Source of the DNA: an uncultured Chloroflexia bacterium
Lineage (GTDB): Bacteria > Chloroflexota > Limnocylindria > Limnocylindrales > CSP1-4
Assembly (NCBI GenBank): GCA_963720825.1
Contig: CAVRGY010000002.1
Span: 31,672 to 95,671, forward strand
Direction: 5' to 3'
DNA: 64,000 nucleotides
Shown: positions 1 through 64,000 of the stretch, in pieces
Layout of the letters: each line of letters starts with the position of its first letter
Position numbering within the stretch: position 1 is the first letter of the stretch
Program-made: the position numbers and the translations under genes
The notes under the pieces: model-generated
The model's input: the letters and a program-made list of their open reading frames with translations, nothing else
Told to the model about the DNA's origin: nothing
Database searches by the model: none

Positions 1-116
1 TAATCCCCGGGGAGGCGGATCCCTCGCTGTTCCACCGCGTCCCCGCACCGCTCGCAGGCTGATCCGGGCACGCGGGCCCGACCGTCCGGGGCGTCGCGCC
101 ACCCTACAATCGATCC

Positions 117-1632
117 ATGTCCTCAGACGTCCGCGTCCGTATCGCCCCCAGCCCGACGGGCCCCCTCCACATCGGGACGGCGCGCACGGCGCTGTTCAAC
201 TACCTCTACGCGCGGCGCGTGGGCGGCACGTTCGTGCTCCGGCTCGAGGACACGGACGTGGCCCGCAGCACGGCGGCGTACGAGACGGACATCCTCGACG
301 GCCTCCACTGGCTGGGGATCAGCTGGGACGAGGGGCCCGGGCGTGGCCGGCCTGGAGGAGGCCGGACCGTACGCCCCGTACCGCCAGATGCAGCGGCTCG
401 ATATCTACGCCGCGGCCGCGGCGCGACTGCTGGCCGCGGACCAGGCGTACCCGTGCTTCTGCACGGCCGATGAGCTGGCCGCCGCCCGCCGGGCGCAGGA
501 GATCGCGAAGGAGCCGCCGCGCTACAACGGGCGGTGTGCGCGGCTGACCCCGGCCGAGCGCGCGGAACAGGTCGCCGAGGGACGCCGCTCCGCAACCCGG
601 TTCCGGGTCCGTCCCGGTGTCGTCGGCTGGAACGACCTGGTCCGGGACCGGATCGAGATCGACACCGACAACCTGGGCGGCGACTTCGTCATCGAGCGCG
701 CCGACGGGACCCCGCTGTACCACTTCACGGTCGTCGTGGACGACGCCGCGATGGAGATCAGCCACGTGATCCGTGGCGAGGACCACATCAGCAACACGCC
801 CAAGCACATCCTGCTGTTCGAGGCGCTGGGATACCCAGTGCCGGCGTTTGCCCACCTGCCGCTCATCCTCAACCCCGACGGGACCAAGATGAGCAAGCGC
901 AAGAGCCAGACCGCGGTCGCCGACTACATCGCCCAGGGCTTCATCCGCGAGGCGCTCGTCAACTACTTCGCGTTCCTCGGCTGGTCGCCCGGGACCGAGG
1001 AGGAGGTGTTCACGCTGGCGGAGCTCGAGCAGCGGTTCGAGCTGGACAAGGTCCAGAAGGGCGGCGCCCGGTTCGACCGTGACCGGCTCGAATGGCTCAA
1101 CGGCCAGTGGATCCGGCGGCTCGACGACGACGACCTGGTCGATCGGCTGCGACCGTTCATCGAGGCCGCGGCCGTCGCCGGCCAGATCGACCGAACGCCG
1201 GACGAGGGCGAGCTGCGGGCCTTGCTGCCGATCGTGCGCGAGCGGCTGCCCACGCTCGCGGCGATCGTCGACCTGGTGGGCTTCCTGTGGGTCGACGACA
1301 TCGACGTGGACCCGGCCCTCATCCAACCCAAGCGCTGGGATGCCGAGACCACGATCAGCGGCCTGGTCGCCGCGCGCGATGTGCTCGCCGCCCACGACGC
1401 GGTGACCTGGGAGGCCGACGAGCTCGAGCCGCCGCTCCGCGCCCTGGGTGAGGCACGCGGCTGGAAGGCCGGCGACCTGTTCATGGCGATCCGCGTGGCG
1501 ACGACCGGCCGCACGGCAACGCCGCCGCTGTTCGACACGCTCGTCGCGCTCGGCCGGGACCGGACGCTCGTGCGGCTCGACGCCGCGATCGCGCGGCTCG
1601 GCGCGGCTGGCCGACCGTCGGGCGAGGCGTGA
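117..1632 (+). CDS. gltX: Glutamyl-tRNA synthetase. An apparent +1 frame break near nt 336-345 splits it into ORFs 117..473 and 343..1632.
   Basis: N-terminus [22 protein letters not shown]...LRLEDTD...[10 protein letters not shown], then in the other frame [12 protein letters not shown] and a KMSKR motif. These are class I GluRS signatures. The two pieces are adjacent and collinear. Confidence 0.85.
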
Positions 1633-2369
1633 ACACGGCGTTAACCGAAGCCGGGCACGCTCCTGCGCACATGACCCGCACCATCCTCGTCGTCGATGAC
1701 GAGACCACGCTGCGCGAGACGCTGGTCGAGGCCCTCGAGATCGAGGGCTATCGGGCGATCCCTGCGGCCGACGGGCGCGAGGCGCTCGAGCGGTTCCGGT
1801 CGGATCGGCCCGACCTCGTCCTGCTCGACCTGATGCTGCCCCTGCTGTCCGGGGTCGAGGTGTGCCGCATCCTCCGCGCGGAGTCGTCGGTGCCGATCAT
1901 CATGCTCACCGCCAAGGACGCCGAGGTCGACAAGGTCGTCGGCCTCGAGCTGGGTGCGGACGACTACGTGACCAAGCCGTTCAGCCTGCGCGAGCTCACC
2001 GCGCGGATCCGGGCGATCTTCCGCCGGGCGGACCAGGCAGCCGCGGCCGCCGCAACCGATGCGCCGGCGCTCATCGACCTGGGGCGCGTCCAGCTCGACC
2101 TTGCCGGCCACCGCCTCGTCCGCGACGGCGAGCGCGTCGCGGTCAAGCCAAAGGCGTTCGAGCTGCTCGCGTTCCTGGTCCGCAACCCGGGCCAGGTGTT
2201 CACCCGGGACCAGCTGCTGGAGCGTGTCTGGGGCTACGACTACGCGGGCGAGACCCGGACCGTGGACGTGCACATCCACTGGCTGCGCAGCGAGATCGAG
2301 CTCGATCCGGGGGCGCCGCGGTTGCTGCACACGGTGCGTGGCGTGGGCTACGCGTTCCGGCGCGATTGA
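1629..2369 (+). CDS. OmpR-family response regulator, RegX3/PhoP-like (receiver domain plus winged helix). GTG start overlaps the gltX stop.
   Basis: TILVVDDETTLRE...DLVLLDLMLP...VPIIMLTAKDAEVDKVVGLELGADDYVTKPFSLRELTARIRAIFRR, then a winged-helix C-terminus (VFTRDQLLERVWGYDY). Very similar to phosphate-responsive RegX3-type regulators. Confidence 0.85.
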   Translation: MNTALTEAGHAPAHMTRTILVVDDETTLRETLVEALEIEGYRAIPAADGREALERFRSDRPDLVLLDLMLPLLSGVEVCRILRAESSVPIIMLTAKDAEVDKVVGLELGADDYVTKPFSLRELTARIRAIFRRADQAAAAAATDAPALIDLGRVQLDLAGHRLVRDGERVAVKPKAFELLAFLVRNPGQVFTRDQLLERVWGYDYAGETRTVDVHIHWLRSEIELDPGAPRLLHTVRGVGYAFRRD

Positions 2370-2392
2370 CGCGGCTGCGATCATCGGTGGCC

Positions 2393-3055
2393 ATGGGAAC
2401 CAGATCGATCGGCCTGCCGGCGAATGTCGACGCGTACGTCCGGCGCTGGGGCGTCCGCGAACCGGAGATCCTCGGACGCCTTCGGGAGGAGACCGCATCG
2501 CACCCGCGCGCCGGGATGCAGATCTCGCCCGACCAGGGTGCGCTCCTGGGGCTCCTGGTCTAGCTGCTCGACGCGCGCCGGTGCCTCGAGATCGGGACGT
2601 TCACCGGGTACTCGTCGCTCGCGGTGGCGCTGGCCATGCCGGACGACGGCACGATGGTGTGCTGCGACGTCTCGGATGAGTACACCTCGATCGCCCGCCG
2701 CTACTGGGCGGACGCCGGCGTCGCGCACAAGGTTGACCTCCGGCTGGGACCGGCGGTGGACACCCTGGACCGGCTGCTCGCCGATGGCGAGGCTGGGACC
2801 TTCGACCTCGCGTTCATCGATGCCGACAAGCCCGGCTATGCCGCCTACTGGGAGCGCTGTGTCGCCCTCGTCCGGCCGGGCGGCGTGATCGCGATCGACA
2901 ACGTCCTGTGGGGCGGCGCGGTCGCCGACCCGTCGGTCGATGATGCCGCCACGCGAGCGATCCGTGAGGTCAACGAGCTCGTCGCCTCGGACACCCGGGT
3001 GCGGCACGTGATGCTCGCCATCGCGGACGGCATGACGATCGCCCGCAGGCAGTAG
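2393..3055 (+). CDS. Class I SAM-dependent O-methyltransferase (family 3, caffeoyl-CoA OMT-like), interrupted by an in-frame TAG at 2561-2563.
   Basis: The N-terminal part (…MQISPDQGALLGLLV) and the C-terminal part (LLDARRCLEIGTFTGYSSLAVALAMPDDG…FIDADK…) are in the same frame, separated only by a TAG codon. The motifs match the SAM-binding fold of OMT family 3. Confidence 0.7.
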
Positions 3056-3118
3056 GGCACCCGACCCAGGGCCGGCAATTGCCCGACGTGGGAAACTGCA
3101 GGTCCGCGGAGGCCGGAT

Positions 3119-5234
3119 TTGCAGATCGATCGCAAGGCGCCGGAACAGCCGCTCGACGCGCCCGCAGCGGACGCGCTCGAGAAGTTCGACGCGCCCGCCG
3201 GCTCAACGTCCAGCCGGCCCGACCCCCGCCGAGGACCCGCCCGCGGAGCACGACGCGTTCGCCGGATCCGCGTTCCCGCCGATCGGTGACTACGCCTTCC
3301 TGTCCGACGGCGAGGTCACGGCGCTGGTTGCTCCCAGCGGCACCGTCGAGTGGATGTGCCTGCCGCGGTTCGACTCCCCGAGCGTGTTCGGCGCGATCCT
3401 GGATCGGGACGCCGGCGGATTCCGCCTGGGGCCCGCGGACGTCATGGTCCCCGTCGCGCGGCGCTACCTGCCGGGCACGATGGTGCTCGAGACGAGCTGG
3501 GGGACGCCGGGCGGCGGCTGGGTGATCATCCGCGACGTGCTGCTCATGGGACCGTGGCACAACACCCAAGAGCGGTCGCATACCCAGCGCCGGGCACCGA
3601 CCGACTATGACGCCGAGCACGTGCTGCTGCGGACCGTCCGCTGCGTCAACGGCGAGGTGCAGCTGACCCTCGACTGCGAGCCGGTGTTCGACTACGGGCG
3701 AGCCCTGGGCGTCTGGAGCTTCACCGGCGCCGACTACAGCCAGGGCATCTGTCGCGGGCCGGACGACGTGTCGGTCACGCTCACGAGCGACATGCGCATG
3801 GGCTTCGAGGGACCCCGGGCGATCGCACGGACGCTGATCAAGGAGGGCGAGACGCGCTTCGCGGCGCTGTCGTGGGGCGCCGGCCGGCCGCCGCGCACGG
3901 TCGAGGAGGGGATCGGGCGGCTGACCTGGACCGCGCACCACTGGCAGCACTGGCTGGCCCGTGGCCGGTTCCCGGACCATCCCTGGCGGTCGCACCTCCA
4001 GCGCTCGGCGCTGACGCTCAAGGGCCTGGCCTACGCGCCGACGGGCGCGATCGCGGCGGCTGCGACGACATCGCTGCCCGAGGCGCCCGGCGGCGCGCGC
4101 AACTGGGACTATCGCTACAGCTGGGTCCGCGACTCGACCTTCGCCCTGTGGGGCCTGTACACGCTCGGCTTCGACTGGGAGGCGAACGACTTCTTCTACT
4201 TCCTCGCCGACATGGCCGGGGCGGACGGCAGCATCCAGGTCATGTACGGCGTAGGGGGCGAGCGGACGCTCACCGAGCAGACGCTCGACCACCTGTCCGG
4301 CTACGAGGGCTCACGCCCGGTCCGCATCGGCAATGCGGCGTACAGCCAGCAGCAGCACGACGTGTGGGGCGCGATCCTCGACTCGTTCTATCTCCACACC
4401 ACGTCGCGCGACCGGCTCGACGATCGCATGTGGCCCATCCTCAGCGGGCTCGTCGAGGCGGCCATCAGGCACTGGCGAGAGCCGGATCGCGGGATCTGGG
4501 AGGTGCGCGGTGAGCCGAAGCACTTCACCTCGTCCAAGGTGATGTGCTGGGTTGCGGCGGATCGCGGTGTCCGGCTCGCACACCTGCGCGGCGAGGCGGA
4601 GATCGCGAAGCGCTGGCAGGCGGCTGCAGACGAGATCCGGGCGGACGTCCTGGCCAATGCCGTCGATGCGCGCGGCGTGTTCACCCAGCACTACGACACG
4701 ACGGCGCTCGACGCGTCGCTGCTGCTGCTGCCCCTGGTCCGGTTCCTGCCCGCAGACGACGAACGGATCCGGCGAACGGTGCTCGCCATCGCGGACGAGC
4801 TGACCGAGGACGGGCTGGTCCTGCGCTACCGCACCGAGCACACCGACGACGGACTGTCCGGCGACGAGGGGAGCTTCACGATCTGCTCGTTCTGGCTGGT
4901 GTCCGCGCTGGTCCAGATCGGGGAGATCGCCCGCGGCCGGCGCCTGTGCGAGCGGCTGCTGTCGCTGGCGAGCTCGCTCGACCTGTACGGCGAGGAGATC
5001 GACGCGGAGACCGGCCGACAGCTGGGCAACTTTCCGCAGGCGTTCACCCATCTCGCGCTGATCAACGCGGTGATGCACGTGATCGACGCCGAGGGCCGGC
5101 ACCCGCACGCGGGCATGCGCTCGTCGGCGTCCCGGGACGTCCGGATGGAGCGCGCCAAGTCGGCATCGATGGGCCCCCGGTCCGAGGACGAGGACGAGGT
5201 CGTGGACGAGGACGACGCGTCCTCGGACGACTGA
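3119..5234 (+). CDS. GH15 glycoside hydrolase (glucoamylase/trehalase-like). Inferred TTG start with a GGAGG RBS; frame break at the C5 run 3223-3227.
   Basis: Conserved GH15 N-terminus FPPIGDYAFLSDGEVTALVAPSGTVEWMCLPRFDSPSVF continues upstream of the listed ATG with no in-frame start. The adjacent frame offers TTG at 3119, six nt after GGAGG. It joins the main frame if one C of 'gaccccc' is removed. The core carries WDYRYSWVRD and the (alpha/alpha)6 toroid region. The C-terminal tail is acidic. Confidence 0.75.
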
Positions 5235-5276
5235 CCCGGCGGTCGTACCCCGCGCGTCCGCCCCGCCCCGTGAGGC

Positions 5277-5888
5277 TCAGCTCTTGGCGAGGATCCGCTC
5301 GATGACCTCGGCCGCGTCCTCGGCCGCGTCGATCGTCTCCTCGAGCGTCCGGTACAGGTCGCGGAGCTTGATCACCTCGAGCGGGTCAAGCTTGCCGTGG
5401 AACAGCCGACCGATGGCCGACCTCGACAGCCCGTCCGCCTGGTGCTCGAGGTCGTGGACGATGGCCAGGTGGCGGCCGATGTCCTTGCCACGTTCGAGCT
5501 TGCGCAGCGCCTCGACCAGCTGGACCGCCTGGGCGGTGAGGATGCCGACCAGCTGCCTGGCTGCATCGTCGGGCTCCGTGATGCGGTAGATCGTGAACGT
5601 CTCCGCGGCCGCCTGGATGCCGTCGACGACATCGTCGAGCAGGACACCGAGCTCGTGGATGTCCTCGCGATCGAAGGGGGTGATGAAGCTCCGTTCGAGA
5701 CGGCCCGCGAGCTCGTCGTCGATCTCGTCGCCGCGCTTCTCCAGCGCCTGGATCTCGGCGATGCGCTCGTCAAGACGGTCGTACGTCGCGACCATCTCCT
5801 CGAGCTTGCGGGCGGCCTCGAGCAGGTTCTCGCCGTCCCTGATGAACAGCTCGAAGAACTTCTCGTCGCGTGGGATCAGGCGGACCAT
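5277..5888 (-). CDS. DUF47 / PhoU-like phosphate transport regulator (YkaA/PitR-like).
   Basis: 203-aa helical protein whose overall pattern resembles DUF47. It lies immediately downstream of the Pit transporter on the same strand. Confidence 0.7.
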   Translation of the reverse strand: MVRLIPRDEKFFELFIRDGENLLEAARKLEEMVATYDRLDERIAEIQALEKRGDEIDDELAGRLERSFITPFDREDIHELGVLLDDVVDGIQAAAETFTIYRITEPDDAARQLVGILTAQAVQLVEALRKLERGKDIGRHLAIVHDLEHQADGLSRSAIGRLFHGKLDPLEVIKLRDLYRTLEETIDAAEDAAEVIERILAKS

Positions 5889-5949
5889 CGCGGGCCTCCG
5901 GTGGCGTGCTGGGGTGGGGTGAGGATCGAGCGGGTCGAGCGGATGGTGA

Positions 5950-6933
5950 TCATCGGAGCCCGATCGCGTTGAGCACGACCCAGGTCAGGCCGCCGACGAG
6001 CGCTGCGGCGGGGATCGTGAGCACCCAGGCGACCAGGATCCGGCGTGCGACGCCCCAGCGAACGGCGCGCACGCCCCGGCTGGCACCGACGCCCATGATC
6101 GCGCTCGAGATCACGTGCGTGGTGGACACGGGCATGCCCAGGTGGGCCGTGACCAGCAGGACGGTCGCCGCGGTCGTCTCGGCGGCGAAGCCGTGGATCG
6201 GCTCGAGCTGGACCACGCGCTGGCCCATCGTGTGCATGATCCGCCAGCCGCCAATGGCCGTGCCCAGCGAGATCGCCGACGCCGCGATCACGATCACCCA
6301 GGCGGGCACGTCGTTGGTCGGGATGACCCCCGCCGAAAACAGGGCGAGCGTGATGATGCCCATCGTCTTCTGCGCATCGTTGGAGCCGTGCGCGAACGCC
6401 ATGTAGCCGGCGGAGAACACCTGTAATCGTCGGAACGCGGTACCCAGCGGCTTGCGCGCCGCTCCCCGGAAGATCCACGTGAGCGCGACCATCAGGACCA
6501 GCGCCAGGACGAAGCCCGCGATCGGGGACGTGATCAGCGGGACCACCACCTTGCTGAAGATCCCGTCGAGCTTGAACGAGCCGGTGCCCACCGCCGTGGC
6601 CGTCGCCCCCAGCAGGCCGCCGATGAGGGCGTGGCTGCTCGAGCTCGGCAGGCCCAGCAGCCACGTGATGAGGTTCCAGGCGATCGCGCCGATGAGCGCA
6701 GCGGCGACCACGACCTGGGTCGTCGTCTGCTCGTCCACCAGCCCGGCACCGATCGTCTTGGCCACCGCGGTGCCCGCAAACGCACCGATGAAGTTGAACG
6801 CGGTCGCCATCAACAGGGCGTACTGGGGACGCAATGCGCGAGTCGCCACCGACGTCGCGATGGCGTTTGCCGTGTCGTGGAAGCCGTTGATGTAGTCGAA
6901 CACCACCGCCAGGGCGAGCACGGCGAGCAGCAT
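5950..6933 (-). CDS. Inorganic phosphate transporter, PiT family.
   Basis: LLAVLALAVVFDYINGFHDTANAIATSV…GSNDAQKTMGII… Both GxNDxxN halves of PHO4/PiT permeases are present. The start is placed at the MLLAV methionine. Confidence 0.85.
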   Translation of the reverse strand: MLLAVLALAVVFDYINGFHDTANAIATSVATRALRPQYALLMATAFNFIGAFAGTAVAKTIGAGLVDEQTTTQVVVAAALIGAIAWNLITWLLGLPSSSSHALIGGLLGATATAVGTGSFKLDGIFSKVVVPLITSPIAGFVLALVLMVALTWIFRGAARKPLGTAFRRLQVFSAGYMAFAHGSNDAQKTMGIITLALFSAGVIPTNDVPAWVIVIAASAISLGTAIGGWRIMHTMGQRVVQLEPIHGFAAETTAATVLLVTAHLGMPVSTTHVISSAIMGVGASRGVRAVRWGVARRILVAWVLTIPAAALVGGLTWVVLNAIGLR

Positions 6934-7198
6934 CAGGTTCAGGGATTCGATCGAACGATCCTCGGGCGCTTGGGCCGCGCGGTGGGTGGGTACCGCGACC
7001 CAAGGATATCGCTGGACGCCGCCATCGTTGACCCGCCGACGTACCCGCGTTGGCCATGACGGGTCATGGCGTGAGCGTGCCGAACGCACTCGGCGGGGCT
7101 CGGAAACCCACGGTTCTCCGGCCGAGCGCAGCTGACCTCAGCCGCGTCTCGACGGCCGCAGCGACGCGGGACGCCCGGTCGCCGGTATCCTTCGCGCC

Positions 7199-8918
7199 AT
7201 GCGCCTGAGCCACCTGTTCTTCACCACGCTTCGCGACGATCCGGCCGACGTCGAGATGCCGTCGCACCGGCTGCTGCTCCGGGCGGGCTACATCCGGCCG
7301 CTGGGCTCCGGTATCTACTCGCTGCTGCCGCTGGGCAAGCGCGTCAACGACCGCGTGGAGCAGGTGATTCGCGAGGAGCAGGACCGGATCGGCGGCCAGG
7401 AGATGGAGATGCCGGTCGTCCACCCCGCCGACATCTGGCGGGCGAGCGGCCGCTACGACGCGATCGGGCCCGAGCTGACGCGCTTCAAGGACCGCAACGG
7501 GCGGGACATGGTGCTCGCGATGACCCACGAGGAGGTCGTCGGCATCCTGCTGTCCGAGATCGTGCGGTCGTACCGCCAGCTGCCGATGATGGTCTACCAC
7601 TTCCAGACCAAGTGGCGGGACGAGCCAAGGGCTCGCGCCGGGCTGATCCGGGTGCGCGAGTTCGTGATGAAGGACGCCTACAGCTGCGATCGGGACGCGG
7701 CCGGGCTCGAGGTGAGCTACCAGGCGCAGTACGAGGCCTATACGCGAACCTTCGAACGGCTGGGGCTCGAGACGGTCGCAGTCGCGAGCGACGTCGGGAT
7801 CATGGGTGGCAGCCAGGCGCACGAGTTCATGGTCCTCAACCCGGCCGGCGAGGACGTCCTCGTGCTGTGCGAGGCATGCGGGTACGCGGCGAACCGCCAG
7901 GTCGCCCGGATCACCCGCCCGGCGGGCGGCGACGAGGCGCCCCTCGCCCTCGAGGAGGTCGCGACGCCCGGGACCACGACCATCGCCAGCCTCGCCGCGT
8001 TCCTGGACATCCCCGAAACCCGCACCGCGAAGGCCGCGTTCTTCATGACCGGCGATGGACGCCTGGTGACCGCGATCGTGCGCGGCGACCTCGAGGTCAA
8101 CGAGACCAAGCTGGCCAACGCGGTGGGCGCCAGCACCGGGCTCCGGCCGGCGACCGCCGAGGAGATCCAGGCCGCCGGGATGGAGCCGGGATACGGGTCG
8201 CCGATCGGGGCGCACGGCACGGTCGTCGTGGTCGACGAGCTCGTCGCCCGCTCGCCGAACCTCGTCGCGGGCGCCAACCGCGTCGGGTTCCACTACCGCA
8301 ACGTCAACGTCGGGCGCGACTTCACGCCCGACACGACCGCGGACATCACGAACGCCCGCGAGGGCGACCCGTGCCCCACCTGCGGCGAAGCCCGTGATCC
8401 TGCGCAACGGGATCGAGGTCGGCAACATCTTCAAGCTCGGCACCAAGTTCACCGACGCCGCCGGCTCGACCTACCTCGGCGAGGATGGCCAGGCCCATCC
8501 CATCGTCATGGGCTCATACGGGATCGGTGTCGGGCGAAACGTCGCCTGCATCGTCGAGGCCCACCACGATGAGAAGGGGATCGCCTGGCCGGCCGAGGTG
8601 GCGCCGTATCCCGCGCACCTGGTCGCCCTGGGCGCGAACCGGGAGCCGAAGGTGACGGAGGTCGCGGAGGCGCTGCACGCGGCGGCCGCGGCCGCAGGCC
8701 CGAAACACGAGATCCTGTACGACGACCGCGACGAGTCGCCGGGTGTCAAGCTGACCGACGCGGAGCTGCTGGGGATGCCCTGGATCCTGACCGTGAGCCC
8801 GCGGTCGCTTGCGGCGGGCGGGATCGAGGTCACCAACCGGGCGACCGGCGAGCGATCGGTCCGCAGCGTGGACGACGTCACCGCGTTCCTCACCGGGCAG
8901 GCGGCGACCCCGGCCTGA
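7199..8918 (+). CDS. proS: Prolyl-tRNA synthetase. One-base frame break near 8388-8393 (ccc run) splits it into ORFs 7199..8572 and 8394..8918.
   Basis: Class II aaRS motifs (…RPLGSGIYSLLPLG…, MVLAMTHEEV…, FQTKWRDEPRARAGLIRVREF). The C-terminal piece ILRNGIEVGNIFKLGTKF…SYGIGVGR continues directly after DPCPTCGEA in the other frame. Confidence 0.85.
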
Positions 8919-8945
8919 GGCCGGCGCCCGGGACGATCCGGCCCG

Positions 8946-10055
8946 ATGCCGCGCCCCCTGGTACCCGACGAGGACCTGTACGCCCGGCTCGAGGTGGACG
9001 TCGACGCCTCGCCCGAGGCGATCGAGCTTGCCTGGCGCGCGCTGCTCAAACGGCATCACCCGGACATCGCGGGCGAGGATGCGGCATCGCTGGAGCGGGC
9101 GAAGCGGATCAACGTCGCCCACGACTGGCTGAGCGACCCGGGTCTCCGGGGGCGCTACGACCGTGAGCATCTCGGGCTCACCGGCGGCCGGACCGGTGTC
9201 CGGCACGGGCGGTCACCGCGCCGGGCCGCGTGGCCGGCCGCGTCGTCGCCTCCGTCCGCCCGAGCGCCGGCGTCCCGTCGGGCACCGGCGGCTCGTCCCA
9301 GCCTGTTCCGCGGCGACCCCACGACCGTGCTTGCCCGGTTCCTCGCGCGGGTCGAGCGCCTGACCGGCGATGAATTGGACCGGCTTGCCGAGTCGGACCC
9401 GCCGCCGATCGCGTTCCTGGCCACGATCCGCCGCTTCCTCGCGCCCGATGCCCGGACCGCCTTCGCGGATGCGGAGGCCGTGCTCGTCACGCGGGTGCCG
9501 CACGAGCGCTGGGCCGAGGTGGGCGTGCGCGAGGGCCTGCTGGGGGTCGCCGCGGAGGTGGTGCTGGCGGAGTTCCTCGACGACCTGCTGGCGGAGCCCT
9601 TCCGCGGACGCGCCCGCGAGCGCCTGCTGCGAGCGTGGGAGGCCTCCATCGACCAGCCCCGATACGGCCCCAACGGAGCCGACGTGATTGCGCTCCGCGC
9701 GAGGGCCGGGATGATCACCGCCGCCGAGGTCGCCTCGCTGATCCGCCGATCGCAGGGGATCGCCGGCGACGACCGCCCGTGGCCGGCTGCGCTCAGCCGC
9801 GATGAGGACGAGGCGCTCAGGATCTCGGCGCTGCTCGCTGCGCGGGACGTGGCGGCCGCGATGCCCGCCGCGGGACTTTCTCCGGCCACGGCGACCCGCG
9901 GCCGGCGGCTCCTCGCACGCCTGGGCCATGTGGTCGCGCTCCGACACGCGTTCCCGCGCGCGGCCTACGCGACGCTGCTCGCGCCGTTCGCCGAGGCGAC
10001 GGGCGCGGAGACGACGCGCCCGGTGCCGCCCCCCGGGGTGTCGCGGACGCGCTGA
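8946..10055 (+). CDS. J-domain (DnaJ-like) protein with a long, uncharacterised C-terminal region.
   Basis: N-terminal J domain with an HPD motif (DLYARLEVDVDASPEAIELAWRALLKRHHPDIAG…RAKRINVAHDWLSD). Confidence 0.6.
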   Translation: MPRPLVPDEDLYARLEVDVDASPEAIELAWRALLKRHHPDIAGEDAASLERAKRINVAHDWLSDPGLRGRYDREHLGLTGGRTGVRHGRSPRRAAWPAASSPPSARAPASRRAPAARPSLFRGDPTTVLARFLARVERLTGDELDRLAESDPPPIAFLATIRRFLAPDARTAFADAEAVLVTRVPHERWAEVGVREGLLGVAAEVVLAEFLDDLLAEPFRGRARERLLRAWEASIDQPRYGPNGADVIALRARAGMITAAEVASLIRRSQGIAGDDRPWPAALSRDEDEALRISALLAARDVAAAMPAAGLSPATATRGRRLLARLGHVVALRHAFPRAAYATLLAPFAEATGAETTRPVPPPGVSRTR

Positions 10056-10114
10056 AGCGCCCGCCCGGCGACGGCCGCCCTGCCATGGCTGCGCCGATGG
10101 CACGCGCTGAGCTC

Positions 10115-10159
10115 ACGCGCCGAACGCAGGCGCTGAACGCACGCGCCGAACGCAGGCGC
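10115..10159. repeat. Two copies of a 19-bp perfect direct repeat (acgcgccgaacgcaggcgc), in a 26-bp period, in the intergenic region upstream of the histidine kinase.
   Basis: Read directly: 10115-10133 and 10141-10159 are identical. Confidence 0.6.
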
Positions 10160-10184
10160 AGGTGTCACGCGCCCGGCCACCCCC

Positions 10185-11486
10185 GTGCGATCCTGTTGCC
10201 CGATGGAGGCCGTGTTCGTCATCGCCGTCGCAGGGCTCTCGCTCGCGCTCGTCGCGGCGCTGGTTGCCCTGCGCAATCGCGCCGCGGAGATGGACGACCT
10301 CATCGCGGCCGCGGGATCGCGAGGAGCCGCCGCGTCAGGCGCACTAACCGGGTCAACGGCACCCGCCGGGTCGGGGATAGCCGCCGGGTCAACGGCCCCC
10401 ACCGCGTCGTTGCCGCCCCTCGCCGGCATCCGTCCAGGGCCAGTGGTGCCCGGTGACGCGCAACCCGACCCGCTCGACGGCCTGATGCCGGTCGGGGTGC
10501 TCCATTTCGACGCAGACCGGCGCGTCGACCGGGCAAGCGCCCGGGCACACGTCCTGCTGGAGATCCGTCCCGGCCGGCTCATCGGCCGGACCGTGATGGA
10601 GACGTTCCTCGACGCCCGCGTCGAGGCGCTGGTCGACGGCGTCCCCGATGGCGGCACGGCGACCGGCGAGGCGAGGGTCGGCGTGCGCGAGCCACGCACG
10701 GTGGTCCTCCGGATCCATCGACCCCTCGACGGCACCTGGATCGTGCTCGAGGACGTGACCGAGCTCCGCCGCCTGCAGCAGATCCGGGCCGAGTTCATCG
10801 ACAACCTGAGCCACGAGCTGCGAACGCCGTTGACGACGGTGAGCCTGCTGGCGGAGACCCTGGCCCGTGATGCCGAGGGTGCCGACGTCCCCCCGCGCAT
10901 GCGCGAGCGGATCGCGAAGGTCGAAGTCGAGACCGGCCACCTCGTCCAGATGGTCAACGAGCTGCTCGACCTCGCGAGGATCGAGGGCGGCACCGAGATC
11001 CGCCTGGCCGACGACGTGGACCTCGGCCTGCTGGCCCCCGCGTCGACGGACCGGCTGCGGCTGTTTGCCGAGCGCCAGGGCGTGGAGCTGGCCGTGGAGG
11101 TGGACCCGGCCGCGCCGCCGGTCCGTGGCGACGAAGAGCGGTTGGGGCAGGTGATCGTGAACCTGGTCCACAACGCGGTCAAGTTCAGCCCCGGCGGTGG
11201 CGTGGTCACCGTCGATGTCCGAGCGGACGCCAGTGACGTGATCGTCTCGGTCACGGATCACGGGATCGGGATCTCGGCCACCGATGCCGCCCGGATCTTC
11301 GAGCGCTTCTACAAGGCCGACCGCGCCCGCGTGCGCGGCGGTGGGACGGGCCTGGGCCTCGCGATCGCCCGCCACGTCGTCGAACGTCACGGCGGCCGGA
11401 TCTGGGTGGAGTCCGAGGAGGGACAAGGCTCCACGTTTGCATTCGCGATCCCGGCGCTTCCGGTCGCGCCGCACCCCGATCGATGA
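10185..11486 (+). CDS. Sensor histidine kinase, SenX3/PhoR-like (N-terminal TM helix, HisKA, HATPase_c).
   Basis: H-box HELRTPLTTVSLLAETL, N-box VIVNLVHNAVKFSP, G-boxes DHGIGI and GTGLGLAIARHVVERHGGRIWVESEEGQGSTFAFAIP. The N-terminus is hydrophobic. Confidence 0.8.
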   Translation: MRSCCPMEAVFVIAVAGLSLALVAALVALRNRAAEMDDLIAAAGSRGAAASGALTGSTAPAGSGIAAGSTAPTASLPPLAGIRPGPVVPGDAQPDPLDGLMPVGVLHFDADRRVDRASARAHVLLEIRPGRLIGRTVMETFLDARVEALVDGVPDGGTATGEARVGVREPRTVVLRIHRPLDGTWIVLEDVTELRRLQQIRAEFIDNLSHELRTPLTTVSLLAETLARDAEGADVPPRMRERIAKVEVETGHLVQMVNELLDLARIEGGTEIRLADDVDLGLLAPASTDRLRLFAERQGVELAVEVDPAAPPVRGDEERLGQVIVNLVHNAVKFSPGGGVVTVDVRADASDVIVSVTDHGIGISATDAARIFERFYKADRARVRGGGTGLGLAIARHVVERHGGRIWVESEEGQGSTFAFAIPALPVAPHPDR

Positions 11487-12274
11487 ACCCGGCAGCACGC
11501 CATGGAGGGCCGATGGACCACCTGCTCGTCGCCACGCTCAACATCCTCAACCTCGCGGATCGCTGGGCTGAGCGGCTGCCGCTGCTGCTGGCGGACATGG
11601 CGGCCCTCCAGCCGGACCTGATCGGGCTCCAGGAGGCGGTCTACCCGATGCAGCAGGACCGGCTGCTCGGTGCGGCGGGTGAGGCCAGCTACGAGGCCGT
11701 CCGGGGCTGGGCGGGGCGGCCCGAGTACGGCAACAGCCTGCTGGTGCACTCACCGCTCGCCGTGACCGACGTCGATCGGCTTGACCTGGGCCTCTCGCGC
11801 GCGGCACACCGCGTCCGGATCGTGCTTTCCGAAGGCTCCACGCTGGTGTTCGCGGTCACCCATCTCCACCACCTGACCGGCGATCACGAGGCGCGCCTGC
11901 GTCAGGTCGATGCGCTGCTGCCGTGGCTGGATGATTCGCCCGCCCACGACGCGATGATCGTCGTCGGCGACTTCAACGCGCGACCGGGCGACCCGGCCCA
12001 CGCCCGGATGGCCGCCGCCGGCTTCCGGTCCGCGTTTGCCGAGGCGAACGGCGCCGAGCCCGAGGTCACCTGGCCGTCCGGGCTCCAGGCGCCGGCGATG
12101 GACGCGGATGGAGAACCCGGCTGCCTCGACTACATCTGGGTCCGCGGGGCCGTGCAGGTGGACGACGCCCGGCTCGTGTTCGACCGGCCCGCCGTGGGCG
12201 ACCCGACGCTCTACCCGTCGGACCACCTGGGGATCGCCGCGCACGTCGCGATCGGGCGGGGGACCGGGGCCTGA
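11483..12274 (+). CDS. Endonuclease/exonuclease/phosphatase (EEP) family protein.
   Basis: LLVATLNILN…LQEA…GDFNARPGD…SDHLGIAAHV. Typical EEP fold motifs. The ATG overlaps the kinase stop. Confidence 0.7.
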   Translation: MNPAARHGGPMDHLLVATLNILNLADRWAERLPLLLADMAALQPDLIGLQEAVYPMQQDRLLGAAGEASYEAVRGWAGRPEYGNSLLVHSPLAVTDVDRLDLGLSRAAHRVRIVLSEGSTLVFAVTHLHHLTGDHEARLRQVDALLPWLDDSPAHDAMIVVGDFNARPGDPAHARMAAAGFRSAFAEANGAEPEVTWPSGLQAPAMDADGEPGCLDYIWVRGAVQVDDARLVFDRPAVGDPTLYPSDHLGIAAHVAIGRGTGA

Positions 12275-12312
12275 GCGCGGGCGACCCGGGCCCGGACGCG
12301 GGCGATCGGGGC

Positions 12313-13032
12313 CTGAACGAGGGGACCAGGATCCTCCGGCTGGCCCATCGCGGCGACTGGCGGCGCGCCCCGGAGAACACGCTCGAGGCCCTCCTCGCGG
12401 CCACCGCGATCGCGGGCTGCGACGGGGTGGAGCTCGACGTCCGGGTCGCGCGCGACGGCGTCCCGGTGCTGCTCCACGACCAGACCCTCGCGCGTGTCCA
12501 GCACCGTCCGGGCCGGGTGGACGAGCTCACCGCGGCGGAGCTCGGTGCGGCCGGCATCCCCGACCTCGCAACGGTGCTTCGTGCGCTCCGTCCCCCGACA
12601 TTCCTCGATGTCGAGCTCAAGGGGACGGATCACGGGTCGGCGACCGCGACGATCCTGCGCGAAGCCCGTGGCGAGCGGCCCGGCACGGCCGTGATCTCGT
12701 CCTTCGAGGACTCGACGCTGGCGGCCATGGCCGTGCACCTGCCCGGCTGGACGCGCTGGCTCAACGCCGATGACCTGGCGCCGGCGACGATCGCCCGCGC
12801 GGTCCACCTCGGCTGCCGGGTGATCTCCGTTCGCTGGACCGCGATCACGCCCGCAACGCTGGCTCGCGTTCGCACGGCCGGACTCGAGCTGGCGGCGTGG
12901 CCCGTGCGCAGCCGCGAGGCCTTCGCACGCCTGGCCGCGCTGGGCGTGGCGGCAGCGTGCGTGGAGGGCGACGCGCTCGGCGCCGGGCGATCGCCGCATC
13001 GCGGTCGCCGCGAGGCCGGCCGCCGCGGATGA
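12313..13032 (+). CDS. Glycerophosphodiester phosphodiesterase (GDPD) family protein. Start unresolved: no ATG/GTG/TTG upstream of the conserved HRG motif.
   Basis: RILRLAHRGDWRRAPENTLEA…VELDVRVARDGVPVLLHDQTL… This is the GDPD N-terminal catalytic motif. The frame is open upstream but has no canonical start, so the lower coordinate is a guess. Confidence 0.65.
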   Translation: MNEGTRILRLAHRGDWRRAPENTLEALLAATAIAGCDGVELDVRVARDGVPVLLHDQTLARVQHRPGRVDELTAAELGAAGIPDLATVLRALRPPTFLDVELKGTDHGSATATILREARGERPGTAVISSFEDSTLAAMAVHLPGWTRWLNADDLAPATIARAVHLGCRVISVRWTAITPATLARVRTAGLELAAWPVRSREAFARLAALGVAAACVEGDALGAGRSPHRGRREAGRRG

Positions 13033-13048
13033 TCGGATACCGTGAACG

Positions 13049-13945
13049 GTGATGACCAGACAACGACGCCCGCGGGTGAACACAAGCGGGTCCGCCCGCC
13101 ACGAACGGAGCGCGAACATGGCGATCAATCGGGCAGGGGTGCGCGATAGCGGCCGGGGAGCGGAGGGCCTCGTCCTCGAAGCGGCCGGCGCACGCGCGAT
13201 CGTCGATGCACACAACGGTGGCCGGCTCGCCTCCGTGCTCGTCGCGGGCCGGGAGCTCCTGGTGACGGACCGCGAGCGCGGGTCCATGTACTGGGGCGCG
13301 TTTCCGATGGCACCGTGGGCGGGCCGGGTCCGCCACGGCCGGTTCTCGTTCGCCGGCCGCGAGCACCAGCTCCCGTTGGGCATGCCGCCGCACGCCATCC
13401 ACGGCGTCGCCCATGACCGGCCGTGGCGCGTGGTGGACGCCGCGACGATCGCGATCGACCTCGACGGCAGGTGGCCGTTCCAGGGTTCGGTGACGCAGCG
13501 GTTTGCACTGGACGAGGATGGGCTCGAGGTGGCGATGACGCTCGAAGCCGTGGAGCCGATGCCCGCGACGATCGGCTGGCACCCCTGGTTCCGCAGGGCC
13601 CTCGAGCCCGGCGACGTCCCGGTCGCGCTCGACTTCGCCGCCGACGAGATGCTCGTCCGCGATGCGGAGGGGATGCCCAGCGGCCGGCGGGTGCCGCCGC
13701 CGGCGGGCCCGTGGGACGATGCGTTCACCGGCATCCGGCACGACCCCGTGCTCGTGTGGCCCGGCCTTCTGCGGCTCGAGCTTTCGTCGAGCTGTGCCTG
13801 GTGGGTCGTGTACACGGAGCCCGAGGACGCGATCTGCGTGGAGCCCCAGAGCGGGCCGCCGGACTCCTTCAACGGGGACGCGGACGTCGTCCGCCCTGGG
13901 TCACCGCTGACACACCTGATGCGCTGGCGCTGGACACGCGGCTGA
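13049..13945 (+). CDS. Aldose 1-epimerase (galactose mutarotase-like) family protein.
   Basis: Mutarotase-like pattern: …GGRLASVLVAGRELLV…HGVAHDRPWRV…WHPWF… The true start may be the internal MAINRAG. Confidence 0.6.
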   Translation: MMTRQRRPRVNTSGSARHERSANMAINRAGVRDSGRGAEGLVLEAAGARAIVDAHNGGRLASVLVAGRELLVTDRERGSMYWGAFPMAPWAGRVRHGRFSFAGREHQLPLGMPPHAIHGVAHDRPWRVVDAATIAIDLDGRWPFQGSVTQRFALDEDGLEVAMTLEAVEPMPATIGWHPWFRRALEPGDVPVALDFAADEMLVRDAEGMPSGRRVPPPAGPWDDAFTGIRHDPVLVWPGLLRLELSSSCAWWVVYTEPEDAICVEPQSGPPDSFNGDADVVRPGSPLTHLMRWRWTRG

Positions 13946-13980
13946 CACGTCACCGACGGACGCCGACGGATGCGCGCGTC

Positions 13981-14484
13981 CTATCCGCCCGGCAGCAGCT
14001 CCGGTGGCAGCAGGTAGCGGAGGACCCCGCGTCCGGCCGACGGGGCACGGCTCGGCAGGTCTACCCGGGCGAGCGCCCCCTTGCGCATCGGCAGGCCCGG
14101 CAGCCCGACCAGCTCGCCCAGCAGCTCCGAGAAGTCGGGGTCGTGGCCGACGATGCACGGTCGCTCGGCGGGGCCGGCGGCGAGCAGGATGTCCGCCAGC
14201 ACCGACGCGTCCAGCGGGCCGGTCAGGCGCGCGTCGACAGCGACCGGGGCGCCGACCGCCGCCGCCACGATCCGTGCCGTCTCGTCCGCACGCACCTTGG
14301 GCGAGGTGATGAACAGGTCCGGTGACACGTCGATGGCGGCGAGCAGCCGGCCCAGCCGCTCGGCCTGGCCGCGTCCCTTGTCCGAGAGGGGACGGGCCGC
14401 GTCGTCGCCGCGCCAGCGCTCGGGGTTGCCGGCGTGGGCATGGCGGAGCAGGAACACGGGGTGGACGCCGGGATCGTCGGTCAC
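13981..14484 (-). CDS. sixA: Phosphohistidine phosphatase SixA (histidine phosphatase superfamily). GTG start overlaps the phoU stop.
   Basis: VFLLRHAHAG…RPLSDKGRGQAERLGRLLA…ITSPKVRADETA… RHG phosphatase motif. About 165 aa. Confidence 0.7.
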   Translation of the reverse strand: MTDDPGVHPVFLLRHAHAGNPERWRGDDAARPLSDKGRGQAERLGRLLAAIDVSPDLFITSPKVRADETARIVAAAVGAPVAVDARLTGPLDASVLADILLAAGPAERPCIVGHDPDFSELLGELVGLPGLPMRKGALARVDLPSRAPSAGRGVLRYLLPPELLPGG

Positions 14485-15245
14485 GGGTTGAGGTCCTCGA
14501 CCTCGCCGGAGGCCAGGAACACGATGTCCTCCGCGATGTTCGTGACCCGGTCCCCGATGCGCTCGAGGTAGTGCGAGGCGAACAGGATCCGGGTGCCGGG
14601 CTCCACGTTCGCGGGATCGTCGCGCATCAGCACGAGAACCCGGTCGAAGATCGCGTGGTACAGGTCGTCGACCTGGTCGTCCAGCCGGGCGACCTCGCGC
14701 GCCTGGGCCTCGTCCACCTCGACCAGCGCGCGAATGATCCCGTGCACCAGCTCGGCCACCCGCTCGCCGAGGGTCGGGAGGTCCACGAAGTTCCCCATCG
14801 GGGGATACGGGGCCAGCTTGCGCGCCTGCTTGGCGACCGAGCCGGCATGGTCGCCCATCCGCTCCAGCTCGTACGAGACGTGGTCCAGGGTGAGCAGGTA
14901 CCGGAGGTCCCGAGCCACCGGGTTCTGGGTCGCGATCACGGCCGCGATCATCGCGGTCGCCTTGCGCTGGACCTCGTTGATCTGCCGGTCATCGAGGATC
15001 ACCCGCAGCGCCGCATCCGCGTCGTGGGCGATGAGCGCGGCGATCGCCGCACGGATCTGGGACTCGACCAGCGAGCCCATCCGCAGGACGTTGTCCTTGA
15101 CCTCGCCGATCTCGCGGTCGTAGGTCGATCGGATCGGGTGCCGCGGCTCAGCCGGCAGGGGGACGGTCGCGTCGCGGGCCGCCTCGGCCAGGGCGGCGAC
15201 CTCCGCCTCGAGGCTGGCCGCGGTCGGCGTCTCGTTGTCCGTCAT
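14481..15245 (-). CDS. phoU: Phosphate signalling complex protein PhoU.
   Basis: Two PhoU repeats, each with an E(R)xGD motif (ELERMGDHAGSVAKQA and YLERIGDRVTNIAEDIVF). The listed ORF runs further upstream, but the MTDNETP start fits the pstB spacing. Confidence 0.85.
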   Translation of the reverse strand: MTDNETPTAASLEAEVAALAEAARDATVPLPAEPRHPIRSTYDREIGEVKDNVLRMGSLVESQIRAAIAALIAHDADAALRVILDDRQINEVQRKATAMIAAVIATQNPVARDLRYLLTLDHVSYELERMGDHAGSVAKQARKLAPYPPMGNFVDLPTLGERVAELVHGIIRALVEVDEAQAREVARLDDQVDDLYHAIFDRVLVLMRDDPANVEPGTRILFASHYLERIGDRVTNIAEDIVFLASGEVEDLNP

Positions 15246-15259
15246 CGTCGCCTCCCGTC

Positions 15260-16192
15260 TCAGCCGAACCGGCCGGACACGTAGTCCTCGGTCAGCCGGT
15301 CGGCCGGGTTGGTGAAGATCGTGGTCGTGTCCGCCATCTCCACAAGGTAGCCCGCCCGGTCGTCGCCCATGTTGAAGAACGCCGTCTGATCGCTCACCCG
15401 GGCAGCCTGCTGCATGTTGTGGGTCACGATCACGATCGTGTAGTTGGCCCGCAGCTCGTGCATCAGCTCCTCGATCCGCAGCGTGGCGACAGGGTCGAGC
15501 GCCGACGCCGGCTCGTCCATCAGCAGCACGGCCGGGTCCACCGCGAGGGCGCGCGCGATGCACAGCCGCTGCTGCTGGCCACCCGACAGCGACGTCCCGG
15601 GCTGCCGGAGCTTGTCCTTCACGTCGTCCCACAGGGCCGCGGACCGGAGGCAGCGCTCGACCGTCTCGTCGAGCAATGACCGGGAGTGACGACCCGTGAG
15701 CCGCAGCCCGGCGACCACGTTGTCGTGGATCGACATCGTGGGGAACGGGTTCGGCCGCTGGAACACCATCCCGATCACCCGCCGCAGCTGGACCGGGTCC
15801 ACGTCCTCGCCGTACAGGTCGACACCGTCGAGCAGCAGCTGGCCCTCGATATGGGCCCCGGGGACCAGCTCGTGCATCCGGTTGAGGCTTCGCAGGAACG
15901 TGCTCTTGCCACAGCCGGACGGCCCGATGATCGCGGTGACCGCGTGCGGCCGGATGGTCATCGAGACGTCGCGCACCGCCCTGAACGAGCCGTAGTACGC
16001 GGACAGGCCCTTGATCTCGATCCTGCCGCTCGTCGCCTCGGCGGCACCCGGCGCCGGCGTGTCGGCGGCAGCCGGGTCCGGCGGCACCGCGCGCCGGACG
16101 ACGGCGCCCTCCGACGCTGACGGGGTCGCGGGATCGGTCCCCGGCTCGGGCGACGGCTCGAGGTTCGGCGGTGTGGTCAGGTTCACGGTCAT
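15260..16192 (-). CDS. pstB: Phosphate ABC transporter ATP-binding protein PstB, with a Pro/Ala-rich N-terminal extension.
   Basis: Walker [10 protein letters not shown], signature [15 protein letters not shown], Walker [12 protein letters not shown]. High similarity to PstB. Confidence 0.9.
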
Positions 16193-16199
16193 GGCTCCC

Positions 16200-17087
16200 T
16201 CAACCGGCCCGCTGGCCCCAGGTGCGGAACCGCACCAGGACGTTGATCACGAGCACGAATGCCAGCAGCAGGAATGCCGCACCCCAGGCCTGCTGGTTCA
16301 GCGCCTCGTACGGCTGCCGGGCATTGACATAGATGAAGATCGGCAGGGCGTCCATCGGCCGCCCGAAGTCACCCACGTTGACGAGGCGGCTGCCGAGCGC
16401 CGTGAACAGCAGGGGAGCAGTCTCGCCCATCGCGCGGGCGATGGCCAGCATCAGGCCGGTCAGGATCCCGGACAGCCCGGTGGGGATGACGACCGAGAGC
16501 ACGGTCCGCCACACCGGGATGCCCAGCGACAGCGACGCCTCCCGGAGCGTGCCGGGGACGATCTTGAGGATCTCCTCGGTCGTGCGCATGATCACCGGGA
16601 CCATGATCACGGCCAGGGCCACCGCGCCGGCGAACGCGTTGAACTGCTTGAACGGCAGCACCAGGAAGCTGAACACGAAGATCCCGACCAGGATCGACGG
16701 GACGCCCACCAGGACGTCGGCCGCGAACCGGATCACGCGGGCGGACCGCCGGTCGCTGAACTCGTTGACGTAGACGCCGGCGAGGATCCCGAACGGGACC
16801 GCCAGCAGCGTGGCCAGGCCGACCAGCTGGAGCGAGCCCAGGATCGCCGCCAGCGCACCCCCGCCGACGCCCAGGGCCTTCGGTGGCCTGGTCAGCAGGT
16901 CGAGGTTGAGGGCCCCGATGCCGTTGATCGTGACGAACGCGACGATGAACACGAGCGGCACGATCCCGCTGATCGCCGCGAGCAGCGCGATGGCGCGGAA
17001 CGCGCGATCGACGAGGCTGCGGCGACGGTCCGACGCCGATCGGGTGAGCACGCCCCGGACGGCGACGGCGGGCGACGCTGCGGTCAT
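16200..17087 (-). CDS. pstA: Phosphate ABC transporter permease PstA.
   Basis: Multi-TM permease between PstB and PstC, with an EAA-like loop ([10 protein letters not shown]). Confidence 0.85.
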
Positions 17088-17091
17088 GCCA

Positions 17092-18054
17092 TCACTCCGT
17101 GCCGACCGCGCCGGCGACCCGCCAGACCAGCAGCCGGGCCACGATGTTGAGCCCGATCGTCAGCACCAGGAGGATCAGGCCGAGCGCGATGAGGCTCGAT
17201 GTCTGGAGCCCGACCGACGCCTCGTTGAAGGTCGTCGCGATCTTGGACGCGATGGTCTGCGACTGGTCGAACAGCGATGTCGGGATGTCCTGCGCGTTGC
17301 CGATGACCATCGTCACGGCCATCGTCTCGCCCAGCGCCCGGCCCAGGCCCAGGATGACCGCCCCGGCGATGCCCGACCGCGCTGCCGGCAGGACCGCCTT
17401 GGTCACGACCTCCCAGCGCGTGGCGCCGAGGGCGAACATCGCCTCGCGCTGGGCCATCGGCACCGAGGTGATGACCTCGCGCGAGACGGACACGATGGTG
17501 GGCAGGATCATGATCGCGAGGATCACGCCGGCGGCGAACAGCCCGATCCCCAGCGGCGGGCCCTCGAAGATGCTGATCGAGCCGCCCAGGGTGCCCACGA
17601 AGAAGGACTCGACCGTCAGCTTGAGGAACGGCGTCAGGACGAACACGCCCCACAGGCCGATGACCACGGACGGGACCGCTGCGATCAGCTCGACCAGGAA
17701 CGTCAACGGGATCGCTACCCGGCGTGGTGCGAGCTCCGCGAGGTAGATCGCGGTGAGCAGCGCGATCGGCGTGGCGATGACCAGCGCGATCGCGGCGGAC
17801 AGCAGCGTGCCCACGATGTACGGCAGCGCCCCGAAGATCCGGTTGACCGGATCCCAGGTCGTGCCGGTGATGAAGTCGAGGATCCCGAAATGGGTGAGGG
17901 CCTCGGTGCTGCTCAGCGTCAGCATCGCCGCCAGCAGGATGAGGATCCCGATGACCGCATACGCGGCGAGGCCCGATCCGCCACGGAACAGGCGGTCGGC
18001 GACCTTGCCCGAGCCGGAGGCAAGCCGTCGTCCGGGAACCTGGAGCGTCGTCAT
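17092..18054 (-). CDS. pstC: Phosphate ABC transporter permease PstC.
   Basis: Multi-TM permease. The motif GLGRALGETMAVTMVIGN is typical of PstC. Confidence 0.85.
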   Translation of the reverse strand: MTTLQVPGRRLASGSGKVADRLFRGGSGLAAYAVIGILILLAAMLTLSSTEALTHFGILDFITGTTWDPVNRIFGALPYIVGTLLSAAIALVIATPIALLTAIYLAELAPRRVAIPLTFLVELIAAVPSVVIGLWGVFVLTPFLKLTVESFFVGTLGGSISIFEGPPLGIGLFAAGVILAIMILPTIVSVSREVITSVPMAQREAMFALGATRWEVVTKAVLPAARSGIAGAVILGLGRALGETMAVTMVIGNAQDIPTSLFDQSQTIASKIATTFNEASVGLQTSSLIALGLILLVLTIGLNIVARLLVWRVAGAVGTE

Positions 18055-18178
18055 GCGGTGATCCTCGAGTCGCGGGGAAGGGTCACGTCGCCAAGGGTAG
18101 TGCCCACGAACGGGACCGACCGGTCCCGCTCCGAGATGCGGGACCGGTCGGCGGAGGAGGGAGCTGCGAGGGGTTGGC

Positions 18179-19331
18179 TCAGGGCCAGACGGCCGACCCG
18201 TTGGCCATGACCTTGTGGAGCTCGTCGAGCGACTTCTGCTGGATCGGGGCGGGGAGCGGTGCGTAGCCCAGCCCGTCCTCGTCGGCCTGGCCGTCGGTCA
18301 GCGCCCAGTAGGTGAAGGCGACCATCGCCTGCGCCTTGTCGGCGTCCGTCCAGTCGACCGGGATCAGCAGGTAGGTGTAGGACGCGATCGGGTAGGTCGA
18401 GGCGCCCGCGCCGTTGATGATCGGGGCCTGGCGGAAGTCGGCCGGGAAGCTCGCGGCGGCGGCCTCGGCGGCTGCGGTGACGCCCGCGGTCGAGCCGGCG
18501 ACGAACTGGCCGTCCGCGTTCTTGACCTTGGCCGACGTCAGGCCGGCCTGCGCGGCGTAGTTGAGCTCGACGTAGCCCACCGTCCCGTCGGTCTGCTTGA
18601 CGCCGCCGGCGACGCCGTCGTTGCCCGGGGCGCCGATGCCCACCGGCCAGTCGACCTCCTTGCCCGCACCGGGTCCGGCGTGCCAGTCGGGGCTCACCGT
18701 GTCCAGGTACGTGGTGAACGCGTTGGTCGTGCCCGAGCCGTCACTGCGATGGACGACCGTGACGGCGAGGTCGGGGAGCGTGGCGCCGGGGTTGAGCGCC
18801 GCGATCTTCGGCATCGTTCCAGTTGGTGATCGTGCCCAGGAAGATCCCGGCCACCGCGTCGGCGTCGAGGTTCAGGTCCGTCACGCCGGGGATGTTGAAG
18901 ATCACCACGACGGCGCCCAGCGCGGTCGGGACGTGGAGCAGCGTGACGCCGGCCGGGAGGGCGGAGATCTCGCTGTCCTTCATCGCCGCGTCGGATGCGC
19001 CGAAGTCGACGGTCTGCTCGGTGATCGCCTTGATGCCGCCGCCGGAGCCGATCGCCTGGTAGTCGAACTGGATGTTGCCGTGCAGCTCGGTGTACTTCTC
19101 GAACCAGACCTGGTACAGCGGGGCCGGGAAGGTGGCGCCGGCTCCCTGGAGCACGAGGCTCGCCGTGCCGGGCTCGGGTCCGGTCATCGCGTCGCTCGAT
19201 GATCCGGGCGCCGTGCTCGCTGCGGGCTGGCCGGTGGGCTCGGTGGTGGCGCCGGAGCCGCCGCAGGCTGCGACGAACATGGTCGCGACGAGGGCGATCG
19301 CGCCGAGGCGCCTCGCAGGGGTGATCGTCAT
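18179..19331 (-). CDS. pstS: Phosphate-binding lipoprotein PstS. One-base frame break near 18808-18816 splits it into ORFs 18741..19400 and 18179..18814.
   Basis: Lipobox LVATMFVAACGGS. PstS motifs GAGATFPAPLYQVWF and …SDGSGTTNAFTTYL… appear in consecutive frames. GGAGGAG RBS six nt before the ATG at 19331. Confidence 0.8.
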
Positions 19332-19412
19332 CAGGACTCCTCCATGGGATGGGCCGGCGCCACGCGCCGTCACAGTGATTCCGTCTCTTGCCGCTCTCAC
19401 GTTCGAGCCGGG

Positions 19413-19454
19413 CCGTCAACGATTGATGTGCGGACTGTTAAGTGCGGGTTAACG
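19413..19454 (-). promoter_or_regulatory. Candidate PHO box: four 11-nt direct-repeat units (GTTAACCcgca CTTAACAgtcc GCACATCaatc GTTGACGgccc), 80-120 nt upstream of pstS and shared with the divergent Ppx gene.
   Basis: Read on the minus strand. Units 1, 2 and 4 resemble the actinobacterial PhoP/RegX3 GTTCACC core at 11-nt spacing. Confidence 0.4.
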
Positions 19455-19570
19455 CTTCGGCGGCGCCGGCTGGGTCCATGCACGGGTCACGTTCCCGCCT
19501 CCGGGCCGGTCCTCGAACGCGAGCGATCGGCCGCCGCACCTCATGGGGTCACGCCGGCCTCGCAGGGTCG

Positions 19571-20699
19571 CCGCGGGTGGGGCAGACTTGTGCGGTGGGC
19601 GATCACGACAGGACCGACTGGCGTCGGAGTGGCGAGACGAGCGGGCTCGACGACCCGTTTGCGCGCGCGCCAGGTGGTCTGGACGTCCCGCCGACGGGCG
19701 CAGGGTCGCTGGCTGCGGGCGGCGTGCGCGAGACGCCGGACCATGAGCCGGCCGGCGACGCGACCTCGAAGCGCGAGGCAAAGGCCGCGAAGCGCGCCGC
19801 GAAGAAGGAGAAAGCCGCGCGCAAGGCAGCGCGCAAGGCGGAACGGAAGGCCGTCCGGAAGGAAGCAAAACGGCGGGCCAGGGCGGCGCGGCGGGAGGCG
19901 GCAGCAGCCGAGAAGGCGGCGCAACGGGCGGCCAAGGCAGCAAAGCGGGCGGCGAGAGCCGCCCGAAGGGTCGAACGAACGGCCGCGGACGTTGCCGCAA
20001 CGGCGGTGGACGTTCACGCGGACGCCCGGCGGGTCAGACGAGTGCGCGCGGCGCGGGTCGCCGTGCCCGAGCCGGTGCCGGAGCAGGCAGAGCGACCGGG
20101 CGAGATGGCCGCGGCTGCCGAAGCAGTGCTCCAGGAGGTCGCCGATCTCGTCCGCCAGACGGCCGAGCCGGCCGCGTCGCGGATCGTCGACCGTGTCGGG
20201 CGGCGCGAGCGCGGACCCGAACCGGAGGCCGAGCCCGAACGCGAGCCGGCCGTCGAGCCTGGACCCGAGGCGGCCCTCGACCCTGAACCTCAGCCGGAGC
20301 CGGAGCCGGAACCCGGACTTGAGCCCGAACCCGAGCCCGAACCGGAACCCGAGCTGGAACCGGAGCCCGAACCGGAACCGGAGCCCGAACCCGAGCCCGA
20401 GCCGGAACCGGAGCCCGAGCCCGAGCCACGACCGTTCACCGAGCGGTCCGATCCGTGGCCGGTCGAGACGCCGTTCACGACGTCCGCCGATCGGACGAGG
20501 TTCGCGTTTGACGCCCGGATCCCACCCACGCACGTGCCCGATCTGGACCTCGACGTGCAGGACGGCGCTCCCGACGCCGGCCCCGTCGCGCCCGCGGCAG
20601 AACCTGAACTCGCCCCCGATCCGGCAGCCGTGCCCCAGCCCGCAGCCGAGTCCGAGCCGGAGCGACCGTCGGTGAGCGTGAGGGCGATTCTCGCAGCCC
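19571..20699 (+). CDS. Lys/Ala-rich basic region followed by an acidic Glu-Pro repeat region. Probably the N-terminal part of the downstream Ppx/GppA polypeptide. Start uncertain.
   Basis: Frame with a strong GC3 bias encodes [43 protein letters not shown]…, then (EP)n: [43 protein letters not shown]. No stop separates it from the Ppx domain frame once the single-base slip at 20697-20700 is allowed. Confidence 0.5.
20213..20436 (+). repeat. Tandem hexanucleotide (gagccn/gaaccg) repeat array encoding the (Glu-Pro)n tract.
   Basis: Read directly: near-perfect 6-nt periodicity over about 220 bp. Confidence 0.7.
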
Positions 20700-21656
20700 C
20701 TGCTGGCGACCGGCGCCGAGCTCGTCGTCGGCGCATCCATCGACATCGGAGCCAACAGCGTCCATCTCCTCGTCGCCGCGGCCGGCGCCCACCAGCTCGA
20801 CCCGCTGCTCGACGAATTGGTGTTTCTCGGGCTCGGGGATCGGGTCGCGACGGACGGCTTCCTCGGCTCGGCCGCGCGCGAGGACCTTGTCGCCGCCCTG
20901 GCGACGTACGCGGATGCCGCCCGGAACCTCGGTGCCGTCGAGGTCGTGCTGATGGGCACCGAGCCGATCCGGCGCGCCGCTGACGCCGCGATCCTTGTCC
21001 GCGATGTCGAAGCGCGAACCGGCCTCCCGCTGTACGTCCTTGACCACCGCGAAGAGGGCATGCTCACGCTGGCAGGCGTCACGATGGGGCGCGCCGCCGG
21101 CCGCGAGATCATGGTCTTCGACATCGGCGGCGGCAGCTCCGAGATCGTCGTCTCCTCGCCGGGCGAGCCTGCCCGGTGCATCGGCCTGCCACTCGGATCA
21201 GCGCGCCTGACGCAGGATCACGTTCGATCCGATCCGCCGACCATGGACGAGATCGACGCCATGGTCGTCGAGGCTCGACGCGTCATCGCCGACGCGCCCG
21301 ACGCCCGCCCCGAGGAGATGATCGCGGTCGGCGGAACGGCGTCCAACCTGCTGCGGATCCTGCCGGGAACGACGTCCGACAGCATCCTCACCAGCCGCCG
21401 CGTGACGATCGCGCTCGCGATGCTGACGGTCGGGACCAGTGCCGACACCGCGGCGCGCCACACGCTCCGCCACACCCGGGCCAGGATCCTGCCGGCTGGA
21501 GCCGTGATCGTTGACGCGATCCTGGACCGGTACGGTGTCGACCGCCTGCGCGTCTCCGAGGCGGGCATCCGGGAAGGGGCGATCCTGGTCAGCGCCATCG
21601 CGGGTCGCGCCTGGCGGGACCGGTTGCCCGTCCTGGCCGGCGGCTGGGAGGGCTAG
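20700..21656 (+). CDS. Ppx/GppA family phosphatase (exopolyphosphatase / pppGpp phosphohydrolase) domain. No canonical start in this frame; joined to the upstream frame by a C4 homopolymer slip.
   Basis: [22 protein letters not shown]…[16 protein letters not shown]…[12 protein letters not shown]…[10 protein letters not shown]. These are the actin-like ATPase motifs of Ppx/GppA. The frame is open from the stop at 20679 but carries no ATG/GTG/TTG before the conserved SIDIGANS. Confidence 0.8.
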
Positions 21657-21658
21657 GG

Positions 21659-23447
21659 CTACAGGCCTGCCACGAGCCGGCCGAGCGCTCGACGGAAGGC
21701 GAGGCTTGACAGCCCGCGCCACGGTCCGCCGACGGTCCGCCGGAGCCGCGCCAGCTCCCGCTCGCGGTCGACGAGATAGCGGCCGATCGCCGCGCTCTCG
21801 AGCTCCGTGAGGTCGCCCGCGTGCTCCACCAGGTACTGGCGTGCGAGGGCCGCCGCCACGTCCGCGTCGTGGAGCCAGCCGAGGTGGTCCTGCAGCGCGA
21901 CGATCTTCTCGATGACCAGGCCCGCGTCACGACCGAGCGCCTCGCGCACGAACTCCAGCGTGTAGCGCAGCCACTTGGCCGCGATCCGGAGGTCGTGGAG
22001 GGTGGTCACGTCGGCCCATCGAAGCACTGGCTCGTAGGCCCGAACGCCCTTCGTACGCCGCCCAGATCCGCGACGGCATCGTGTCCCGCACGCGATGGGG
22101 CTGGGTCGGCCCAACCGGGAGGGCGCCCGCTCCCTCCGCCTGGACGAACTCCACGTATGCGTCGACCCACTTGCGGTAGCGACCCGAATCGAGCTCCCGG
22201 AGCAGCACCTCGCGGGCCCCGTCCCGTTGCCCGCGCCATCCCTCGATCAGCCGGTCGAAGGCCGCCGCCTCGCGAGCCGGCAGCTGGTCGCGATGCGTCT
22301 CGGCGGCCCCGATCAGCACATCGAGGTCTCGGACCGCACCCAGGTCCCGGGCGACCTCGCGCAGCCGGACCCGGTGGCGGGCCGTCGCCTTGCGGTCGAA
22401 CGACTCGCCGAACACACGCCAGGCGGCACGCTGTCGCCGGGTGGCCACGCGCATCGCGTGCAGCTCCGCATCGTCGCGGCCGATGCGGGTGCCGGGCTCG
22501 CGGGCGATCATCCGGGCCAGGTGGAACCGCAGCACCTTGCGACCAGCCTCGGCGAGGTGGTCCTCGGCGATGACGCCCGGCGCCTTGGGCACGGTGATCC
22601 GCGGCACGACCGGCTCCGGCGCCTCGGTGGCGGTCGCGTCGGTGCCCGGTGCGGGCACCTCGACCGGTCCGCCGGCCACGCTCGTGCGGGGGCCCTGGGG
22701 CGCTTCGCGGAGGTCGCCGCCGGCCGCTGCCGAACGCTCGTCGGCTCCGTCGCTGCGTTCATCGTCCGCCCCCGGCTCGCCCGTGCCCGCCCGGTCGTGC
22801 TCGACCGCCTCCAGCGCCCGCTCGAGCTTCGACGACTCGGCCGGGACCAGCTCCTCGACCTCGGCGAGCAGGTCCGCCAGCGGCTCGAGGGCCGCCTCGC
22901 CGCCCTCGATGAGCTCCACCTCGAGCTCTGCGAACCGGTCCAGCACCCGCTCGCCGGCGACGATCTCCACGTCATCGACGGACAGCTCGACGACAACCCC
23001 CTCGCGCCCGTAGGTCCGCTTGTGCCGGGTCTGCCGGACGGTCACGAGGTCCGTGAGCGGGGCGCCGCCCAGCAGCTCCAGCACCGCGGTACGAGCCGCC
23101 GAGTCGGGCCACGCATCGGGCGGAACCTCGGCGATCGCCGGGCCTTCCAGCTCCTCGCGCCGGTGGAGCGCGCCGCCGGCGGCGTCCGAGCGAAGGGACT
23201 TGAGCGTGAGCACCGTGACATCGCCCGCCGACCGGAATCGCCCGGCGTAGCCCGCCGCGGCCAGCCGGCCATCGGCCGTGTCGACGTACCGGTCCTCGTG
23301 CTGGACCGTCGCGGCGGGGGCCAGCGCGGTGAACCCGGCCAGGTCGTCGGCGGCGATCAGGCGCGTTCCGGCGCCGGTCCCCGACATGCGGAACTTGAGC
23401 TCGACCTCGACCGCGCCGCCGGGTCGCGGGACAGCGACATCGGTCAC
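21659..23447 (-). CDS. CYTH-CHAD protein: triphosphate tunnel metalloenzyme domain plus a conserved-histidine alpha-helical (CHAD) domain. Frame break near 22040-22055. GTG start overlaps the ppk1 stop.
   Basis: N-terminal VEVELKF…ELEV… CYTH beta-barrel motifs. CHAD helices follow (…LHAMRVATRRQRAAWRVF…). The final CHAD part (…LHDLRIAAKWLRYTLEF…IEKIVALQDHLG…) continues in ORF 21659..22114. Confidence 0.75.
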
Positions 23448-25615
23448 GCGCGCGGGTCCATCGATCCGACGTTCGAGTGGGGCCGTCTCGGCACATCCGC
23501 GGCGGCGGCTGCGGCTGCGGCATCCTGCTTGAGCACGGCGAACGTGTCGATCTCGCCGGCGGCCGACGTCAGCACCTCGGTCCGGACCCATCGCCCGTCG
23601 GACTGCAGCTGCCACGAGCGACGGTCATCGGACAGCATGACCTCGATGATGCGCGCGAGCCGGACCTGCGCCTCGTGATCCTCGACCGGGGTCACCACCT
23701 CGACCCGGCGATCGAGATTGCGCTCCATCAGGTCCGCCGACCCGATGTACCACTCGGGGCGCCCGCCATTGGCGAACATCCAGATCCGCGAGTGCTCCAG
23801 GAACTCGCCGATGATCGAGCGCACGCGGGCCTGCTCGGAGGCGCCGGGCACGCCGGGAACCAGGCAGCACGCGCCACGGATGATGCACTCGATCTCGACG
23901 CCCGCCCGCGCCGCCTCGTACAGCGCCTCGACCACCTGGGTGTCGACCAGGGAGTTCACCTTGAGCACGATCCGCGCCTGCTGGCCCGCGCGGGCGTTCG
24001 CCGCCTCCCGCTCGACCAGCTCGAGGAACCGCGACCGGAGCGTCATCGGCGCCACGAGCAGCCGGCGGAACACGCTCTGGCGTGACAGCCCGGTCAGCAC
24101 GTTGAACAGGTCCGTGACGTCCGCGCCCAGCTCCTCGCGGCAGGAAAGCAGGCCGAGATCCACGTACAGGCGAGCCGTCCGCGAGTTGTAGTTGCCGGTG
24201 CCGATGTGGACGTAGCGCCGGAGCCCGTTGCCCTCGCGCCGGACGACGAGCGCGACCTTGCAATGGGTCTTGAGGCCGACCAGCCCGTACACGACGTGGG
24301 CGCCCGCCTGCTCCAGCTTGCGCGCCCAGACGATGTTGACCTCCTCGTCGAAGCGCGCCTTGATCTCGACCAGGACCACGACCTGCTTGCCCTGCTCCGC
24401 CGCGCGGATCAACGCCTTGACGATGGGCGAGTCGCCCGACGTCCGGTACAGGGTCTGTTTGATGGTCAGCACCAGGGGGTCATCCGCGGCCTGCGAGATG
24501 AACCGCTCGACGGAGGCGGTGAACGAGTCGTACGGGTGATGGAGGAGCAGGTCCCCGGCGCGCATCTGCGCGAACACGTCGACCGGCTCGTCCTCGTCCG
24601 GCGGCAGCAGGCGCTGGGGCACGACCGGCGTGAAGGCCGGCGCCTTGAGGTCGGGGCGGTCGAGCTCGGCGAGCTGCCACAGCGCCGTGAGGTCCATCAT
24701 CCCGGCGACCTCGAAGCTGTCGTCCTCGCGCAGGCCGATGCCGTTGATCAGGATCTTGCGCGTCAGCTCCGGCATCGAGCGCTCGACCTCGAGCCGGACC
24801 GCCTCGCCGAAGCGACGCCGCCGGACCTCCTCCTCGATCGCGAGCAGCAGGTCGTCGGCCTCGTCCTCCTCGATCGCGATGTCCGCGTCGCGGGTGACCC
24901 GGAACAGGTGTGTCTCGAGGATCTCCATGCCCCGGAACAGCTCGTCGAGGTTGGCCTCGATGACCTGGTCCAGGAGCACGAACCGGTCGCGCTCGACCTC
25001 GAACAGGCGGGGCAGGATCGGCGGGATCTTGACCCGCGCGAACCGCTTCTCGCCGGTCTCGGGGTCCCGCAGCCCGACCGCGATCGACAGCGACAGGGTG
25101 CTGATGTACGGGAACGGGTGGCCAGGATCCACCGCGAGCGGCGTCAGCACCGGGAAGATCTCGTCGTGGAAGCGGCGCCGGAGCGTGTCGTGGTGCTCGG
25201 GCACGTCGTCGTAGTCCACGATCTCGACGCCCTCGGCGGCGAGCTCCTCGCGGATGGTCGTGAAGATCAGGGAGTGCTCGGCGACCAGGTCACGGACCCG
25301 GGCCCGGATCGCGTCCAGCTGCTGTGCGGGGGTCAGGCCGTCCGAGGACAGGTGCTGCGAGCCCGCCAGGTCCTGCCGCCGCAGCCCGGACACGCGAACC
25401 TGGAAGAACTCGTCGAGGTTGGACGCGAAGATCGCCAGGAACTTGACGCGCTCGAGGATCGGGTTGCGCGCGTCCCGTGCCTCGTGGAGCACGCGCGCAT
25501 TGAACTCGATCCACGACAGCTCGCGGTTGAGGATCGGGGCCTTGTGGTCGTGCACCGCCCGCCGTCGTCCGCGGGGCGCGGCGCGGGGTCCGGGAGCGGG
25601 TCGAACGGCGGTCAT
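23444..25615 (-). CDS. ppk: Polyphosphate kinase 1.
   Basis: ILNRELSWIEFNARVLHEA…FLAIFASNLDEFFQVRVSGL… and two PLD-like HKD regions. About 720 aa, typical of PPK1. GAGAGG RBS. Confidence 0.9.
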   Translation of the reverse strand: MTAVRPAPGPRAAPRGRRRAVHDHKAPILNRELSWIEFNARVLHEARDARNPILERVKFLAIFASNLDEFFQVRVSGLRRQDLAGSQHLSSDGLTPAQQLDAIRARVRDLVAEHSLIFTTIREELAAEGVEIVDYDDVPEHHDTLRRRFHDEIFPVLTPLAVDPGHPFPYISTLSLSIAVGLRDPETGEKRFARVKIPPILPRLFEVERDRFVLLDQVIEANLDELFRGMEILETHLFRVTRDADIAIEEDEADDLLLAIEEEVRRRRFGEAVRLEVERSMPELTRKILINGIGLREDDSFEVAGMMDLTALWQLAELDRPDLKAPAFTPVVPQRLLPPDEDEPVDVFAQMRAGDLLLHHPYDSFTASVERFISQAADDPLVLTIKQTLYRTSGDSPIVKALIRAAEQGKQVVVLVEIKARFDEEVNIVWARKLEQAGAHVVYGLVGLKTHCKVALVVRREGNGLRRYVHIGTGNYNSRTARLYVDLGLLSCREELGADVTDLFNVLTGLSRQSVFRRLLVAPMTLRSRFLELVEREAANARAGQQARIVLKVNSLVDTQVVEALYEAARAGVEIECIIRGACCLVPGVPGASEQARVRSIIGEFLEHSRIWMFANGGRPEWYIGSADLMERNLDRRVEVVTPVEDHEAQVRLARIIEVMLSDDRRSWQLQSDGRWVRTEVLTSAAGEIDTFAVLKQDAAAAAAAADVPRRPHSNVGSMDPRA

Positions 25616-25670
25616 GATCCTCTCGCAGGCGTGCCCGCCGGGCGCGAGACGGGGGACGCGAGCGTGACGC

Positions 25671-25736
25671 GAGCCACGTCACCCGAACCCGGTTGGGCCG
25701 CCGAGAATAGCATGCGGCGGTGCGCGGGCCCGGTGG
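25671..25736. repeat. Left copy of an imperfect ~65-bp direct repeat that bounds the RHS/IS3 island. Contains an extended -10-like TGCTATTCT on the minus strand, upstream of ppk1.
   Basis: gagccacgtcacccgaacccggttgggccgccgagaatagcatgcggcggtgcgcgggcccggtgg aligns to 35438-35503 at about 85% identity. Confidence 0.65.
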
Positions 25737-26061
25737 CAAACGTTCTTCGGGTACGACGCCGACGGGCGCCTGGAAGTCCCGCGAGGCTCAAGCCTGATGG
25801 CGAATAGGTATCGAATAGGTACCGGCCCGCAACGCCCGAAGTTGGTGGGCCGAAGGCCCCATTGCGTCCGCCGGTCCCGGCCGAATCCTGCGTGATTAGA
25901 CCGACGGTCGCCTCTCAACGGGGGCGGATCGGTCGCCTGGACTGGGGAGGACGCGGCGATCGTCCGAAGCTCGTCGGCTTCCGTCGAGATGCACCGGATC
26001 CGGTCGTGCCCGTCATCCCTGCCTTGCCCAGGTCGCGCTGGCCAATGGGAGGGAAATCGCG

Positions 26062-27036
26062 ATGGCACGGCACGTGCGTCGGGTGGCCGGTGTGGCTTCC
26101 CGCATGGCCCTGAGAATTGTCCGGATCGCACACGGTGCAATCACGCTGGTGCTGCCGGTTGTGCTTGTGGCGGGCCTGGCGCTTGTCCGGGCTGGCGGAA
26201 TCAGCGCCGGCTCCGCCAGCGGGCCTGCCCTCAACGCCGGCGCTCAGCAGTCCGGACTCTCCGCCCGCGCCCAGCTGGACCGCGGCGCGACCCAGATGAC
26301 GGCGTCGCTGTCGTCTGGCTTCGATTTCACGGTGGTCGCCCGCTCGACGCTGTACGCGAAGCCCGACGGTCCGAAGATCGAGGTGCCCGACCCAGCCGAT
26401 CCGTACACGGTTGCCGGCGTCGCCGACAGCTACGACCTCGGCGCAACGGCCGCCATCGGCACCGTCAAGGGGGAGGACTTCTTCCTTCAGCTGTACGACG
26501 GCCCGACGGACCCCGGAAAGCCGGTCGACCTGGCGACGCTTGCGCCCTCGCTCGCGGCCCTGGTGCGCGACGGCCACACCTGGCGCAACGACGGCGACGG
26601 GTGGTATGTGACCGATCAGCCGCCCGGCATCGGGCTCGACCCGCGCACCGCCGCGCTGCTGCCCGCGATGCTGCGCAACACGACCGCGGCGAAGGATGCG
26701 CCTGCGACGCTCCTCGCCGGTCAGCAGCTGCCGACCGTGGCAGCGGCCGCCGCCGTCGCCGACGCACCCGGGTTGATGGCGATCGATGCGGCCCCGTTCA
26801 CCGTGTTCGCGCAGCCGCTCTCGTTCGCGTTCGATGCCAGCGGCCGGCTGGCCCAGCTGACGGCGACCATGCGCAACACGCGGATGGCCGACTTCGACCT
26901 CATCGTGGTGACCACGATCACCTTCGACTACGACCATCTCAGCGCGTTCCCGGACGCCTCGCCCACGGCGCCACCACCACCGACGCTGGCGCCGGATCCG
27001 ATCGGTGCGGTCGGGCAGCCGGAGGCCTCGCGATGA
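26062..27036 (+). CDS. Membrane-anchored hypothetical protein. Its stop overlaps the RHS start (ATGA).
   Basis: N-terminal TM segment AITLVLPVVLVAGLALV. GC3-biased frame. A GGAGG RBS for the downstream RHS gene lies in its 3' end. Confidence 0.5.
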   Translation: MARHVRRVAGVASRMALRIVRIAHGAITLVLPVVLVAGLALVRAGGISAGSASGPALNAGAQQSGLSARAQLDRGATQMTASLSSGFDFTVVARSTLYAKPDGPKIEVPDPADPYTVAGVADSYDLGATAAIGTVKGEDFFLQLYDGPTDPGKPVDLATLAPSLAALVRDGHTWRNDGDGWYVTDQPPGIGLDPRTAALLPAMLRNTTAAKDAPATLLAGQQLPTVAAAAAVADAPGLMAIDAAPFTVFAQPLSFAFDASGRLAQLTATMRNTRMADFDLIVVTTITFDYDHLSAFPDASPTAPPPPTLAPDPIGAVGQPEASR

Positions 27037-30000
27037 CCGCCCGTCCGCGCCTGCTACCGCGCCTGCGCGTGGTGGCGATGACGATCGTCCTGACCGTCAC
27101 CGGCGTTGCGGTCCAGGCGGCTCCGGTCGCCCCGTCCCACGACATCCCGGATCACCCCTTCAGCCTGCCCCTGCCGTTCGGGCTGGGTCCGCAGACGGCG
27201 CTCGCCGCCTACTGCGCGAGCGGCCCCTCGTTCCAGGGCAAGCTCACCCAGCAGCTCGTCAACTCGGGCACCCCGTCGACCGCGGCCTGGATCACCAGCA
27301 ACACCGTCTACGGCTGGATCAGCCGTGTCGACGCCGCGTGGAGCTGCACCCTCTACCGCCGCTACTCCGGGCTCACCTGGAACGTGACCTCGACTCTGGG
27401 CATCTTCGACTACGGGACGATCATCAACTCGACGTCAGTGTCCTGCAACTGGGGCGTCGGCTCGACCGATTACCTCAAGGCGAACGGCACCCAGGTCTGT
27501 CCGTCGACCGACACCTCGAACGTGCTCTCGATCCAGCTCACCAAGGAGCGCGTCTACCAAGCTGACGCCTCGCACAACGGCGAGGGCGACTACAGCTTCG
27601 TCCACTCGGACTGCGCCACGACCCCCTACTACGGAGCCGAGGTCCAGAAGGGGTCCGAGGCGTCGCCGACCTCGTTCAGCACCGGGACGACCAACAACCG
27701 CCCGGGCGCGAACTGCGACCCGATCGCGCTCGACAGCACCAACACGAGCCAGACCGTCACCTACGACGCGACCGTGCCCACGATCGCGATCAGCAGCCCG
27801 TCGACCGGGACCCCGGCCGCTCCTGCGGTCGTGCCGTCGGCCTTTGCCACGGTCGAGTTCGACGCGACCGACGCCGTCGCGGGCTTCGGCGGCACCAATG
27901 GCTGGAGCCTGCAGCGCAAGGTGGCGACCCCCTCGGGCGGTGCCTGCGGCACGTTCGCGAACGACGGCGCCGCGGTGACCGGGACGAGTGCCGGCACCGG
28001 TCAGCACAGCGGTCAGAGCCTGACGGTCGGCAAGTGCTACCAGTGGGTGCTCACCGCCGCCGACCAGAACGGCAACGCGGCGACCGCGGTCACGTCGGGG
28101 ACGATCCTGACGGACACCAGCGCCGTACTGGGGTCACAGCCCCAGCTGCGGACCGAGTCCTGGGACCTCGGCGCTGGCGACAGCCTCGCTGTCAGCGTCG
28201 GCTCGGGCAACGTGCTCATCAACCACCCGATCGTGAGCCTGCCGATGCGCGGCAGCTCGCTCGACATCGGGCTCACGTACAACAGCCAGGATGCCGGGAA
28301 CGTCGGGTTCGGGGCCGGCTGGCGGCTCAACGTCCAGCGCCGGCTCACGCTCAACGCCGACAACACGGTCACGTTCATCGACGGCAGCGGCGCACGGTAC
28401 ACGTTCACCAACCCGCAGACCAACGGCACCGTCACCACCTACCCGCGGCCGTCCAACCTGTACGCGACCCTCGTGAAGGACACGAGCCAGCAGGTCGAGT
28501 TCACGCTCACCTACAGCGGCCAGAGCCTCGACATGTTCGACATCGCGGGCTCCGAGGGCCTGCTGACGCGTGAGCAGGACCGGTTCGGTAACGGGGTGAC
28601 TCTCGCGTACGTGTCCGGGACCAACCGGATCACGACGATCACCGACACGGCGGCCTCGCCCAACCGGGTCGTCAACTTCGCCTATGACGGCTCCAACCGC
28701 CTGACCTCGATCACCGACTGGGCATATGTGTCGGGGGGCGTCGTCCAGACGGGCGCGACCGGCAGCCGCCGGGTCAGCCGCTTCTTCTACGACGGCTCGT
28801 CCAACCTCGCAGGCTGGGCCGACCCGCTCAACACGACCGGATCCTGCCCAACCGGCGGCAGCCACCTCACCTGCCTCACGCTCACCAACGGACTGGTGAC
28901 CCGGGTCGGCAAGACCCAGACCTACGAGACGCTGGCGTCCGGCGTCCTGGGTTCCGCGACCCGGGCGATGAACACCGACGTCGTGTACTCAGGCTCCGAC
29001 GTCGCCGCGGTCAAGGACGCCGAGCAGGTCGCAGCCAGCGGCAGCGGGGCGACCTTCAGCCACCTCAATCCCGGCCAGACACAGGTCGTCCGCCCCGGGA
29101 CCCCCGCCTCCACAACCCGATATACGCTCGCCTCGCCCACCGACGCATACGGGCGGATCACCTCGGTCAAGCGCCTGCTCGGCGCATCGACCTGGATCGA
29201 GCAGCGGACGGCGTACAACAGCACGTACCCGATCGAGCCTGCCTCAATCACGGACAACTACGTCGACGGGACCCCGTCGGACACCGCGCCCGACGAGGAC
29301 CGGATCACCGCCTACACGTACGTCACGAGCTCGCTGGGCCTCGTGTCGCGGCTGACCGAGCCGCTGACCGCGTCCACCCACCGCACGACCGACTACACCT
29401 ACAACGCCCACAACGACGTGACCCAGCAGATCGTCGCGCTCGATGGCTCAGGCTCGATCCGGACGATCACCAGGTTCTGCTACGACGCGTCGTGCACGAC
29501 ATCGGGCAACGGGCTCACGCTGCTCAGGCGGATCGACAACTACGTTGACGGAACGGCCGGCAACGGTGCCGCCAACGTCGAGGACGTCACCACGAGCTTC
29601 ACGTATGACACGGCCTGCGCGGGCGGCGCGACCTGCGGCCAGGTCACCCGCGAGACGCGTGCCAACTACACCACGGCCGGCACGCTGCTCGACTCGCGCG
29701 CGATCGGGCACACCTACGATGACAAGGGCGACGTCACCTCGGACATCGCGAACTACGTCAATGGCACGGTGACCAGCCCGGGCGACGACATCACGCCCAA
29801 CGCCACCACCGGCGCGCGCACCGACCTCACGATCGCGCACATCTACGACACCGCTGGCAACAGAGTGTCTACTGCCGACCCGCGGCGCGCGATCGAGTCA
29901 GCCAAGGGCACGGCCCTCAACGCCGACGACTTCATCGGCCGCTCGACCTTCGATCCGCTGGGCCAGACCCTCACCAGCACGACCGCGACGACGCCCGGGA

Positions 30001-32678
30001 TCTTGATCACCCAGAAGACCGCGAGCTCCGTCTACGACGAACTGGGCAGAGTCCGCCAGGCAACGGACTTCGGTGGTCTCGTGACCGGGACCGAGTACGA
30101 CCGAACTGGGCGTGGCACGAAGACGTTCGAGGACACCGATGGCGCCGGCGCCATGGCCGCCGTCCAGACCGGCGCGACGACGCACGACGCCGCCGGACGC
30201 GTCCTGACGATGAAAGATCAGCGCCAGGTCGCATCGGGCAGTCTCGGCTACAACCAGATGACCTACGACGAGCTGGGCCGCGAGATCGACGTGACTGAAG
30301 CTGCGGGGAGCAGCCCGAGCGTGGCCTCCACAACCCACTTGGCGTACGACACTCTCGACCGCAAGACCGCCGAGGTGACCGCGTACGGGACGGCGACCGC
30401 GCAGACCACGAGCTACACGTACGACCTGGGCGGCCGGACGACAGCGGTCGACGACGAGTTTACGTGCACGACCGAGTCGTTCGACTACCGGGACCTCGTG
30501 ACCCAGACCGTTCAGGGCCACACAGGCGGCGGCTGCGGCACGAGCGGCTCGGAGGTGACGATCAGCCACGCCTACGACGGCCTCGGACGCGCGACGCGCG
30601 ACGAGATCGCCGGCGCCAGCCGCACGCGGGACGACACGTACGACGCTGCTGGCAACCGGCTGACTGCGGCGACGGCATCCTGGAACGGGAGCGCCTGGGT
30701 CAGCGCGAACGCGACGACATACACCCTCAACCCGCTCGACCAAGTGATGACCGAGGCAATCACTGGCGGCACCACGACGAAGCGGACATATGACCCCGCC
30801 GGCAACGTCGCCGATGTCTGCCGCTGGGAGGCCGGGGCGACCGTGGGCTTGTGCCTGTCCGCCGGCACGACCCCCTGGACCAACCCGCCGACCCACGTCG
30901 CTTCGAGCGCCTATGACGCCCGCAATCAGCGGGTCAGCCTGACCGACGGCACGACGGGCGCGACCACGACCTACGACGCGGACCACAACTACCAGGTGAA
31001 CGCGGTCTACGTGCCCACCGGCTCGGGCCGCGAGCATCAGACCCTCTACGGCTATGACGGCCGTCATCGGGTTACCTCGATCAGCCAGCAGCTGTGCGTC
31101 ATCAGCTCGGGCCACGCCTGCAGCTCGACCACCGCGACGGGCTCCGACATCTACGCCTACGACACGACCGACAACCGAACCCGCGTCGACGAGTCCAACG
31201 GCACGGCGTCGTCCGATCGCTACTACTGCTACGACGCCCGGGGCCAGCTCACGCGCGTCGACACGGCCGCCGGCTGCTCAAGTGGGTCGCTCGAGACGGG
31301 CACGTACGACACGGCGGGCAACCGGACCGACTGGACGATCAACGGTGGACTCCGGGTCCGCTCGGCATACGACGGCGAGGGTCAGCTGTGCGACGTCGAG
31401 TCCGGAGCGTCGCCGGGTGCGCCGTCATGCACCGGCGGCAACATCGCCTACGACGAGGCCGGACGAACCGCCGAGATCCCCAATGGTGAGGGCTTCTGGC
31501 GGATCCTGGCCTACGACGGTGAGGGCCGGATCACCGAGATCTGCGACGCGGCATGCACCGGGATGTCGACGCACCTCAATTTCACCTATGACGCAGATGG
31601 GCGGCGCACGTCGATCGACTTCAGCGAGGGCGGCACTGGCGAGAGCGTCACATTCCGATACGACGGCGACGTGGTCACAGCCGAGTATCTCGACGGCGTG
31701 CTCAACCGCGAGTACCTGACCGACGAGTCCGGGGCGATCGTCAAGATGGTAATCCCGACCGGCCAGTCAAACCCGGGCACGTACATCGTCGTCTGGAACG
31801 GGCACGGCGACGCGACCGGGCTGTGGCGGGTCAAGGCCGACGGCAGCCTCGAGCGCGCCAACACGTTCACCTACGGCACCTGGGGCGAGCCCGGCATCAG
31901 CTGGGGCACGAACAGCGACAACGCCAGCCAGCCGTACGGCGACCTCGGCTTCCGCTTCCTCTACGCCGGTCACTATGGCGTCATGTGGGACGATCGCAAC
32001 GGTCCGCCCCTCTACCTAATGGGCGCTCGCCACTACGACGCAGAGTACGGGCGGTTCCTCCAGCCGGACCCAAGTGCGGCGGAGGCGAACCTGTACGGGT
32101 ACGCCGGGAACGGGCCGGTCTCACGGGTTGATTCCTCGGGTGGATCCTGGTGTGCGTTGCTGCTCTCTGCCACTGCCACCGGTCCGGTTGGCATTGGAGC
32201 CGAGGCCCTCTGCTGGGGTATCACGGGCCTGCTAGCTCTGGCTCTCATCCCGCCCGTATCATCCCTGACCACTGAAATCGTACGCGCCGCCGAGAAGGCA
32301 GCTCGCCAGAATCGTCCGAGCCCCCGAAAATGCGCGGTAATCGGCGAGAACGCGCTGCGTGTCGAGGTTAAGGCAAGGATTTGGCATTGCGAGACCTACT
32401 CCCCGCAGATGAACCTGTGGCGAGGATACCGTGGTCCGAGCATCTCTGAGAAGTACGTACGCCAAGCGCAACTGCGAGACAATGCCAAATGGATAAGCAG
32501 GATGATGGCAGAGGGCAGGATCATCTTCGATATCGGGCCGGACCTAGTGGCGAGAGCTCGGGGGCAGCGCGATTTCCTCAGCCCCTATTACTTCCTCGAG
32601 TACCGGTTGACTTACAGCTATCCGGGCAGGGTCCCGTTGTGGAGGGGTTCGCTGTGGCGAGGGCTCCATCGTGGCTGA
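27033..32678 (+). CDS. Secreted RHS/YD-repeat polymorphic toxin. Has a Sec signal peptide, an RHS-repeat shell, an RHS-associated core domain and a ~180-aa C-terminal toxin tip of unrecognised family.
   Basis: Signal peptide MTARPRLLPRLRVVAMTIVLTVTGVAVQAAP. Dozens of YD repeats (YTYDxxGNR, YDALGR, YAYDGSNRLTS…). RHS core RHYDAEYGRFLQPDP…LYGYAGNGPVSRVDSSG. The GC content of the last ~500 nt is lower. Confidence 0.85.
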   Translation: MTARPRLLPRLRVVAMTIVLTVTGVAVQAAPVAPSHDIPDHPFSLPLPFGLGPQTALAAYCASGPSFQGKLTQQLVNSGTPSTAAWITSNTVYGWISRVDAAWSCTLYRRYSGLTWNVTSTLGIFDYGTIINSTSVSCNWGVGSTDYLKANGTQVCPSTDTSNVLSIQLTKERVYQADASHNGEGDYSFVHSDCATTPYYGAEVQKGSEASPTSFSTGTTNNRPGANCDPIALDSTNTSQTVTYDATVPTIAISSPSTGTPAAPAVVPSAFATVEFDATDAVAGFGGTNGWSLQRKVATPSGGACGTFANDGAAVTGTSAGTGQHSGQSLTVGKCYQWVLTAADQNGNAATAVTSGTILTDTSAVLGSQPQLRTESWDLGAGDSLAVSVGSGNVLINHPIVSLPMRGSSLDIGLTYNSQDAGNVGFGAGWRLNVQRRLTLNADNTVTFIDGSGARYTFTNPQTNGTVTTYPRPSNLYATLVKDTSQQVEFTLTYSGQSLDMFDIAGSEGLLTREQDRFGNGVTLAYVSGTNRITTITDTAASPNRVVNFAYDGSNRLTSITDWAYVSGGVVQTGATGSRRVSRFFYDGSSNLAGWADPLNTTGSCPTGGSHLTCLTLTNGLVTRVGKTQTYETLASGVLGSATRAMNTDVVYSGSDVAAVKDAEQVAASGSGATFSHLNPGQTQVVRPGTPASTTRYTLASPTDAYGRITSVKRLLGASTWIEQRTAYNSTYPIEPASITDNYVDGTPSDTAPDEDRITAYTYVTSSLGLVSRLTEPLTASTHRTTDYTYNAHNDVTQQIVALDGSGSIRTITRFCYDASCTTSGNGLTLLRRIDNYVDGTAGNGAANVEDVTTSFTYDTACAGGATCGQVTRETRANYTTAGTLLDSRAIGHTYDDKGDVTSDIANYVNGTVTSPGDDITPNATTGARTDLTIAHIYDTAGNRVSTADPRRAIESAKGTALNADDFIGRSTFDPLGQTLTSTTATTPGILITQKTASSVYDELGRVRQATDFGGLVTGTEYDRTGRGTKTFEDTDGAGAMAAVQTGATTHDAAGRVLTMKDQRQVASGSLGYNQMTYDELGREIDVTEAAGSSPSVASTTHLAYDTLDRKTAEVTAYGTATAQTTSYTYDLGGRTTAVDDEFTCTTESFDYRDLVTQTVQGHTGGGCGTSGSEVTISHAYDGLGRATRDEIAGASRTRDDTYDAAGNRLTAATASWNGSAWVSANATTYTLNPLDQVMTEAITGGTTTKRTYDPAGNVADVCRWEAGATVGLCLSAGTTPWTNPPTHVASSAYDARNQRVSLTDGTTGATTTYDADHNYQVNAVYVPTGSGREHQTLYGYDGRHRVTSISQQLCVISSGHACSSTTATGSDIYAYDTTDNRTRVDESNGTASSDRYYCYDARGQLTRVDTAAGCSSGSLETGTYDTAGNRTDWTINGGLRVRSAYDGEGQLCDVESGASPGAPSCTGGNIAYDEAGRTAEIPNGEGFWRILAYDGEGRITEICDAACTGMSTHLNFTYDADGRRTSIDFSEGGTGESVTFRYDGDVVTAEYLDGVLNREYLTDESGAIVKMVIPTGQSNPGTYIVVWNGHGDATGLWRVKADGSLERANTFTYGTWGEPGISWGTNSDNASQPYGDLGFRFLYAGHYGVMWDDRNGPPLYLMGARHYDAEYGRFLQPDPSAAEANLYGYAGNGPVSRVDSSGGSWCALLLSATATGPVGIGAEALCWGITGLLALALIPPVSSLTTEIVRAAEKAARQNRPSPRKCAVIGENALRVEVKARIWHCETYSPQMNLWRGYRGPSISEKYVRQAQLRDNAKWISRMMAEGRIIFDIGPDLVARARGQRDFLSPYYFLEYRLTYSYPGRVPLWRGSLWRGLHRG

Positions 32679-33111
32679 TCCAGAGATCACCGCCGCCTGG
32701 ATTGCGGCCGCGGTACGCCGTTGCTTCAGCTTTCTCGAGCGTGATCACAAATACCGCTGGGACGGGTCCACGGCGGACGGGAGGAAGGTCGTCGCGCATT
32801 TCTCCCGACCAGGTTCACAGGTAACTGTTCTGTGGGACGACTGGGAGGGAATGCTCGAAGCGTCGCTCGCTCTGTCAGAGGACTCGGGCACTCGGATTGT
32901 GGACGTGAAGAATCTCCTTTTCGTTCTCGGGCTTGAGCCAACCCAGCGAGGCCCGATCGACGTCCGGAGCCAGAGCGAGATCGACGGCGCAATGCGACTG
33001 ATGGCAGCTGGCCTCGCGGTTGGCCTGGGACCGATATTGGGGGGCGACAGGTCAGCGCTGAGGCAGATCGAGGACTTCGTGGAGGCGGTCGATCCAGGCG
33101 GCATCCGGTGA
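32671..33111 (+). CDS. Candidate cognate immunity protein (146 aa, overlaps the toxin stop by 8 nt).
   Basis: Small ORF translationally coupled to the toxin C-terminus, with lowered GC. Placement is typical of RHS/CDI immunity genes. No recognisable family. Confidence 0.45.
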   Translation: MADPEITAAWIAAAVRRCFSFLERDHKYRWDGSTADGRKVVAHFSRPGSQVTVLWDDWEGMLEASLALSEDSGTRIVDVKNLLFVLGLEPTQRGPIDVRSQSEIDGAMRLMAAGLAVGLGPILGGDRSALRQIEDFVEAVDPGGIR

Positions 33112-33288
33112 AGGGCGATGCCGAGTCGTCGGTTGAGCGCTCGACAATCCGTTGGCACGAGGTGTTGGTTCTATCGGGGCCCGCCGTCGTGGGTGCCCTG
33201 GTCTTGGCACCCACGAAACATCGCCTCTACATCGTCGAGTGCCCGGCTAAGTCGCATCGCGAGGATCTAGTCGCCGCAAATACCGTGA

Positions 33289-33569
33289 TTGGGCCCCGTA
33301 CTTGCCGAGACGTCCGACGCGCTCGGAAATGCCACCACCTACGAGTACGACGCGAACGGCAACCGTGCCTCGAAGACCGACGGCACCGGGACGACGAGCT
33401 ATGCGCGCGACGAGCAGAACCGGCTGACCTCGGTGACCACGCCGGGCCCGGTCACGGTCGGCTACCGCTACGACCTAGACGGCAACCGACGCCGGCTCAT
33501 CTATCCCGACGCCACCGCGGTCGACTACACCTTCGACAAGGCGGACCGGATGGCGTCGCTCAAGAATTC
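33289..33569 (+). pseudogene. RHS (YD-repeat) gene remnant, truncated by the IS3-family insertion.
   Basis: TYEYDANGNRASKTDGTGTTSYARDEQNRLTSVT…YRYDLDGNRRRL…YTFDKADRMASL. Internal YD repeats. The frame runs straight into the IS inverted repeat at 33570. Confidence 0.5.
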
Positions 33570-33599
33570 TTGGACACTTACGGGCTCGGATAGGTGTGA

Positions 33600-34537
33600 T
33601 ACGGGATGCGCCAGGTAGGCCGTGATCGGGGTCGCGAAGTCGAGCGCTTGTGGGGCCGGATCCCGTTGTACAGCTGGCGGAATGCCTCGACCTCGTCGAC
33701 GAGCGCGATCACGTCCGGGATCTCGAGACGGTAGAGGTGCTCGTACTTGAGGGTCTGGTAGAACGCTCGACGACGCGTTGGTCTCGGGCGCGTGGTAGAG
33801 GTTCCGCACGTGGGCGAGCTCCGGCAGACTGGCGATGAAGTGGAGGAAGTCCGAGCTCTTGTACGCGGGACCGTTGTCGGTCACGATGGTCACGGGCTCG
33901 ATCTCGCCGTCTCGTGATCGATGCAGTCCTGGAGGAGGGGATGACCCAGGAGCGTTCGGCGAGCGGCGATTGCGGCCTCGACCGCAGCGATGGCGTAGCG
34001 GGCGCCGGTGGTGCCGCTGACGGGGATCCCGAGGCAACAGCTTGGTCGCGTAGTCGACGACCGGCGCCAGCCGCCAGGTCCCGTGGCGGCTGGTCTCGAA
34101 CTCGGTGAAGTCGGTCTGCCACACGCGGTAGCGGCGTGTAGGCGCCTCGACGAACAGGGCCCGGCGCGCGACCGCGAGCTGCCGTCGTTCGGCCTGGTAG
34201 CGCACGGGCAGGAGCAGATTGCGCCGCGCCAGCGCCCGCAGCACCGAGCTGCGCGACACCGCGCACGCCGTCCGCGCGCAGCATCGCCCAGATCTTGCGG
34301 TGGCCCCATGCTGACCAGCGATACGCCTGCTCGGCCGCACCGGGTCTCGATCGCGTCGACGACCGGGGCCGGCCAGCGGCGAACCGACCGCCCGTGCAGG
34401 TAGCGCAGCCCGCCAGTGGTACCAGGTGGAGCTCGGGATGCCCAAGGCGGGCGAGGAACCGGCGGACCGGGACCGCTCTCTCGGCCCTCAGCTGCTCGAG
34501 CTCTTCGTACGCGGGTAGAGCGCCCCCTTTTTTCGCC
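33600..34537 (-). pseudogene. IS3-family transposase OrfB (rve integrase core), disrupted by at least four frameshifts.
   Basis: Segments (GHRKIWAMLRADGV; RRYRVWQTDFTEFETSRHGTWRLAPVVDYATKLL; IVTDNGPAYKSSDF; PETN…; RPHQALDFATP) follow the correct IS3 OrfB order but alternate among three frames. Confidence 0.6.
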
Positions 34538-34814
34538 ACACGCGGAGCTCCACGTAGGCTTCCCCGAGCGCGGACGTCAGGTCGTCGACCTGGTCCGCGA
34601 GCTCCGTCTCGCGTCTCGAGGCGAGGGAGACCGCGTTGTCGCCCCGGGCGAGGCTCTCTCGGCCGCCTTCGAGGAACTGCTTCTGCCACTTGGCGATCGT
34701 GGTCTGGCTCATCCCGAGCCGACGCGCCACCTCGACCTGGGTGCCCTCTCCCTTGAGCACCGAGAGCACGATGGCGAGCTTCTCGTCGGGCGTCTTGAAC
34801 GGCTTGCGGCCCAC
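34488..34814 (-). CDS. IS3-family transposase OrfA (helix-turn-helix).
   Basis: MGRKPFKTPDEKLAIVLSVLKGEGTQVEVARRLGMSQTTIAKWQKQF… Ends at the AAAAAAG slippery heptamer. Confidence 0.75.
   Translation of the reverse strand: MGRKPFKTPDEKLAIVLSVLKGEGTQVEVARRLGMSQTTIAKWQKQFLEGGRESLARGDNAVSLASRRETELADQVDDLTSALGEAYVELRVWRKKGALYPRTKSSSS
34527..34533 (-). promoter_or_regulatory. Programmed -1 ribosomal frameshift heptamer A AAA AAG of the IS3 element.
   Basis: Minus-strand sequence cgAAAAAAGggggcg at the orfA/orfB junction. Confidence 0.6.
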
Positions 34815-34897
34815 GTCGTCATCACCTCGTCAGGCCCCGGCAGGGATCACAGTGCCGAGTGTCCAACTCAGTCTGACGCAGGACAAATGCCCTAATC

Positions 34898-35247
34898 CTA
34901 TGCTTGGTCTCGTCGCTGTCATCGCGGTCTGGGTACTCCTCCTTGGGTACGGTTGGTCCAAGACAACCGGTCGGCCCAGGGAGCGGCTGGCGGCGATTTG
35001 GTGGCTCCTGGTTGTCATGGCGATTACCCTGGGGTTGCTCGCCATGTTCGCCGCGGTCCCGTGGGCTGGCTCCCTCGTCGTGCCATTCTGCTTGCTGTCG
35101 TTCGGCGCCTACGCGGCGAGGCTTCAGGAGAGCAAAGCAACGATCCGAGGCATCAACCTCCGTCGGAACGGGCCGATTTGGTTCGTTGTGGGGCTCATGT
35201 GGCTGATCGTGGACATCGTCTGGCTCTTGTCGGGTTCACTGACTTGA
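34898..35247 (+). CDS. Small membrane protein with four TM helices and low GC. Possible orphan immunity protein.
   Basis: MLGLVAVIAVWVLLLGYGW…LLVVMAITLGLLAMFAAVPWAGSLVVPFCLLSFGAYAA…IWFVVGLMWLIVDIVWLL. Noticeably lower GC than the surrounding DNA. Confidence 0.4.
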
Positions 35248-35437
35248 GATGTGCGACGTCCCGCCCAAGTCGACGTGGCAGGCGCCAGAACAGCCGTATC
35301 CACAACGGCCTCCCCGTCCAATCCTCCATCCGCCGCCCGATGTCAACGCCGATCCGCATCAGAATCCGACGAGTTTGGTGGGTGCCGGACGGCAACGTCG
35401 GGGCCCGCGTCGGACCAGGCACCCGGCCGGCGGACCT

Positions 35438-35503
35438 GAGCCACGTCACCCGAGCCCGGTCGGACGGCCGAGAATAGCACGCAGCCGTGCCCGGGCCGCG
35501 TTC
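35438..35503. repeat. Right copy of the ~65-bp direct repeat bounding the island, also carrying TGCTATTCT on the minus strand.
   Basis: gagccacgtcacccgagcccggtcggacggccgagaatagcacgcagccgtgcccgggccgcgt aligns with 25671-25736. Confidence 0.65.
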
Positions 35504-35548
35504 GGACACCCGGCCCGAAGCCCCGCCCGGGCCATCGTGAAGCCCCGG

Positions 35549-35902
35549 CTACCGCTCAGCCACGTACCGCCGCTCGCCGGTGCGCGGGTCCACGAACACG
35601 CGCATCGGGACACGGGTTGTGGGATCCACGAACCGCTCGTCGGTCGGTTGGAATCGGGCATCCGGGACGGCGGTCTCGCCGCCCCCCAGGCCGTGGCCGT
35701 CGCCCGACTGCTCGGCCGTGAGCGAGCGGTAGCGGGTCCGCTCGAGGATCACGGCGGCGATCAGCAGCGCGCCGGGAATGAACAGGAACAGGGCCGAGAA
35801 CGCGTCGCCGGTTGGGCCGGTGGTCGCGGCCACGGCAATCCCGCCGACCAGGAGCAGGACGCCGGCCGTCCCGATGACGGCTCGCGCGAGCGCCACGCCC
35901 AT
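35549..35902 (-). CDS. Small membrane protein with two TM helices.
   Basis: Hydrophobic segments VIGTAGVLLLVGGIAVAA and LFLFIPGALLIAAVIL. GC3-biased frame. Confidence 0.4.
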   Translation of the reverse strand: MGVALARAVIGTAGVLLLVGGIAVAATTGPTGDAFSALFLFIPGALLIAAVILERTRYRSLTAEQSGDGHGLGGGETAVPDARFQPTDERFVDPTTRVPMRVFVDPRTGERRYVAER

Positions 35903-35905
35903 GGG

Positions 35906-36250
35906 CTATTCCAGCGGCTGTGCTGCGCCCGCGTCCGGCGTGACCACGACCGCGGTCCCGTAGGCGACGATCTCGGTCATGGTCGATGCCATCTCCGAGG
36001 AGTCGAAGCGCATCGAGATGACGCCGTTGGCGCCCATCATGGTCGCGTTCTGGACCATGCGGTCGACGGCCTGGCGACGGGTGTCCTCGAGCAGGCTCGT
36101 GTACTCGTGGATCTCGCCGCCGGCGATGGAGCGAAGGCTGGCGACGAGGTTCCCGCCCAGGCCGCGGCTGCGGACCACGAGGCCGAACACCTGGCCCTTG
36201 GTCTCGGTCACACGGTGGCCGGCGATGAACGGCGCAGTCGAGATGATCAT
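35906..36250 (-). CDS. YbjQ/UPF0145 (DUF74) family protein.
   Basis: MIISTAPFIAGHRVTETKGQVFGLVVRSRGLGGNLVASLRSIAGGEIHEYTSLLEDTRRQAVDRMVQNA…GANGVISMRFD. This is the UPF0145 signature. Confidence 0.7.
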   Translation of the reverse strand: MIISTAPFIAGHRVTETKGQVFGLVVRSRGLGGNLVASLRSIAGGEIHEYTSLLEDTRRQAVDRMVQNATMMGANGVISMRFDSSEMASTMTEIVAYGTAVVVTPDAGAAQPLE

Positions 36251-36657
36251 CGATCTCCTCCATGCCAGTGGCGGTCGCTCGCCTGAGCGGTCGCGCGGGG
36301 CTCGTGCTCGTGACGCTGGGCGCGGGCTCTTGTGCACTCGGCGCACGGGCAGCGGTCGCGCAGCAGCATGAACGTGTGGTAGCCCGTGTGGTGTCCGTCG
36401 CCCCAGGTCACCTGGACCGCATAGGAGCCCACCAGGGCGACATCGACCAGCGTCGTCTGGTCCGGCGTCAGCGTCGGGTTGGTGTCAAGCCAGCCCGGCT
36501 GGCCCGCCTCGCCGCGGCAGTAGGCGCAGGGGCACAGCCAGCGCAGGGTCGCGGTGTCGTACGCCGTCTGGTGCCCGTCCGCCCACTCGAGGCGAAGCGT
36601 GCCGGTCTTGCGGTCCGCGTCGATGCGGACGGGTGTCGTCGATCGAGGGTCCTGCAC
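36247..36657 (-). CDS. Protein with two DUF971 (gamma-butyrobetaine hydroxylase-like N-terminal) repeats, each with Cys motifs. Stop overlaps the YbjQ start.
   Basis: Two repeats: LRLEWADGHQTAYDTATLRWLCPCAYCRGE and VQVTWGDGHHTGYHTFMLLRDRCPCAECT. Start uncertain. Confidence 0.5.
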   Translation of the reverse strand: MQDPRSTTPVRIDADRKTGTLRLEWADGHQTAYDTATLRWLCPCAYCRGEAGQPGWLDTNPTLTPDQTTLVDVALVGSYAVQVTWGDGHHTGYHTFMLLRDRCPCAECTRARAQRHEHEPRATAQASDRHWHGGDR

Positions 36658-36826
36658 GCTTCGATCGTACTCTCGGCGGGCCGGGTGCACGGTGCCAGGC
36701 GGGGTGCATCGACGCCGGCCGGGTGCACGGCGTCCGGCCGGGCGGCAACCGGGACCTTCATCGGGTCGCCGATGCGGACTATCCCGCAATGGCCTCCGGG
36801 CTGGGCCCCGGTATGCTCGGGCGCGA

Positions 36827-37798
36827 ATGGCGCTCGTGGTCGATCACCTCTCCAAGCGGTTCGGGGCCGTCGTGGCCGTCGACGACCTCACGTTCGAGGT
36901 CGCCCCGGGCCAGGTGTTCGGGTTCCTCGGGGCGAACGGCGCGGGCAAGACGACGACCATGCGGATCGCGGTCGGCGTGCTCGAGCCCGACGCCGGGCAG
37001 GTGACCTGGCGCGGGATACCGAGCACCAGGCTCCCGCGCTCGACCTGGGGCTATCTGCCCGAGGAGCGCGGCCTGTACCCCCGGATGCGGGTGCTCGACC
37101 AGCTGCTGTTCTTCGCCGGGCTCCACGGGATGCCGCGCGAGCGCGCCCGGCGGGAGGCGCTGGCCTGGCTCCGGCGGTTCCGGGCAGAGGATCTCGCCGG
37201 ACGCAAGGCCGAGCAGCTGTCCAAGGGCAACCAGCAGAAGGTCCAGTTCATCGCCGCGGTCCTCCACGACCCGCAGGTGCTGCTCATGGACGAGCCGTTT
37301 TCGGGGCTCGATCCGGTCAACGTGATGCTCCTGCGCGAGGCGTTCCTCGAGCTCCGCGACCGCGGCCGGACCGTCGTGTTCTCCACGCATTCGATGGACG
37401 TCGCGGAATCGCTGTGCGAGGCGGTCGCGATCGTGGACCGGGGCAGGATGGTGGTCGGGGGTCCGGTGCGCGAGGTCCGCCGGTCGACCGGCCGGCGGCT
37501 GGTCCGGATCTCGGTTGCCGGCGACCATCGCCTCCCGTGGCTGAGCGCGGTGCCCGGGACCCGGATCATCCAGGCGGGGATGGATCGCTCGTCGGTGGAG
37601 CTCGATCCCGGGGTCGAGCCGGAGTCGGTGCTGCTGGCGGCCGTCGCCGCCGGCGCCCGCGTCCTCCACTTCGAGGCAGCCGATCCCACCCTCGAGCAGG
37701 TGTTCATCGACCATGTCGGTCATCCCCCGGAGGACGAGCCCCATCTGGCGCCCGGTGCCCCGGAGTCGCCCGTGTCTCGCGTCGGGGATGCGGCATGA
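36827..37798 (+). CDS. ABC transporter ATP-binding protein (ABC-2/NatA-like).
   Basis: Walker A GANGAGKTT, signature LSKGNQQKVQFIAAVL, Walker B LLMDEPFSGLD. Confidence 0.8.
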   Translation: MALVVDHLSKRFGAVVAVDDLTFEVAPGQVFGFLGANGAGKTTTMRIAVGVLEPDAGQVTWRGIPSTRLPRSTWGYLPEERGLYPRMRVLDQLLFFAGLHGMPRERARREALAWLRRFRAEDLAGRKAEQLSKGNQQKVQFIAAVLHDPQVLLMDEPFSGLDPVNVMLLREAFLELRDRGRTVVFSTHSMDVAESLCEAVAIVDRGRMVVGGPVREVRRSTGRRLVRISVAGDHRLPWLSAVPGTRIIQAGMDRSSVELDPGVEPESVLLAAVAAGARVLHFEAADPTLEQVFIDHVGHPPEDEPHLAPGAPESPVSRVGDAA

Positions 37799-39165
37799 GC
37801 GACGAGCGGGATCCCCGCGTCGAGCGGGACGCCGGCGGTGACGTGCGACGCGACGCCGGGCTTGGCAGCATTGGCCTCGGCAACATCGGGCTGGTCGCGC
37901 GGCGCGAGTACGCCGAGCGGGTCCGCGCCCGGGCGTTCGTGTTCTCGACGGTGCTGCTCGCGGGCCTGGCCGTCATGATCGCGCTCATCCCGCTCGCGGT
38001 CCGGTTCGTCGACCAGGTCACGGTGACCCGGATCGCCGTGGTCGCCGACGAGCAGGCGCTGGGGGACCGCGCCGTGTCGGTCATGGACGGCTTCCTCAAC
38101 GCGCGGCTCGACTCCGGCGCCACGGCAAGCCGCCGCTTCGACTTCGAGCGCCAGGACGACGCCGTGGCGGCGGCCGCCGACGTCCGGGACGGATCGCTGG
38201 CCGGCGCCGTGCTGATCGCGCGCGGCGCGGATGGCGGCCTCGACTTCCGGGTTCTGACCGTGGGCGCGCTGAGCCAGGATCGCGCGCAGCTGCTCCAGAT
38301 CGGGGCGTTCGCGGTGGGGATCCTCGACTGGACGGCGACCCAGCCGCCCAGCAGCCGGCAGTTCGTCGCACCCACGTTCAACGTCGTCGATCCGGGCGCC
38401 GCGGGCGGCGCCGGTGGCGGCGACACCATCGACACCGCCGAGTACGCAAGCCGCCGGATCGTGGGCATCGTGTTCGTGGTCCTGTCGTTCCTCACGCTCG
38501 TGTTCTACGGGCTGTGGGTCGCCGCGGGCGTGGTCGCGGAGAAGGCCAGCCGGGTCATGGAGCTGCTCATCTCGGCCGGCACGGCACCCCAGCTGGTGCT
38601 GGGCAAGATCCTCGGGATCGGCCTGTCCGGATTGACCCAGGTGCTGCTCGTGCTGGCACCGGCCCTCGCGGCGCTGCTGCTGTCGGGCAGGATCGGCAAC
38701 GCGCTGCTGGGCGAGGATCCAGGGTCCGTATCGTCCCTGGCCGGGCTGTCGCCCGGGCTCCTGGCGGCGTTCCTCGTGTACTTCGTGCTCGGGTTCGCGC
38801 TGTACGCCTCGCTGTACGCGGGTGCCGGCTCGCTGCTCAGCCGCGCCGAGGATCTCCAGGTCATCGCGCTGCCCCTGTCGATCCCGGCGATCGCCGGGTA
38901 CCTGCCCGCAGTGCTCGCCCTGAGTGGCGGCAGCTCGTCGATCATCAGGATCGCCTCCTACGTCCCGATCTGGAGCCCGTTCGTGATGCTGTCCCGGCTC
39001 TCGGTCGGTCGCGTGGAGCCATGGGAGCTGGTGCTCTCGATCGGGCTGCTGCTGCTGACGGTGCCGCTCGCGATGTGGTTCTCGATCCGCGTGTTCCGTG
39101 CCGGCGTCCTGATGTACGGGCAGCCGCCGGGGCTCCGTGCGTTCGCGCGCGCGGTCCGCGGCTAG
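37795..39165 (+). CDS. ABC-2 family transporter permease (NatB-like). ATG overlaps the ATPase stop.
   Basis: N-terminal TM anchor, a large extracytoplasmic loop, then a C-terminal cluster of five TM helices (…FVVLSFLTLVFYGLWVAAGVV…). Confidence 0.7.
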   Translation: MSDERDPRVERDAGGDVRRDAGLGSIGLGNIGLVARREYAERVRARAFVFSTVLLAGLAVMIALIPLAVRFVDQVTVTRIAVVADEQALGDRAVSVMDGFLNARLDSGATASRRFDFERQDDAVAAAADVRDGSLAGAVLIARGADGGLDFRVLTVGALSQDRAQLLQIGAFAVGILDWTATQPPSSRQFVAPTFNVVDPGAAGGAGGGDTIDTAEYASRRIVGIVFVVLSFLTLVFYGLWVAAGVVAEKASRVMELLISAGTAPQLVLGKILGIGLSGLTQVLLVLAPALAALLLSGRIGNALLGEDPGSVSSLAGLSPGLLAAFLVYFVLGFALYASLYAGAGSLLSRAEDLQVIALPLSIPAIAGYLPAVLALSGGSSSIIRIASYVPIWSPFVMLSRLSVGRVEPWELVLSIGLLLLTVPLAMWFSIRVFRAGVLMYGQPPGLRAFARAVRG

Positions 39166-39222
39166 CGACCGGTCCGCGACCCCACCCCCGCTGCGGCCCA
39201 TTGCGGCCCCCCGGCGGCCCGG

Positions 39223-39990
39223 TTACCCGTCCGGGTCGTCGTCGAACGGGAGTCGTCGGAACAGCGCGAGGACGGGCGCCGTGCCGCTTGCCCCCGGGCC
39301 GTCGGTCGCACCCTCGCCGGTCGTGCCCGCCTCGGCCCCGCCTTCGCTCGCGACCGCACCGGGTGTCGCGAGGATCGACCGCCACAGCATGCTCCGGACG
39401 CCGGGCAGGTACGGGCTCGACCGCCGTCGGGCAAGCACGCCCGCGATGCCCTGGGCGACGACCGCGTCGAACAGCGCCCGGCCCTCGCCGACGATCGCGG
39501 GCACGACGACGACCTCGTCACCCGGGCGCAGGACCGCGCGCAGCTGCTGGCGCCGTTTCTCGAGCGGCTGGTTGAGCAGCCACCGCCCATCGAGATGCAG
39601 GATGTCGAACACCAGGAACGCGACCGGACGCCCCGGCCGCCCGCTCAGCCGCTCGCGCAGCGCCTGGTCGTCGGCCCGGCCCTGTCCGTCCACGAGGACG
39701 AGCTCGCCGTCGAGCACCGCGGAGCGCGCCGCCACCCGCACGGCAAGCCCCGCGAGCTCCGGCAGCCGCTCGACGAGCTCCAGCCCGTTGGGATCGACAA
39801 GCCGGACGTCGCCGGCGCCCGCCCGGTCCGCGGGCCCGACGAAGGCAAGCACCCGGTGGCCGCCCCAGGTCGGCTCGAACAGGAAGTCGGGAGCATCGAA
39901 GGCATCGGCAACGGCCGTGGGCCACATCGGGGCCACGTCACCTGGGCGCGGGAGCGCCGGATCGAGCCGGAGAGAGAGCTGCTCGGCCAT
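39223..39990 (-). CDS. ATP-dependent DNA ligase-like protein (LigD/LigC ligase-domain homolog) in which the catalytic motifs are degenerate.
   Basis: PMWPTAVADAFDAPDFLFEPTWGGHRVLAF aligns with the ligase motif I region, but the KxDG motif is replaced by TWGG. The motif V/VI region GIAGVLARRRSSPYLPGVRSMLW also lacks the usual lysines. Confidence 0.55.
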   Translation of the reverse strand: MAEQLSLRLDPALPRPGDVAPMWPTAVADAFDAPDFLFEPTWGGHRVLAFVGPADRAGAGDVRLVDPNGLELVERLPELAGLAVRVAARSAVLDGELVLVDGQGRADDQALRERLSGRPGRPVAFLVFDILHLDGRWLLNQPLEKRRQQLRAVLRPGDEVVVVPAIVGEGRALFDAVVAQGIAGVLARRRSSPYLPGVRSMLWRSILATPGAVASEGGAEAGTTGEGATDGPGASGTAPVLALFRRLPFDDDPDG

Positions 39991-40094
39991 CGAGCCCCGA
40001 TGGTAGCCCGTCCCTCCGCGCTAGACTGCCGGCAATCCCCGGCGCACCGCTGGCGCCCGCTGCGGGCAGGCCGCCCGCCCACCCGGAGAGGCTC

Positions 40095-42221
40095 GTGCCC
40101 AGACCCGCACGCCCGGAGGACCTGTATCGCCTCCGCATCCCGTTCGACCCCAGACTGTCGCCCGACGGCCGGATGGTCGCCTTCAGCGTCAGGACGACGG
40201 CGCCCGGCAAGGACGCGTATCGGACGGCGATCTGGGCGGCCCCGGCCGACGGCTCGGGCGACGCCCGCCGGCTGACGATCGGCGCCCGGAACGACAGCCA
40301 GGCGCGCTTCTCGCCCGACGGGACCACGCTCGCGTTCGTCAGCGACCGGCGACTGTTCGCCGAGGATGAGCCGGGGCGACCGAAGGACCCGAGGGATCGA
40401 GACGACTGCTTCCAGGTCCACCTGCTCCCGCTCGACGGCGGCGAGGCGCACCGGCTCACGGACCTGCCGCGCGGCATCGAGGCGTTCTCGTGGTCGCCCG
40501 ACGGCCGGATGATCGCGGTGCTGACGTTCTCGGTCGGGGCGACGATGGACGAGGAGCGTCGGCGTCGGCGCCGGCCACCCAAGCCCGCGCCGGGTGCCAC
40601 GCCGCGGTCCGACTTCCGGTACATCGACCGCCTCCAGTACATGGCCAACGGGGCCGGCTTCATCGACGATCGCATCGCTCACCTGTGGCTGGTCGACGTG
40701 GCAACGGGGGCGGCACGCCCGCTCGTCGTCGGTGGTACGTCGGTCGAATCGCCGGCCTGGTCGCCCGATGGGAGCACGATCGCGTTCACCGCCAACCGCA
40801 GCCGGCACCCGGACGTCGAGTCCCGATCGGGGATCTACGCAGTCGACGTCGTCACCGGCACCGTCACCAGCATCGCCAGTGGCCGCGACCCGCTGTTCCG
40901 CGAGCCGGCCTGGCTGCCCGACGGGTCGGCGCTCGTCGCGCTCGGCGACCGGTTTCCGCGCGGTGAGTACCGGACCGGGATCTGGCGGTTCGCCGCCGAC
41001 GGCGCGGATGCCGGCGGAAACGGCGGCGAAGACCTGCTGGCGACCAGCGAGCTCAAGCCCGACGCCGGCATGAACAGCGATGTCGCGCTGGGCGAACGTG
41101 CACGGCTTGCGGTCTCGGCCGATGGGGAGCACGTCCTGTTCACGGCTCCGGTCGAGGGCAGCGTCGAGGCGTGGCGGGTGCCGGTCGGCGGTGGATCCTC
41201 GCCCGAGCGCCTGACCACGGATCGCCACTACCTGTCGGGCTGGGATCATGGCCGGCTTGCCGGCCGCGATGTCCTGGTCGCCGTCCGGTCGACGGCCGTG
41301 TCGTTCCCCGAGGTCGTCGTCTGCGACGTGGATGCCGGCGGTCGCCCTGCCGGTGCGCGGCCGCTGAGCAGCCTCAACGCCGAGCTCGCGGCGGAGATCG
41401 ACTGGGTGGCCCCGGTCGAGCGCCGCTGGACGAGCGACGGACGCGAGATCCAGGGCTGGCTGCTCCCCGCCGGCGCGGGCCGGCGGCCACTCGCGCTCGA
41501 GATCCACGGCGGTCCCCACACGCTCTACGGCTGGGCGCCGGCCCTCGAGTGGCAGATCCTGGCCGGCGCCGGCGTCTCGGTGCTTGCCGCCAATCCGCGC
41601 GGGTCGGAGGGGTACGGCGAGGCCTTCAACCGCGCCAACCTGGGCGACTGGGGCGATGGCCCGATGGCTGACGTGCTCGCCGGCGTCGACCAGGCGATCG
41701 CCGACGGCCTCGCCGACCCGGATCGCCTGGGCGTCACCGGCGGCTCCTACGGCGGCTATCTCACGAACTGGATCGTCGGCCGGACCAACCGGTTCCGCGC
41801 CGCGCTCACGTGTCGCTCGGTCGTGGACATGCGGATGCTGTTCCTGACCGGCGACATCTCGAACGCGGAGTGGGCTTGGACCGAGTTCGGGCGCCGGCCG
41901 TGGGAGGACCCTGCCTACTTCGATTCGATCTCGCCGATCTCGCGAGCTCCCGACATCCGCACGCCGCTGCTGATCCAGCACTCGGAGCGTGACATCCGGA
42001 CGACCATCGGCCAGGCCGAGGCGCTGTTCACCGTCCTGCGCTCGCTGCGGAGGCCGGTGCGCTTCATGCGTGTCCCGGAGGAGACCCACGAGCTCACCCG
42101 CGGCGGGGTGCCGTTCCGCCGTGCCGAGAACCTGGTCCAGGTGCGCGACTGGTTCGTCCACTTCCTGGTCCAGGGCGCCCGGCGCCTGCCGCCCGCCCCC
42201 AGGAACCGCGCCGGCGCCTGA
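40095..42221 (+). CDS. S9 family serine peptidase (acylaminoacyl-peptidase-like): N-terminal beta-propeller plus alpha/beta hydrolase.
   Basis: TolB-like propeller repeats (SPDGRMVAF…, SPDGTTLAF…, SPDGSTIAF…). Catalytic GGSYGGYLTNW nucleophile elbow. Confidence 0.8.
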   Translation: MPRPARPEDLYRLRIPFDPRLSPDGRMVAFSVRTTAPGKDAYRTAIWAAPADGSGDARRLTIGARNDSQARFSPDGTTLAFVSDRRLFAEDEPGRPKDPRDRDDCFQVHLLPLDGGEAHRLTDLPRGIEAFSWSPDGRMIAVLTFSVGATMDEERRRRRRPPKPAPGATPRSDFRYIDRLQYMANGAGFIDDRIAHLWLVDVATGAARPLVVGGTSVESPAWSPDGSTIAFTANRSRHPDVESRSGIYAVDVVTGTVTSIASGRDPLFREPAWLPDGSALVALGDRFPRGEYRTGIWRFAADGADAGGNGGEDLLATSELKPDAGMNSDVALGERARLAVSADGEHVLFTAPVEGSVEAWRVPVGGGSSPERLTTDRHYLSGWDHGRLAGRDVLVAVRSTAVSFPEVVVCDVDAGGRPAGARPLSSLNAELAAEIDWVAPVERRWTSDGREIQGWLLPAGAGRRPLALEIHGGPHTLYGWAPALEWQILAGAGVSVLAANPRGSEGYGEAFNRANLGDWGDGPMADVLAGVDQAIADGLADPDRLGVTGGSYGGYLTNWIVGRTNRFRAALTCRSVVDMRMLFLTGDISNAEWAWTEFGRRPWEDPAYFDSISPISRAPDIRTPLLIQHSERDIRTTIGQAEALFTVLRSLRRPVRFMRVPEETHELTRGGVPFRRAENLVQVRDWFVHFLVQGARRLPPAPRNRAGA

Positions 42222-42305
42222 CGGCCGTCCGCGACCGACGGCCGCCCGCGACCGACGGCCGCCCGCGACCGACGGCCGTCCGTGCCTGACTGCCGTCCGC
42301 GCCTG
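42221..42305. repeat. Five tandem copies of a 17-bp GC-rich unit (acggccgyccgcgaccg), intergenic.
   Basis: Read directly. Three near-perfect and two degenerate copies lie between the S9 peptidase stop and the C45 gene. Confidence 0.6.
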
Positions 42306-42323
42306 GCGTACAGTGGCCATCCG

Positions 42324-43427
42324 ATGTCCACTCGCCGAACCGGCACCGATGCAGGCATCCCGCTCCTGGTCGTGCGGGGATCGCATCGCGAGGTGGGCCG
42401 CCAGGTCGGCGAGGCGACGGCCGAGGTACTGCGGCAGGCGGTGGCGTTCGACGCCGAGCTTCCCGCCGGGCGGACCCGGGACGGGCAGCTCGTGCTCGCG
42501 GCCGCCTACCGCGAAGCGACGCGCCGGGCGACGCCGTGGCTGGTGGACGAGATCGACGGCGCTGCAGAGGGTGCGCGGGTCGATCCAATGGCCCTGTTCG
42601 CTGCCTCGATCGAGGAGATCTGGTCCGTCCGTCCATCGCAGACGACTGGAGGCGCGGTGGTGGACGGCCGCTGCACGGACCTGGTCGCAGGGCCTCCGGC
42701 GACCGCCGACGGCCACGTGTGGGTCGCCCACAACAACGATCTCGCGCCCGCGTCCGAGGGTTCGATCATCGCCATCGAGTGGCGGGTGCCCGGCGAGCCG
42801 ATCGTGCTCTCCCTCGGGATCGGCCCCTGGATCAGCGTCGGCTGGAACGCGGCCGGCCTGTCGCTGACCGGCAACGAGCTATCACCCAACGATGAGCGCG
42901 TCGGGGTCCCCCGGCTGCTGATGGTTCGCGAGCAGCTCACCGCGACGTCGCTCGACGAGGCTGTCCGGATGGCCCTCCGGCCGGACCGCGCGTCGTCGTA
43001 CAACACCGTGCTCGCCCATCGCGACGGACGGGTCGTCAACGTCGAGGGGTCGGCAACCGACGCCGAGCTGAGCGGGCTGAGCGGCAACGGAACGTTCGCG
43101 CACACGAACCATTACGCCTGCGAGCGGATGCTCACCTACGAGGGCGACCCTGCCTACGTGCGGCGCTCCGCGGTCCGCCTGGGACGAGCCCTGGAGCTGC
43201 TGGATGGCCCTCCCGGCGTGGGGCCGACTGCAGGGTCGATCACGCCGGACACGATGCTCGCGGCCCTCTCCGACCACGCGACGACACCCTCGATCTGCCG
43301 TCACGACGACGGGACGGATCCGACGACGACGGCGTTCTGGTGCCTCGCGGACGTCACCTCGGGCGAGATCAGGTACGGCGGCGGGCAGCCCTGCCGCGGC
43401 CAGGAGGACCGCTACCGGTTCCACTGA
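42324..43427 (+). CDS. Peptidase C45 / acyl-CoA:6-APA acyltransferase-like Ntn hydrolase family protein.
   Basis: …VVRGSHREVGRQVGEA… then internal C(103)TD nucleophile context and a …HTNHY… region. Length and order resemble the C45 family. Confidence 0.55.
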   Translation: MSTRRTGTDAGIPLLVVRGSHREVGRQVGEATAEVLRQAVAFDAELPAGRTRDGQLVLAAAYREATRRATPWLVDEIDGAAEGARVDPMALFAASIEEIWSVRPSQTTGGAVVDGRCTDLVAGPPATADGHVWVAHNNDLAPASEGSIIAIEWRVPGEPIVLSLGIGPWISVGWNAAGLSLTGNELSPNDERVGVPRLLMVREQLTATSLDEAVRMALRPDRASSYNTVLAHRDGRVVNVEGSATDAELSGLSGNGTFAHTNHYACERMLTYEGDPAYVRRSAVRLGRALELLDGPPGVGPTAGSITPDTMLAALSDHATTPSICRHDDGTDPTTTAFWCLADVTSGEIRYGGGQPCRGQEDRYRFH

Positions 43428-43521
43428 GGGCCCGCCGGGCGCCTGGCCCTGCGCCGTCGCTCGTACCTGCCCGGGCCGCCGCCGCCGCCCGCAGGGTCCA
43501 CCGCTGCATGCCCTCGATCTG

Positions 43522-45375
43522 CTACGCCGGCGCCGTCTCCAGCGGTGCGTCCAGCCCGTCGAGCCGACGCACGCCCGGCACCGTCCGGACCAGGAACTCG
43601 AGCACGATCCGCGTCTGGCGGACACGTTCCTCGATGTCGTACGACGCATGTCCGGTCGCGTACGTGTACACCTGCGGCTCGACGCCGCGCGCTCGGAGCC
43701 GCTCGACGTAGTTCCACACCTGGCGGATCGGGCAACGGCTGTCATTCTCGCCCGCGAGGATCAGCAGTGGTGCGCGGACATCGTCGGCATACGTGATCGG
43801 ATTGCGCTCCACGAACAGGTCCGGTGCCGTCTCGGGTGAACCGCCGAACAGTGCCCGGTCGAGCGCCTGCAGGGTCGGAGCCTCGTCCTCGTAGGCCGCG
43901 ATGTAGTCGGCCACCGGGACGCCGCCGATTCCCGCGACCCAGCGCTCCGGGTGGCGGCCCATGCCCAGCAGCGTGACGTACCCGCCCCATGACCAGCCGG
44001 CGAGCACCGCTCGAGACGGGTCCGCGAGGCCCCGGTCGACGAGGTCATCGAGCCCGGCAAGGACGTCCTCGAGCTCGAGGAAGCCGACGTTGCCGACGAG
44101 CGCGTCGCGCCACGCGCCGCCGAACCCCTCGGATCCACGGTAGTTGACCATGGCGACCAGGAAGCCCGCGTCCACGTGTGCCTGGATGTCGGGTGCCCAG
44201 CGGTCCATGTCGGTGGATTGCGGGCCACCGTGCACGCGCATCATCACGGGGTGCGGCCCGGGGCCGTCGGGCTGGACGAGGAAGCCGTGCACGCGCTGCC
44301 CGGCGGGATTGCCGAACCACCAGGACTCGAACGGGCGGCCGGCCGGCGCCGGGGTTCCATCGGCGACGAGCAGCGGCGTCGGCGAGCCCACCGCCAGCAG
44401 CATCGCCGGATGCTCGCCGGCATGGACGCGATACCACACGGACCCGTCGGGCCGGACGGCCGCGGCGGTGATCGAGCCCAGCACCGTGTCGAGGGTCTGG
44501 ACGCGACCGCCGGCCAGGTCGTACCGATGGAGGCGGTGGCGGCCCTCGACCAGCTGTTGCAGCAGGAGCGCCGAGCCATCCGGCCACCAGCCGACCGGCT
44601 CAACCGGCCCCTCGAGGTCGATCTCGAGGTCGATGACGTCGCCGCTGTCCGTGTCCCACAGGGCCGGCCGGCGATCGCCGGTCCGCTCGTGCGTGATGGC
44701 GATGCGCCGGTCGCCGGGCACGGGCGAGAAGCCGAACCCCGCGAGCTCGAGCCCCGGATCCCGCAGATCGCGGACGGTCTCGCCGGTGTCGGCGTCGATC
44801 GCCCGCAGCGATGGATGCAGGACGTCGCCGTCCTCCATGATCTCGAGCACGACGACCGCGTCGTCGGCCGACAGGGCGTTGCGATCCACCGACGCGATCA
44901 CGCCCCAGCCTCCGGCCAGCCGGACCGGCTGCCGGTGGGCGTGGATCCGGCGCGCAGCCGAGCCGTTGGCCGCGGTCCACACCGAGAACCCGTCGATCGA
45001 GCTGATCACGGCGACCGAGCGCGTCCGGCCGATCGCGAGGCCCTCGGACCAGGCCTTGGGCAGCCCTTCGATCAACGGTTCCGGCGCGACGTCCTCGTCG
45101 AACGGGGCGATGACGAACGTGCCCGTCTCGTCGCCCGTGTCGTCACGGAACCAGATGACCCCCGTGCCATCGCGGGTCGGCCGGCCCTCGGTGACCCCGA
45201 CGGGGTCGCGGGTGACCTGGCGGCGACGGCCGGTGGCCCGGTCCCAGGCGTGGAGCTGGTAGCTCCCGCTCTCGGTGGAGGCGACGACGATCCTGTCGGG
45301 TGCCTCCGCTGACCATGACGGAAAGGACAGGACGGGCGCGCGGAAACGGCGCTCCCACAACGGAAGGTTCGACAT
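43522..45375 (-). CDS. S9 family serine peptidase (prolyl oligopeptidase / dipeptidyl aminopeptidase-like).
   Basis: GWSWGGYVTLLGMG nucleophile elbow, with Asp/His in the C-terminal alpha/beta hydrolase part. N-terminal propeller. Confidence 0.75.
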   Translation of the reverse strand: MSNLPLWERRFRAPVLSFPSWSAEAPDRIVVASTESGSYQLHAWDRATGRRRQVTRDPVGVTEGRPTRDGTGVIWFRDDTGDETGTFVIAPFDEDVAPEPLIEGLPKAWSEGLAIGRTRSVAVISSIDGFSVWTAANGSAARRIHAHRQPVRLAGGWGVIASVDRNALSADDAVVVLEIMEDGDVLHPSLRAIDADTGETVRDLRDPGLELAGFGFSPVPGDRRIAITHERTGDRRPALWDTDSGDVIDLEIDLEGPVEPVGWWPDGSALLLQQLVEGRHRLHRYDLAGGRVQTLDTVLGSITAAAVRPDGSVWYRVHAGEHPAMLLAVGSPTPLLVADGTPAPAGRPFESWWFGNPAGQRVHGFLVQPDGPGPHPVMMRVHGGPQSTDMDRWAPDIQAHVDAGFLVAMVNYRGSEGFGGAWRDALVGNVGFLELEDVLAGLDDLVDRGLADPSRAVLAGWSWGGYVTLLGMGRHPERWVAGIGGVPVADYIAAYEDEAPTLQALDRALFGGSPETAPDLFVERNPITYADDVRAPLLILAGENDSRCPIRQVWNYVERLRARGVEPQVYTYATGHASYDIEERVRQTRIVLEFLVRTVPGVRRLDGLDAPLETAPA

Positions 45376-45413
45376 TGGGGCAGGGTATCGCGCGGAGGCG
45401 TGCGTCGTTCGGG

Positions 45414-45854
45414 TCATCGACCCATGACGCTGCGCGCCCAACGCAGCAGCCGCGCGGACGGGAGCGCATCGAGCTCGCCGAACGGGATCCACGCCGCCAT
45501 GTCGGAAGATCCGTCGGCCTCATGGCGTATCTCGCCGTCGTCGACGCTCGCCCGGTACACGATCCCGACCGCGTGGATCCGGTCACCGCTCGGGGTCTCC
45601 CCGGGCTCGAGCACCACGGACCGGACCGCGACGAGGCTGCCGACCCTGGCGGTCAAGCCGGTCTCCTCGGTCACCTCGCGGACGACGCCTTCGACCGGGT
45701 CCTCCCCGAACTCGAGCCCGCCGCCGGGCAGCGTCCACCCGCCGGCTCCCGGCGTCCCCGCGGCGACGCGGACCAGGAGCACCCGCCCGGCGTCCTCGAT
45801 CCACGCGTAGGCGGCCAGGCGGACGCGCCGGGGGACCCCGTCGTCCGAGGTCAT
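45414..45854 (-). CDS. NUDIX hydrolase. Its start overlaps the stop of the upstream BMC-P gene.
   Basis: Nudix box GGGLEFGEDPVEGVVREVTEETGL. Confidence 0.75.
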   Translation of the reverse strand: MTSDDGVPRRVRLAAYAWIEDAGRVLLVRVAAGTPGAGGWTLPGGGLEFGEDPVEGVVREVTEETGLTARVGSLVAVRSVVLEPGETPSGDRIHAVGIVYRASVDDGEIRHEADGSSDMAAWIPFGELDALPSARLLRWARSVMGR

Positions 45855-46198
45855 CTCGCCGCGCGGCGGCGTGCGGGTCGAGCCCGCTTGCGCGGCGGCT
45901 GTGCCGCCGTCGACGCATCGGCCGCCGGCCGCGCGAGCTCCACGGCGTCGACGATGCCCACGACCAGCGTCCGGACCGGCGCGTCTCTCGCGTCCAGGAT
46001 CTGGCGTGCGGAGTTCCCCTCGTCCATGAGCAGCACCGTCTCGCCCGGGCCGGCACCCACGGTGTCCACGGCGATCAGGTACCCGCCGGCATCGGCGCCT
46101 TCGGGATCGAGCAGGTCGCACAGGAGCAGCTTGCGGCCGTTGAAGACCGGGACGTTGATCGTCGATGTCACCGTTGCGACCACTCGGGCGAGCTTCAT
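45851..46198 (-). CDS. BMC vertex (pentamer) protein of the EutN/CcmL/PduN family, with a basic Arg-rich C-terminal tail.
   Basis: MKLARVVATVTSTINVPVFNGRKLLLCDLLD…YLIAVDTVGAGPGETVLLMDEGNSARQ…VGIVDAV, then PPRKRARPARRRAAR. Confidence 0.8.
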   Translation of the reverse strand: MKLARVVATVTSTINVPVFNGRKLLLCDLLDPEGADAGGYLIAVDTVGAGPGETVLLMDEGNSARQILDARDAPVRTLVVGIVDAVELARPAADASTAAQPPRKRARPARRRAAR

Positions 46199-46497
46199 CG
46201 CGCGCGCTTCCCGCGTGGAATGCGCTCCCCGTCGGTCGCGACCGCGTCCACGATGCCCACGATCGCATGGTCCACGGGCACGAACGGCTCGTCCAGGGCG
46301 AGCGACGCCTCGCGCGCGGCGACGATGTACACGAGCTCTCCGGGTCCGGCCATCCGGACGGCGTCCGCGGCGACGACCGGCGATCCCTCGGGCTGCTGCC
46401 GGCGATCGAGCGGCTGGACGATCAGCAGCGGCACCCCCTCGAGCCCGGGCGACTTGGTCGACGCCACGACGGTGCCGATGACCCGCGCGAGCTGCAT
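46195..46497 (-). CDS. BMC vertex (pentamer) protein, EutN/CcmL/PduN family.
   Basis: MQLARVIGTVVASTKSPGLEGVPLLIVQPLD…VVAADAVRMAGPGELVYIVAAREAS…IVGIVDAV. Confidence 0.8.
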   Translation of the reverse strand: MQLARVIGTVVASTKSPGLEGVPLLIVQPLDRRQQPEGSPVVAADAVRMAGPGELVYIVAAREASLALDEPFVPVDHAIVGIVDAVATDGERIPRGKRAR

Positions 46498-46498
46498 C

Positions 46499-47089
46499 TC
46501 AGCCGTCCTCGCGGCGCGCGATCCGGTCGCGGAACCGGGAGTCTGCCTCGAGGTTGACACGCATCTCGCCATGCAGCTGGGGGATCACCCGCGAGATCGA
46601 GCGCGCCGCGGCGCCGATCCGGTCCCGGCCCAGCTCGACCGCCGCCTCGACATCGGCGACGCCGCCGCCGAACAGCAGGTATGCCTTGCCGCCGATACCG
46701 TCGGCGAGGCGCAGCTCGAGCAGCCGGACCCGCGCGCCCTTCACCCCGGCGTCGGCCGCATCGATGATCGCGGCCACGGTCTGGGTCTCGATGATGCCCA
46801 GGGCCTCGCCCGTCGACGCGCGCCGGGTGCCGCGGATCGCGGCCACGACCTGGGGGTGGACGTCCGCGAGCAGGACGACATCGAGGATCGACGGGCCGCC
46901 CACGGCGCGTCCTGCCTCGAGCGCCTCCTCGACGTCGGCGACCGCCCCGCCCACGAGCACCAGGTACTTGCCCGGATGGACGGTCCCGGCGTAGATGACG
47001 TCGATGGGGGAGCGCTTGGCCATCGCATCGCCGGTCTCGATCCCGACCGCGATCGAGTCGAGCTCGAGCAGGGCGATGGCCGGCTGCAT
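46499..47089 (-). CDS. BMC-T shell protein with two tandem canonical BMC (PF00936-type) domains.
   Basis: Domain 1 AIALLELDSIAVGIETGDAMAKRSPIDVIYAG…LVLVGGAVADVEEALEAG. Domain 2 ALGIIETQTVAAIIDAADAGVKGARVRLLEL…GGGVADVEAAVELG. Confidence 0.75.
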   Translation of the reverse strand: MQPAIALLELDSIAVGIETGDAMAKRSPIDVIYAGTVHPGKYLVLVGGAVADVEEALEAGRAVGGPSILDVVLLADVHPQVVAAIRGTRRASTGEALGIIETQTVAAIIDAADAGVKGARVRLLELRLADGIGGKAYLLFGGGVADVEAAVELGRDRIGAAARSISRVIPQLHGEMRVNLEADSRFRDRIARREDG

Positions 47090-47091
47090 GG

Positions 47092-48552
47092 TCAGACGAT
47101 CCGGAGCGCGCCGACGACGGTGATCCGCCGCTCGCGCGAGAACGTGCGCGGCCGGGTCAGGCCATCGCCGGTGGGGGAGGCGATCGAGAACGACGAGAAC
47201 CCCTCGCCGCCCTCGCCCAGCCCCGCGAAGTTGGGTCCGTTGGCCACGAAGATGCTGCAGTTCATCGCCCGCGCCATGCGCGTGATCGTGTCCACGTTGG
47301 TCGAGTGGATCGAGGCGGTATGGCGGAACCCGTGCTCGGCGCGGACCGCGAGGTCGATCGCCTGGTCGACGGTCCCGACCCGAACCACGGGCAGCACCGG
47401 CATCATCTGCTCGGTCCACACCAGGCTGTGATCCCGCGGCACCTCCGCGATCAGCAGCCGCGGCTCCGGCTCCACGCTGACCCCGATCTCGGCCAGGATC
47501 TTCGCCGCGTCGCGGCCGATCCAGGCGGGGTTGATCACGCCGGGCTTGCCCGGCTCGCCGAGCTCCCGGAAGATCACCCGCTCCAGGCGCCGGAGCTCGT
47601 GCTCCTTGAGCAGGTAGGCGCCGTTCTGGGTCATCGACCGGATCAGCCGGTCCGCGACCGAATCGACGACCATCACCACCTTCTCGTCGGTGCAGATGAT
47701 GTTGTTGTCGAACGACGCGCCGCGCACGATGTCGCGGCCCGCCCGCTCGACGTCCGCGGTCTGGTCGACCACCGCGGGCGGATTGCCCGGCCCCGCCGTG
47801 ATCGCCCGCTTGTCGGTTCGGAGCGCCTCGCGGACGACGCCCGGGCCGCCGGTGACCAGCAGCACCCGGACGCCGGGGTGGCTCATCAGCGCCCGGGCGC
47901 TGTCGATCGTCGGCTCCACGATCGCGGTGACGAGGTCGGCCGGGCCACCGGCGCCGACAATCGCTCGGTTGATCAGGCGGATCGTCTCGGCCGAGCTGCG
48001 CTTGGCATTGGGGTGGGCGTTGAACACCACGGCGTTGCCGGCGGACACGATGCTGATCGTGTTGTTGATCACCGTCGAGGTCGGGTTCGTGACCGGCGTG
48101 ATCGCGGCCACGACGCCGAACGGAGCCCACTCGGTGACCATCATGCCCAGGCTGCCGGATACCGCCTCGACCTCGAGGTCCTCGGGGCCGGCCGCCTTCA
48201 TCGTCACCAGGCGGTTCTTGACGACCTTGTCCTCGTACCGCCCGAGGTGCGTCTCCTGGTGGGCCATCCGGGCCAGCTGCTCGGCGTGGTCGAGCATCGA
48301 CTGGCGGATGGCCTCGATGATCACGCGCCGCCCGTCGAGACCCATCGACTGGAATGCGCGGAACGCGCCGGTGGCCGCCGCGACGGCGTCGTCGATCGTG
48401 GCGTGGATGCCGTCGCCCAGCTCCGTGGGCGCGGCGGCCAGCTCGGCCTCGGCGCGCAGCGCCGTGCCCAACCGGCCATCGGAGGCGGCGTCGATCCGCC
48501 GCCTGACGCGCTCGATGATGTCCTGGATGTCGCGCTCGCTGAGATCGCTCAT
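47092..48552 (-). CDS. CoA-acylating aldehyde dehydrogenase (PduP/EutE-like) with an N-terminal amphipathic encapsulation-peptide-like helix.
   Basis: AldDH fold with …ITPVTNPTSTVINN…, catalytic region …NIICTDEKV… and the C-terminus GEGGEGFSSFSIASPTGDGLT typical of BMC acylating AldDHs. N-terminal DIQDIIERVRRRI helix. Confidence 0.85.
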   Translation of the reverse strand: MSDLSERDIQDIIERVRRRIDAASDGRLGTALRAEAELAAAPTELGDGIHATIDDAVAAATGAFRAFQSMGLDGRRVIIEAIRQSMLDHAEQLARMAHQETHLGRYEDKVVKNRLVTMKAAGPEDLEVEAVSGSLGMMVTEWAPFGVVAAITPVTNPTSTVINNTISIVSAGNAVVFNAHPNAKRSSAETIRLINRAIVGAGGPADLVTAIVEPTIDSARALMSHPGVRVLLVTGGPGVVREALRTDKRAITAGPGNPPAVVDQTADVERAGRDIVRGASFDNNIICTDEKVVMVVDSVADRLIRSMTQNGAYLLKEHELRRLERVIFRELGEPGKPGVINPAWIGRDAAKILAEIGVSVEPEPRLLIAEVPRDHSLVWTEQMMPVLPVVRVGTVDQAIDLAVRAEHGFRHTASIHSTNVDTITRMARAMNCSIFVANGPNFAGLGEGGEGFSSFSIASPTGDGLTRPRTFSRERRITVVGALRIV

Positions 48553-48555
48553 CGG

Positions 48556-48843
48556 CTACTTCCGGTAAACCTCACGACCGCCGACCTCCCAGGTGTCGAC
48601 GATCGCCATGATCACGGCGTCGCACGGACGATCCTTCGTCATCTCGGTCTGGCGAGCGGAGCTGCCCGTCGCGTACAGGACGACCTCGCCCACACCGGCG
48701 CCCACGGCGTCTGCAGCGACGACGTAGCCGCCGCCCTCGTGGTTGTCGGTATCGAGCTGGCGCACGAGGAGCAACGCCCAGCCCTCGATCAGCGGTTCCT
48801 TGCGGCTGGAGACGACCGTTCCGGCCACCCGTCCAAGGAGCAT
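48556..48843 (-). CDS. BMC vertex (pentamer) protein, EutN/PduN family.
   Basis: [31 protein letters not shown]…[25 protein letters not shown]…VIMAIVD. Confidence 0.8.
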
Positions 48844-48901
48844 GGCTTCCTCCCGGGTCCGGGCCGCGATCGCGCTGCGACCGCGGCCCCTGGTGCGAAC
48901 G

Positions 48902-49210
48902 TCAGTCGTCGCCCTTCTCGCCCTTGGCCTGCTCGGCACGACCGAGCGGGAGCACGAGGTCCACGTTGCTGTGCGGCCGCGCGATGACGTGGCTGGTGAC
49001 CACCTCGCCGACCTTGGCGGCCGCCCGGACGCCGGCCTCGACGGCGGCCTTGACCGCCGCGACGTCGCCGCGCACGACCGCGGTCACGTAGCCGCCGCCG
49101 GTCTTCTCGTAGCTGACGAGCTCGACCTTGGCCGCCTTGACCATCGCGTCGGCCGCCTCGACCATCGCGGCGAACCCGCGGGCCTCGATCATGCCCAGTG
49201 CTTCAGCCAT
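48902..49210 (-). CDS. BMC-H hexameric shell protein (PduA/EutM-like).
   Basis: [78 protein letters not shown]. Canonical BMC-H. Confidence 0.9.
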
Positions 49211-49255
49211 CGATCCTCTCCTTCGTCGTTGTCATTGCCGTGTGGGTGGTGGGTG

Positions 49256-49885
49256 TCAGCTCTTGGCCTCGCGACCGTCGAGGCCCTCGATCGAGGCCAG
49301 CGCCGCGCGCCAGCCGACGTCGATGTCCCGCTCCTCGCCGCCGAGGTAGATCCGGCCCATCGAGCCGAACGTGCGGACCTCGAGGATGTTGATGTGGGCC
49401 GCCTTCTCCGCCTCGTTGGCCGCCAGGGCCGCGTAGGCCGCGGGCTCGAGCTCGAGCACGTACAGCGTCTCGCCCGGGATCAGCATCTGGCCGTGCCGGG
49501 TGCGGTTGATGAGCTGTGCCTGGTGGTCATCGATGCGGCGGATGATCTGGCTGGACAGGATCCGGGGCTTGATCCGGTCCTTCTCCTCGAGGCCGATCTC
49601 GCGCAGGATCGCCGCGCCGGCCGCCCGGACCTCCGCCTGCGAGGGCGAGTGGACCTCGAGCATGCCGTAGTAGCGCTCGATGATCTGCATCCCCGGCTTG
49701 ACCGAGGTGGACTTGAGGGCGATGTCCGTCAGGCGGTTGATCTCGATGCCGGGCGACACCTCGATCGACAGCGACGCGTCGCCGGCCAGCGGCAGGAACC
49801 CCTGCGCGACGGTCCCCAGGAACGCGGCGTACTGCGCCTGGAGGCTGTCGAGGAAGACATAGGCGCGAAGGTCAATATTGCTCAC
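49256..49885 (-). CDS. BMC-T shell protein of the permuted tandem type (EutL/PduB-like).
   Basis: 209 aa with two halves resembling permuted BMC domains (…[27 protein letters not shown]…GMLEVHS…; …[42 protein letters not shown]). Assignment is by pattern similarity to EutL. Confidence 0.5.
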
Positions 49886-50738
49886 GCGCTCCCCTCTCTC
49901 CTGTGACGATCTTGACGCCGGCGGAAGCCCCGATCCGGGTGGCGCCGGCGGCGATCATGTCCTGGACATCCTCGGCGGTGCGGATCCCGCCCGAGGCCTT
50001 GACGCCCATCCGCGAGCCCACGGCCTCGCGCATGAGAGCGACGTCGAACACGGTCGCGCCACCCGATGCGTAGCCCGTCGAGGTCTTGACGAAGTCGGCC
50101 TTGGCCTCCTTCGCGAGGTGGCACGCGACGACCTTCTCCTCGTCGGTGAGGAGCGCGGTCTCGATGATCACCTTGTTCAGGGCGCCCGACTCGTGGCACG
50201 CGTCCGAGACGCGATCGATGTCCTCGCGGACGGTGTCCAGCATGCCGCTCTTGAGCGCCCCGATGTTGATCACCATGTCGATCTCGCGCGCGCCGTCGCG
50301 GATGGCCCGGCGCGCCTCCATGGCCTTGACCTCGGTCGTCGCGGCGCCGAACGGGAAGCCGATCACCGAGGCGACCGCGACATCGGTCCCGCGCACGTTG
50401 TCCGCGGCGCGTCGGATCCAGGTGGGGTTGATGCACACCGCCGCGAAGTGGTGCTCGACCGCCTCGGCGCACAGCCGGTCGATGTCGGCGGCGGTGGCGT
50501 CGGGGCGGAGCAGGGTGTGGTCGATGTACCCGGCGAGGTCCAGCGGCACGTCGCTGCCCCGCCCGTGGTACGCGATCCGGGTGGCGCCGTTGGTCACGAC
50601 GTCGCGGACCTTGTCCGCGCAATGCGCGGCGCACGACCCGCCGCAGTTGATGCACGTCTCGCCGCCCAGCGAGAACGTCGCCAGCACCTCCCGGGTGATC
50701 GTCTCGATCAGCAGGTCCCGGTCATCGATCGTCGTCAT
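49872..50738 (-). CDS. deoC: Deoxyribose-phosphate aldolase (DERA/DeoC) with a ~60-aa N-terminal extension containing an amphipathic helix and a C-x2-C-x3-C-x3-C motif.
   Basis: Core …[11 protein letters not shown]…AAVCINP…, Schiff-base lysine context FVKTSTGY, …KASGGIRT… Extension [43 protein letters not shown] overlaps the rpiB stop. Confidence 0.85.
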
Positions 50739-51358
50739 CGCGTCCCAACCCCGGTGCCGTCCTTCAGGTAGTGCCGCTCGATGGCGGTGATCTTGTCCAC
50801 GCGCGCCGCGTGGCGACCCGGTCCCCAGGGCGTGGCCAGCCACTCGGTCACGATGTCCAGCGCAAGCCCGGCGCCGGTGAGCCGCGCCCCCAGCGTGAGC
50901 ACGTTGGCGTGATTGTGCTCGCGGCTGTTGCGTGCCGTTGACAGGTCGTGGCACATCGCGGCGCGGACGCCGGGCACCTTGTTGGCGGCCATGCACGAGC
51001 CGATGCCGGCGCCGTCGACCACGATCCCGACGGCGCAGGTGCCGTCGGCGACCAGCTTCGCCACGGCCAGCGCGAGATCCGGGTAGTCGACGGCATCCTC
51101 GCTGCCCGTGCCGCAGTCGTGGACCACGTGGCCGCGCTCGGCGAGCGCCTGCCGGAGCTGCTCCTTGAGCCGGTACCCGCCGTGGTCCGCGCCGATGGCG
51201 ATGGAGGGGGGACCCTGCCCGTCGGGGGCACCGGCATCGATGTGCGCGGCAGCCGTCGTCACGGTCGCCGTGGCAGCGGGCACGTACACGGCGTCGACGA
51301 TGCGGCGGACTACGTCCCGGACGTCCTGCTCGGTGGGGCGGACCCGCAGCTCAGCCAT
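50735..51358 (-). CDS. rpiB: Ribose-5-phosphate isomerase B (RpiB/LacAB family) with a ~50-aa N-terminal extension carrying an amphipathic helix.
   Basis: Core [16 protein letters not shown]…[12 protein letters not shown]…[24 protein letters not shown]…HNHANVL. Extension [31 protein letters not shown]. Confidence 0.8.
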
Positions 51359-52377
51359 GCGCAGCCAGCCAGTCCGCGGTGCCTTCGTCGGTGATCAGCG
51401 TGTTCACGCAGCCGGCCCGGATGGCGGCGAGCGCGATGGGCCCGCGCCCGGGTCCGGCGGCGAGCCCGATGGTATGGTCCTTGGTCGCGAGCTCCGCGAG
51501 CGGCAGGCCGACCGTGCGCTGGTCGAGGTCCGGCAGTGCGATGCGGCCTTCGGGGGTGACGAACCGGCCCAGGATGTCGCCCACGGCTCCGGCCTCGCGC
51601 AGGAGCTTCCGGTCCGCGGGCGCCACGAACCCGGACTCGACGAGGACGCTGCCGGGCTCCGGGATGCCGAGGCTGAACACGGCGAACGGGGCGCGCCGGG
51701 CGGCTTCCAGCGTGTCGCCCACGGACGGGTCCGCCTCGAGCGCGACCCGCAGCGCGGCGGACCCCACGATCGCCGGCGCGGGCATCAGCCGGATCGATCC
51801 GCCGCTGGTGACCCCGAACCGGTCCACGATCTCGCCGGCACGGGTCGGGGTCGCCGAGCGGGACGTCGCCCCGTTGAGCTGGACGATCTCGGTGGCGGTC
51901 GTCCAGCCCGGCTCGAGGGCACGGGACAGCTCGAGCATCGTCCGGCCCCACGACACGCCGATCGCGCCCGTCGGCCGGATCTCGGCGAGATAGCGCGGCG
52001 GCAGCCCTCGCGACCGCCTCTCGCGCGACGGCGGTCGCGGCGTCGGCCGAACCCTCCGCGGTGCCCGGACCGGCGCCTGCGTCGGCGACGATCGCCGCAC
52101 GCAGCCCGAAGCGGGCGACCAGCTGTTCCTCGACCTCGACCAGCCGGGCGGCGGGGTGGACGATCTCGATCCGTACGATCGATTCGCGGACGGCCCGGTC
52201 GAGCAGCCGGCCGACCTTGAACCGGCTGAGGCCGAGGCGAGCCCCGATCTCCTCCTGGGTCAGCGCCATGCCGTAGTACATCCGCGCGACGCGGACGAGG
52301 AGCCGCGGATCCGAGGTGCCACGAACCGGGGCAGCGGCGGTCGTCACACGCGCTCCGGATTGCTCATGTGCGTACAT
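51310..52377 (-). CDS. SorC/DeoR-family sugar-binding transcriptional regulator. Apparent frame break near 51960-51995 between the HTH part and the sugar-binding part.
   Basis: N-terminal HTH (…[37 protein letters not shown]…). The SorC-type sugar-binding domain ([26 protein letters not shown]…IVQLNGA…) continues in the adjacent frame (ORF 51351..52100). Confidence 0.7.
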
Positions 52378-52420
52378 TCATGCTCATATGTGCAGATCGC
52401 ATGCTAGGCGTGGCCGGGAC
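52361..52420. promoter_or_regulatory. Divergent promoter region between the SorC regulator and the PfkB kinase, with direct repeats TGCTCATgTGC…TGCTCATaTGTGC and CATGC half-sites. Candidate operator.
   Basis: Read directly. The local GC dip and the repeats sit inside a 145-bp intergenic gap. Confidence 0.35.
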
Positions 52421-52522
52421 CGGTGTCAACCCGGGATTGCGATGGCGCAGCGGGAATCGCGGCAGCAACGGGCTGCGCCTCGCGGGTTGGCGAGGCCCGC
52501 TGCGAGGCAGTAGCCTCCCGAC

Positions 52523-53488
52523 ATGACCAGCCAGGGAACGTCCGGCGAACCCGCGGTGATCGTGGTCGCGGGCGAGGCGCTGATCGACCTCATCGTGCTC
52601 CCGGACGGGCGGCTGGTCCCGGCACCCGGTGGCGGGCCGTACAACACCGCCAGGGCCATCGCCCGCCTGGAGGTCCCGGTGGCCTGGATCGGCGGGCTGT
52701 CGTCGGATCGCTTCGGGCGGATGCTCGAGGCCGGGCTCGTCCGCGACGGCGTGTCGCTCGACCTCGTGCAGCGAACCGACCTGCCGACGACGCTCGCCCT
52801 GGCCGAGCTCGACGAGGACGGCGTCGCCGCGTACCGGTTCTACGTCGATGGGACGTCCGCGCCGGCCGTGGTGACCGGGCCCTTCGAAGGCGGGCTGCCG
52901 GCGGGGACGCGGGCCGTTCACGTGGGCACGCTCGGGCTCGTGCTCGAGCCGATGGCCGCAACGCTGGAATCGCTGGTCGCGATGCTTCCCGATGACGTGA
53001 CCCTCATGGTCGACCCCAACTGCCGGCCGTCGATCACCACCGATCCGGACGCCTACCGGGCGCGGGTGGCGCGCGTGCTGGAGCGGACCGACGTGGTCAA
53101 GGTCAGCGCCGACGACCTCGCCTGGCTGTACCCGGGCGTCCCGCTGTCCGAGGCCGTCGCGCGGCTGGCCGGCGACCGCGACCGCGTCGTCCTGCTCACC
53201 GACGGCGGCCGCTCGGTCACGGTGCACGCCGGGGGCGCGAACCACACGATGCCGGTCCCGTCGGTGCGGGTCGTCGACACGGTGGGTGCGGGCGATACCT
53301 TCGGCGGCGCGTTCCTCGCAGCAATCGTCCGCGCCGGGCTGGGGCGGGCTGACCTGCATGTTGCCGGGGCGGTGCTCGACGCGGTGCGGTTCGCGATCCG
53401 CGCCTCAGCGATGGCCTGCGAGCGCGCCGGCGCCGACCCGCCGACGCTGGCCGAGCTCGGCGGATGGCCGGTGGGCGGCTCCGGGTAG
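52523..53488 (+). CDS. PfkB-family carbohydrate kinase (ribokinase / fructokinase / deoxyribokinase-like).
   Basis: N-terminal GG motif (…VAGEALIDLI…GGGPYNTA), C-terminal anion hole VVDTVGAGDTFGGAFLAA. Confidence 0.8.
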   Translation: MTSQGTSGEPAVIVVAGEALIDLIVLPDGRLVPAPGGGPYNTARAIARLEVPVAWIGGLSSDRFGRMLEAGLVRDGVSLDLVQRTDLPTTLALAELDEDGVAAYRFYVDGTSAPAVVTGPFEGGLPAGTRAVHVGTLGLVLEPMAATLESLVAMLPDDVTLMVDPNCRPSITTDPDAYRARVARVLERTDVVKVSADDLAWLYPGVPLSEAVARLAGDRDRVVLLTDGGRSVTVHAGGANHTMPVPSVRVVDTVGAGDTFGGAFLAAIVRAGLGRADLHVAGAVLDAVRFAIRASAMACERAGADPPTLAELGGWPVGGSG

Positions 53489-53588
53489 CCGGTCCAACAG
53501 CGGGCGCAGACGCGGGCCGGCGCTACCGGTCCGTCGGCCCGGCGGCGAGCGGCCGGTCCGGCGCTTGCGCGGCGCCTAGACTTCGCGC

Positions 53589-54485
53589 GTGGACCCGCTC
53601 GCCCTCGCCTTCATCGCGCTGGCGGCGGTGCTCCACGCCGCGTGGAACGTGCTGCTCAAGACCGCCGACGACCCGCTGTGGACCGCGACGGTCGGGCTCG
53701 TCGCGGTCTCCGTGGTGCTCGTGCCCGCGGTCGCGATCGGGTGGCTGGTCCTGGGGCGGCCCGCGATCCCGACCGACGCGTGGCTGCTCGGCGTGGCCTC
53801 GGGCGGGGTCGAGGTGGTGTACTTCCTGTTCCTCGCGGCGGCCTACCGTCGCGGCGACCTGTCGCTCGTGTACCCGCTCGCGCGCGGCAGCGCGCCGCTG
53901 CTCGCGATCGTGCTGGGTCTCGGGGTCCTGGGCGAGCGACTGGCGCCCGGGGCAATCCTCGGCGTCGCGCTCCTGGTCGCGAGCCTGCTCATCGTCCAGC
54001 GGCCGTGGCGCCTGCTGCGCGCGGCAGAGGCGCGCGACGATCGATCCGCGGCCGGGTTCGCGCTGCTCACGGGCGCGATGATCGCCTCGTACTCGGCCAT
54101 CGATCGCGTCGGCGTCCAGCTCGTGCCACCGTGGCTGTATGCGGGGATCCTGTGGCCGACATGCGCGATCGGCCTTGGCCTGATCGCCGTCGTCCGGGCC
54201 CGGCGCGGCGATGTCCCCATCGCGACGATGGGGGTCATGGCAGCCCGCCGGCGCGCGGTGTCGGCGGGCGTGCTCACGGTCGCCGCGTACGGGCTGGTCC
54301 TGGCGGCGCTGCGGCGCGCGCCGCTGGCGGTGGTTGCCCCGCTCCGCGAGTCGGCCGTGCTGCTCGCCACCACCTGGGGGGTGGTCCGGCTGCGAGAGGC
54401 CCGGGACCCCGGCGAGGTGTCCCGCCGGATCGTCGGGGCTATGCTGGTCCTCGCGGGAGCCGGCGTGCTCGCCATCGCCCGCTGA
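53589..54485 (+). CDS. EamA/DMT-family transporter.
   Basis: Ten predicted TM helices in two EamA halves. Hydrophobic throughout. Confidence 0.65.
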   Translation: MDPLALAFIALAAVLHAAWNVLLKTADDPLWTATVGLVAVSVVLVPAVAIGWLVLGRPAIPTDAWLLGVASGGVEVVYFLFLAAAYRRGDLSLVYPLARGSAPLLAIVLGLGVLGERLAPGAILGVALLVASLLIVQRPWRLLRAAEARDDRSAAGFALLTGAMIASYSAIDRVGVQLVPPWLYAGILWPTCAIGLGLIAVVRARRGDVPIATMGVMAARRRAVSAGVLTVAAYGLVLAALRRAPLAVVAPLRESAVLLATTWGVVRLREARDPGEVSRRIVGAMLVLAGAGVLAIAR

Positions 54486-54512
54486 GCACGCCCAAACGCA
54501 CAGAGGTCCCGA

Positions 54513-55517
54513 ATGCCCCGACTGACCCTCGGCTACAAGGCGTCCGCAGAGCAGTTCCCGCCCCGCCGCCTGCTCGACCTCGCGGTGGCGGCCGAGGCCG
54601 CAGGGTTCGACTCCGTCTGGACCAGCGACCACTTCCAGCCCTGGCGCCACACCGACGGTCATGCCCCCAACGCCCTGGTCTGGCTGGGCGCCGCGACCCA
54701 GGTGACGCAGCGGGTGACGCTGGGCACGAGCGTGCTCACCCCGTCCTTCCGGTACAACCCGGCCATCGTGGCCCAGGCGTTCGCCACCCTGGCCTGCCTC
54801 GCCCCCGGCCGGGTGATCCTGGGCGTGGGCACGGGCGAGTCGATGAACGAGGTCCCGGTGGGCGTGGACTGGCCCGAGCAGAAGGAGCGGTTCGCGCGTC
54901 TCAAGGAGGCGGTGACCCTCATCGGCCGGCTGTGGCGCGAGGAGTTCGTCGACTTCAGCGGTGAGTTCTTCCGCACCCACGAGGCGACCGTCTACGACCG
55001 CCCGGACACCCCCGTGCCGATCTACATCGCGGCCTCGGGTCCGGCCGCGGCGAGGCTGGCCGGGCGGATCGCGGACGGGTTCATCTGCACCAGCGGCAAG
55101 GGTGCCGAGCTGTACACCGACACCCTGCTGCCGGCGCTCGCCGAGGGGGCCGCGAAGGTGGGCCGGGACGCCGCGGCGATGGACCGGATGATCGAGATGA
55201 AGGTCAGCTTCGACCCCGATCGTTCGCGGGCGATGGAGGACACCAAGGAGTGGTCGGCGCTGGCGCTGCCGGGCGAGATGAAGGTCGGCGTCCACGACCC
55301 GCGCCAGATGGAGATCCTCGCCAAGCACGCCGAGCCCTACGCGCACACCCGCTGGCTCGTGTCCGACGATCCCGACGAGCACGTCGATCAGATCGCCCCG
55401 TACCTCTCCTACGGGCTCAACCACCTCGTGTTCCACTTCCCGGGCAACGACCAGGAGACGGCCATCGCGCGCTACGGGAAGGTCATCCTGCCGAGGCTTC
55501 GCGAGCGCTTCGGCTGA
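54513..55517 (+). CDS. fgd: F420-dependent glucose-6-phosphate dehydrogenase-like (luciferase-like monooxygenase family) oxidoreductase.
   Basis: LGYKASAEQFPPRRLLDLAVAAEAAGFDSVWTSDHFQPWRH…LGTSVLTPSFRYNPAIVAQAFATLACLAPGRVILGVGTGE…GFICTSGKG…GLNHLVFH. Close to mycobacterial Fgd1 throughout. Confidence 0.8.
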   Translation: MPRLTLGYKASAEQFPPRRLLDLAVAAEAAGFDSVWTSDHFQPWRHTDGHAPNALVWLGAATQVTQRVTLGTSVLTPSFRYNPAIVAQAFATLACLAPGRVILGVGTGESMNEVPVGVDWPEQKERFARLKEAVTLIGRLWREEFVDFSGEFFRTHEATVYDRPDTPVPIYIAASGPAAARLAGRIADGFICTSGKGAELYTDTLLPALAEGAAKVGRDAAAMDRMIEMKVSFDPDRSRAMEDTKEWSALALPGEMKVGVHDPRQMEILAKHAEPYAHTRWLVSDDPDEHVDQIAPYLSYGLNHLVFHFPGNDQETAIARYGKVILPRLRERFG

Positions 55518-55568
55518 CGCCGCCGCGCCGGCGGCATCCCGCTTCGGCGCCCTCTGGACTGGTCCACG

Positions 55569-56759
55569 ATGGTCCGCATTCGCCTGCTGTTCGTGCTCAA
55601 CGGCGCGGAGATCGCCGTGCTGGGTCCGTTCGCCTCGGTGATCCTCGCGGGCCGCGGGTTCAGCCCGGCCGTGATCGGCCTGGTGACGGCGCTCACCTCG
55701 GTCGCGTTCATCGTGTCGGTGTCCGTGTGGGGCCACCTGGGCGATGTCGTGCTCGGGCGTGCCCGGGCGCTCAGCGTGTCGATCCTGCTGGCGGCGGGAT
55801 TGCTGGTGCTGTTCCTGCTGCCGTTGCCGCCGCTCGCGGTGGGGGCCGCCTATGTCGCATATGCCGCGTGCTACGGTGCCGCGGGGCCGCTGTCCGATGC
55901 GCTGGCGGTCAACGCGATGCGTGACCCCGCGCGCGAGTACGGGCGGGTTCGCAGCGGGTCGAGCGCGGCGTTCGCGGTCGCCGCGGTCGCATTCGGGGTG
56001 CTCTACGGCTCGCTCGGGTACTGGCCGGCCGGGGTCATGTTCCTCGTGCTGGGCATCGCGATCGCGCTGGTCGCGCGTGGGGTCCCGGACCTGGGACGGG
56101 CGCAGCTCACGGCGCACCGTCGCGGGGGCGCGATCCGCGAGGCATTCGCGGTCGACCCTGCCATGCCCCGGGTCCTGGTCGCCGTCGGCCTGGCGTACGT
56201 GGGCGTGTTCGCCGGTTTCACGTTCCTGTCGCTGCGGATCGTCGAGCTCGGCGGTGGGGCGCCCGAGGTGGCGCTGTCATCCGCGGTTGCGGCCGCCGCC
56301 GAGGTCGGCGCCATGGTCGCCGCCGGCCGTGCGGTGCCGCGGATCGGGATCCGGGGACTGTTCGTGGTGTCCGTGGCCCTGTACGTGGTGGCGTTCCTGC
56401 TGTGGGCCGTGCTCGGGTCAGCGCTTGCGATCGTCGCCTCCCGGCTGATCTCGGGCACCGGGTTCGCGGGGCTCTGGATCGCGAGCGTGATGACCATCCA
56501 GCAGGTGATGCCGCCCCGCCTCCAGGGATCGGGGCAGGCGTTGATCTCGATCACCACGGCGGGTGTGGCGGCGTTCCTGGCCAACGTCGTCGGCGGGCTC
56601 CTGTACGCGGAGGGCGGGCCCGAGGTCCTGTTCGGGATCTCCGCGCTGCTCGCCGTGGCCGGCGCCGTGGTGGGCTGGCGCTATCTCCCGGCCAGGGGCG
56701 CCCGTCGATGGCGTCGAGCCGATCTGCCGCTCGGAGACGGCGATGCCCTCCGGGACTGA
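55569..56759 (+). CDS. MFS transporter.
   Basis: Twelve TM segments in a 6+6 arrangement with MFS-like loop motifs. Confidence 0.7.
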   Translation: MVRIRLLFVLNGAEIAVLGPFASVILAGRGFSPAVIGLVTALTSVAFIVSVSVWGHLGDVVLGRARALSVSILLAAGLLVLFLLPLPPLAVGAAYVAYAACYGAAGPLSDALAVNAMRDPAREYGRVRSGSSAAFAVAAVAFGVLYGSLGYWPAGVMFLVLGIAIALVARGVPDLGRAQLTAHRRGGAIREAFAVDPAMPRVLVAVGLAYVGVFAGFTFLSLRIVELGGGAPEVALSSAVAAAAEVGAMVAAGRAVPRIGIRGLFVVSVALYVVAFLLWAVLGSALAIVASRLISGTGFAGLWIASVMTIQQVMPPRLQGSGQALISITTAGVAAFLANVVGGLLYAEGGPEVLFGISALLAVAGAVVGWRYLPARGARRWRRADLPLGDGDALRD

Positions 56760-56888
56760 ACGCCCACATCGACGCGCCGTCCGGACCGCCGCGCGGTGTC
56801 CGGCGGCCCGTGGTCGGCTGCGACGGCGGCCCTAGAATTCATCAACCGACGAATCGCCGGTGGCGGCTTCCCGCACCTGGAGCCAACA

Positions 56889-57654
56889 GTGCACAGCGAC
56901 GCGCCCTCCCCAGCTGACGCGGCGGCCGCGGCCCGGCCCGCGGTCCGCGCGGTCGACCTGGTCAAGGCCTTCGGTCCGTTGCGCGCGGTCGATGGCGTGT
57001 CGTTCGAGCTCGCGCCCGGCCGGATCTACGGGATCCTGGGACCGAACGGCTCCGGCAAGACGACGCTGATCCGGCTGCTGACGGGCATGGCGCGCGCCAC
57101 GTCCGGCCACGCCGAGGTGCTGGGCGTCCGGATGCCGTCGCGGTCCCAACCTCAGCCGGATCGGGTACATGACCCAGAGCGACGGGATCTACCCGGCGCT
57201 GACCGTGGGCGAGAACGCGCGGTTCTTCGCCGCGGTCTACGGGGTCGACGGCGATGCGCCGGTGGTCGAGGCGCTCGAGCTCGTCAACCTGGCCGATCGA
57301 ACCGAGTCGGTCGCGGGCACGCTGTCGGGTGGCCAGCGCCGGCGGCTGTCGCTGGCGTGCGCGCTCGTCCACCGCCCGACGATCCTGTTCCTCGACGAGC
57401 CGACCGTGGGCATCGACCCGCTGCTCCGGGTCGAGTTCTGGACCCACTTCCGCAAGCTCGCCGCGGACGGCGTCACCCTCGTCGTGTCGAGCCACGTGAT
57501 GGACGAGGCCGACCGCTGCGACGAGCTGCTGTTCATGCGCGCGGGCCGGGTCATCGGGCGTGGCACCGGCCGCGACCTGCGGGCCGCGGCCGCCACGGAC
57601 GACCTCGAGCAGGCCTTCCTCCAGTTCGCCGGCGAGACGGAGGCCGCCCGATGA
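56889..57654 (+). CDS. ABC transporter ATP-binding protein. Frame break near 57138-57150 splits it between ORFs 56796.. and 57169..57654.
   Basis: Walker A GPNGSGKTT, then in the next frame NLSRIGYMTQ, signature LSGGQRRRLSLACAL, Walker B ILFLDEPTVGID. Confidence 0.75.
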
Positions 57655-58778
57655 ACCCGCGTCGCCTGCGAGCCCTGTTCCGGCGCGTCGTCCAGGAGAT
57701 CCGGCGCGACCGTCCGTCGCTCGCCCTCCTGTTCATCGCGCCCGTCCTGATGACCGGGCTGCTCACGTTCATCCTGCGCGAGGGCGAAACGCCGGCGGTC
57801 AACGTCGCGGTCGTCGAGACCGGGGTTCCCGCGGCCAGCTTCATCCAGAACCTCAAGCTCAGCCTCGCTGCCGACGGCGGAACGGTGACGCAGGTGCCGG
57901 ACGAGGCAGCCGCGCGGGCCGCCGTTGCGGACGGGACGGCGTCGATCGGGATCATCCTGCCGGCCGACAAGGCAGTCGGCGGGACCATCACGCTCATCAC
58001 CAACGGCCTGGATCCGTTCGCGGAGGCCACGCAGGTGGGCATCGTGACCAAGGCGCTCATCGGCGTGATGACGTCGGGCGCGATGCCGGCGATCGAGCAC
58101 GTCACGGTGTACGGGACGCCCAGCGCGGACCCGATCGCGCCGTACGCACCGGCGATCATCGGGTTCTTCGTCTACTTCTTCGTGTACATCCTGACCGGCG
58201 TGAGCTTCCTGCGCGAGCGGACCGGCGGCACCCTGGAACGCCTGATGGCAACGCCGGTCACGCGCGGCGAGGTCGTCGCCGGGTACACGATGGGCTTTGC
58301 CCTGTTCGCGACGCTCCAGGTCGCGATCCTGCTCACCTGGACTCTCGGCACGGTGCATGTCGCCGCGATCGGGCCGCTGCCCGCGTTCTCGATCGGCCTC
58401 GGGGTGGAGCTGGCGGGCAGCCCCGTGGTCGCGTTCCTGGTCGTGCTGTTGGTCGCCGTCGGCGCCGTCAGCCTGGGCATCTTCCTGTCCACCTTCGCCC
58501 GCACCGAGCTCCAGATCGTGCAGTTCATCCCGATCGTGATCGTCCCCCAGTTCCTGCTGTCGGGGATCCTGATCCCGATCAGCGGCCTGCCGGGGCTGTT
58601 GCAACCGCTGGCCGCCGTGATGCCCGTCACGTATGCGGTGGACGGCCTGCGCCAGGTCCTGATCCGGGGGGCGGACCTCGCGACGCCGGAGCTCCAGCTC
58701 GATCTCGGCGTGCTCGCGCTGATCGCCGTGTTCTTCGCCGTGATCGCGTCGCTCACGATCCGCCGCGACGTGGCGTGA
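57651..58778 (+). CDS. ABC-2 family transporter permease.
   Basis: N-terminal TM, extracytoplasmic domain and a cluster of five C-terminal TM helices. ATG overlaps the ATPase stop. Confidence 0.7.
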   Translation: MNPRRLRALFRRVVQEIRRDRPSLALLFIAPVLMTGLLTFILREGETPAVNVAVVETGVPAASFIQNLKLSLAADGGTVTQVPDEAAARAAVADGTASIGIILPADKAVGGTITLITNGLDPFAEATQVGIVTKALIGVMTSGAMPAIEHVTVYGTPSADPIAPYAPAIIGFFVYFFVYILTGVSFLRERTGGTLERLMATPVTRGEVVAGYTMGFALFATLQVAILLTWTLGTVHVAAIGPLPAFSIGLGVELAGSPVVAFLVVLLVAVGAVSLGIFLSTFARTELQIVQFIPIVIVPQFLLSGILIPISGLPGLLQPLAAVMPVTYAVDGLRQVLIRGADLATPELQLDLGVLALIAVFFAVIASLTIRRDVA

Positions 58779-59983
58779 CGACCCGCGACGCTGCGTCCGA
58801 GGCGGACCTCGCGCGCGACCCCGCGGCCCTGCGTGACGCGCTGGTCGCCATCGACCCGGTCGCCGCCGCCCGGCCGGACGACGTGCGCGTCGTGCATGCG
58901 CCCGGGCGCGTGAACCTGATCGGCGAGCACACGGACTACAACGAGGGGTTCGTGCTCCCGGTCGCGATCGACCTCGGGATCTCGATCGCCCTCGTTCCGA
59001 CCGACGACCCGCGCGTCGAGCTGACGCTGGCGGCAAGCGGCGAGACCGGCGTGTTCGACGTGCACGGGGTGGGCGACCGACAGGGCTTCTGGCTCGACTA
59101 CGTGGCCGGGATGGCCTGGGCGCTGGGCGAGGCGGGCACCGGGCCGCGTGGGTTCCGCGGGTTGCTTGCCTCCGACCTGCCCCAGGGCGCCGGACTGTCC
59201 TCGTCCGCGGCGATCGAGGTCGTGGCGGCCTGGGCGCTATCCGGCGGTGACCGCCCGCCGCTCGACCCGATGCGGCTGGTCCACGTCGTCCAGCGCTCGG
59301 AGAACGGCTACATCGGGCTCAACAACGGGATCATGGACCAGTTCGCGTCCGTTTTCGGCGAGCCGGGCCGCGCGCTGCTGCTCGACTGCCGGTCGCTCGA
59401 GCACCGGTCGGTGCCGCTGCCGCTGGACGACGTCGCGCTGGTCGCCTGCCATTCCGGTTCACCGCGCAAGCTCGAGGCGTCGGCGTACAACGAGCGTCGC
59501 TCGCAATGCGAGGCGGCCGTCGCGGCGATCGCCGCGGTCGAGCCCGGTGTGACCGCCCTGCGCGACGTCACCCCCTCGATGCTCGATCGGGTGCGAGACC
59601 GGCTGGCCCCGGTCGCCGCCCGCCGGGCGGAGCACATCGTGGCCGAGAACCAGCGGGTGCTGGACGTCATCGCGGCATTCGAGGCCGGCGATCTCGACGC
59701 CGTCGGCCGGCTGTTCTACGCCAGCCACGCGTCGCTCCGCGACCTGTACGAGGTCAGCAGCCCGGAGCTCGATGCGCTGGTGGAGATCGCGCGCGCGACG
59801 CCGGGGGTGATCGGCGCCCGGCTCACCGGGGCGGGCTTCGGCGGCTGCACGATCAACCTGGTTCGCCGGGACGCGGTGGAGGCCCTGCGCGAGGCGGTGA
59901 TGCGCGACTACCCTGCCCGGACGGGCCTGGTGCCGCGGGTGTTCCCGGTCGAGGCGAGCGCAGGGGCGCGGCGCCTCGACTGA
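58775..59983 (+). CDS. galK: Galactokinase (GHMP kinase).
   Basis: GRVNLIGEHTDYNEGFVLPVAI (galactokinase signature), GHMP ATP motif PQGAGLSSSAAIEV, C-terminal [12 protein letters not shown]. Confidence 0.85.
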   Translation: MTTRDAASEADLARDPAALRDALVAIDPVAAARPDDVRVVHAPGRVNLIGEHTDYNEGFVLPVAIDLGISIALVPTDDPRVELTLAASGETGVFDVHGVGDRQGFWLDYVAGMAWALGEAGTGPRGFRGLLASDLPQGAGLSSSAAIEVVAAWALSGGDRPPLDPMRLVHVVQRSENGYIGLNNGIMDQFASVFGEPGRALLLDCRSLEHRSVPLPLDDVALVACHSGSPRKLEASAYNERRSQCEAAVAAIAAVEPGVTALRDVTPSMLDRVRDRLAPVAARRAEHIVAENQRVLDVIAAFEAGDLDAVGRLFYASHASLRDLYEVSSPELDALVEIARATPGVIGARLTGAGFGGCTINLVRRDAVEALREAVMRDYPARTGLVPRVFPVEASAGARRLD

Positions 59984-60065
59984 TCGCGGGCAGGGTGGCG
60001 TCCGACGCCGGACGATGGTCCCGTTGACGGCTTCGCACCCGCCTTCCACAGTGGCGAGCGATCCC

Positions 60066-61328
60066 ATGCCGCACATCCTTCCTCCCGCACGACTCGTCGC
60101 CCGCGTCCTGGTGCTCGCGGTCACCATCGCCGCCTGTGGCGCGAGCCCGGCCGCGCCGACCACCAGCCCCACCGCGGCGACCCCGGAACCGGCGGCGAGC
60201 GCCCCGAGCGCCGGCGCACCGACCGCTGCGGCCGGCCCGTGCGCATCGGGCGCGTCAGCGGCGGACGCCATCGGGGACCTTGCTCGCCACGGGCCGGAAA
60301 CGGGCGCCTGGGTGGGGATGAACCTCGACTGGGGATCGCAGACCGTCGCAGACCTCCAGGCCCAGCTCGGCCGGCCACCCGCCGACGTCGTGAGCTTCGT
60401 GTCGTTCCCGCTCACGGCCGGCGACGAGGGCAACCTCGACGCGGCGGCCGACCAGGCGGCGAGCGCCCGGGCCGTCCTGGTCGTCACGCTCGAGCCGTGG
60501 GACGGGCTGTCGGCGGTGACCGAGGCCGTCGCCGTGAACCTCGCGACCCGGCTCGCCCGCTATGGCGCCGCGCGCGTGCCGACGATCGTCCGGTTCGCGC
60601 ACGAGATGAACGGCACCTGGTATCCGTGGGGCCAGGATCCCGCGGCCTACGTCGCGGCCTACCGGCGGGTCGCGGACGCGGTGCACGCCGGCTCACCGAC
60701 GTCCGCGATGCTGTGGGCCCCGAACCAGGGGGACGGCTACCCGTACGCCGGCGGCACGTACGCGGCCGCGCCCGGCAGCCCGGCGGCGTTCGCCCTCGAC
60801 ACCGACGGCGACGGGCTCCTGGACGCGACCGACGATCCGTATGCGCCGTACTGGCCCGGGCCCGGGTACGTGGACTGGGTCGGCATGAGCCTGTACTTCT
60901 GGGGCCTCGAGTACCCGTGGGGCGAGAACGAGCTCCCGCCGGACGGCACGTTCGCGGGCCTGATGACGGGGTCGGGTTCGGTCCCGGACTTCTACGCCGG
61001 CTACGCGGAGCGGTTCTCGAAGCCGATGGCGATCGTGGAGACGGCCGCGTTCTACCGTCCCGGCGCGGGTGGGGCGGCGGAGTCGGAGATCAAGCTCGCC
61101 TGGCTTGGCCAGGTGTTCGGCACGCAGATATCGGCGCGCTTCCCGCGGCTCCGGATGGTCAACTGGTTCGAGTGGCGCAAGACCGAGGCCGAGGTGGGCG
61201 CGGTCGTGGACTGGCGGATCGCTGCGGATCCGACGCTCCGGGCCGCCTTCGTCGCAGCGCTGGGCGAGGGGTTCACGCTCGGCCCGGCGGTGCCGTCCAT
61301 CGCGGCGGGGCCGGGCTGCGGCGGCTGA
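60066..61328 (+). CDS. GH26-family glycoside hydrolase (mannanase-like) lipoprotein.
   Basis: Lipoprotein signal LVLAVTIAACGAS. GH26 catalytic context VRFAHEMNGTWYPWG and …WVGMSLYFW…. Confidence 0.65.
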   Translation: MPHILPPARLVARVLVLAVTIAACGASPAAPTTSPTAATPEPAASAPSAGAPTAAAGPCASGASAADAIGDLARHGPETGAWVGMNLDWGSQTVADLQAQLGRPPADVVSFVSFPLTAGDEGNLDAAADQAASARAVLVVTLEPWDGLSAVTEAVAVNLATRLARYGAARVPTIVRFAHEMNGTWYPWGQDPAAYVAAYRRVADAVHAGSPTSAMLWAPNQGDGYPYAGGTYAAAPGSPAAFALDTDGDGLLDATDDPYAPYWPGPGYVDWVGMSLYFWGLEYPWGENELPPDGTFAGLMTGSGSVPDFYAGYAERFSKPMAIVETAAFYRPGAGGAAESEIKLAWLGQVFGTQISARFPRLRMVNWFEWRKTEAEVGAVVDWRIAADPTLRAAFVAALGEGFTLGPAVPSIAAGPGCGG

Positions 61329-61331
61329 TCC

Positions 61332-63578
61332 TCAGGCTCGATCGAGCTCGAACAGCCGCGCCTCGAAGTCGCCCCGGATCACGCGGATCCCCTCGTGCAT
61401 CCGGACCCCGGCGACGTCCGGCTCACGCGGCTCGATGCCCAGCCCCACCGCCATCAGCTCATCCCCGGCCCGCTCCATCGCGCCGTCGGGCGTGGCGAGC
61501 GTGTCGGACCAGGCCCTGACCCGGTACCGGGCCGCCGGATCGAGGCCGCGCAGCCGCAGCCGGTTGCGCACGGGCAGCGGGTGGGACAGGACCCGGAAGT
61601 GGGCGACGATCGCGCGGCCGCCGTCAGCGTCGACGACCATCCAGGCGGTCTCGTTGCCGTCGCCCTCGAACGGGCTCCGGAGCCGGAGGAACCGGCCGTG
61701 CTGGAGCAGCTCGCGGCGCTCGACATACCACGCGATCTGGTGCCGGACCTCGTCGTGCTCGGCCGCGCTCATCGCGGTCGGATCCAGCTCGTACCCGAAC
61801 ACGCCGAACATCGCGACCGCCGCGCGGGTCGCGATGGGAACGATCCGGCCGGTCTGGTGGTTGGGCACCGCGGACACGTGGGCGGCCATCGAGGACACGG
61901 GGTACACGAGTGACGTTCCCCACTGGATCCGGAGTCGCTCGACGGCGTCCGTGTCGTCGCTCGTCCAGGTCTGCGGGGCGTACGCGAGCATGCCCGGGTC
62001 GAACCGGCCCCCGCCGCTGGCGCACGACTCGAACAGGATGTCCGGGAACCGCTCGATCAGCCGCCGGTACAGCTCGTACACGCCGAGGATGTAGCGGTGG
62101 AGCAGCTCGCCCTGGCGGTCCTCGGGCAGTGACGGCGTCCAGGGCTCGGTGATGTTGCGGTTCATGTCCCACTTGACGTAGTCGATCGGCGCGCTCGAGA
62201 GGACCGCGATCAGCGCGTCCGCGAGGTGGTCGACGACCTCCGGCCGCGACAGGTCGAGGACAAGCTGCTGGCGGCTCTCGGTGTGCGGCCGGCCCGGCAC
62301 GCCGATCGCCCAGTCCGGGTGCGCGCGGTACAGGTCGCTGTCCGGGTTGACCATCTCGGGCTCGATCCACAGGCCGAAGCGCAGCCCGAGCCCGTGCAGG
62401 TCACGCGCCAGCGCCTCGAGCCCGCCGGGCAGCTTGCGCCGGTCGACGATCCAGTCGCCCAGCGACGAGTCGTCGCTGTCGCGGTGGCCGAACCAGCCGT
62501 CGTCGAGCACGAACAGCTCGACGCCCAGGTCGCGCGCCTTGCCGGCCATGGCGACCAGCCGGTCATGGTCGAAGTCGAAGAAGGTGCCCTCCCAGTTGTT
62601 GATCACCACCGGGCGTGGCCGGTCGCGCCACGGGCCGCGGACGAGCCGGGATCCGTACAGGCTGTGGAACGCCTCGCTCAGGCCGCCCAGGCCCTCGCCC
62701 GACCAGGCGAGGACGGCCTCGGGCGTGATGAACGCGGCGCCCGGCTCCAGCCGCCAGGCAAACCCCTCGGGCTGGATGCCGATCCGCAGGCGGGCGGTGC
62801 GCAGCGGCTCCACCTCAGCCTCGGCCAGGAAGCTGCCCGAGTAGACGAGGCTCAGGCCCAGCGCCTCGCCGGCGTCCTCGGTCGTGTGCTCCCGGCGCAG
62901 GGCGAGGAACGGGTTGTGCTCCAGGCCCGACGCGCCCCGCAGGCTGCCCACCGATTGCCGGCCGGGGACCAGCGGGCGGTCCTGGACGTGACGCTCGCGC
63001 GCCCAGGCCCCGCTCAGGGTGACCAGCCGCCAGTCGGCGTCCGGAAGGTCCAGCGACGAGCTCATCGCGCAACGCACCGTCAGCGGCGTCGCGCCGAGGT
63101 TGGCGAGGGTCATCGAGCGCGCCACGACCGGCCGGTCCGCGAACAGCGTGAGGCGAAGCGTGGCGCGCAGCCCGGTTGGCGCGTCGTCGAGGTCGATCTC
63201 GAGCGTCTCCGCCTCGGCGGGCTCCTCGACGTACGTCGAGGGCAGGCCAGCAAGGTCCGGCTTGCCGGCGAGGATCCGATGGCCCGCGTAGCGGAGGTCG
63301 AGGACCGTCGAGCCGTCGGCTGCCTCAACGACCAGCGCGGGGATCCGCCAGTCGCCGACGCCCGGGACGGGGACCTCGAGCGCGACGGGCTCCCCGACGC
63401 GGTTCGAGAACCCGGTGAACTCGTCCGGTCCGAGCTGGCGCAGCGAGGCGCCGGCCTCGAGCGGGGCGCCGGCGTGGAGGTGTCCCAGCCAGCCGTTCTC
63501 GAGCACGCGCAGCGCGTAGCTGATCCGGCCGTTCGCCAGGTGCCACTCGCGGGCGTCCGCGTCCCAGTGGATCGTCAT
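61332..63578 (-). CDS. Alpha-galactosidase (GH36).
   Basis: GH36 core with FVLDDGWFG (catalytic nucleophile region), …WIEPEMVNPDS…, …KWDMNR…. Start placed at MTIHWDADAREW. Confidence 0.8.
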   Translation of the reverse strand: MTIHWDADAREWHLANGRISYALRVLENGWLGHLHAGAPLEAGASLRQLGPDEFTGFSNRVGEPVALEVPVPGVGDWRIPALVVEAADGSTVLDLRYAGHRILAGKPDLAGLPSTYVEEPAEAETLEIDLDDAPTGLRATLRLTLFADRPVVARSMTLANLGATPLTVRCAMSSSLDLPDADWRLVTLSGAWARERHVQDRPLVPGRQSVGSLRGASGLEHNPFLALRREHTTEDAGEALGLSLVYSGSFLAEAEVEPLRTARLRIGIQPEGFAWRLEPGAAFITPEAVLAWSGEGLGGLSEAFHSLYGSRLVRGPWRDRPRPVVINNWEGTFFDFDHDRLVAMAGKARDLGVELFVLDDGWFGHRDSDDSSLGDWIVDRRKLPGGLEALARDLHGLGLRFGLWIEPEMVNPDSDLYRAHPDWAIGVPGRPHTESRQQLVLDLSRPEVVDHLADALIAVLSSAPIDYVKWDMNRNITEPWTPSLPEDRQGELLHRYILGVYELYRRLIERFPDILFESCASGGGRFDPGMLAYAPQTWTSDDTDAVERLRIQWGTSLVYPVSSMAAHVSAVPNHQTGRIVPIATRAAVAMFGVFGYELDPTAMSAAEHDEVRHQIAWYVERRELLQHGRFLRLRSPFEGDGNETAWMVVDADGGRAIVAHFRVLSHPLPVRNRLRLRGLDPAARYRVRAWSDTLATPDGAMERAGDELMAVGLGIEPREPDVAGVRMHEGIRVIRGDFEARLFELDRA

Positions 63579-63591
63579 GCCGGGCGGATCG

Positions 63592-64000
63592 TCATGCGGG
63601 GGTGGGCTCCGTCGAGATCGTCCACGCCCAGCGATGGGTGCCCGGGCGCAGGACGTACGCCTCGAGGGTATCCGGCCCGCAGCTCGCGGTGCCCACGCCA
63701 CGGTGCGCGGCATCGAGCTGGACGATCGTCTCGGGGCACGGCCGCAGCTCGTCGTCATGGGCCGCCGCGTCGAGGTCGGCCGCCCGCAGGTGCGTGACCG
63801 AGACCTGGCGGGGTCGGTCGAGGTCCAGCCGGATCCCGCCGGCCGGCCCGCCGATCCGAAGCCAGCGTGTGTCGGCGTGCCCGCCGTTCTCCTGCGGCCG
63901 CAGATAGTGCGTCGCTGCGTCGGTCACCGTCGACCGCCACCGGCCGACCTGCCCGCCACGCCGGCGGTCGGGATACGTCTCGTGCGGCCCGCGCCCGAAC
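63592..64000 (-). CDS. C-terminal end of a GH2 beta-galactosidase (partial; continues beyond the window).
   Basis: HYLRPQENGGHADTRWLRIGG… is the Bgal small/C-terminal domain motif of LacZ-type enzymes. Confidence 0.55.
   Translation of the reverse strand, partial: FGRGPHETYPDRRRGGQVGRWRSTVTDAATHYLRPQENGGHADTRWLRIGGPAGGIRLDLDRPRQVSVTHLRAADLDAAAHDDELRPCPETIVQLDAAHRGVGTASCGPDTLEAYVLRPGTHRWAWTISTEPTPA

What the first reader, a model, noticed from the sequence alone, without database searches (positions are those of the whole stretch)
19442..21656. Ppx/GppA phosphatase apparently preceded in-frame by a histone-H1-like Lys/Ala repeat region and a (Glu-Pro)n tract
The Ppx/GppA domain frame is open from 20682 but has no ATG/GTG/TTG before the conserved SIDIGANS. 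The upstream frame encodes [20 protein letters not shown]… followed by (EP)n. It runs without a stop to a cccc run at 20697-20700. Removing one C there fuses the two frames.

The result would be a single polypeptide: a basic, polyanion-binding KA-repeat tail, then an acidic EP spacer, then an exopolyphosphatase. A KA-rich tail could tether the enzyme to polyphosphate granules or to the nucleoid. The gene is divergent from pstS, across a PHO-box-like repeat, and convergent with ppk1-CYTH-CHAD.
Basis: partly seen in the sequence, partly recalled or inferred. Interest (0 to 1): 0.65.

Follow-up and report, generated by a model that had tools for sequence, protein, structure and literature searches.

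The report
Exopolyphosphatase with built-in charged N-terminal tether
A soil Chloroflexota bacterium encodes a polyphosphate-degrading enzyme that carries a long positively charged helix and a negatively charged Glu-Pro spacer ahead of its catalytic domain; the break between them in this window is a one-base insertion (most likely an assembly error), and dozens of relatives have the same fused design, which suggests, but does not prove, a built-in tether to polyphosphate or DNA.

Summary
A Ppx/GppA domain (frame 0, 20691-21656) has no start codon. It is preceded in another frame by an ORF for a Lys/Arg/Ala block and a (Glu-Pro)~22 tract.

The single-polypeptide reading is supported. Relatives at 96%, 88% and 67% Ppx identity (L001, L003, L004) carry one uninterrupted 666-794 aa open frame with the same layout. 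About 58 database homologues (500-900 aa) do too. In the N-terminal region, all seven indels against L001 are multiples of 3. dN/dS there is 0.07-0.18, as low as in the catalytic domain.

The frameshift is one extra base at 20688-20691, not in the cccc run. pstS, CYTH-CHAD and an ABC ATPase in the window also carry frame breaks. An error-prone assembly is therefore the likeliest cause, and a programmed shift is unlikely.

"Histone-H1-like" is only compositional. The basic block has no proline. It is predicted as one ~73-80-residue α-helix (+24) with K/R spaced every 3.65 residues.

The catalytic core is the short Aquifex type and lacks the C-terminal polyP-binding domains of E. coli PPX. The tether function is inferred, not tested.

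This is an undescribed, lineage-restricted variant of a known enzyme, of moderate interest.

The parts
19415..19453 (.). PHO-box-like array in the pstS-ppx intergenic region: GTCAAC (19415), GTTAAG (19437) and GTTAAC (19448), in 11-nt phase
   Evidence: Read from the sequence. The hexamers are invariant in window, L001, L002 and L003, while flanking bases vary. Binding by a PhoP/PhoB-type regulator was not tested.
19577..19762 (+). Variable N-terminal leader (reconstructed residues 1-62). The start codon is uncertain: GTG 19577 or GTG 19595, and the frame is open from 19442.
   Evidence: L001's ORF begins at the equivalent GTG. dN/dS is 0.43-0.48, so constraint is weak. The invariant DNA block GGTGGGGCAGACTTGT lies at 19575-19590.
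19763..19981 (+). Basic block (residues 63-135): 14 K, 17 R, 29 A, 7 E, 0 P, net +24. Predicted to be one long cationic amphipathic α-helix.
   Evidence: Composition and K/R periodicity of 3.65 residues, with power 3.43 against a shuffle 95th percentile of 1.79. The AF2 model of homologue P0002 shows an 80-residue helix with pLDDT 72-87. dN/dS is 0.155 against L001 and 0.065 against L003.
20108..20212 (+). Conserved family motif (residues 178-212): [33 protein letters not shown]
   Evidence: Consensus [28 protein letters not shown]. L, A, L, R and P are invariant in 22 sequences. dN/dS is 0.18. AF2 gives two short helices at low confidence. The basic block plus this motif was found only in this Ppx family among 1.84 billion representatives.
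20213..20446 (+). Acidic Glu/Pro-rich spacer (residues 213-290, net -28), including a (Glu-Pro)~22 tandem array at 20292-20427
   Evidence: TRF finds period 6 with 22.7 copies. The tract has 29 E and 29 P in 75 residues. The Pfam Trypan_PARP hit (36.6 bits) is far below its cut-off of 100. AF2 predicts disorder, with pLDDT below 45. Length differences against L001 are in-frame, at 72, 6 and 12 nt.
20447..20687 (+). Acidic, poorly conserved linker (residues ~291-370) leading up to the catalytic domain
   Evidence: dN/dS is 0.41-0.53. Indels against L001 are 3, 3 and 30 nt.
20688..20691 (+). One extra base (within TTCT) that shifts frame 2 to frame 0. This is the actual site of the frameshift.
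   Evidence: Pairwise and multiple alignments with L001, L002 and L003 all lack one base here. Deleting T20688 gives ...[30 protein letters not shown], matching L001 ...[30 protein letters not shown].
20691..21656 (+). Ppx/GppA catalytic core: short two-domain ASKHA type, ~320 aa, stop TAG 21654-56
   Evidence: Pfam PF02541 scores 115.7 bits against a cut-off of 27. The best solved relatives are Aquifex aeolicus PPX/GPPA 2j4r, 1t6c and 1t6d. The Foldseek TM-score, normalised to the target, is 0.86 to 1t6d for the model of homologue P0002. The DIGANS, EEG and DIGGGSSE motifs are present.
18179..19331 (-). pstS, transcribed divergently. It is also broken by a 1-nt insertion at 18812.
   Evidence: The PBP_like_2 profile is split 4-127 / 127-263 between two frames. 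The extra base is absent from L001-L004. L001 has an intact 383-aa pstS.
21659..23615 (-). CYTH-CHAD gene, convergent with ppx. It is also broken by a 1-nt insertion at 22050.
   Evidence: The CHAD profile is split 2-158 / 165-227 between two ORFs. The extra T is absent from L001, L002 and L004. L001 has an intact 630-aa protein.
23444..25615 (-). ppk1 (polyphosphate kinase 1), intact, 723 aa
   Evidence: ORF. The syntenic orthologues in L020 and L021 carry the PP_kinase_N, PP_kinase and PP_kinase_C domains.

Best explanation
**What it is (shown).** 19577-21656 is one gene for a ~692-aa, 73-kDa exopolyphosphatase. Its layout, from N to C terminus, is:
- a variable leader;
- a ~73-aa polycationic Ala/Lys/Arg α-helix (+24);
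- a conserved ~27-aa motif (LxEVAxLVRQxxEPAAxRIVxRV);
- an acidic Glu/Pro-rich spacer that includes (EP)~22;
- a linker;
- a short two-domain Ppx/GppA core.

In this window the gene is interrupted by one extra base at 20688-20691. This is most likely an assembly indel, because other genes in the window are broken in the same way. The fused architecture is the native state of a family restricted to Limnocylindrales-type Chloroflexota. It sits in a conserved phosphate/polyP locus: phoU-pstBACS, then ppx in the opposite direction, then CYTH-CHAD and ppk1 converging on it.

**How it probably works (inferred).** The catalytic core lacks the C-terminal domains that bind long polyP chains in E. coli PPX. 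The cationic helix presents a stripe of Lys/Arg every 3.65 residues over about 11 nm. It would supply polyanion binding, holding the enzyme on polyP chains or granules (or on the adjacent nucleoid). The anionic, proline-rich spacer would be repelled by polyP and would act as an extended leash. That leash would let the catalytic domain work on chain ends near the anchor, and it would keep the basic helix away from the acidic catalytic domain.
For: **Architecture**
- L001 (732 aa), L003 (794-aa open frame) and L004 (666 aa) have uninterrupted ORFs with the same block order.
- 79 homologous clusters, mostly 500-900 aa, come from NCBI, ENA, JGI and Logan.
- In 54 of the 58 homologues with an extension of at least 200 aa, the basic block precedes the acidic block.
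- 7 of 7 indels in the extension are multiples of 3.
- dN/dS is 0.155/0.065 for the basic block, 0.18 for the motif, 0.16-0.18 for EP and 0.11-0.15 for Ppx.

**Frameshift as an artefact**
- The extra base is absent from all relatives.
- pstS and CYTH-CHAD carry equivalent single-base insertions. An ABC ATPase shows a similar frame break with no reference sequence to compare.
- The relatives come from the same kind of MAG collection, and some of those show similar breaks (L002, L022).

**Structure**
- The AF2 model of P0002 has an 80-residue helix (pLDDT 72-87), a disordered EP region and a confident Ppx core.
- K/R periodicity is 3.6-3.7 in the window and in most of the 10 homologues analysed.

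**Core type**
- The closest structures are Aquifex PPX/GPPA, and the full ~300-residue target is covered.

**Context**
- The synteny is conserved in contigs of 3.6 Mb and 1.3 Mb.

**Literature**
- Short PPXs lacking the C-terminal region prefer short chains, and the E. coli PPX C-terminus binds the polyP chain (PMC3411833).
- Lys-rich regions of AlgP, YihI and RNase R associate with polyP (PMC9239181, PMC12345225).
- Canonical Ppx was not granule-enriched in P. aeruginosa (PMC9239181).
Against: - No experiment or structure shows that the helix binds polyP rather than DNA or RNA, or anything at all.
- The sizes of the positive and negative blocks do not co-vary across 59 homologues (r = -0.26). 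A strict intramolecular charge-pairing model is therefore not supported.
- AF2 confidence for the motif is low. The model is of a homologue, built from only 24 sequences.
- The catalytic domain scores below the trusted cut-off of NCBIfam 'exo_poly_only' (181 against 307 bits). PolyP rather than (p)ppGpp as substrate rests on context.
- The window's source reads were not available, so a genuine inactivating mutation in this strain cannot be excluded.
- Initiation at the conserved in-frame GTGs (20672, 20678) could also yield a short isoform.
Confidence: 0.6

Rival explanations
1. The frameshift is real in this organism. On this reading ppx, pstS and CYTH-CHAD are genuine pseudogenes in a lineage that is losing its Pho/polyP locus. 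The fused architecture would still be the ancestral state.
For: Three adjacent phosphate genes each carry a 1-nt insertion that all relatives lack. The window also holds an in-frame TAG in an O-methyltransferase. That change is a substitution, which is less typical of indel-type assembly error.
Against: Disruptions are not confined to the Pho locus. The ABC ATPase at ~57.1 kb and the methyltransferase at 2.5 kb are also affected. dN/dS against L001 remains low across the gene (0.11-0.18), which shows no relaxation. Sister MAGs from the same collection show similar breaks elsewhere (L002, L022).
Confidence: 0.2
2. The cationic helix binds nucleoid DNA (or RNA), not polyP. It would act as a histone-like anchor that places the enzyme on the chromosome, where polyP granules form.
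For: Lys/Ala-rich tails such as those of AlgP and PhaF bind DNA, and AlgP links granules to the nucleoid (PMC9239181). A stripe of basic residues cannot tell polyanions apart by sequence analysis.
Against: The block lacks the proline-containing KPAA/PAKKA repeats of known DNA-binding H1-like tails (0 Pro). The gene sits among polyP genes rather than nucleoid genes. Neither point is decisive.
Confidence: 0.25
3. There are two separate products. The KA/EP ORF would be an independent gene or non-coding, and Ppx would start on its own at GTG 20672/20678 or at a non-canonical codon.
For: In-frame GTGs are conserved 16-18 codons before the domain (P-[SP]-V-[ST]-V in window and L001-L003). The window has GGAG 9 nt upstream of GTG 20672. 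In the more distant L007 and L008, a basic protein is encoded by a separate ORF that overlaps the ppx start.
Against: No stop codon separates the parts in L001, L003 and L004 or in about 58 homologues. Translation of the upstream part must therefore run into Ppx. The upstream frame is clearly coding. The GGAG is not conserved in L001-L003.
Confidence: 0.05
4. The shift is a programmed +1 ribosomal frameshift that regulates how much full-length Ppx is made.
For: The two frames overlap without a stop for about 300 nt.
Against: The orthologues need no shift. There is no slippery or stop-codon-stalled motif at 20688-20691, and the site is not conserved. Neighbouring genes carry the same kind of insertion.
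Confidence: 0.01
5. The extension is regulatory or scaffolding rather than a substrate tether. The acidic EP tract could mimic polyP and mask the basic helix until polyP competes it off. Alternatively, the plus/minus diblock could drive coacervation with polyP, or the conserved motif could recruit a partner such as PPK1 or the CHAD protein.
For: The basic-then-acidic order is conserved in 54 of 58 homologues. A strongly conserved motif sits between the blocks and has no assigned role.
Against: The charges of the two blocks are neither balanced nor correlated (mean +18 against -33, r = -0.26). AF2 shows no confident docking.
Confidence: 0.15

Closest known systems
Aquifex aeolicus PPX/GPPA (PDB 1T6C, 1T6D, 2J4R) and other short two-domain Ppx/GppA enzymes (M. 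tuberculosis Rv0496, C. glutamicum PPX2)
   Same: The catalytic core has the same length (~310 aa) and fold. It gives the best sequence hits (E 5e-22) and the best fold hits (TM 0.86 normalised to the target). The phosphate-binding and catalytic motifs are intact.
   Different: Those enzymes start a few residues before the DxGSNS loop. This one carries a ~370-aa N-terminal extension with no counterpart in them.
E. coli PPX (PDB 1U6Z, 2FLO), four-domain long-chain processive exopolyphosphatase
   Same: Both add an extra polyanion-binding part to the ASKHA core, and both sit next to ppk. The proposed role of the extension matches what the E. coli C-terminal region does (PMC3411833).
   Different: The addition here is N-terminal. 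It is a charged helix plus a disordered spacer, not the folded C-terminal domains III and IV. There is no sequence or fold relationship between them.
AlgP / PhaF KPAA-repeat tails of Pseudomonas (histone-H1-like)
   Same: Both are Lys/Ala-rich and strongly cationic. AlgP localises to polyP granules through such a tail (PMC9239181).
   Different: AlgP's tail consists of proline-containing KPAA tandem repeats, is predicted to be disordered, and is attached to a DNA-binding protein. The block here has 0 Pro, many Arg and Glu, α-helical periodicity, and is attached to an enzyme.
CHAD domain proteins (polyP-binding helical bundles)
   Same: Both are helical, have a basic surface and occur in polyP gene clusters. 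A CYTH-CHAD gene is the immediate neighbour.
   Different: CHAD is a folded double four-helix bundle with conserved His and Arg residues (PMC6537752). The extension gives no CHAD hit.
(Glu-Pro)n tracts of TonB and trypanosome procyclin (PARP)
   Same: The EP dipeptide repeat is the same. From general knowledge, in TonB it is regarded as an extended, rigid spacer.
   Different: The similarity is compositional only. The Pfam PARP score of 36.6 is well below the cut-off of 100. The proteins have different contexts and are not homologous.

Membership tests
Ppx/GppA phosphatase family (Pfam PF02541) | Profile match above the curated gathering score | tested here: met
   115.7 bits against a cut-off of 27, covering profile positions 2-279 of 285.
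Ppx/GppA phosphatase family (Pfam PF02541) | ASKHA phosphate-binding loops and catalytic acidic residues (DxGxNS; EE(G/A); DIGGGS..E) | tested here: met
   [16 protein letters not shown] and FDIGGGSSE were read directly from the sequence. These columns are invariant in the 24-sequence family alignment.
Ppx/GppA phosphatase family (Pfam PF02541) | Two-domain actin-like fold | tested here: met
   AF2 model of homologue P0002 (pLDDT above 90 in the core). Foldseek to 1T6D gives E 1e-26 and a target-normalised TM-score of 0.86. The model is of a homologue, not of the window protein itself.
Exopolyphosphatase proper (NCBIfam TIGR03706 exo_poly_only) | Score above the curated cut-off, which separates Ppx from GppA | tested here: not met
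   181 bits against a cut-off of 307. It is still the best-scoring model, ahead of GppA at 53 bits. Substrate assignment rests on the ppk1, CHAD and pst context.
E. coli-type long PPX/GppA | C-terminal domains III and IV (~150-200 aa) that bind long polyP | tested here: not met
   The protein ends ~320 aa after the start of the core. Matches to 1U6Z and 2FLO cover only their first ~300 residues.
Histone-H1-like / AlgP-PhaF KPAA tail | Tandem proline-containing K-P-A-A / PAKKA-type repeats, intrinsically disordered | tested here: not met
   The basic block has 0 Pro in 73 residues. It is predicted to be a continuous α-helix, and TRF finds only two short 12-nt repeats.
Histone-H1-like / AlgP-PhaF KPAA tail | Binding to DNA and/or polyP granules | not testable with these tools
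   This needs binding and localisation experiments.
Procyclin / PARP (Pfam PF05887) | Profile match above the gathering score | tested here: not met
   36.6 bits against a cut-off of 100. The match is to the EP repeat only.
CHAD polyP-binding domain (Pfam PF05235) | Profile match within the N-terminal extension | tested here: not met
   No hit at E up to 1. CHAD is present only in the neighbouring gene.
Programmed ribosomal frameshift site | A frameshift conserved in orthologues, with a slippery or stalling motif | tested here: not met
   Orthologues are contiguous and lack the extra base.

The most novel reading that the evidence does not exclude
Limnocylindrales-type Chloroflexota may have evolved a self-targeting exopolyphosphatase. 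An ~11-nm cationic stripe helix would anchor it on polyP granules. A polyanionic (Glu-Pro)n leash would set how far the short catalytic core can reach. This would give long-chain or granule-surface activity without the C-terminal domains used by proteobacterial PPX. In a sister lineage (L007, L008) the cationic part is a separate protein encoded just upstream, so the module would be a transferable granule-targeting device.
Probability: 0.35. Interest if true: 0.65.

Novelty: new variant of a known kind. Interest (0 to 1): 0.45.

Why it matters
How polyP-degrading enzymes reach polyP that is packed into granules is poorly understood. In P. aeruginosa, Ppx was found only in the lysate, not with granules, and part of E. 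coli polyP resists an overexpressed exopolyphosphatase (PMC9239181, PMC12345225).

A natural Ppx with a conserved, purifying-selected polycationic helix and an acidic spacer would be a compact test case. It could address polymer targeting, chain-length preference and processivity. It could also serve as a portable polyP-binding tag.

For annotation, the finding shows that these genes are single 60-80-kDa proteins. It also shows that frame breaks in such MAG assemblies should be repaired before interpretation.

Tried and rejected
- **Motif-only profile search.** A 40-column profile searched against 5.8 billion proteins found nothing at E up to 0.1. The motif is too short to reach significance.
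- **Tracing the window's source.** Exact-protein look-ups of PPK1 and PstC found nothing on record.
- **Charge balance.** I tested whether the basic and acidic blocks co-vary, as a cis-neutralisation model would predict. They do not (r = -0.26).
- **Homology to the separate upstream ORF of L007/L008.** hhalign picks out the motif region, but only at E 0.035 and probability 1.5%. This remains a lead only. BLASTP of the L008 ORF against the P0076 N-terminus gives E 0.001, but P0076 lies on an error-laden contig.
- **Family searches on the extension.** Pfam and NCBIfam give no family. The only hits are compositional: PARP, and the K/A tail of adenylate kinase PRK13808.
- **Basic block plus motif in other domain contexts.** A profile search against 1.84 billion representatives found it only in family members and fragments. 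All other hits match the K/A/E low-complexity part alone.
- **Promoter and terminator scan of 19300-19800.** Nothing was found.
- **The 546-aa antisense ORF (19541-21181) and the 443-aa frame-0 ORF.** Both were rejected as coding. Substitutions concentrate at third positions of plus frame 2, and indels keep that frame.
- **GC-phase segmentation to find further frameshifts.** It was too noisy. I replaced it with Pfam checks of overlapping ORF pairs.
Full report
**1. The observation**

The window is 71.5% G+C. The Ppx/GppA domain (Pfam PF02541, 115.7 bits, E 3.5e-33) lies in frame 0 and ends at TAG 21654-56. Upstream in that frame there are TGA stops at 20673-75 and 20679-81. The first ATG/GTG/TTG is TTG 20817, which is beyond the SIDIGANS loop at 20736.

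Frame 2 is open from 19442 to 20983. It encodes ...[28 protein letters not shown]..., then a Glu/Pro-rich stretch. Tandem Repeats Finder reports a 6-nt unit in 22.7 copies at 20292-20427, which is (Glu-Pro)n.

ORF length alone means little here, because five of the six frames are open across this stretch. The frame needed independent validation.

**2. Is the upstream frame coding, and is it fused to Ppx?**

A scan of species-representative genomes with the Ppx core returned eight Chloroflexota MAG loci.

- L001 is 96% identical in Ppx and 92% identical in DNA over 11 kb. It has a single ORF, 4759-6957, of 732 aa. The order of parts is leader, K/R/A block, [36 protein letters not shown] repeats, linker, Ppx.
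- L003 (88%) has a 794-aa open frame and L004 (67%) a 666-aa ORF, both with the same order.
- L005 and L006 (54%) are cut by contig ends but have at least 240 in-frame acidic EP-rich residues upstream.

A MAFFT alignment of window against L001 was informative. Every indel inside 19600-20680 is a multiple of three (6, 72, 6, 12, 3, 3 and 30 nt). Indels in the intergenic part (19349-19530) are 1, 1, 2, 1 and 3 nt.

Nei-Gojobori dN/dS for the window against L001 / L003:

| Region | vs L001 | vs L003 |
|---|---|---|
| Basic block | 0.155 | 0.065 |
| Motif | 0.18 | 0.18 |
| EP tract | 0.18 | 0.16 |
| Catalytic core | 0.106 | 0.149 |
| Leader | 0.43 | 0.48 |
| Linker | 0.53 | 0.41 |

The extension is therefore translated in frame 2 and is under purifying selection. 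In relatives it runs into Ppx with no stop.

They are annotated only as hypothetical or Ppx/GppA, and where named they come from Candidatus Limnocylindrales or Chloroflexota. Of the 58 with an extension of at least 200 aa, 54 have a basic 30-residue window before an acidic one. A relaxed form of the motif is found in 51.

**3. Where and what is the frameshift?**

Alignment with L001, L002 and L003 shows one extra base in the window at 20688-20691: GCGATTCTCGCAG against GAGATTC-CGCGCC and GAGATCT-CCCGG. Deleting T20688 gives ...[32 protein letters not shown]001 reads ...[31 protein letters not shown]. The cccc run at 20697-20700 is read normally (Q-P-L).

The same window carries other disruptions:

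- a 1-nt insertion in pstS at 18812 (PBP_like_2 profile split 4-127 / 127-263);
- a 1-nt insertion in CYTH-CHAD at 22050 (CHAD profile split 2-158 / 165-227). Both insertions are absent from every relative, and L001 has intact 383-aa and 630-aa proteins;
- a frame switch in an ABC ATPase near 57140-57160 (ABC_tran profile 2-51 in one frame, 59-136 in another);
- an in-frame TAG in an O-methyltransferase at 2561-63.

Related MAG contigs show similar breaks (L002 inside the EP repeats, L022 throughout). Gene-disrupting changes are thus scattered across the window. The ppx break is therefore most simply an assembly indel. A real pseudogene cannot be excluded without reads. A programmed frameshift is effectively excluded.

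**4. Anatomy of the repaired protein**

From GTG 19577 the protein is 692 aa, 73.0 kDa, with pI 4.96. The true start is uncertain. The ATG before SKREAKA in L001 and L002 is not conserved in the window or L003. An invariant DNA block, GGTGGGGCAGACTTGT, lies at 19575-19590.

| Block | Residues | Net charge |
|---|---|---|
| Leader | 1-62 | -6 |
| Basic | 63-135 | +24 |
| Motif | 178-212 | 0 |
| EP | 213-290 | -28 |
| Linker | 291-372 | -10 |
| Core | 373-692 | -11 |

The basic block holds 14 K, 17 R, 29 A, 7 E and 0 P. The EP block has 29 E and 29 P in 75 residues.

K/R positions in the basic block show a sharp periodicity at 3.65 residues. The power is 3.43 against a shuffle 95th percentile of 1.79, and only 0.05 at 3.5. 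The same 3.6-3.7 peak appears in most of the 10 homologues analysed. The positive charges therefore line one face of an α-helix and do not follow a heptad coiled-coil pattern.

AlphaFold2 was run on homologue P0002 with a 24-sequence alignment. It predicts:

- an 80-residue continuous helix for this block (pLDDT 72-87);
- two short, low-confidence helices for the motif;
- disorder for the EP region;
- a confident core (pLDDT above 90).

Foldseek superposes that core on Aquifex aeolicus PPX/GPPA with a target-normalised TM-score of 0.86. By sequence the best solved relatives are also 2J4R and 1T6C/D. The core is the short two-domain type with no C-terminal domains.

No Pfam or NCBIfam family covers the extension. 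A profile of the basic block plus motif was searched against 1.84 billion representatives. It found only family members and fragments of them. The remaining hits match just the K/A/E low-complexity part.

**5. Context**

The gene is divergent from pstS, whose ATG at 19331 has a GGAGGA ribosome-binding site. The intergenic region holds GTCAAC, GTTAAG and GTTAAC at 19415, 19437 and 19448. They are in 11-nt phase and invariant in L001-L003. That is PHO-box-like, but untested.

ppx is convergent with CYTH-CHAD and ppk1. The stop codons of ppx and CYTH-CHAD are 2 nt apart. The order phoU-pstB-pstA-pstC-pstS, then ppx, then CYTH-CHAD and ppk1, recurs on contigs of 3.6 Mb and 1.3 Mb carrying homologues P0007 and P0013.

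**6. Mechanism**

Shown: a conserved, selected, tripartite extension on a short Ppx core in a polyP/Pho locus.

Inferred: the cationic helix binds a polyanion. Three lines of literature bear on this.

- Short PPXs (M. tuberculosis PPX1, C. glutamicum PPX2) prefer short chains and lack the ~150-200 C-terminal residues. In E. coli PPX those residues bind the polyP chain (PMC3411833, citing Rangarajan 2006, Alvarado 2006 and Bolesch & Keasling).
- Lys-rich segments of AlgP, YihI and RNase R associate with polyP (PMC9239181, PMC12345225).
- CHAD binds polyP along basic helical surfaces (PMC6537752). Canonical Ppx was not granule-associated in P. aeruginosa (PMC9239181).

The most economical reading is that the helix is a polyP or granule anchor. 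It would replace the missing C-terminal binding domains. The anionic, proline-rich tract would be an extended leash that polyP repels.

I tested one prediction of a cis charge-masking variant, and it failed. Block charges are not balanced (mean +18 against -33) and not correlated (r = -0.26). DNA binding is the main functional rival and cannot be separated from polyP binding in silico.

**7. Comparison with known systems, and novelty**

The protein is a member of the Ppx/GppA family, of the short Aquifex-like type. It is not an E. coli-type long PPX.

The basic block is not an H1/AlgP-type tail. It has no proline and no KPAA repeats, and it is helical. The resemblance is in composition and possibly in function.

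The EP tract resembles the TonB and procyclin repeats in composition only (Pfam 36.6 bits against a cut-off of 100).

Full-text searches found no description of such a Ppx.

I rate it a new, lineage-restricted variant of a known enzyme. Interest is moderate, because the function is unproven and the hosts are uncultured.

**8. A lead from a sister lineage**

In L007 and L008 (53-54% Ppx identity) a separate 211/219-aa basic ORF ends about 30 nt inside the ppx reading frame. Its product starts MAK(S/T)EAKQ.KPSKRAATKAFERAWKLLGRLE..., contains ...ALLTELSELIAANARA..., and ends in a Pro/Ala/Arg-rich tail. In L007, ppx has its own GGAGG and ATG.

The two assemblies are independent and agree, so the split is probably real. 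Homology of this ORF to the fused extension is only hinted at: hhalign aligns the motif region at E 0.035 and probability 1.5%.

P0076 appears to fuse an L008-like N-terminus and (TRKPAA)n repeats to Ppx. However, it lies on a heavily frameshifted contig.

Noticed in passing
window 18812 and 22050: pstS and the CYTH-CHAD gene each carry a single extra base that splits their Pfam domains between two frames. L001-L004 lack these bases.
   Followed up: yes
window ~57140-57160 (ORFs 56760-58775 and 57082-57651): An ABC-transporter ATPase switches frame near a CCC run. ABC_tran profile positions 2-51 lie in one frame and 59-136 in another. This is a further frame break far from the Pho locus.
   Followed up: partly
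window 2561-2563: There is an in-frame TAG inside a family-3 O-methyltransferase (...GALLGLLV*LLDARRCLEIGTFTGYS...). This is a nonsense substitution, not an indel.
   Followed up: partly
window 25734-35426: About 9.7 kb is present here but absent from the otherwise collinear relative L001. It encodes a 2229-aa RHS-repeat/DUF6531 protein (25989-32678). G+C dips to 0.62-0.65 at 32-34 kb. This looks like an inserted polymorphic-toxin island.
   Followed up: partly
L007 5274-5909 and L008 5283-5942: In a sister lineage a separate 211/219-aa basic protein is encoded immediately upstream of ppx and overlaps its start. This may be a split version of the fused extension. Homology to the extension is only weakly indicated.
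   Followed up: partly
L022 8001-9845 (protein P0076): A distant homologue has (TRKPAA)n AlgP-like repeats directly before the Ppx domain instead of an acidic spacer. The contig is full of fragmented genes, so the fusion may be an artefact.
   Followed up: partly
window 19575-19590: The DNA block GGTGGGGCAGACTTGT is invariant in window, L001, L002 and L003 and is more conserved than its surroundings. It could be the ribosome-binding and start context of ppx, or a regulatory site.
   Followed up: no
window 19577-20686 (residues 58-160): There is a weak NCBIfam match (E 0.0013, 18 bits) to the C-terminal K/A-rich tail of adenylate kinase model PRK13808. That is another enzyme with a similar basic appendage. 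The match is probably compositional.
   Followed up: no
window 21654-21661: The stop codons of the convergent ppx and CYTH-CHAD genes are only 2 nt apart. That leaves no room for separate terminators.
   Followed up: no
window 1452-2366 and 10137-11483: An OmpR-type response regulator and a PAS/HisKA/HATPase histidine kinase lie in the same window. They are candidates for the regulator acting on the PHO-box-like repeats.
   Followed up: no

Follow-up and report, generated by a model that had tools for sequence, protein, structure and literature searches.

A probable toxin/immunity cassette of two uncurated protein families at the end of a WapA-like RHS gene

RHS and other polymorphic toxins are a source of new enzyme activities. 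The wall-associated protein WapA is Sec-exported, carries YD/RHS repeats and ends in C-terminal tRNase tips. The WapA/WapI system of Bacillus subtilis is closely resembled by a locus in a 64,000-nucleotide stretch of DNA from an uncultured Chloroflexia bacterium (the window), which likewise combines an N-terminal signal peptide, a long RHS body, an Rhs core and a C-terminal toxin of the variable kind, with a putative immunity gene directly downstream. It differs in that the toxin and immunity protein are unrelated to any WapA-CT or WapI with a Pfam or PDB entry, and in that the DNA is 71.5% GC. The T6SS Rhs effectors (RhsA, Rhs1/Tre23, Tse15) and the TcC component of ABC toxins share the YD-shell and Rhs_assc_core with the window protein. 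Their C-terminal toxic domain is encapsulated and self-cleaved, which by analogy may hold for the window protein as well, and their cassettes are swapped through recombination, leaving a compositional break behind. Unlike these proteins, the RHS protein of the window possesses a signal peptide; a Pfam scan of the protein itself revealed no PAAR or VgrG, nor was TcA/TcB seen in it, and DSSGG is found in place of DPxGL.

Zhang et al. 2012 (PMC3482391) and, as PT1-PT9, Nachmias et al. (10.1101/2021.10.19.465003) have described short C-terminal domains that sit on carriers of various kinds (RHS, PT-HINT), are followed by a conserved partner, also occur as orphan cassettes and are widely distributed across phyla; the toxin discussed below shares all of these features. 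What is new here is the toxin domain together with its matching immunity family, the type of system itself being ordinary; for neither family is there a model in Pfam or NCBIfam, a structure already solved or a neighbour by Foldseek.

The carrier gene and its upstream neighbour consist of the following features:

26062..27036, + strand: 324-aa membrane-anchored ORF upstream of the RHS gene, its stop overlapping the RHS start (ATGA)
27033..32678, + strand: RHS/YD-repeat polymorphic toxin gene, 1881 aa (ORF calls, Pfam, NCBIfam)
27033..27122, + strand: Sec-type signal peptide of the RHS protein (MTARPRLLPRLRVVAMTIVLTVTGVAVQA, followed by AP), recognised by eye
28191..28406, + strand: DUF6531 (Pfam, E 1.2e-11)
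31956..32141, + strand: Rhs_assc_core (TIGR03696; NCBIfam, 46.7 bits, cut-off 32.5)
32028-32072, + strand: RHYDAEYGRFLQPDP, inside Rhs_assc_core (from the sequence)
32127-32144, + strand: VDSSGG, the expected self-cleavage site at the Rhs core (from the sequence)

The RHS gene begins with ATG at 27033, preceded by GGAGG, and ends at 32678, in agreement with the 1881 residues originally stated. The 324-aa ORF whose stop it overlaps exhibits no family match; in L001 the same gene stands before the RHS gene. In addition to DUF6531, which in RHS proteins typically represents the N-terminal plug region, the product contains four stretches of RHS_repeat (Pfam, 7e-12) and YD_repeat_2x (NCBIfam). With these repeats and the Rhs core located before the tip, the product of 27033..32678 is an RHS/YD-repeat polymorphic toxin. 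The position at which cleavage would be expected reads VDSSGG, apparently in replacement of the canonical DPxG[LW] that closes the core; the relatives P0003, P0005 and P0006 possess DPDG or DPSG at this point. The non-canonical motif is a point against the cassette reading adopted below.

Beyond the core lies the cassette proper, which is composed of:

32145..32261, + strand: hydrophobic Gly/Ala-rich pre-toxin segment, 39 aa (19-aa Kyte-Doolittle mean up to 1.5)
32262..32675, + strand: toxin domain, with a conserved core at 32316-32675
32659..32663, + strand: GAGGG resembling a Shine-Dalgarno site, separated by 7 nt from the GTG of the 146-aa ORF
32671..33111, + strand: putative cognate immunity gene, 146 aa, GTG start, pI 4.9, no signal peptide

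The tip following VDSSGG had been estimated at about 180 residues with a hydrophobic start, and such a start does open its 177 residues (32145-32675). A local drop in GC had also been claimed. The drop itself is borne out, with the 0.617 of 32130-33111 being the lowest value in the window (mean 0.715, sd 0.026); 982-nt windows equally low make up 0.24%, and all of the lowest ones overlap this interval. The value taken for comparison was too high, since the RHS body has a GC content of 0.68 and not 0.72. The decrease falls mainly on third codon positions, GC3 being 0.911 in the RHS body, 0.70 in the tip and 0.73 in the 146-aa ORF, from which a separate origin of cassette and RHS body is deduced. 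The swapped-cassette reading of the original prediction fits this GC3 drop. We place at about 0.8 the probability that the cassette is the toxin/immunity pair of a Sec-exported WapA-like RHS polymorphic toxin and that it has a history of acquisition or exchange distinct from that of the RHS body.

The tip is a member of a family of C-terminal domains of approximately 105 residues, typified by the motifs VIGEN...RV, N..W, (I/V)DIGPD and Y..E. A phmmer search of 1.84 billion representatives with the tip retrieved P0003 (3e-15), P0004 (4e-12) and P0005 (1.5e-11), and word-indexed homologue searches led only to the same locus from a different sample. The counts given here for the family rest on 30 loci from GTDB genomes of many phyla. 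An HMM built from these loci, with the window excluded, recognises the tip with 56.2 bits (E 1.7e-19), the best of 2000 shuffles scoring 8.1. The domain is the extreme C-terminus of its protein in all 30 loci, ending 5-10 residues short of the stop, as it does in the window. The carriers are mostly RHS or PT-HINT proteins, which is congruent with the toxin tip that had been proposed; an RHS-core motif is found upstream of the domain in at least 20 of the 30, and PT-HINT (VHN[TA]CG, recognised by eye) directly before it in L017 and L022. Orphan cassettes and arrays also occur, as does a subfamily of acidic proteins standing alone (P0012, P0022 and others), which is without a delivery domain and may be non-toxic. 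The toxin and immunity families are found in Actinomycetota, Bacillota, Pseudomonadota, Verrucomicrobiota, Myxococcota and Spirochaetota; viral contigs contained no relatives. One checked member of each family carries the NCBI label "hypothetical."

The tip had been described as being of an unrecognised family. This is correct insofar as no curated match was obtained in Pfam, NCBIfam, PADLOC, PHROGs or PDB, by sequence or profile, or by Foldseek; the tip is not unique, being by its sequence a member of a family spread over many phyla, uncurated rather than singular. Central members of the toxin family and the immunity proteins likewise gave no significant match in Pfam, NCBIfam, PADLOC or PHROGs, and the PDB, searched by sequence and with four profiles, yielded only noise (eL39, the MurD C-terminal domain at E 0.44, DHPS at E 0.9, Nup62). 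The Foldseek search that had been proposed as a check, in which PDB and BFVD were compared with the model of the toxin, returned no known toxin family, the best match having an E of 0.15 and a TM below 0.45, which is not significant. The PIN/NYN-like matches (4rou, a LabA-like viral protein) lie amid this noise. PD-(D/E)xK, GIY-YIG, HNH, HEPN, BECR, RSH, NTase and Fic were set aside on motif reasoning, with Pfam as the one test applied, and Tox-ARC was discarded for its excessive size and for being already covered by Pfam. The motif set of the Zhang 2012 domains (PMC3482391) is without a counterpart to that of the tip, and PT1-9 of Nachmias et al. (10.1101/2021.10.19.465003) were considered and rejected as its identity. 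No paper found by literature search prints the motifs of the toxin family, and both families are absent from the databases and papers searched; identity with one of the Pandoomain Tox1-24 families is conceivable.

The AF2 model of the tip (pLDDT 89.5, pTM 0.84) exhibits an alpha/beta fold of alternating strand-helix units. The tip contains every residue conserved in the family: G1771, E1772, R1776, V1777, A1781, N1817, W1820, D1833, G1835, Y1853 and E1856. In the model E1772 comes after strand 1, D1833 closes strand 3 and E1856 belongs to the helix that follows. As modelled, the domain recalls the small Rossmann-like metallonucleases of the Toprim and PIN-NYN type, which also have alternating strand-helix units in about 100-130 residues, an acid just after strand 1, another ending strand 3 and more acids downstream. 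It differs from them in possessing GE where they have EG or D[ST]N, and DxG where they have DxD. Toprim is characterized by the motifs E-G and DxD, and PIN by four acids including D[ST]N. Membership in either was rejected on the strength of these motif differences, the lack of a Pfam match and the top Foldseek E of 0.15.

By comparison with the family, the RHS shell would enclose the tip and, cleaving itself at the Rhs core between VDSSGG and SWC, set the tip free; the segment of some 39 hydrophobic residues may then aid passage through a membrane, and the basic alpha/beta domain of about 105 residues would act in the cytoplasm of the target cell. The toxins are basic (median pI 9.8; 10.3 in the window, with a net charge of +10.6), which suggests a polyanionic substrate. 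Our preferred guess, tentative and held at rather less than even odds, is that the domain is a metal-dependent phosphodiesterase (nuclease) that might use E1772, D1833 and E1856, with R1776, N1817 and Y1853 helping; neither sequence nor structure gave a significant link to any nuclease. With a confident model and few invariant residues, the toxin family lends itself to direct testing. It is possible, though doubtful, that the ~105-aa domain represents a new enzyme fold with a chemistry new to interbacterial toxins, neither nuclease nor NADase, accompanied by a dedicated new immunity fold, distributed over at least ten phyla on RHS carriers and supplemented in an actinobacterial branch by a hydrophobic entry segment of its own.

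A different chemistry for the same cassette, namely an N-glycosidase-type reaction leading to destruction of NAD(P)+ or nucleotides or to depurination of RNA, we regard as unlikely. The catalytic glutamate would be E1856 or E1772, with Y1853 and W1820 stacking on the base, much like TIR, NDT-like or RIP-type enzymes. Such an enzyme would be consistent with the conserved Y..E, which in most members has an R after it, with the conserved W and N, and with the small alternating strand-helix units of the model; NADase tips are frequent on RHS proteins (for example PMC10539506 and PMC13285283). However, the tip matches none of TIR, NDT, RES, Tox-ARC, ART or TNT by Pfam/NCBIfam or by Foldseek, and a small-molecule substrate does not call for a strongly basic surface charge.

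The 146-aa ORF had been predicted to overlap the toxin stop by 8 nt and to encode the immunity protein. The overlap is exact, with its GTG at 32671 and the RHS stop at 32676-32678. The immunity assignment gains from the other loci, for in 28 of the 30 an ORF of 140-165 aa (one of 195) abuts or overlaps the toxin stop, and 27 of these (27/30 loci) form one BLAST-linked family of about 150 residues. An HMM of this family recognises the ORF behind the closest toxin relative of the window with an E of 6e-12. The window ORF itself is matched weakly, at 10.2 bits (E 3e-5 as a single comparison) and in register, a score that none of 5000 shuffles reached (maximum 6.9); it also ranks first (E 0.035, the next being 0.84) of the 736 segments from a six-frame translation of the window. 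BLASTP against the immunity protein of one family locus, L041i, gives an E of 0.004 over the full length, and the alignment with the family extends from one end to the other and takes in the L.GD motif at the C-terminus. The distances among toxins and among immunity proteins co-vary (Mantel r 0.49, reached by 0 of 5000 permutations). The downstream protein in subclade P0005/P0006 is unrelated to the immunity family, from which we surmise that partner switching happens. Weakly but specifically, the comparisons point to the 146-aa ORF as a divergent member of the ~150-aa family and a putative cognate immunity protein, which would block the toxin in the producer through direct binding. The proteins of the family are soluble, with neither signal peptides nor TM helices, and the acidic window protein, itself without a signal peptide, points to a cytoplasmic target for the toxin. 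Its single-sequence model is poor (pLDDT 52), and the top Foldseek matches of this model (p32/gC1qR, E 0.12) are not usable.

We consider it very unlikely that the 146-aa ORF is an unrelated gene, or a frame left open by chance in DNA so rich in GC, immunity being encoded elsewhere or the tip being inactive. The profile score of just 10 bits, a sole database homologue that is the same locus from a different sample, and antisense ORFs overlapping the 146-aa ORF would agree with that explanation. Against it stand the codon-position GC of 0.69/0.48/0.73, which fits coding on the + strand in this frame and not the antisense ORFs, as well as the Shine-Dalgarno-like site with the 8-nt overlap, the end-to-end alignment and first rank in the window mentioned above, and the intactness of all candidate catalytic residues of the toxin. 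No promoter or terminator signals above chance were found.

Least probable of all is killing at the membrane, in which the hydrophobic segment (32145-32261) would form a pore or depolarise and the soluble domain would be merely accessory: the three closest RHS relatives (P0003, P0005, P0006) share the 39-aa stretch as a conserved feature, but it is conserved only there, the conserved core of the family being without it and the toxin domain almost adjoining the HINT or RHS core in L017, L020 and L022, while the invariant residues, polar or charged in nature, belong to the soluble domain, and the immunity proteins are soluble without TM helices. The toxin/immunity cassette, which would be gained or exchanged independently of the RHS body, is followed by a remnant of RHS sequence and an insertion element:

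33289..33618, + strand: RHS-repeat remnant, a 109-aa ORF between stops, cut by the IS element (RHS_repeat, 1.3e-16)
33525..34814, - strand: IS3-like element, with an orfA HTH (34488-34814) and an orfB rve fragment that is apparently frameshifted

The RHS protein starts at the ATG at 27033, which is preceded by GGAGG, giving a product of 1881 residues with a Sec-type signal peptide at its N-terminus. The features of this region are the following.

26062-27036, plus strand: 324-aa membrane-anchored ORF with no family match, present also in the related contig L001
27033-32678, plus strand: RHS protein gene, a long ORF matching Pfam RHS_repeat and DUF6531 and NCBIfam Rhs_assc_core
32028-32072, plus strand: RHS core motif RHYDAEYGRFLQPDP
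32127-32144, plus strand: ...VDSSGG, directly preceding the tip
32145-32675, plus strand: tip of 177 aa, opening with a hydrophobic Gly/Ala-rich stretch of about 39 aa
32671-33111, plus strand: 146-aa putative immunity ORF with a GTG start at 32671 and GAGGG 7 nt upstream
33289-33618, plus strand: 109-aa RHS-repeat fragment (Pfam RHS_repeat, 1.3e-16)
about 33525-34814, minus strand: IS3-like element; orfA with HTH domains, orfB with only a partial rve match
34636-35247, plus strand: 203-aa ORF predicting several hydrophobic helices; the patch around it is the second of low GC (about 0.62-0.63)

The Rhs_assc_core match (46.7 bits) covers residues 1641-1702, that is, nt 31956-32141. The stop codon of the 324-aa ORF overlaps the RHS start (ATGA), indicating translational coupling, and this ORF may encode a partner for export or assembly. 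A polyphosphate kinase gene (23444-25615, minus strand) lies directly upstream of the RHS operon, as it does in L001.

The original prediction, of an unassignable tip followed by an ORF overlapping its stop in a region of lowered GC, was borne out in all three respects. From its GTG at 32671 the small ORF shares 8 nt with the RHS gene, stop codon included, which is the predicted overlap; GC content is 0.617 over 32130-33111 and averages 0.715 (sd 0.026) over the window, and the lowest-GC 982-nt windows of all 64 kb fall within this span. Pfam, NCBIfam and PADLOC gave no match to the tip or the small ORF, PHROGs nothing notable, and comparison of the tip with PDB by sequence only noise. GC3 is 0.911 across the RHS body but drops to 0.70 for the tip and 0.73 for the small ORF; other genes of the window have values of 0.84-0.97, and the chromosomal surroundings of the cassette are otherwise ordinary. 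The codon-position GC pattern supports the plus-strand small ORF, not the overlapping antisense ORFs.

Among 1.84 billion representatives, scanned in full with HMMER, the tip has about 18 true relatives, the best being P0003 (3.3e-15, 40% identity), P0004 (4.2e-12) and P0005 (1.5e-11); an RHS core lies N-terminal to the domain in P0003, P0005, P0006 and P0019. With a tighter family alignment as query and one genome per species, a scan of GTDB gave 30 loci with the domain, in hosts including Micromonospora, Allorhizocola, Tepidibacillus, Eubacteriaceae, Gammaproteobacteria, Burkholderiales, Verrucomicrobiota, Myxococcales, Spirochaetes, a cyanobacterium and Acidobacteriota. In every one of these loci no more than about 30 residues (10 or fewer in 25 of them) separate the domain from the stop codon; the carrier has 1400 to more than 2100 residues in many, and an RHS-core motif is found 120-430 residues N-terminal to the domain in at least 20; in two loci (L017 and L022) a HINT C-terminus (VHN[TA]CG) abuts it. 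Against an HMM built from these 30 loci alone, the tip scored 56.2 bits (E 1.7e-19), compared with a maximum of 8.1 among 2000 shuffles. The tip is a member of a real domain family. Across 45 sequences G, V, A, D, G and E are invariant and I, E, R, N and Y nearly so, with window counterparts G1771, E1772, R1776, V1777, A1781, N1817, D1833, G1835, Y1853 and E1856; the W1820 position is conserved in most members. The central members match neither Pfam nor NCBIfam, and the sole toxin member with a source name, WP_334457255.1 of Micromonospora, is a "hypothetical protein" in NCBI and UniRef.

Locus L006 looks like a typical array of orphan toxin/immunity cassettes: behind its first cassette lies another, at 2475-3482, whose toxin is followed by a 169-aa ORF. 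The second toxin has the N-terminal junction (VGSEWG.YA...) common to P0026 and P0014 and an unrelated C-terminal domain. An acidic stand-alone subfamily (pI 4.4-5.1; P0012, P0022, P0024, P0027, P0029 and P0030, loci L002, L042 and L043) is marked by VIGEQQ.RVDYAA...IDTGPAE and a C-terminal NFPWxYDPSTY extension and is without a carrier domain; one copy adjoins a T4SS coupling protein. Its members may not be toxins.

Of the 30 loci, 28 have an ORF of 140-165 aa (in one case 195) directly adjoining or overlapping the toxin stop, and 27 of these ORFs form a single BLAST-linked family. The nine downstream proteins scanned have no Pfam match, and the family profile has no relative by sequence in PDB. 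The ORF following P0004, the window's closest toxin relative, matches the family HMM at 6e-12, and those following P0011 and P0026 at about 5e-7. The window ORF itself scored 6.2 bits initially and 10.2 bits once three bridging sequences were added, above all 5000 shuffles (maximum 6.9) and in register (model positions 5-63, residues 6-64). It ranks first among 736 six-frame window segments (E 0.035, next 0.84), matches the protein L041i over its full length (BLASTP, E 0.004) and aligns end to end with the family, sharing a C-terminal L.GD...(I/L)V motif. Distances among the toxins correlate with those among the immunity proteins (Mantel Spearman r 0.49, none of 5000 permutations as high). We consider, with moderate confidence, that the window ORF is a divergent but genuine member. 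The P0005/P0006 branch, with DIGPS or DIGPG and, in P0006, Q at the conserved Glu position, is followed by a different family of about 160 aa (L007 2275-2751 and L040 2080-2577, 41% mutual identity), an apparent immunity replacement; partner replacement therefore does occur.

The architecture agrees with WapA-like and other RHS polymorphic toxins. Neither domain matches the families of Zhang et al. 2012 (PMC3482391), and the family motifs were not found printed in the literature searched; set against these sources, and with the 24 Pandoomain Tox families outside the comparison, this is a known kind of system with an uncurated toxin-immunity domain pair.

The locus presents a signal-peptide RHS carrier and a C-terminal carrier-borne domain; the neighbouring gene represents a conserved partner family, and base composition breaks at the cassette. 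By analogy with RHS biology, the tip would be encapsulated, released by self-cleavage after the core and delivered to neighbouring cells. The target is probably cytoplasmic, since by eye signal peptides and TM helices are absent from all partner proteins, and the pI values (toxin median 9.8; window toxin 10.3, net charge +10.6; window partner 4.9) suggest a polyanionic substrate. Conservation of the hydrophobic pre-toxin segment is limited to the closest RHS relatives, and the segment is missing where the domain directly follows HINT or core; it is thus accessory, possibly with a role in membrane entry.

In an AlphaFold2 model of the toxin domain (27-sequence alignment; pLDDT 89.5, pTM 0.84) strands and helices alternate: E24-27, H31-40, a short strand at 43-44, H63-83, E87-90, H95-99, H108-117 and E123-125. 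Strand 1 is followed by E1772 and strand 3 closes with D1833; the long helix that comes next holds Y1853 and E1856. The acids ending strands 1 and 3, with the helix Glu, recall the metal sites of Toprim and PIN/NYN, small Rossmann-like nucleases. Because the motifs differ from theirs and there is no significant match, we give a nuclease a probability of about 0.35, and an N-glycosidase or NADase is less likely. Foldseek, one of the checks proposed with the original prediction, returned nothing significant from PDB (best E 0.15, TM <0.45) or BFVD. For the immunity protein, single-sequence modelling gave a poor result (pLDDT 52) with no significant fold match.

Word-indexed searches of 5.8 billion proteins gave only P0001 and P0002, both on L001, an ENA metagenome contig. 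This contig carries the same locus, 99% identical, with many indels and an inserted IS, and therefore provides no independent evidence. The IS, a DDE_Tnp_1_4 element (L001 8345-9998; window position about 32016-32020), lies within the RHS core directly upstream of the tip and leaves tip and immunity gene as an orphan-like cassette. In the window, the 109-aa fragment directly after the immunity gene is what is left of a second RHS gene; stop codons bound it upstream, and the IS3-like element cuts it at the 3′ side. The orfB of that element appears frameshifted, the L001 copy having an intact 325-aa orfB. The 203-aa ORF, which has no Pfam match, could encode an orphan membrane immunity protein or be an IS passenger gene.

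Follow-up and report, generated by a model that had tools for sequence, protein, structure and literature searches.

The gene cluster on the minus strand between positions 52377 and 45414 of the window (the whole 64-kb stretch of DNA that we analysed) very likely encodes, judging from its sequence, a catabolic bacterial microcompartment (BMC), or metabolosome, of the catalogued SPU3 subtype. Third-position GC and open reading frame tables placed eleven genes in one direction, as a preliminary description of this DNA had stated, in the order (5' to 3') DeoR/SorC regulator, RpiB-like protein, DERA, BMC-T, BMC-H, BMC-P, AldDH, BMC-T, BMC-P, BMC-P, and NUDIX hydrolase, and a PfkB kinase gene faces them divergently from the plus strand, also as described (Table 1). 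An HMM or structure-sequence match was obtained for each gene of the locus, and the set of matches bears out the earlier view that a complete sugar-phosphate-utilisation (SPU) BMC operon is present. Five junctions among the eleven genes are overlaps (8, 4, 14, 4, and 4 nt), three are gaps of 1-3 nt, and two are larger gaps (45 and 58 nt). The overlapping stop and start codons noted earlier were therefore found, but the chain extends further than claimed: since the gene for an S9 peptidase (45417..43522) also overlaps that for NUDIX by ATGA, it is 12 genes long, not eleven.

Table 1. Features of the predicted microcompartment locus and its flanks (positions in the window).
Feature	Coordinates	Strand	Match or composition
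NUDIX hydrolase (146 aa)	45414..45854	-	PF00293, 70 bits
BMC-P3 (115 aa), 31-aa Ala/Pro-rich C-terminal tail	45851..46198	-	PF03319, 86 bits, residues 1-84
BMC-P2 (100 aa), short basic C-terminal tail	46195..46497	-	PF03319, 89 bits
BMC-Ts (196 aa), PduT-like single-layer tandem	46499..47089	-	PF00936 x2, 110 bits
AldDH (486 aa), CoA-acylating	47092..48552	-	PRK15398, 618 bits
BMC-P1 (95 aa), vertex pentamer without tail	48556..48843	-	PF03319, 98 bits
BMC-H (102 aa), main hexameric shell protein	48902..49210	-	PF00936, 103 bits
BMC-Tdp (209 aa), CcmP-like double-stacking tandem	49256..49885	-	NCBIfam CcmP, 340.6 bits
DERA (288 aa), signature enzyme	49872..50738	-	TIGR00126, 283 bits
RpiB-like protein (207 aa)	50735..51358	-	PF02502, 177 bits
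DeoR/SorC-family regulator	51351..52377	-	HTH + PF04198 Sugar-bind, 135 bits
Direct repeat CACA(T)ATGAGC x2	52362..52392	-	copies 52392-52382 and 52370-52362, 20 bp apart
Promoter-like site	52401..52429	-	-35 TTGACA 52429-52424, 17-nt spacer, -10 TAGCAT 52406-52401
PfkB-family sugar kinase, divergent	52523..53488	+	PF00294, 113 bits

Among the shell genes, the earlier calls of one BMC-H, three BMC-P, and a canonical tandem BMC-T were confirmed. The solved chain nearest to BMC-H is HO-5815 of Haliangium ochraceum (1.8e-41). Five of the shell proteins were recovered with PF00936 or PF03319, but the permuted tandem, BMC-Tdp, scored 19.4 on the Pfam BMC model (cut-off 24.5) and just passed the NCBIfam CcmP model (cut-off 340). 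A second, permuted BMC-T does exist, as had been described; however, the EutL-like identity proposed for it is ruled out by the CcmP model and by its PDB matches, which comprise CcmP 4HT5 (1e-86), H. ochraceum BMC-T3 and T2, and CsoS1D, with no EutL or PduB chain among them. A gated pore can be assigned by sequence to residues E70-R71, and the protein is 94-95% identical in its nearest relatives. The best solved relative of BMC-Ts is PduT (3N79, 3e-39); however, His38 of BMC-Ts occupies the site of the PduT Fe-S ligand Cys38 (HPGK aligned with (C/S)PGK), and the whole protein contains no cysteine.

BMC-P1 shares 67-93% identity with its orthologues in syntenic loci, while BMC-P2 is 38-46% identical to P1 and P3 and 77% identical to its orthologue in the related locus L084. 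The tail of BMC-P2 ends in …ERIPRGKRAR; that of BMC-P3, a protein of which only residues 1-90 align with solved pentamers, terminates in PPRKRARPARRRAAR. Of the 120 cluster representatives closest to BMC-P3, 105 have tails of at least 15 aa, 94 of them with a net positive charge of 3 or more. Both the P2 and P3 tails are rich in Arg and Lys, as is common across bacterial homologues.

The family assignments of AldDH, DERA, and RpiB given previously also held. AldDH matches the BMC-associated enzyme 5JFL (7e-128) from query residue 17 onward, retains the catalytic Cys287 (in FDNNIIC), and reaches its maximal hydrophobic moment at residues 7-21, an N-terminal amphipathic helix and putative encapsulation peptide. 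In the RpiB-like protein, an extension of ~52 aa likewise consists of an amphipathic helix (putative encapsulation peptide; whole-protein peak of hydrophobic moment at residues 6-20) and a linker. DERA carries an extension of ~67 aa, with a helix followed by C-x2-C-x3-C-x3-C at residues 29-40, and solved structures align only from residue 66 on (8QPS, 7e-77). The helix is unremarkable by hydrophobic moment, the best 15-mer of the extension being residues 41-55 (rank 18 of 273 in the whole protein); the extension is conserved among relatives, and one has been reported for all SPU DERAs (Dwyer 2024, PMC11585597). All three enzymes thus bear putative N-terminal amphipathic-helix extensions of the encapsulation-peptide kind. 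The catalytic residues of DERA are present within intact motifs (EID154, FVK218TS, and GVK247AS). By contrast, Asp115 of the RpiB-like protein stands at the catalytic Cys position (givvDgaG, against giv-iCgtG in RpiB 3PH3), a change common to all SPU RPIs (PMC11585597). In SPU6, DERA was active on dR5P, the RPI, which is the only SPU RPI assayed, was inactive on R5P, and the two formed a 1:1 complex (Dwyer 2024, PMC11585597). Since Asp replaces the catalytic Cys, the protein is probably, by analogy, a scaffold or partner of DERA rather than an isomerase, and the pathway role first given to it is not upheld.

A regulator gene with HTH and PF04198 domains lies at the head of the operon, as described, but in the window a 1-nt indel near 51993 breaks it into two reading frames. 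It is in frame in six relatives, in contig L083 (98% identical; 331 aa), and in L084 (325 aa), and its translation probably begins at the GTG at 52347. Among NCBIfam models, its C-terminal part best matches DeoR, the Bacillus-type repressor (130 bits). The promoter-like site upstream was the sole sigma-70-like match between 45200 and 53700 (0.2 expected), and its TTGACA is invariant in the sequence upstream of each of six related loci. Both copies of the direct repeat keep their position in six loci (L001, L002, L005, L006, L011, and L033), and we infer that the pair is a candidate operator of the DeoR/SorC regulator.

The chemistry implied earlier, in which DERA yields acetaldehyde that becomes acetyl-CoA, agrees with the published model for the SPU class (PMC8217296; PMC11585597). 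From family membership, the predicted substrate is deoxyribose phosphate from DNA; deoA, deoB, and deoD were not found in the 64-kb window. In the proposed compartment, BMC-H would form the facets, the three divergent BMC-P paralogues the vertices, and BMC-Tdp a large gated pore. The dR5P released by (deoxy)nucleoside or DNA breakdown would relieve the DeoR-type repressor and pass into the shell, where DERA would convert it to acetaldehyde and glyceraldehyde-3-phosphate, the latter exiting to glycolysis. Acetaldehyde, which is volatile and toxic, would be held by the shell until AldDH, using CoA and NAD+, turned it into acetyl-CoA and NADH. Since no genes for PTAC, alcohol dehydrogenase, or PduS/MNdh were found in the 64-kb window, acetyl-CoA/CoA and NADH/NAD+ would have to traverse the shell, most plausibly via the BMC-Tdp pore. 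The RpiB-like protein would most likely bind DERA as a scaffold for core packaging.

An SPU3 compartment might instead serve a rarer sugar phosphate, or contain a condensing DERA, with the RpiB-like protein a true isomerase. Further substrates were left open by Dwyer 2024, the RpiB of M. tuberculosis functions with Glu replacing Cys, and the protein here retains His148 along with the remainder of the fold. RpiB-like genes are also conserved beside DERA, with fusions of the two in some SPU3 loci (PMC11585597; Sutter 2021, Supplementary Data 2), and the CcmP-like pore suggests traffic of larger sugar phosphates. We nevertheless consider this unlikely, since DERA fits the DeoC equivalog model TIGR00126 far above its cut-off of 117 bits and has a complete set of catalytic residues, the SPU6 enzymes behaved as noted above, and the regulator resembles DeoR. 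Next to no credence can be given to a carboxysome, or to an ethanolamine or propanediol metabolosome, despite the names of the best NCBIfam shell models (CcmP, CcmL, EutM, EutN, and PduT): all of these matches fall below their curated cut-offs except CcmP, which is barely reached, and DERA is a signature enzyme unique to SPU loci (Dwyer 2024). With no RuBisCO, carbonic anhydrase, CcmM/N, EutBC, or PduCDE in the 64-kb window, such an identity is refuted by gene content.

NUDIX and PfkB had been counted as parts of the system, and it is conceivable, if very improbable, that the locus is a distinct SPU variant in which NUDIX, possibly with PfkB, feeds the compartment, e.g., by liberating (deoxy)ribose phosphates from ADP-ribose or nucleotide-sugar substrates. 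The stop codon of P3 and the start codon of NUDIX overlap (ATGA), an arrangement retained in two 98%-identical contigs, and the association would be new to SPU, as the BMC catalogue enters a NUDIX HMM for EUT1 only. However, the same ATGA coupling joins NUDIX to the S9 peptidase (at 45417), none of the other syntenic relatives examined has NUDIX downstream of P3, and in L084 the orthologues of NUDIX (46% identity) and of the S9 peptidase (55%) sit together as a separate unit, on the other strand and at a distance of 2-5 kb. Family models gave no specific match to a NUDIX subfamily or substrate class, and the protein has neither a terminal extension, at the N-terminus or otherwise, nor an encapsulation peptide. 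PfkB has fructokinase as its top NCBIfam match (122 bits, far under the cut-off of 450), does not resemble ribokinase along its whole length, and was found by tblastn in none of 80 related loci nor in L084. The remaining supposedly distinct traits are standard in SPU3. NUDIX, the S9 peptidase, and PfkB thus appear to be neighbours rather than components, and membership of NUDIX in the BMC system is doubtful. It is extremely improbable that the locus is decaying, with the regulator a true pseudogene and the operon constitutive or being lost. Although the regulator gene is broken at the corresponding position in L082, an independent contig, the inserted base is C in the window and G in L082, L083 lacks the insertion, and the ten genes downstream of the regulator are intact with strong third-position GC. 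Scattered 1-nt indels hit different genes in the three ~98%-identical contigs (AldDH and Ts in L082, PfkB and RpiB in L083), and at least four other genes are split in the window (PstS, ProRS, a CHAD protein, and an ABC ATPase), as is characteristic of long-read assemblies that are prone to errors; the regulator frameshift is most likely such an error.

The assignment to SPU3 therefore remains our preferred reading. In its published definition (Sutter 2021, Supplementary Data 2), that subtype has a CcmP-like Tdp, a Ts devoid of cysteine, and three BMC-P but neither PTAC nor ADH, and the absence of PTAC goes with the presence of Tdp (PMC11585597). Among the ~57 proteins scanned in the 64-kb window, there was no match to PF06130, PF01515, PF00465, or PF01512, and no extra shell gene. 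The order RpiB-DERA-Tdp-H-P1-AldDH-Ts-P2-P3 recurs in L084 and in at least 17 other species-level genomes from several phyla, among them members of Chloroflexota, Acidimicrobiia, Acidobacteriota, and other groups. Since three pentamers without PduL or ADH are the norm by this definition and shared gene order, the suggestion of a distinct variant does not stand. Nor is the class experimentally uncharacterised, as had been supposed: the SPU6 DERA and RPI have been expressed and assayed (Dwyer 2024), and an Asgard SPU-type shell has been assembled and its encapsulation peptides tested (PMC12747264). The locus matches SPU3 in its one BMC-H, BMC-P triplet, CcmP-like Tdp, and PduT-like Ts without a pore cysteine, in lacking both PduS and PTAC, and in the N-terminal encapsulation peptides, putative here, of AldDH, DERA, and RpiB; it adds to this known family and is not a new kind of system.

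By gene content and order, the locus is a genuine and complete SPU3 microcompartment operon of essentially canonical form. Sugar-phosphate-utilizing (SPU) loci were named in 2014 (PMC4207490), and by 2021 seven subtypes with over 280 loci from 26 phyla had been recognized (PMC8217296). SPU3, as defined by Sutter et al. (2021, Nat Commun, Supplementary Data 2) and further curated by Dwyer et al. (2024), has only an aldehyde dehydrogenase (AldDH), a pfam01791 protein, and a pfam02502 protein as enzymes, with N-terminal encapsulation peptides and no PTAC. Its shell is built from a single BMC-H, a triplet of BMC-P, a BMC-Tdp of the CcmP clade, and a BMC-Ts that has neither a PduS partner nor a pore cysteine. 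The window (Table) agrees with this definition feature for feature, having the BMC-P triplet, a CcmP-like Tdp, a cysteine-free Ts, and an enzyme set of AldDH, DERA, and RpiB-like protein (RPI) only. The assignment draws on that published description and on synteny, and the organelle itself is a prediction from the genes. The preliminary description had taken the three pentamers and the lack of PduL and ADH as marks of a distinct variant; since the written definition matches the window, these traits are the norm for SPU3. The window is thus one more clean example of the subtype, with an identifiable promoter and a candidate operator, and it leaves knowledge of the class unchanged.

Table. Genes of the SPU3 operon and its immediate neighbors in the window.
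Feature	Coordinates	Strand	Product or remark
Regulator	52377/52347..51351	-	two frames, split
RpiB-like	51358..50735	-	207 aa
DERA	50738..49872	-	288 aa
BMC-T (BMC-Tdp)	49885..49256	-	209 aa
BMC-H	49210..48902	-	102 aa
BMC-P1	48843..48556	-	95 aa
AldDH	48552..47092	-	486 aa
BMC-T (BMC-Ts)	47089..46499	-	196 aa
BMC-P2	46497..46195	-	100 aa
BMC-P3	46198..45851	-	115 aa
NUDIX	45854..45414	-	146 aa
PfkB kinase	52523..53488		divergent from regulator

Long spurious ORFs are frequent in this stretch of an uncultured bacterium because its GC content is ~72%, and reading frames were picked by third-position GC and start-codon context. Of the ten junctions from the regulator to NUDIX, five were overlaps, three were spaced by 1-3 nt, and the remaining two by 45 and 58 nt; no intrinsic terminator was found in 45200-53700. 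NUDIX is in turn overlapped, through an ATGA, by the S9 peptidase gene that follows it (45417..43522), so the boundary at 45414 drawn in the preliminary description is arbitrary.

Shell genes and enzyme genes lie within 7 kb of each other, and the combination of BMC-H/T, BMC-P, and enzymes that marks a BMC locus is present. The shell and enzyme calls held against curated HMM cut-offs (PF00936, 103 and 110 bits; PF03319, 98, 89, and 86 bits; each exceeding its gathering score), with the sole exception of the 209-aa BMC-T on the Pfam BMC model (19.4 bits vs. a cut-off of 24.5). This protein reached the cut-off of the NCBIfam CcmP model (340.6 vs. 340 bits), and its best solved match was CcmP (4HT5, 1e-86), with CsoS1D far behind (4e-51) and Haliangium ochraceum (HO) T3 and T2 at 1e-71 and 8e-68, respectively. 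No EutL or PduB match was obtained in NCBIfam (E ≤ 0.01) or among PDB chains (E ≤ 0.001). Therefore, the protein is a double-stacking, gated BMC-Tdp of the CcmP/CsoS1D type and not the "EutL-like" BMC-T originally proposed; it contains the Glu-Arg pair of the pore gate (E70-R71). BMC-Ts is PduT-like (3e-39; HO T1, 3e-27), has His38 at the position of the PduT Fe-S ligand Cys38, and contains no Cys at all. Among solved structures, BMC-H is nearest to the HO-5815 hexamer of H. ochraceum (1.8e-41). The three PF03319 paralogues are 38-46% identical to each other, whereas identity between each of them and the orthologue at the same position in L084, a syntenic locus, is 77-93%. No further (satellite) shell genes were found among ~57 window proteins.

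The enzymes carry the SPU signature, i.e., a DeoC-type aldolase (pfam01791) with an N-terminal extension together with an AldDH (pfam00171). DERA scored 283 bits on TIGR00126, besides matching PF01791, and retains its catalytic Asp and both Lys (D154, K218, and K247), while AldDH scored 618 bits on PRK15398, matched a BMC-associated acylating AldDH at 7e-128, and retains catalytic Cys287. The RpiB-like protein has the traits described for SPU RPIs (PMC11585597), namely pfam02502 membership, a Cys-to-Asp exchange (Asp115, opposite the Cys of RpiB 3PH3 in the alignment and at the E. coli C66 position), and a 52-aa extension holding the strongest amphipathic segment of the protein. N-terminal extensions of ~52 (RpiB), 67 (DERA), and 45 (AldDH) residues are missing from solved homologues; solved DERAs align only from residue 57-72 onward, and none has the 67-aa extension. 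Scanned in 15-mers over their full lengths, RpiB and AldDH are each most amphipathic within residues 6-21, and residues 7-21 of AldDH have the highest hydrophobic moment of that protein, its catalytic domain beginning after ~residue 45. The helix in the DERA extension is kept in relatives and is not a hydrophobic-moment outlier, the best 15-mer of the extension (residues 41-55) ranking 18 of 273. Such features of the three extensions are those reported for the encapsulation peptides of SPU enzymes (PMC11585597). As a separate observation, residues 29-40 of DERA (window 50654-50619) form a C-x2-C-x3-C-x3-C motif (Cys29, 32, 36, and 40) that may be a Zn or Fe-S knuckle. Most SPU3 and SPU6 DERAs have a similar four-Cys motif, its spacing being variable, and some lack one (related loci L008, L010, and L012); we found no discussion of the motif in the SPU papers.

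Species-representative genomes scanned with DERA yielded 590 confirmed relatives, and 80 loci were kept. The best DERA relatives, 70-79% identical, came from uncultured Chloroflexia/Chloroflexota and from Acidimicrobiia MAGs. Of the 80 loci, at least 17 had the gene order RpiB-DERA-Tdp-H-P1-AldDH-Ts-P2-P3, their hosts being Chloroflexota, Acidimicrobiia, Thermoanaerobaculia, and further Acidobacteriota. In some of these the same regulator also lies upstream, and the architecture of L084, which belongs to a second organism of the same metagenome, is identical. About 25 further loci had the order of another subtype, SPU6, and their AldDH shares only 30-36% identity with that of the window.

The regulator combines an HTH with a PF04198 sugar-binding domain, and its best NCBIfam match is the Bacillus-type repressor DeoR. 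The sole sigma-70-like promoter in the 8.5 kb of 45200-53700 lies just upstream of its gene, where a TTGACA (-35) and two CACATGAGC direct repeats 20 bp apart (52362-52429) are conserved in six relatives; the repeats are a candidate DeoR/SorC operator. The position of the conserved promoter and repeats upstream of the regulator suggests that the operon is auto-regulated under DeoR-type control. Together, the regulator, RpiB-like protein, DERA, six shell genes, and AldDH make a compact ten-gene SPU3 operon of ~6.5 kb that could be synthesized for expression studies.

The window displays directly a parts list, catalytic residues, targeting extensions, and a conserved operon and promoter. In the scheme that we propose for these parts, dR5P would induce the operon and enter the shell, DERA would cleave it to G3P and acetaldehyde, and AldDH would trap the acetaldehyde as acetyl-CoA. 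Because no recycling enzyme is encoded, cofactors would be exchanged through the Tdp pore, and the RpiB-like protein would act as a scaffold for DERA. We consider it probable that this is an SPU3 compartment working broadly by such a conversion of dR5P to acetyl-CoA. Much less likely is a different substrate handled by an active RpiB. Asp occupies the catalytic Cys position in all SPU RPIs, and in SPU6, the only SPU subtype with characterized enzymes, found in Anaerolineae/Chloroflexi, DERA is active on dR5P, RPI is inactive, and the two form a 1:1 complex (Dwyer, Sutter & Kerfeld, 2024, PMC11585597). The same study raises the possibility that Tdp, present in the subtypes that lack PTAC, offers an exit route for acetyl-CoA. 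A carboxysome or an EUT/PDU system is also much less likely. On the carboxysome side there are only shell homologues, with the CcmL and CcmO models far under their cut-offs, and the window encodes no RuBisCO or carbonic anhydrase and thus fails as a beta-carboxysome. Neither PTAC (PF06130), Pta (PF01515), and Fe-ADH (PF00465) nor a PF01512/PduS-like protein was found among ~57 proteins from the 64-kb window.

The NUDIX gene, which the preliminary description counted among the distinctive components, might feed the compartment, given its position directly after P3. However, the protein is a generic family member without a terminal extension, and the gene follows P3 only in the window's own species, being absent 3' of P3 in all other syntenic loci. 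In L084, orthologues of NUDIX and the S9 peptidase lie 2-5 kb off on the opposite strand, separate from the operon, and we therefore read the two as a neighboring unit. With no subfamily match and with synteny placing NUDIX with the S9 peptidase, we rejected it as a supplier of ribose or deoxyribose phosphate, and a NUDIX-fed variant is much less likely than the dR5P scheme. PfkB was likewise rejected as a deoxyribokinase, since the HMMs favor a fructokinase-like protein (well under the cut-off) and the gene is present in no relative. A decaying locus, finally, could be read from the regulator gene, which is broken into two frames near 51993, and is again much less likely. Orthologues of the regulator are in frame in six related genomes and in L084. 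Exact-sequence look-ups of BMC-H and Tdp led to two ENA metagenome contigs ~98% identical to the window (ERZ25039533 contig_22861 and ERZ25039483 contig_65687), the AldDH look-up giving no match; one contig encodes an intact 331-aa regulator, and in the other a different base is inserted at the position of the break. The window and the two contigs each have their own scattered 1-nt indels, which break different genes, and in the window an ABC ATPase, PstS, ProRS, and a CHAD protein are also split. The frameshift is therefore most likely a long-read assembly artefact, and real pseudogenization of the regulator was rejected on the same evidence. The window has the look of an indel-prone long-read assembly, its frame breaks outside the regulator lying around 57143, 18741-18814, 8394-8572, and 21927-22114.

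Several features of the surroundings deserve mention in their own right. The pair of NUDIX and S9 peptidase (prolyl-oligopeptidase family) is conserved, being ATGA-coupled in the window (43522-45854) and situated on the other strand in L084 (11154-14278) with a YhhN gene in between. Also common to the two genomes are another S9/tricorn-like peptidase and a DNA-ligase fragment at the flanks of the BMC operon. A dense phosphate-economy cluster (5277-25615) stands 20-40 kb from an organelle thought to use DNA breakdown products, and comprises a PhoU-like protein, a PHO4 transporter, a PhoR/PhoP-like two-component system, an endonuclease/exonuclease/phosphatase, GDPD, pstSCAB-phoU, Ppx/GppA, a CYTH-CHAD protein, and polyphosphate kinase. 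An F420-dependent glucose-6-phosphate dehydrogenase (54513-55517; TIGR03554, 438 bits, above the cut-off) hints at a host that uses F420, either an actinobacterium or possibly a Chloroflexota bacterium, and adjoins an EamA transporter and an MFS transporter weakly similar to nucleoside:H+ symporters. The region 25989-34814 encodes an RHS-repeat protein of ~2000-2200 aa that also contains DUF6531 (polymorphic-toxin type); beyond it come a stretch of lower GC (63.5%, 32-34 kb bin) and a transposase-family HTH gene (34488-34814).

Two of the three vertex proteins end in basic tails. BMC-P3 has a 31-aa C-terminal tail ending PPRKRARPARRRAAR (45851-45946) and BMC-P2 a shorter, 16-aa tail ending RGKRAR (46195-46245); both are Ala/Pro-rich with terminal Arg/Lys clusters, and in closest-clade orthologues such tails occur on P2 or P3 and never on P1 (tailed loci L002, L003, L004, L005, L006, L007, L011, L033, and L084). 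P3 homologues numbered 1489 at E ≤ 1e-10, and among the best 120 cluster representatives (P0001-P0120), 105 had tails of 15-69 aa, 94 of these being net positive by at least 3. In the tails of P3 homologues, Arg made up 4% of the first 12 residues and 37% of the last 12. As a control, overall tail Arg was 19%, compared with 18% in a random six-frame translation of the window; because random translation is already so rich in Arg, only the positional pattern and the recurrence argue for selection. Against mere high-GC noise as the source of the tails, these two observations speak for a function, although the overall Arg content equals that of random sequence. C-terminally tagged BMC-P has been used to pull down HO shells, which places the pentamer C-terminus outside the shell. 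Since it faces outward, the tails could tether DNA or RNA (the substrate source), polyphosphate, or the nucleoid. The tails of Asgard pentamers, longer at 36-137 aa than those of the window, bind DNA and RNA experimentally and are described as "not observed in BMCs" (PMC12747264), a claim from which the bacterial data suggest a departure. That bacterial SPU3 vertices carry polyanion-binding tails is a tentative proposal, which we hold to be possible but somewhat doubtful. If true, the trait would be bacterial and widespread, not an archaeal innovation, and would affect both the view of how organelle and substrate come into contact and the claim that the Asgard version is unique.

In Bacillus subtilis, the dra-nupC-pdp system provides cytosolic deoxyribose catabolism under a repressor of the DeoR/SorC family and is not known to have a shell, encapsulation peptides, or an acylating AldDH of its own. 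This system and the window share a DeoC-type aldolase under a regulator with a PF04198 domain; the window has no counterpart of its nucleoside transporter and phosphorylase genes. For the shell, that of H. ochraceum is the structural model (PDB 5V74, 5DJB, 5V76, and 5DIH). HO resembles the window in its BMC-P triplet and an AldDH with an N-terminal encapsulation peptide, but differs in having two Tdp paralogues and a main locus without DERA and RPI.

SPU compartments are among the most widespread metabolosomes, and their presumed role is to enable bacteria of soil and sediment to live on DNA debris. The earlier statement that no such locus had been characterized is out of date, since the SPU6 enzymes have been expressed (Dwyer et al., 2024) and a 2025 preprint reports the assembly of Asgard SPU-type shells and tests of their encapsulation peptides (PMC12747264); in the literature we came upon no imaging or physiological test of a native bacterial SPU organelle. 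Support for a functional metabolosome, with shells enclosing the enzymes and holding back the aldehyde, is indirect and comes from these SPU6 enzymes and Asgard shells. The Hodarchaeales (Asgard) SPU-type loci of that preprint share with the window the DERA and AldDH core, a BMC-P triplet, a Ts, and a Lys/Arg-rich C-terminal tail, disordered in Hodarchaeales, on one pentamer paralogue. However, they add PTAC, MNdh/PduS, and a flavoprotein-DERA fusion, and they have a Ts with a CPGK Fe-S motif, two BMC-H, and no Tdp (PMC12747264). SPU6 is like the window in its DERA with an N-terminal extension of ~70 aa, adjacent RPI and DERA genes, an RPI that bears both an encapsulation peptide and the Cys-to-Asp exchange, and a BMC-P triplet with BMC-Tdp. 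Its AldDH belongs to the other AldDH trunk, with a C-terminal encapsulation peptide and 30-36% identity to that of the window, its gene order is P1-AldDH-H-Tdp-P2-P3, unlike that of the window, and it lacks a BMC-Ts, its Tdp being of the blue clade and its regulator of the GntR type. Compared with SPU3 itself, in which RPI and DERA are fused in 12-20 loci, the window has separate genes for the two, and its NUDIX gene abutting the last pentamer gene is a difference that is probably incidental. The host groups listed for SPU3, which include Actinobacteria, Chloroflexi, Acidobacteria, and Calditrichaeota (Sutter et al., 2021, Supplementary Data 2), are those that hold the closest loci to the window.
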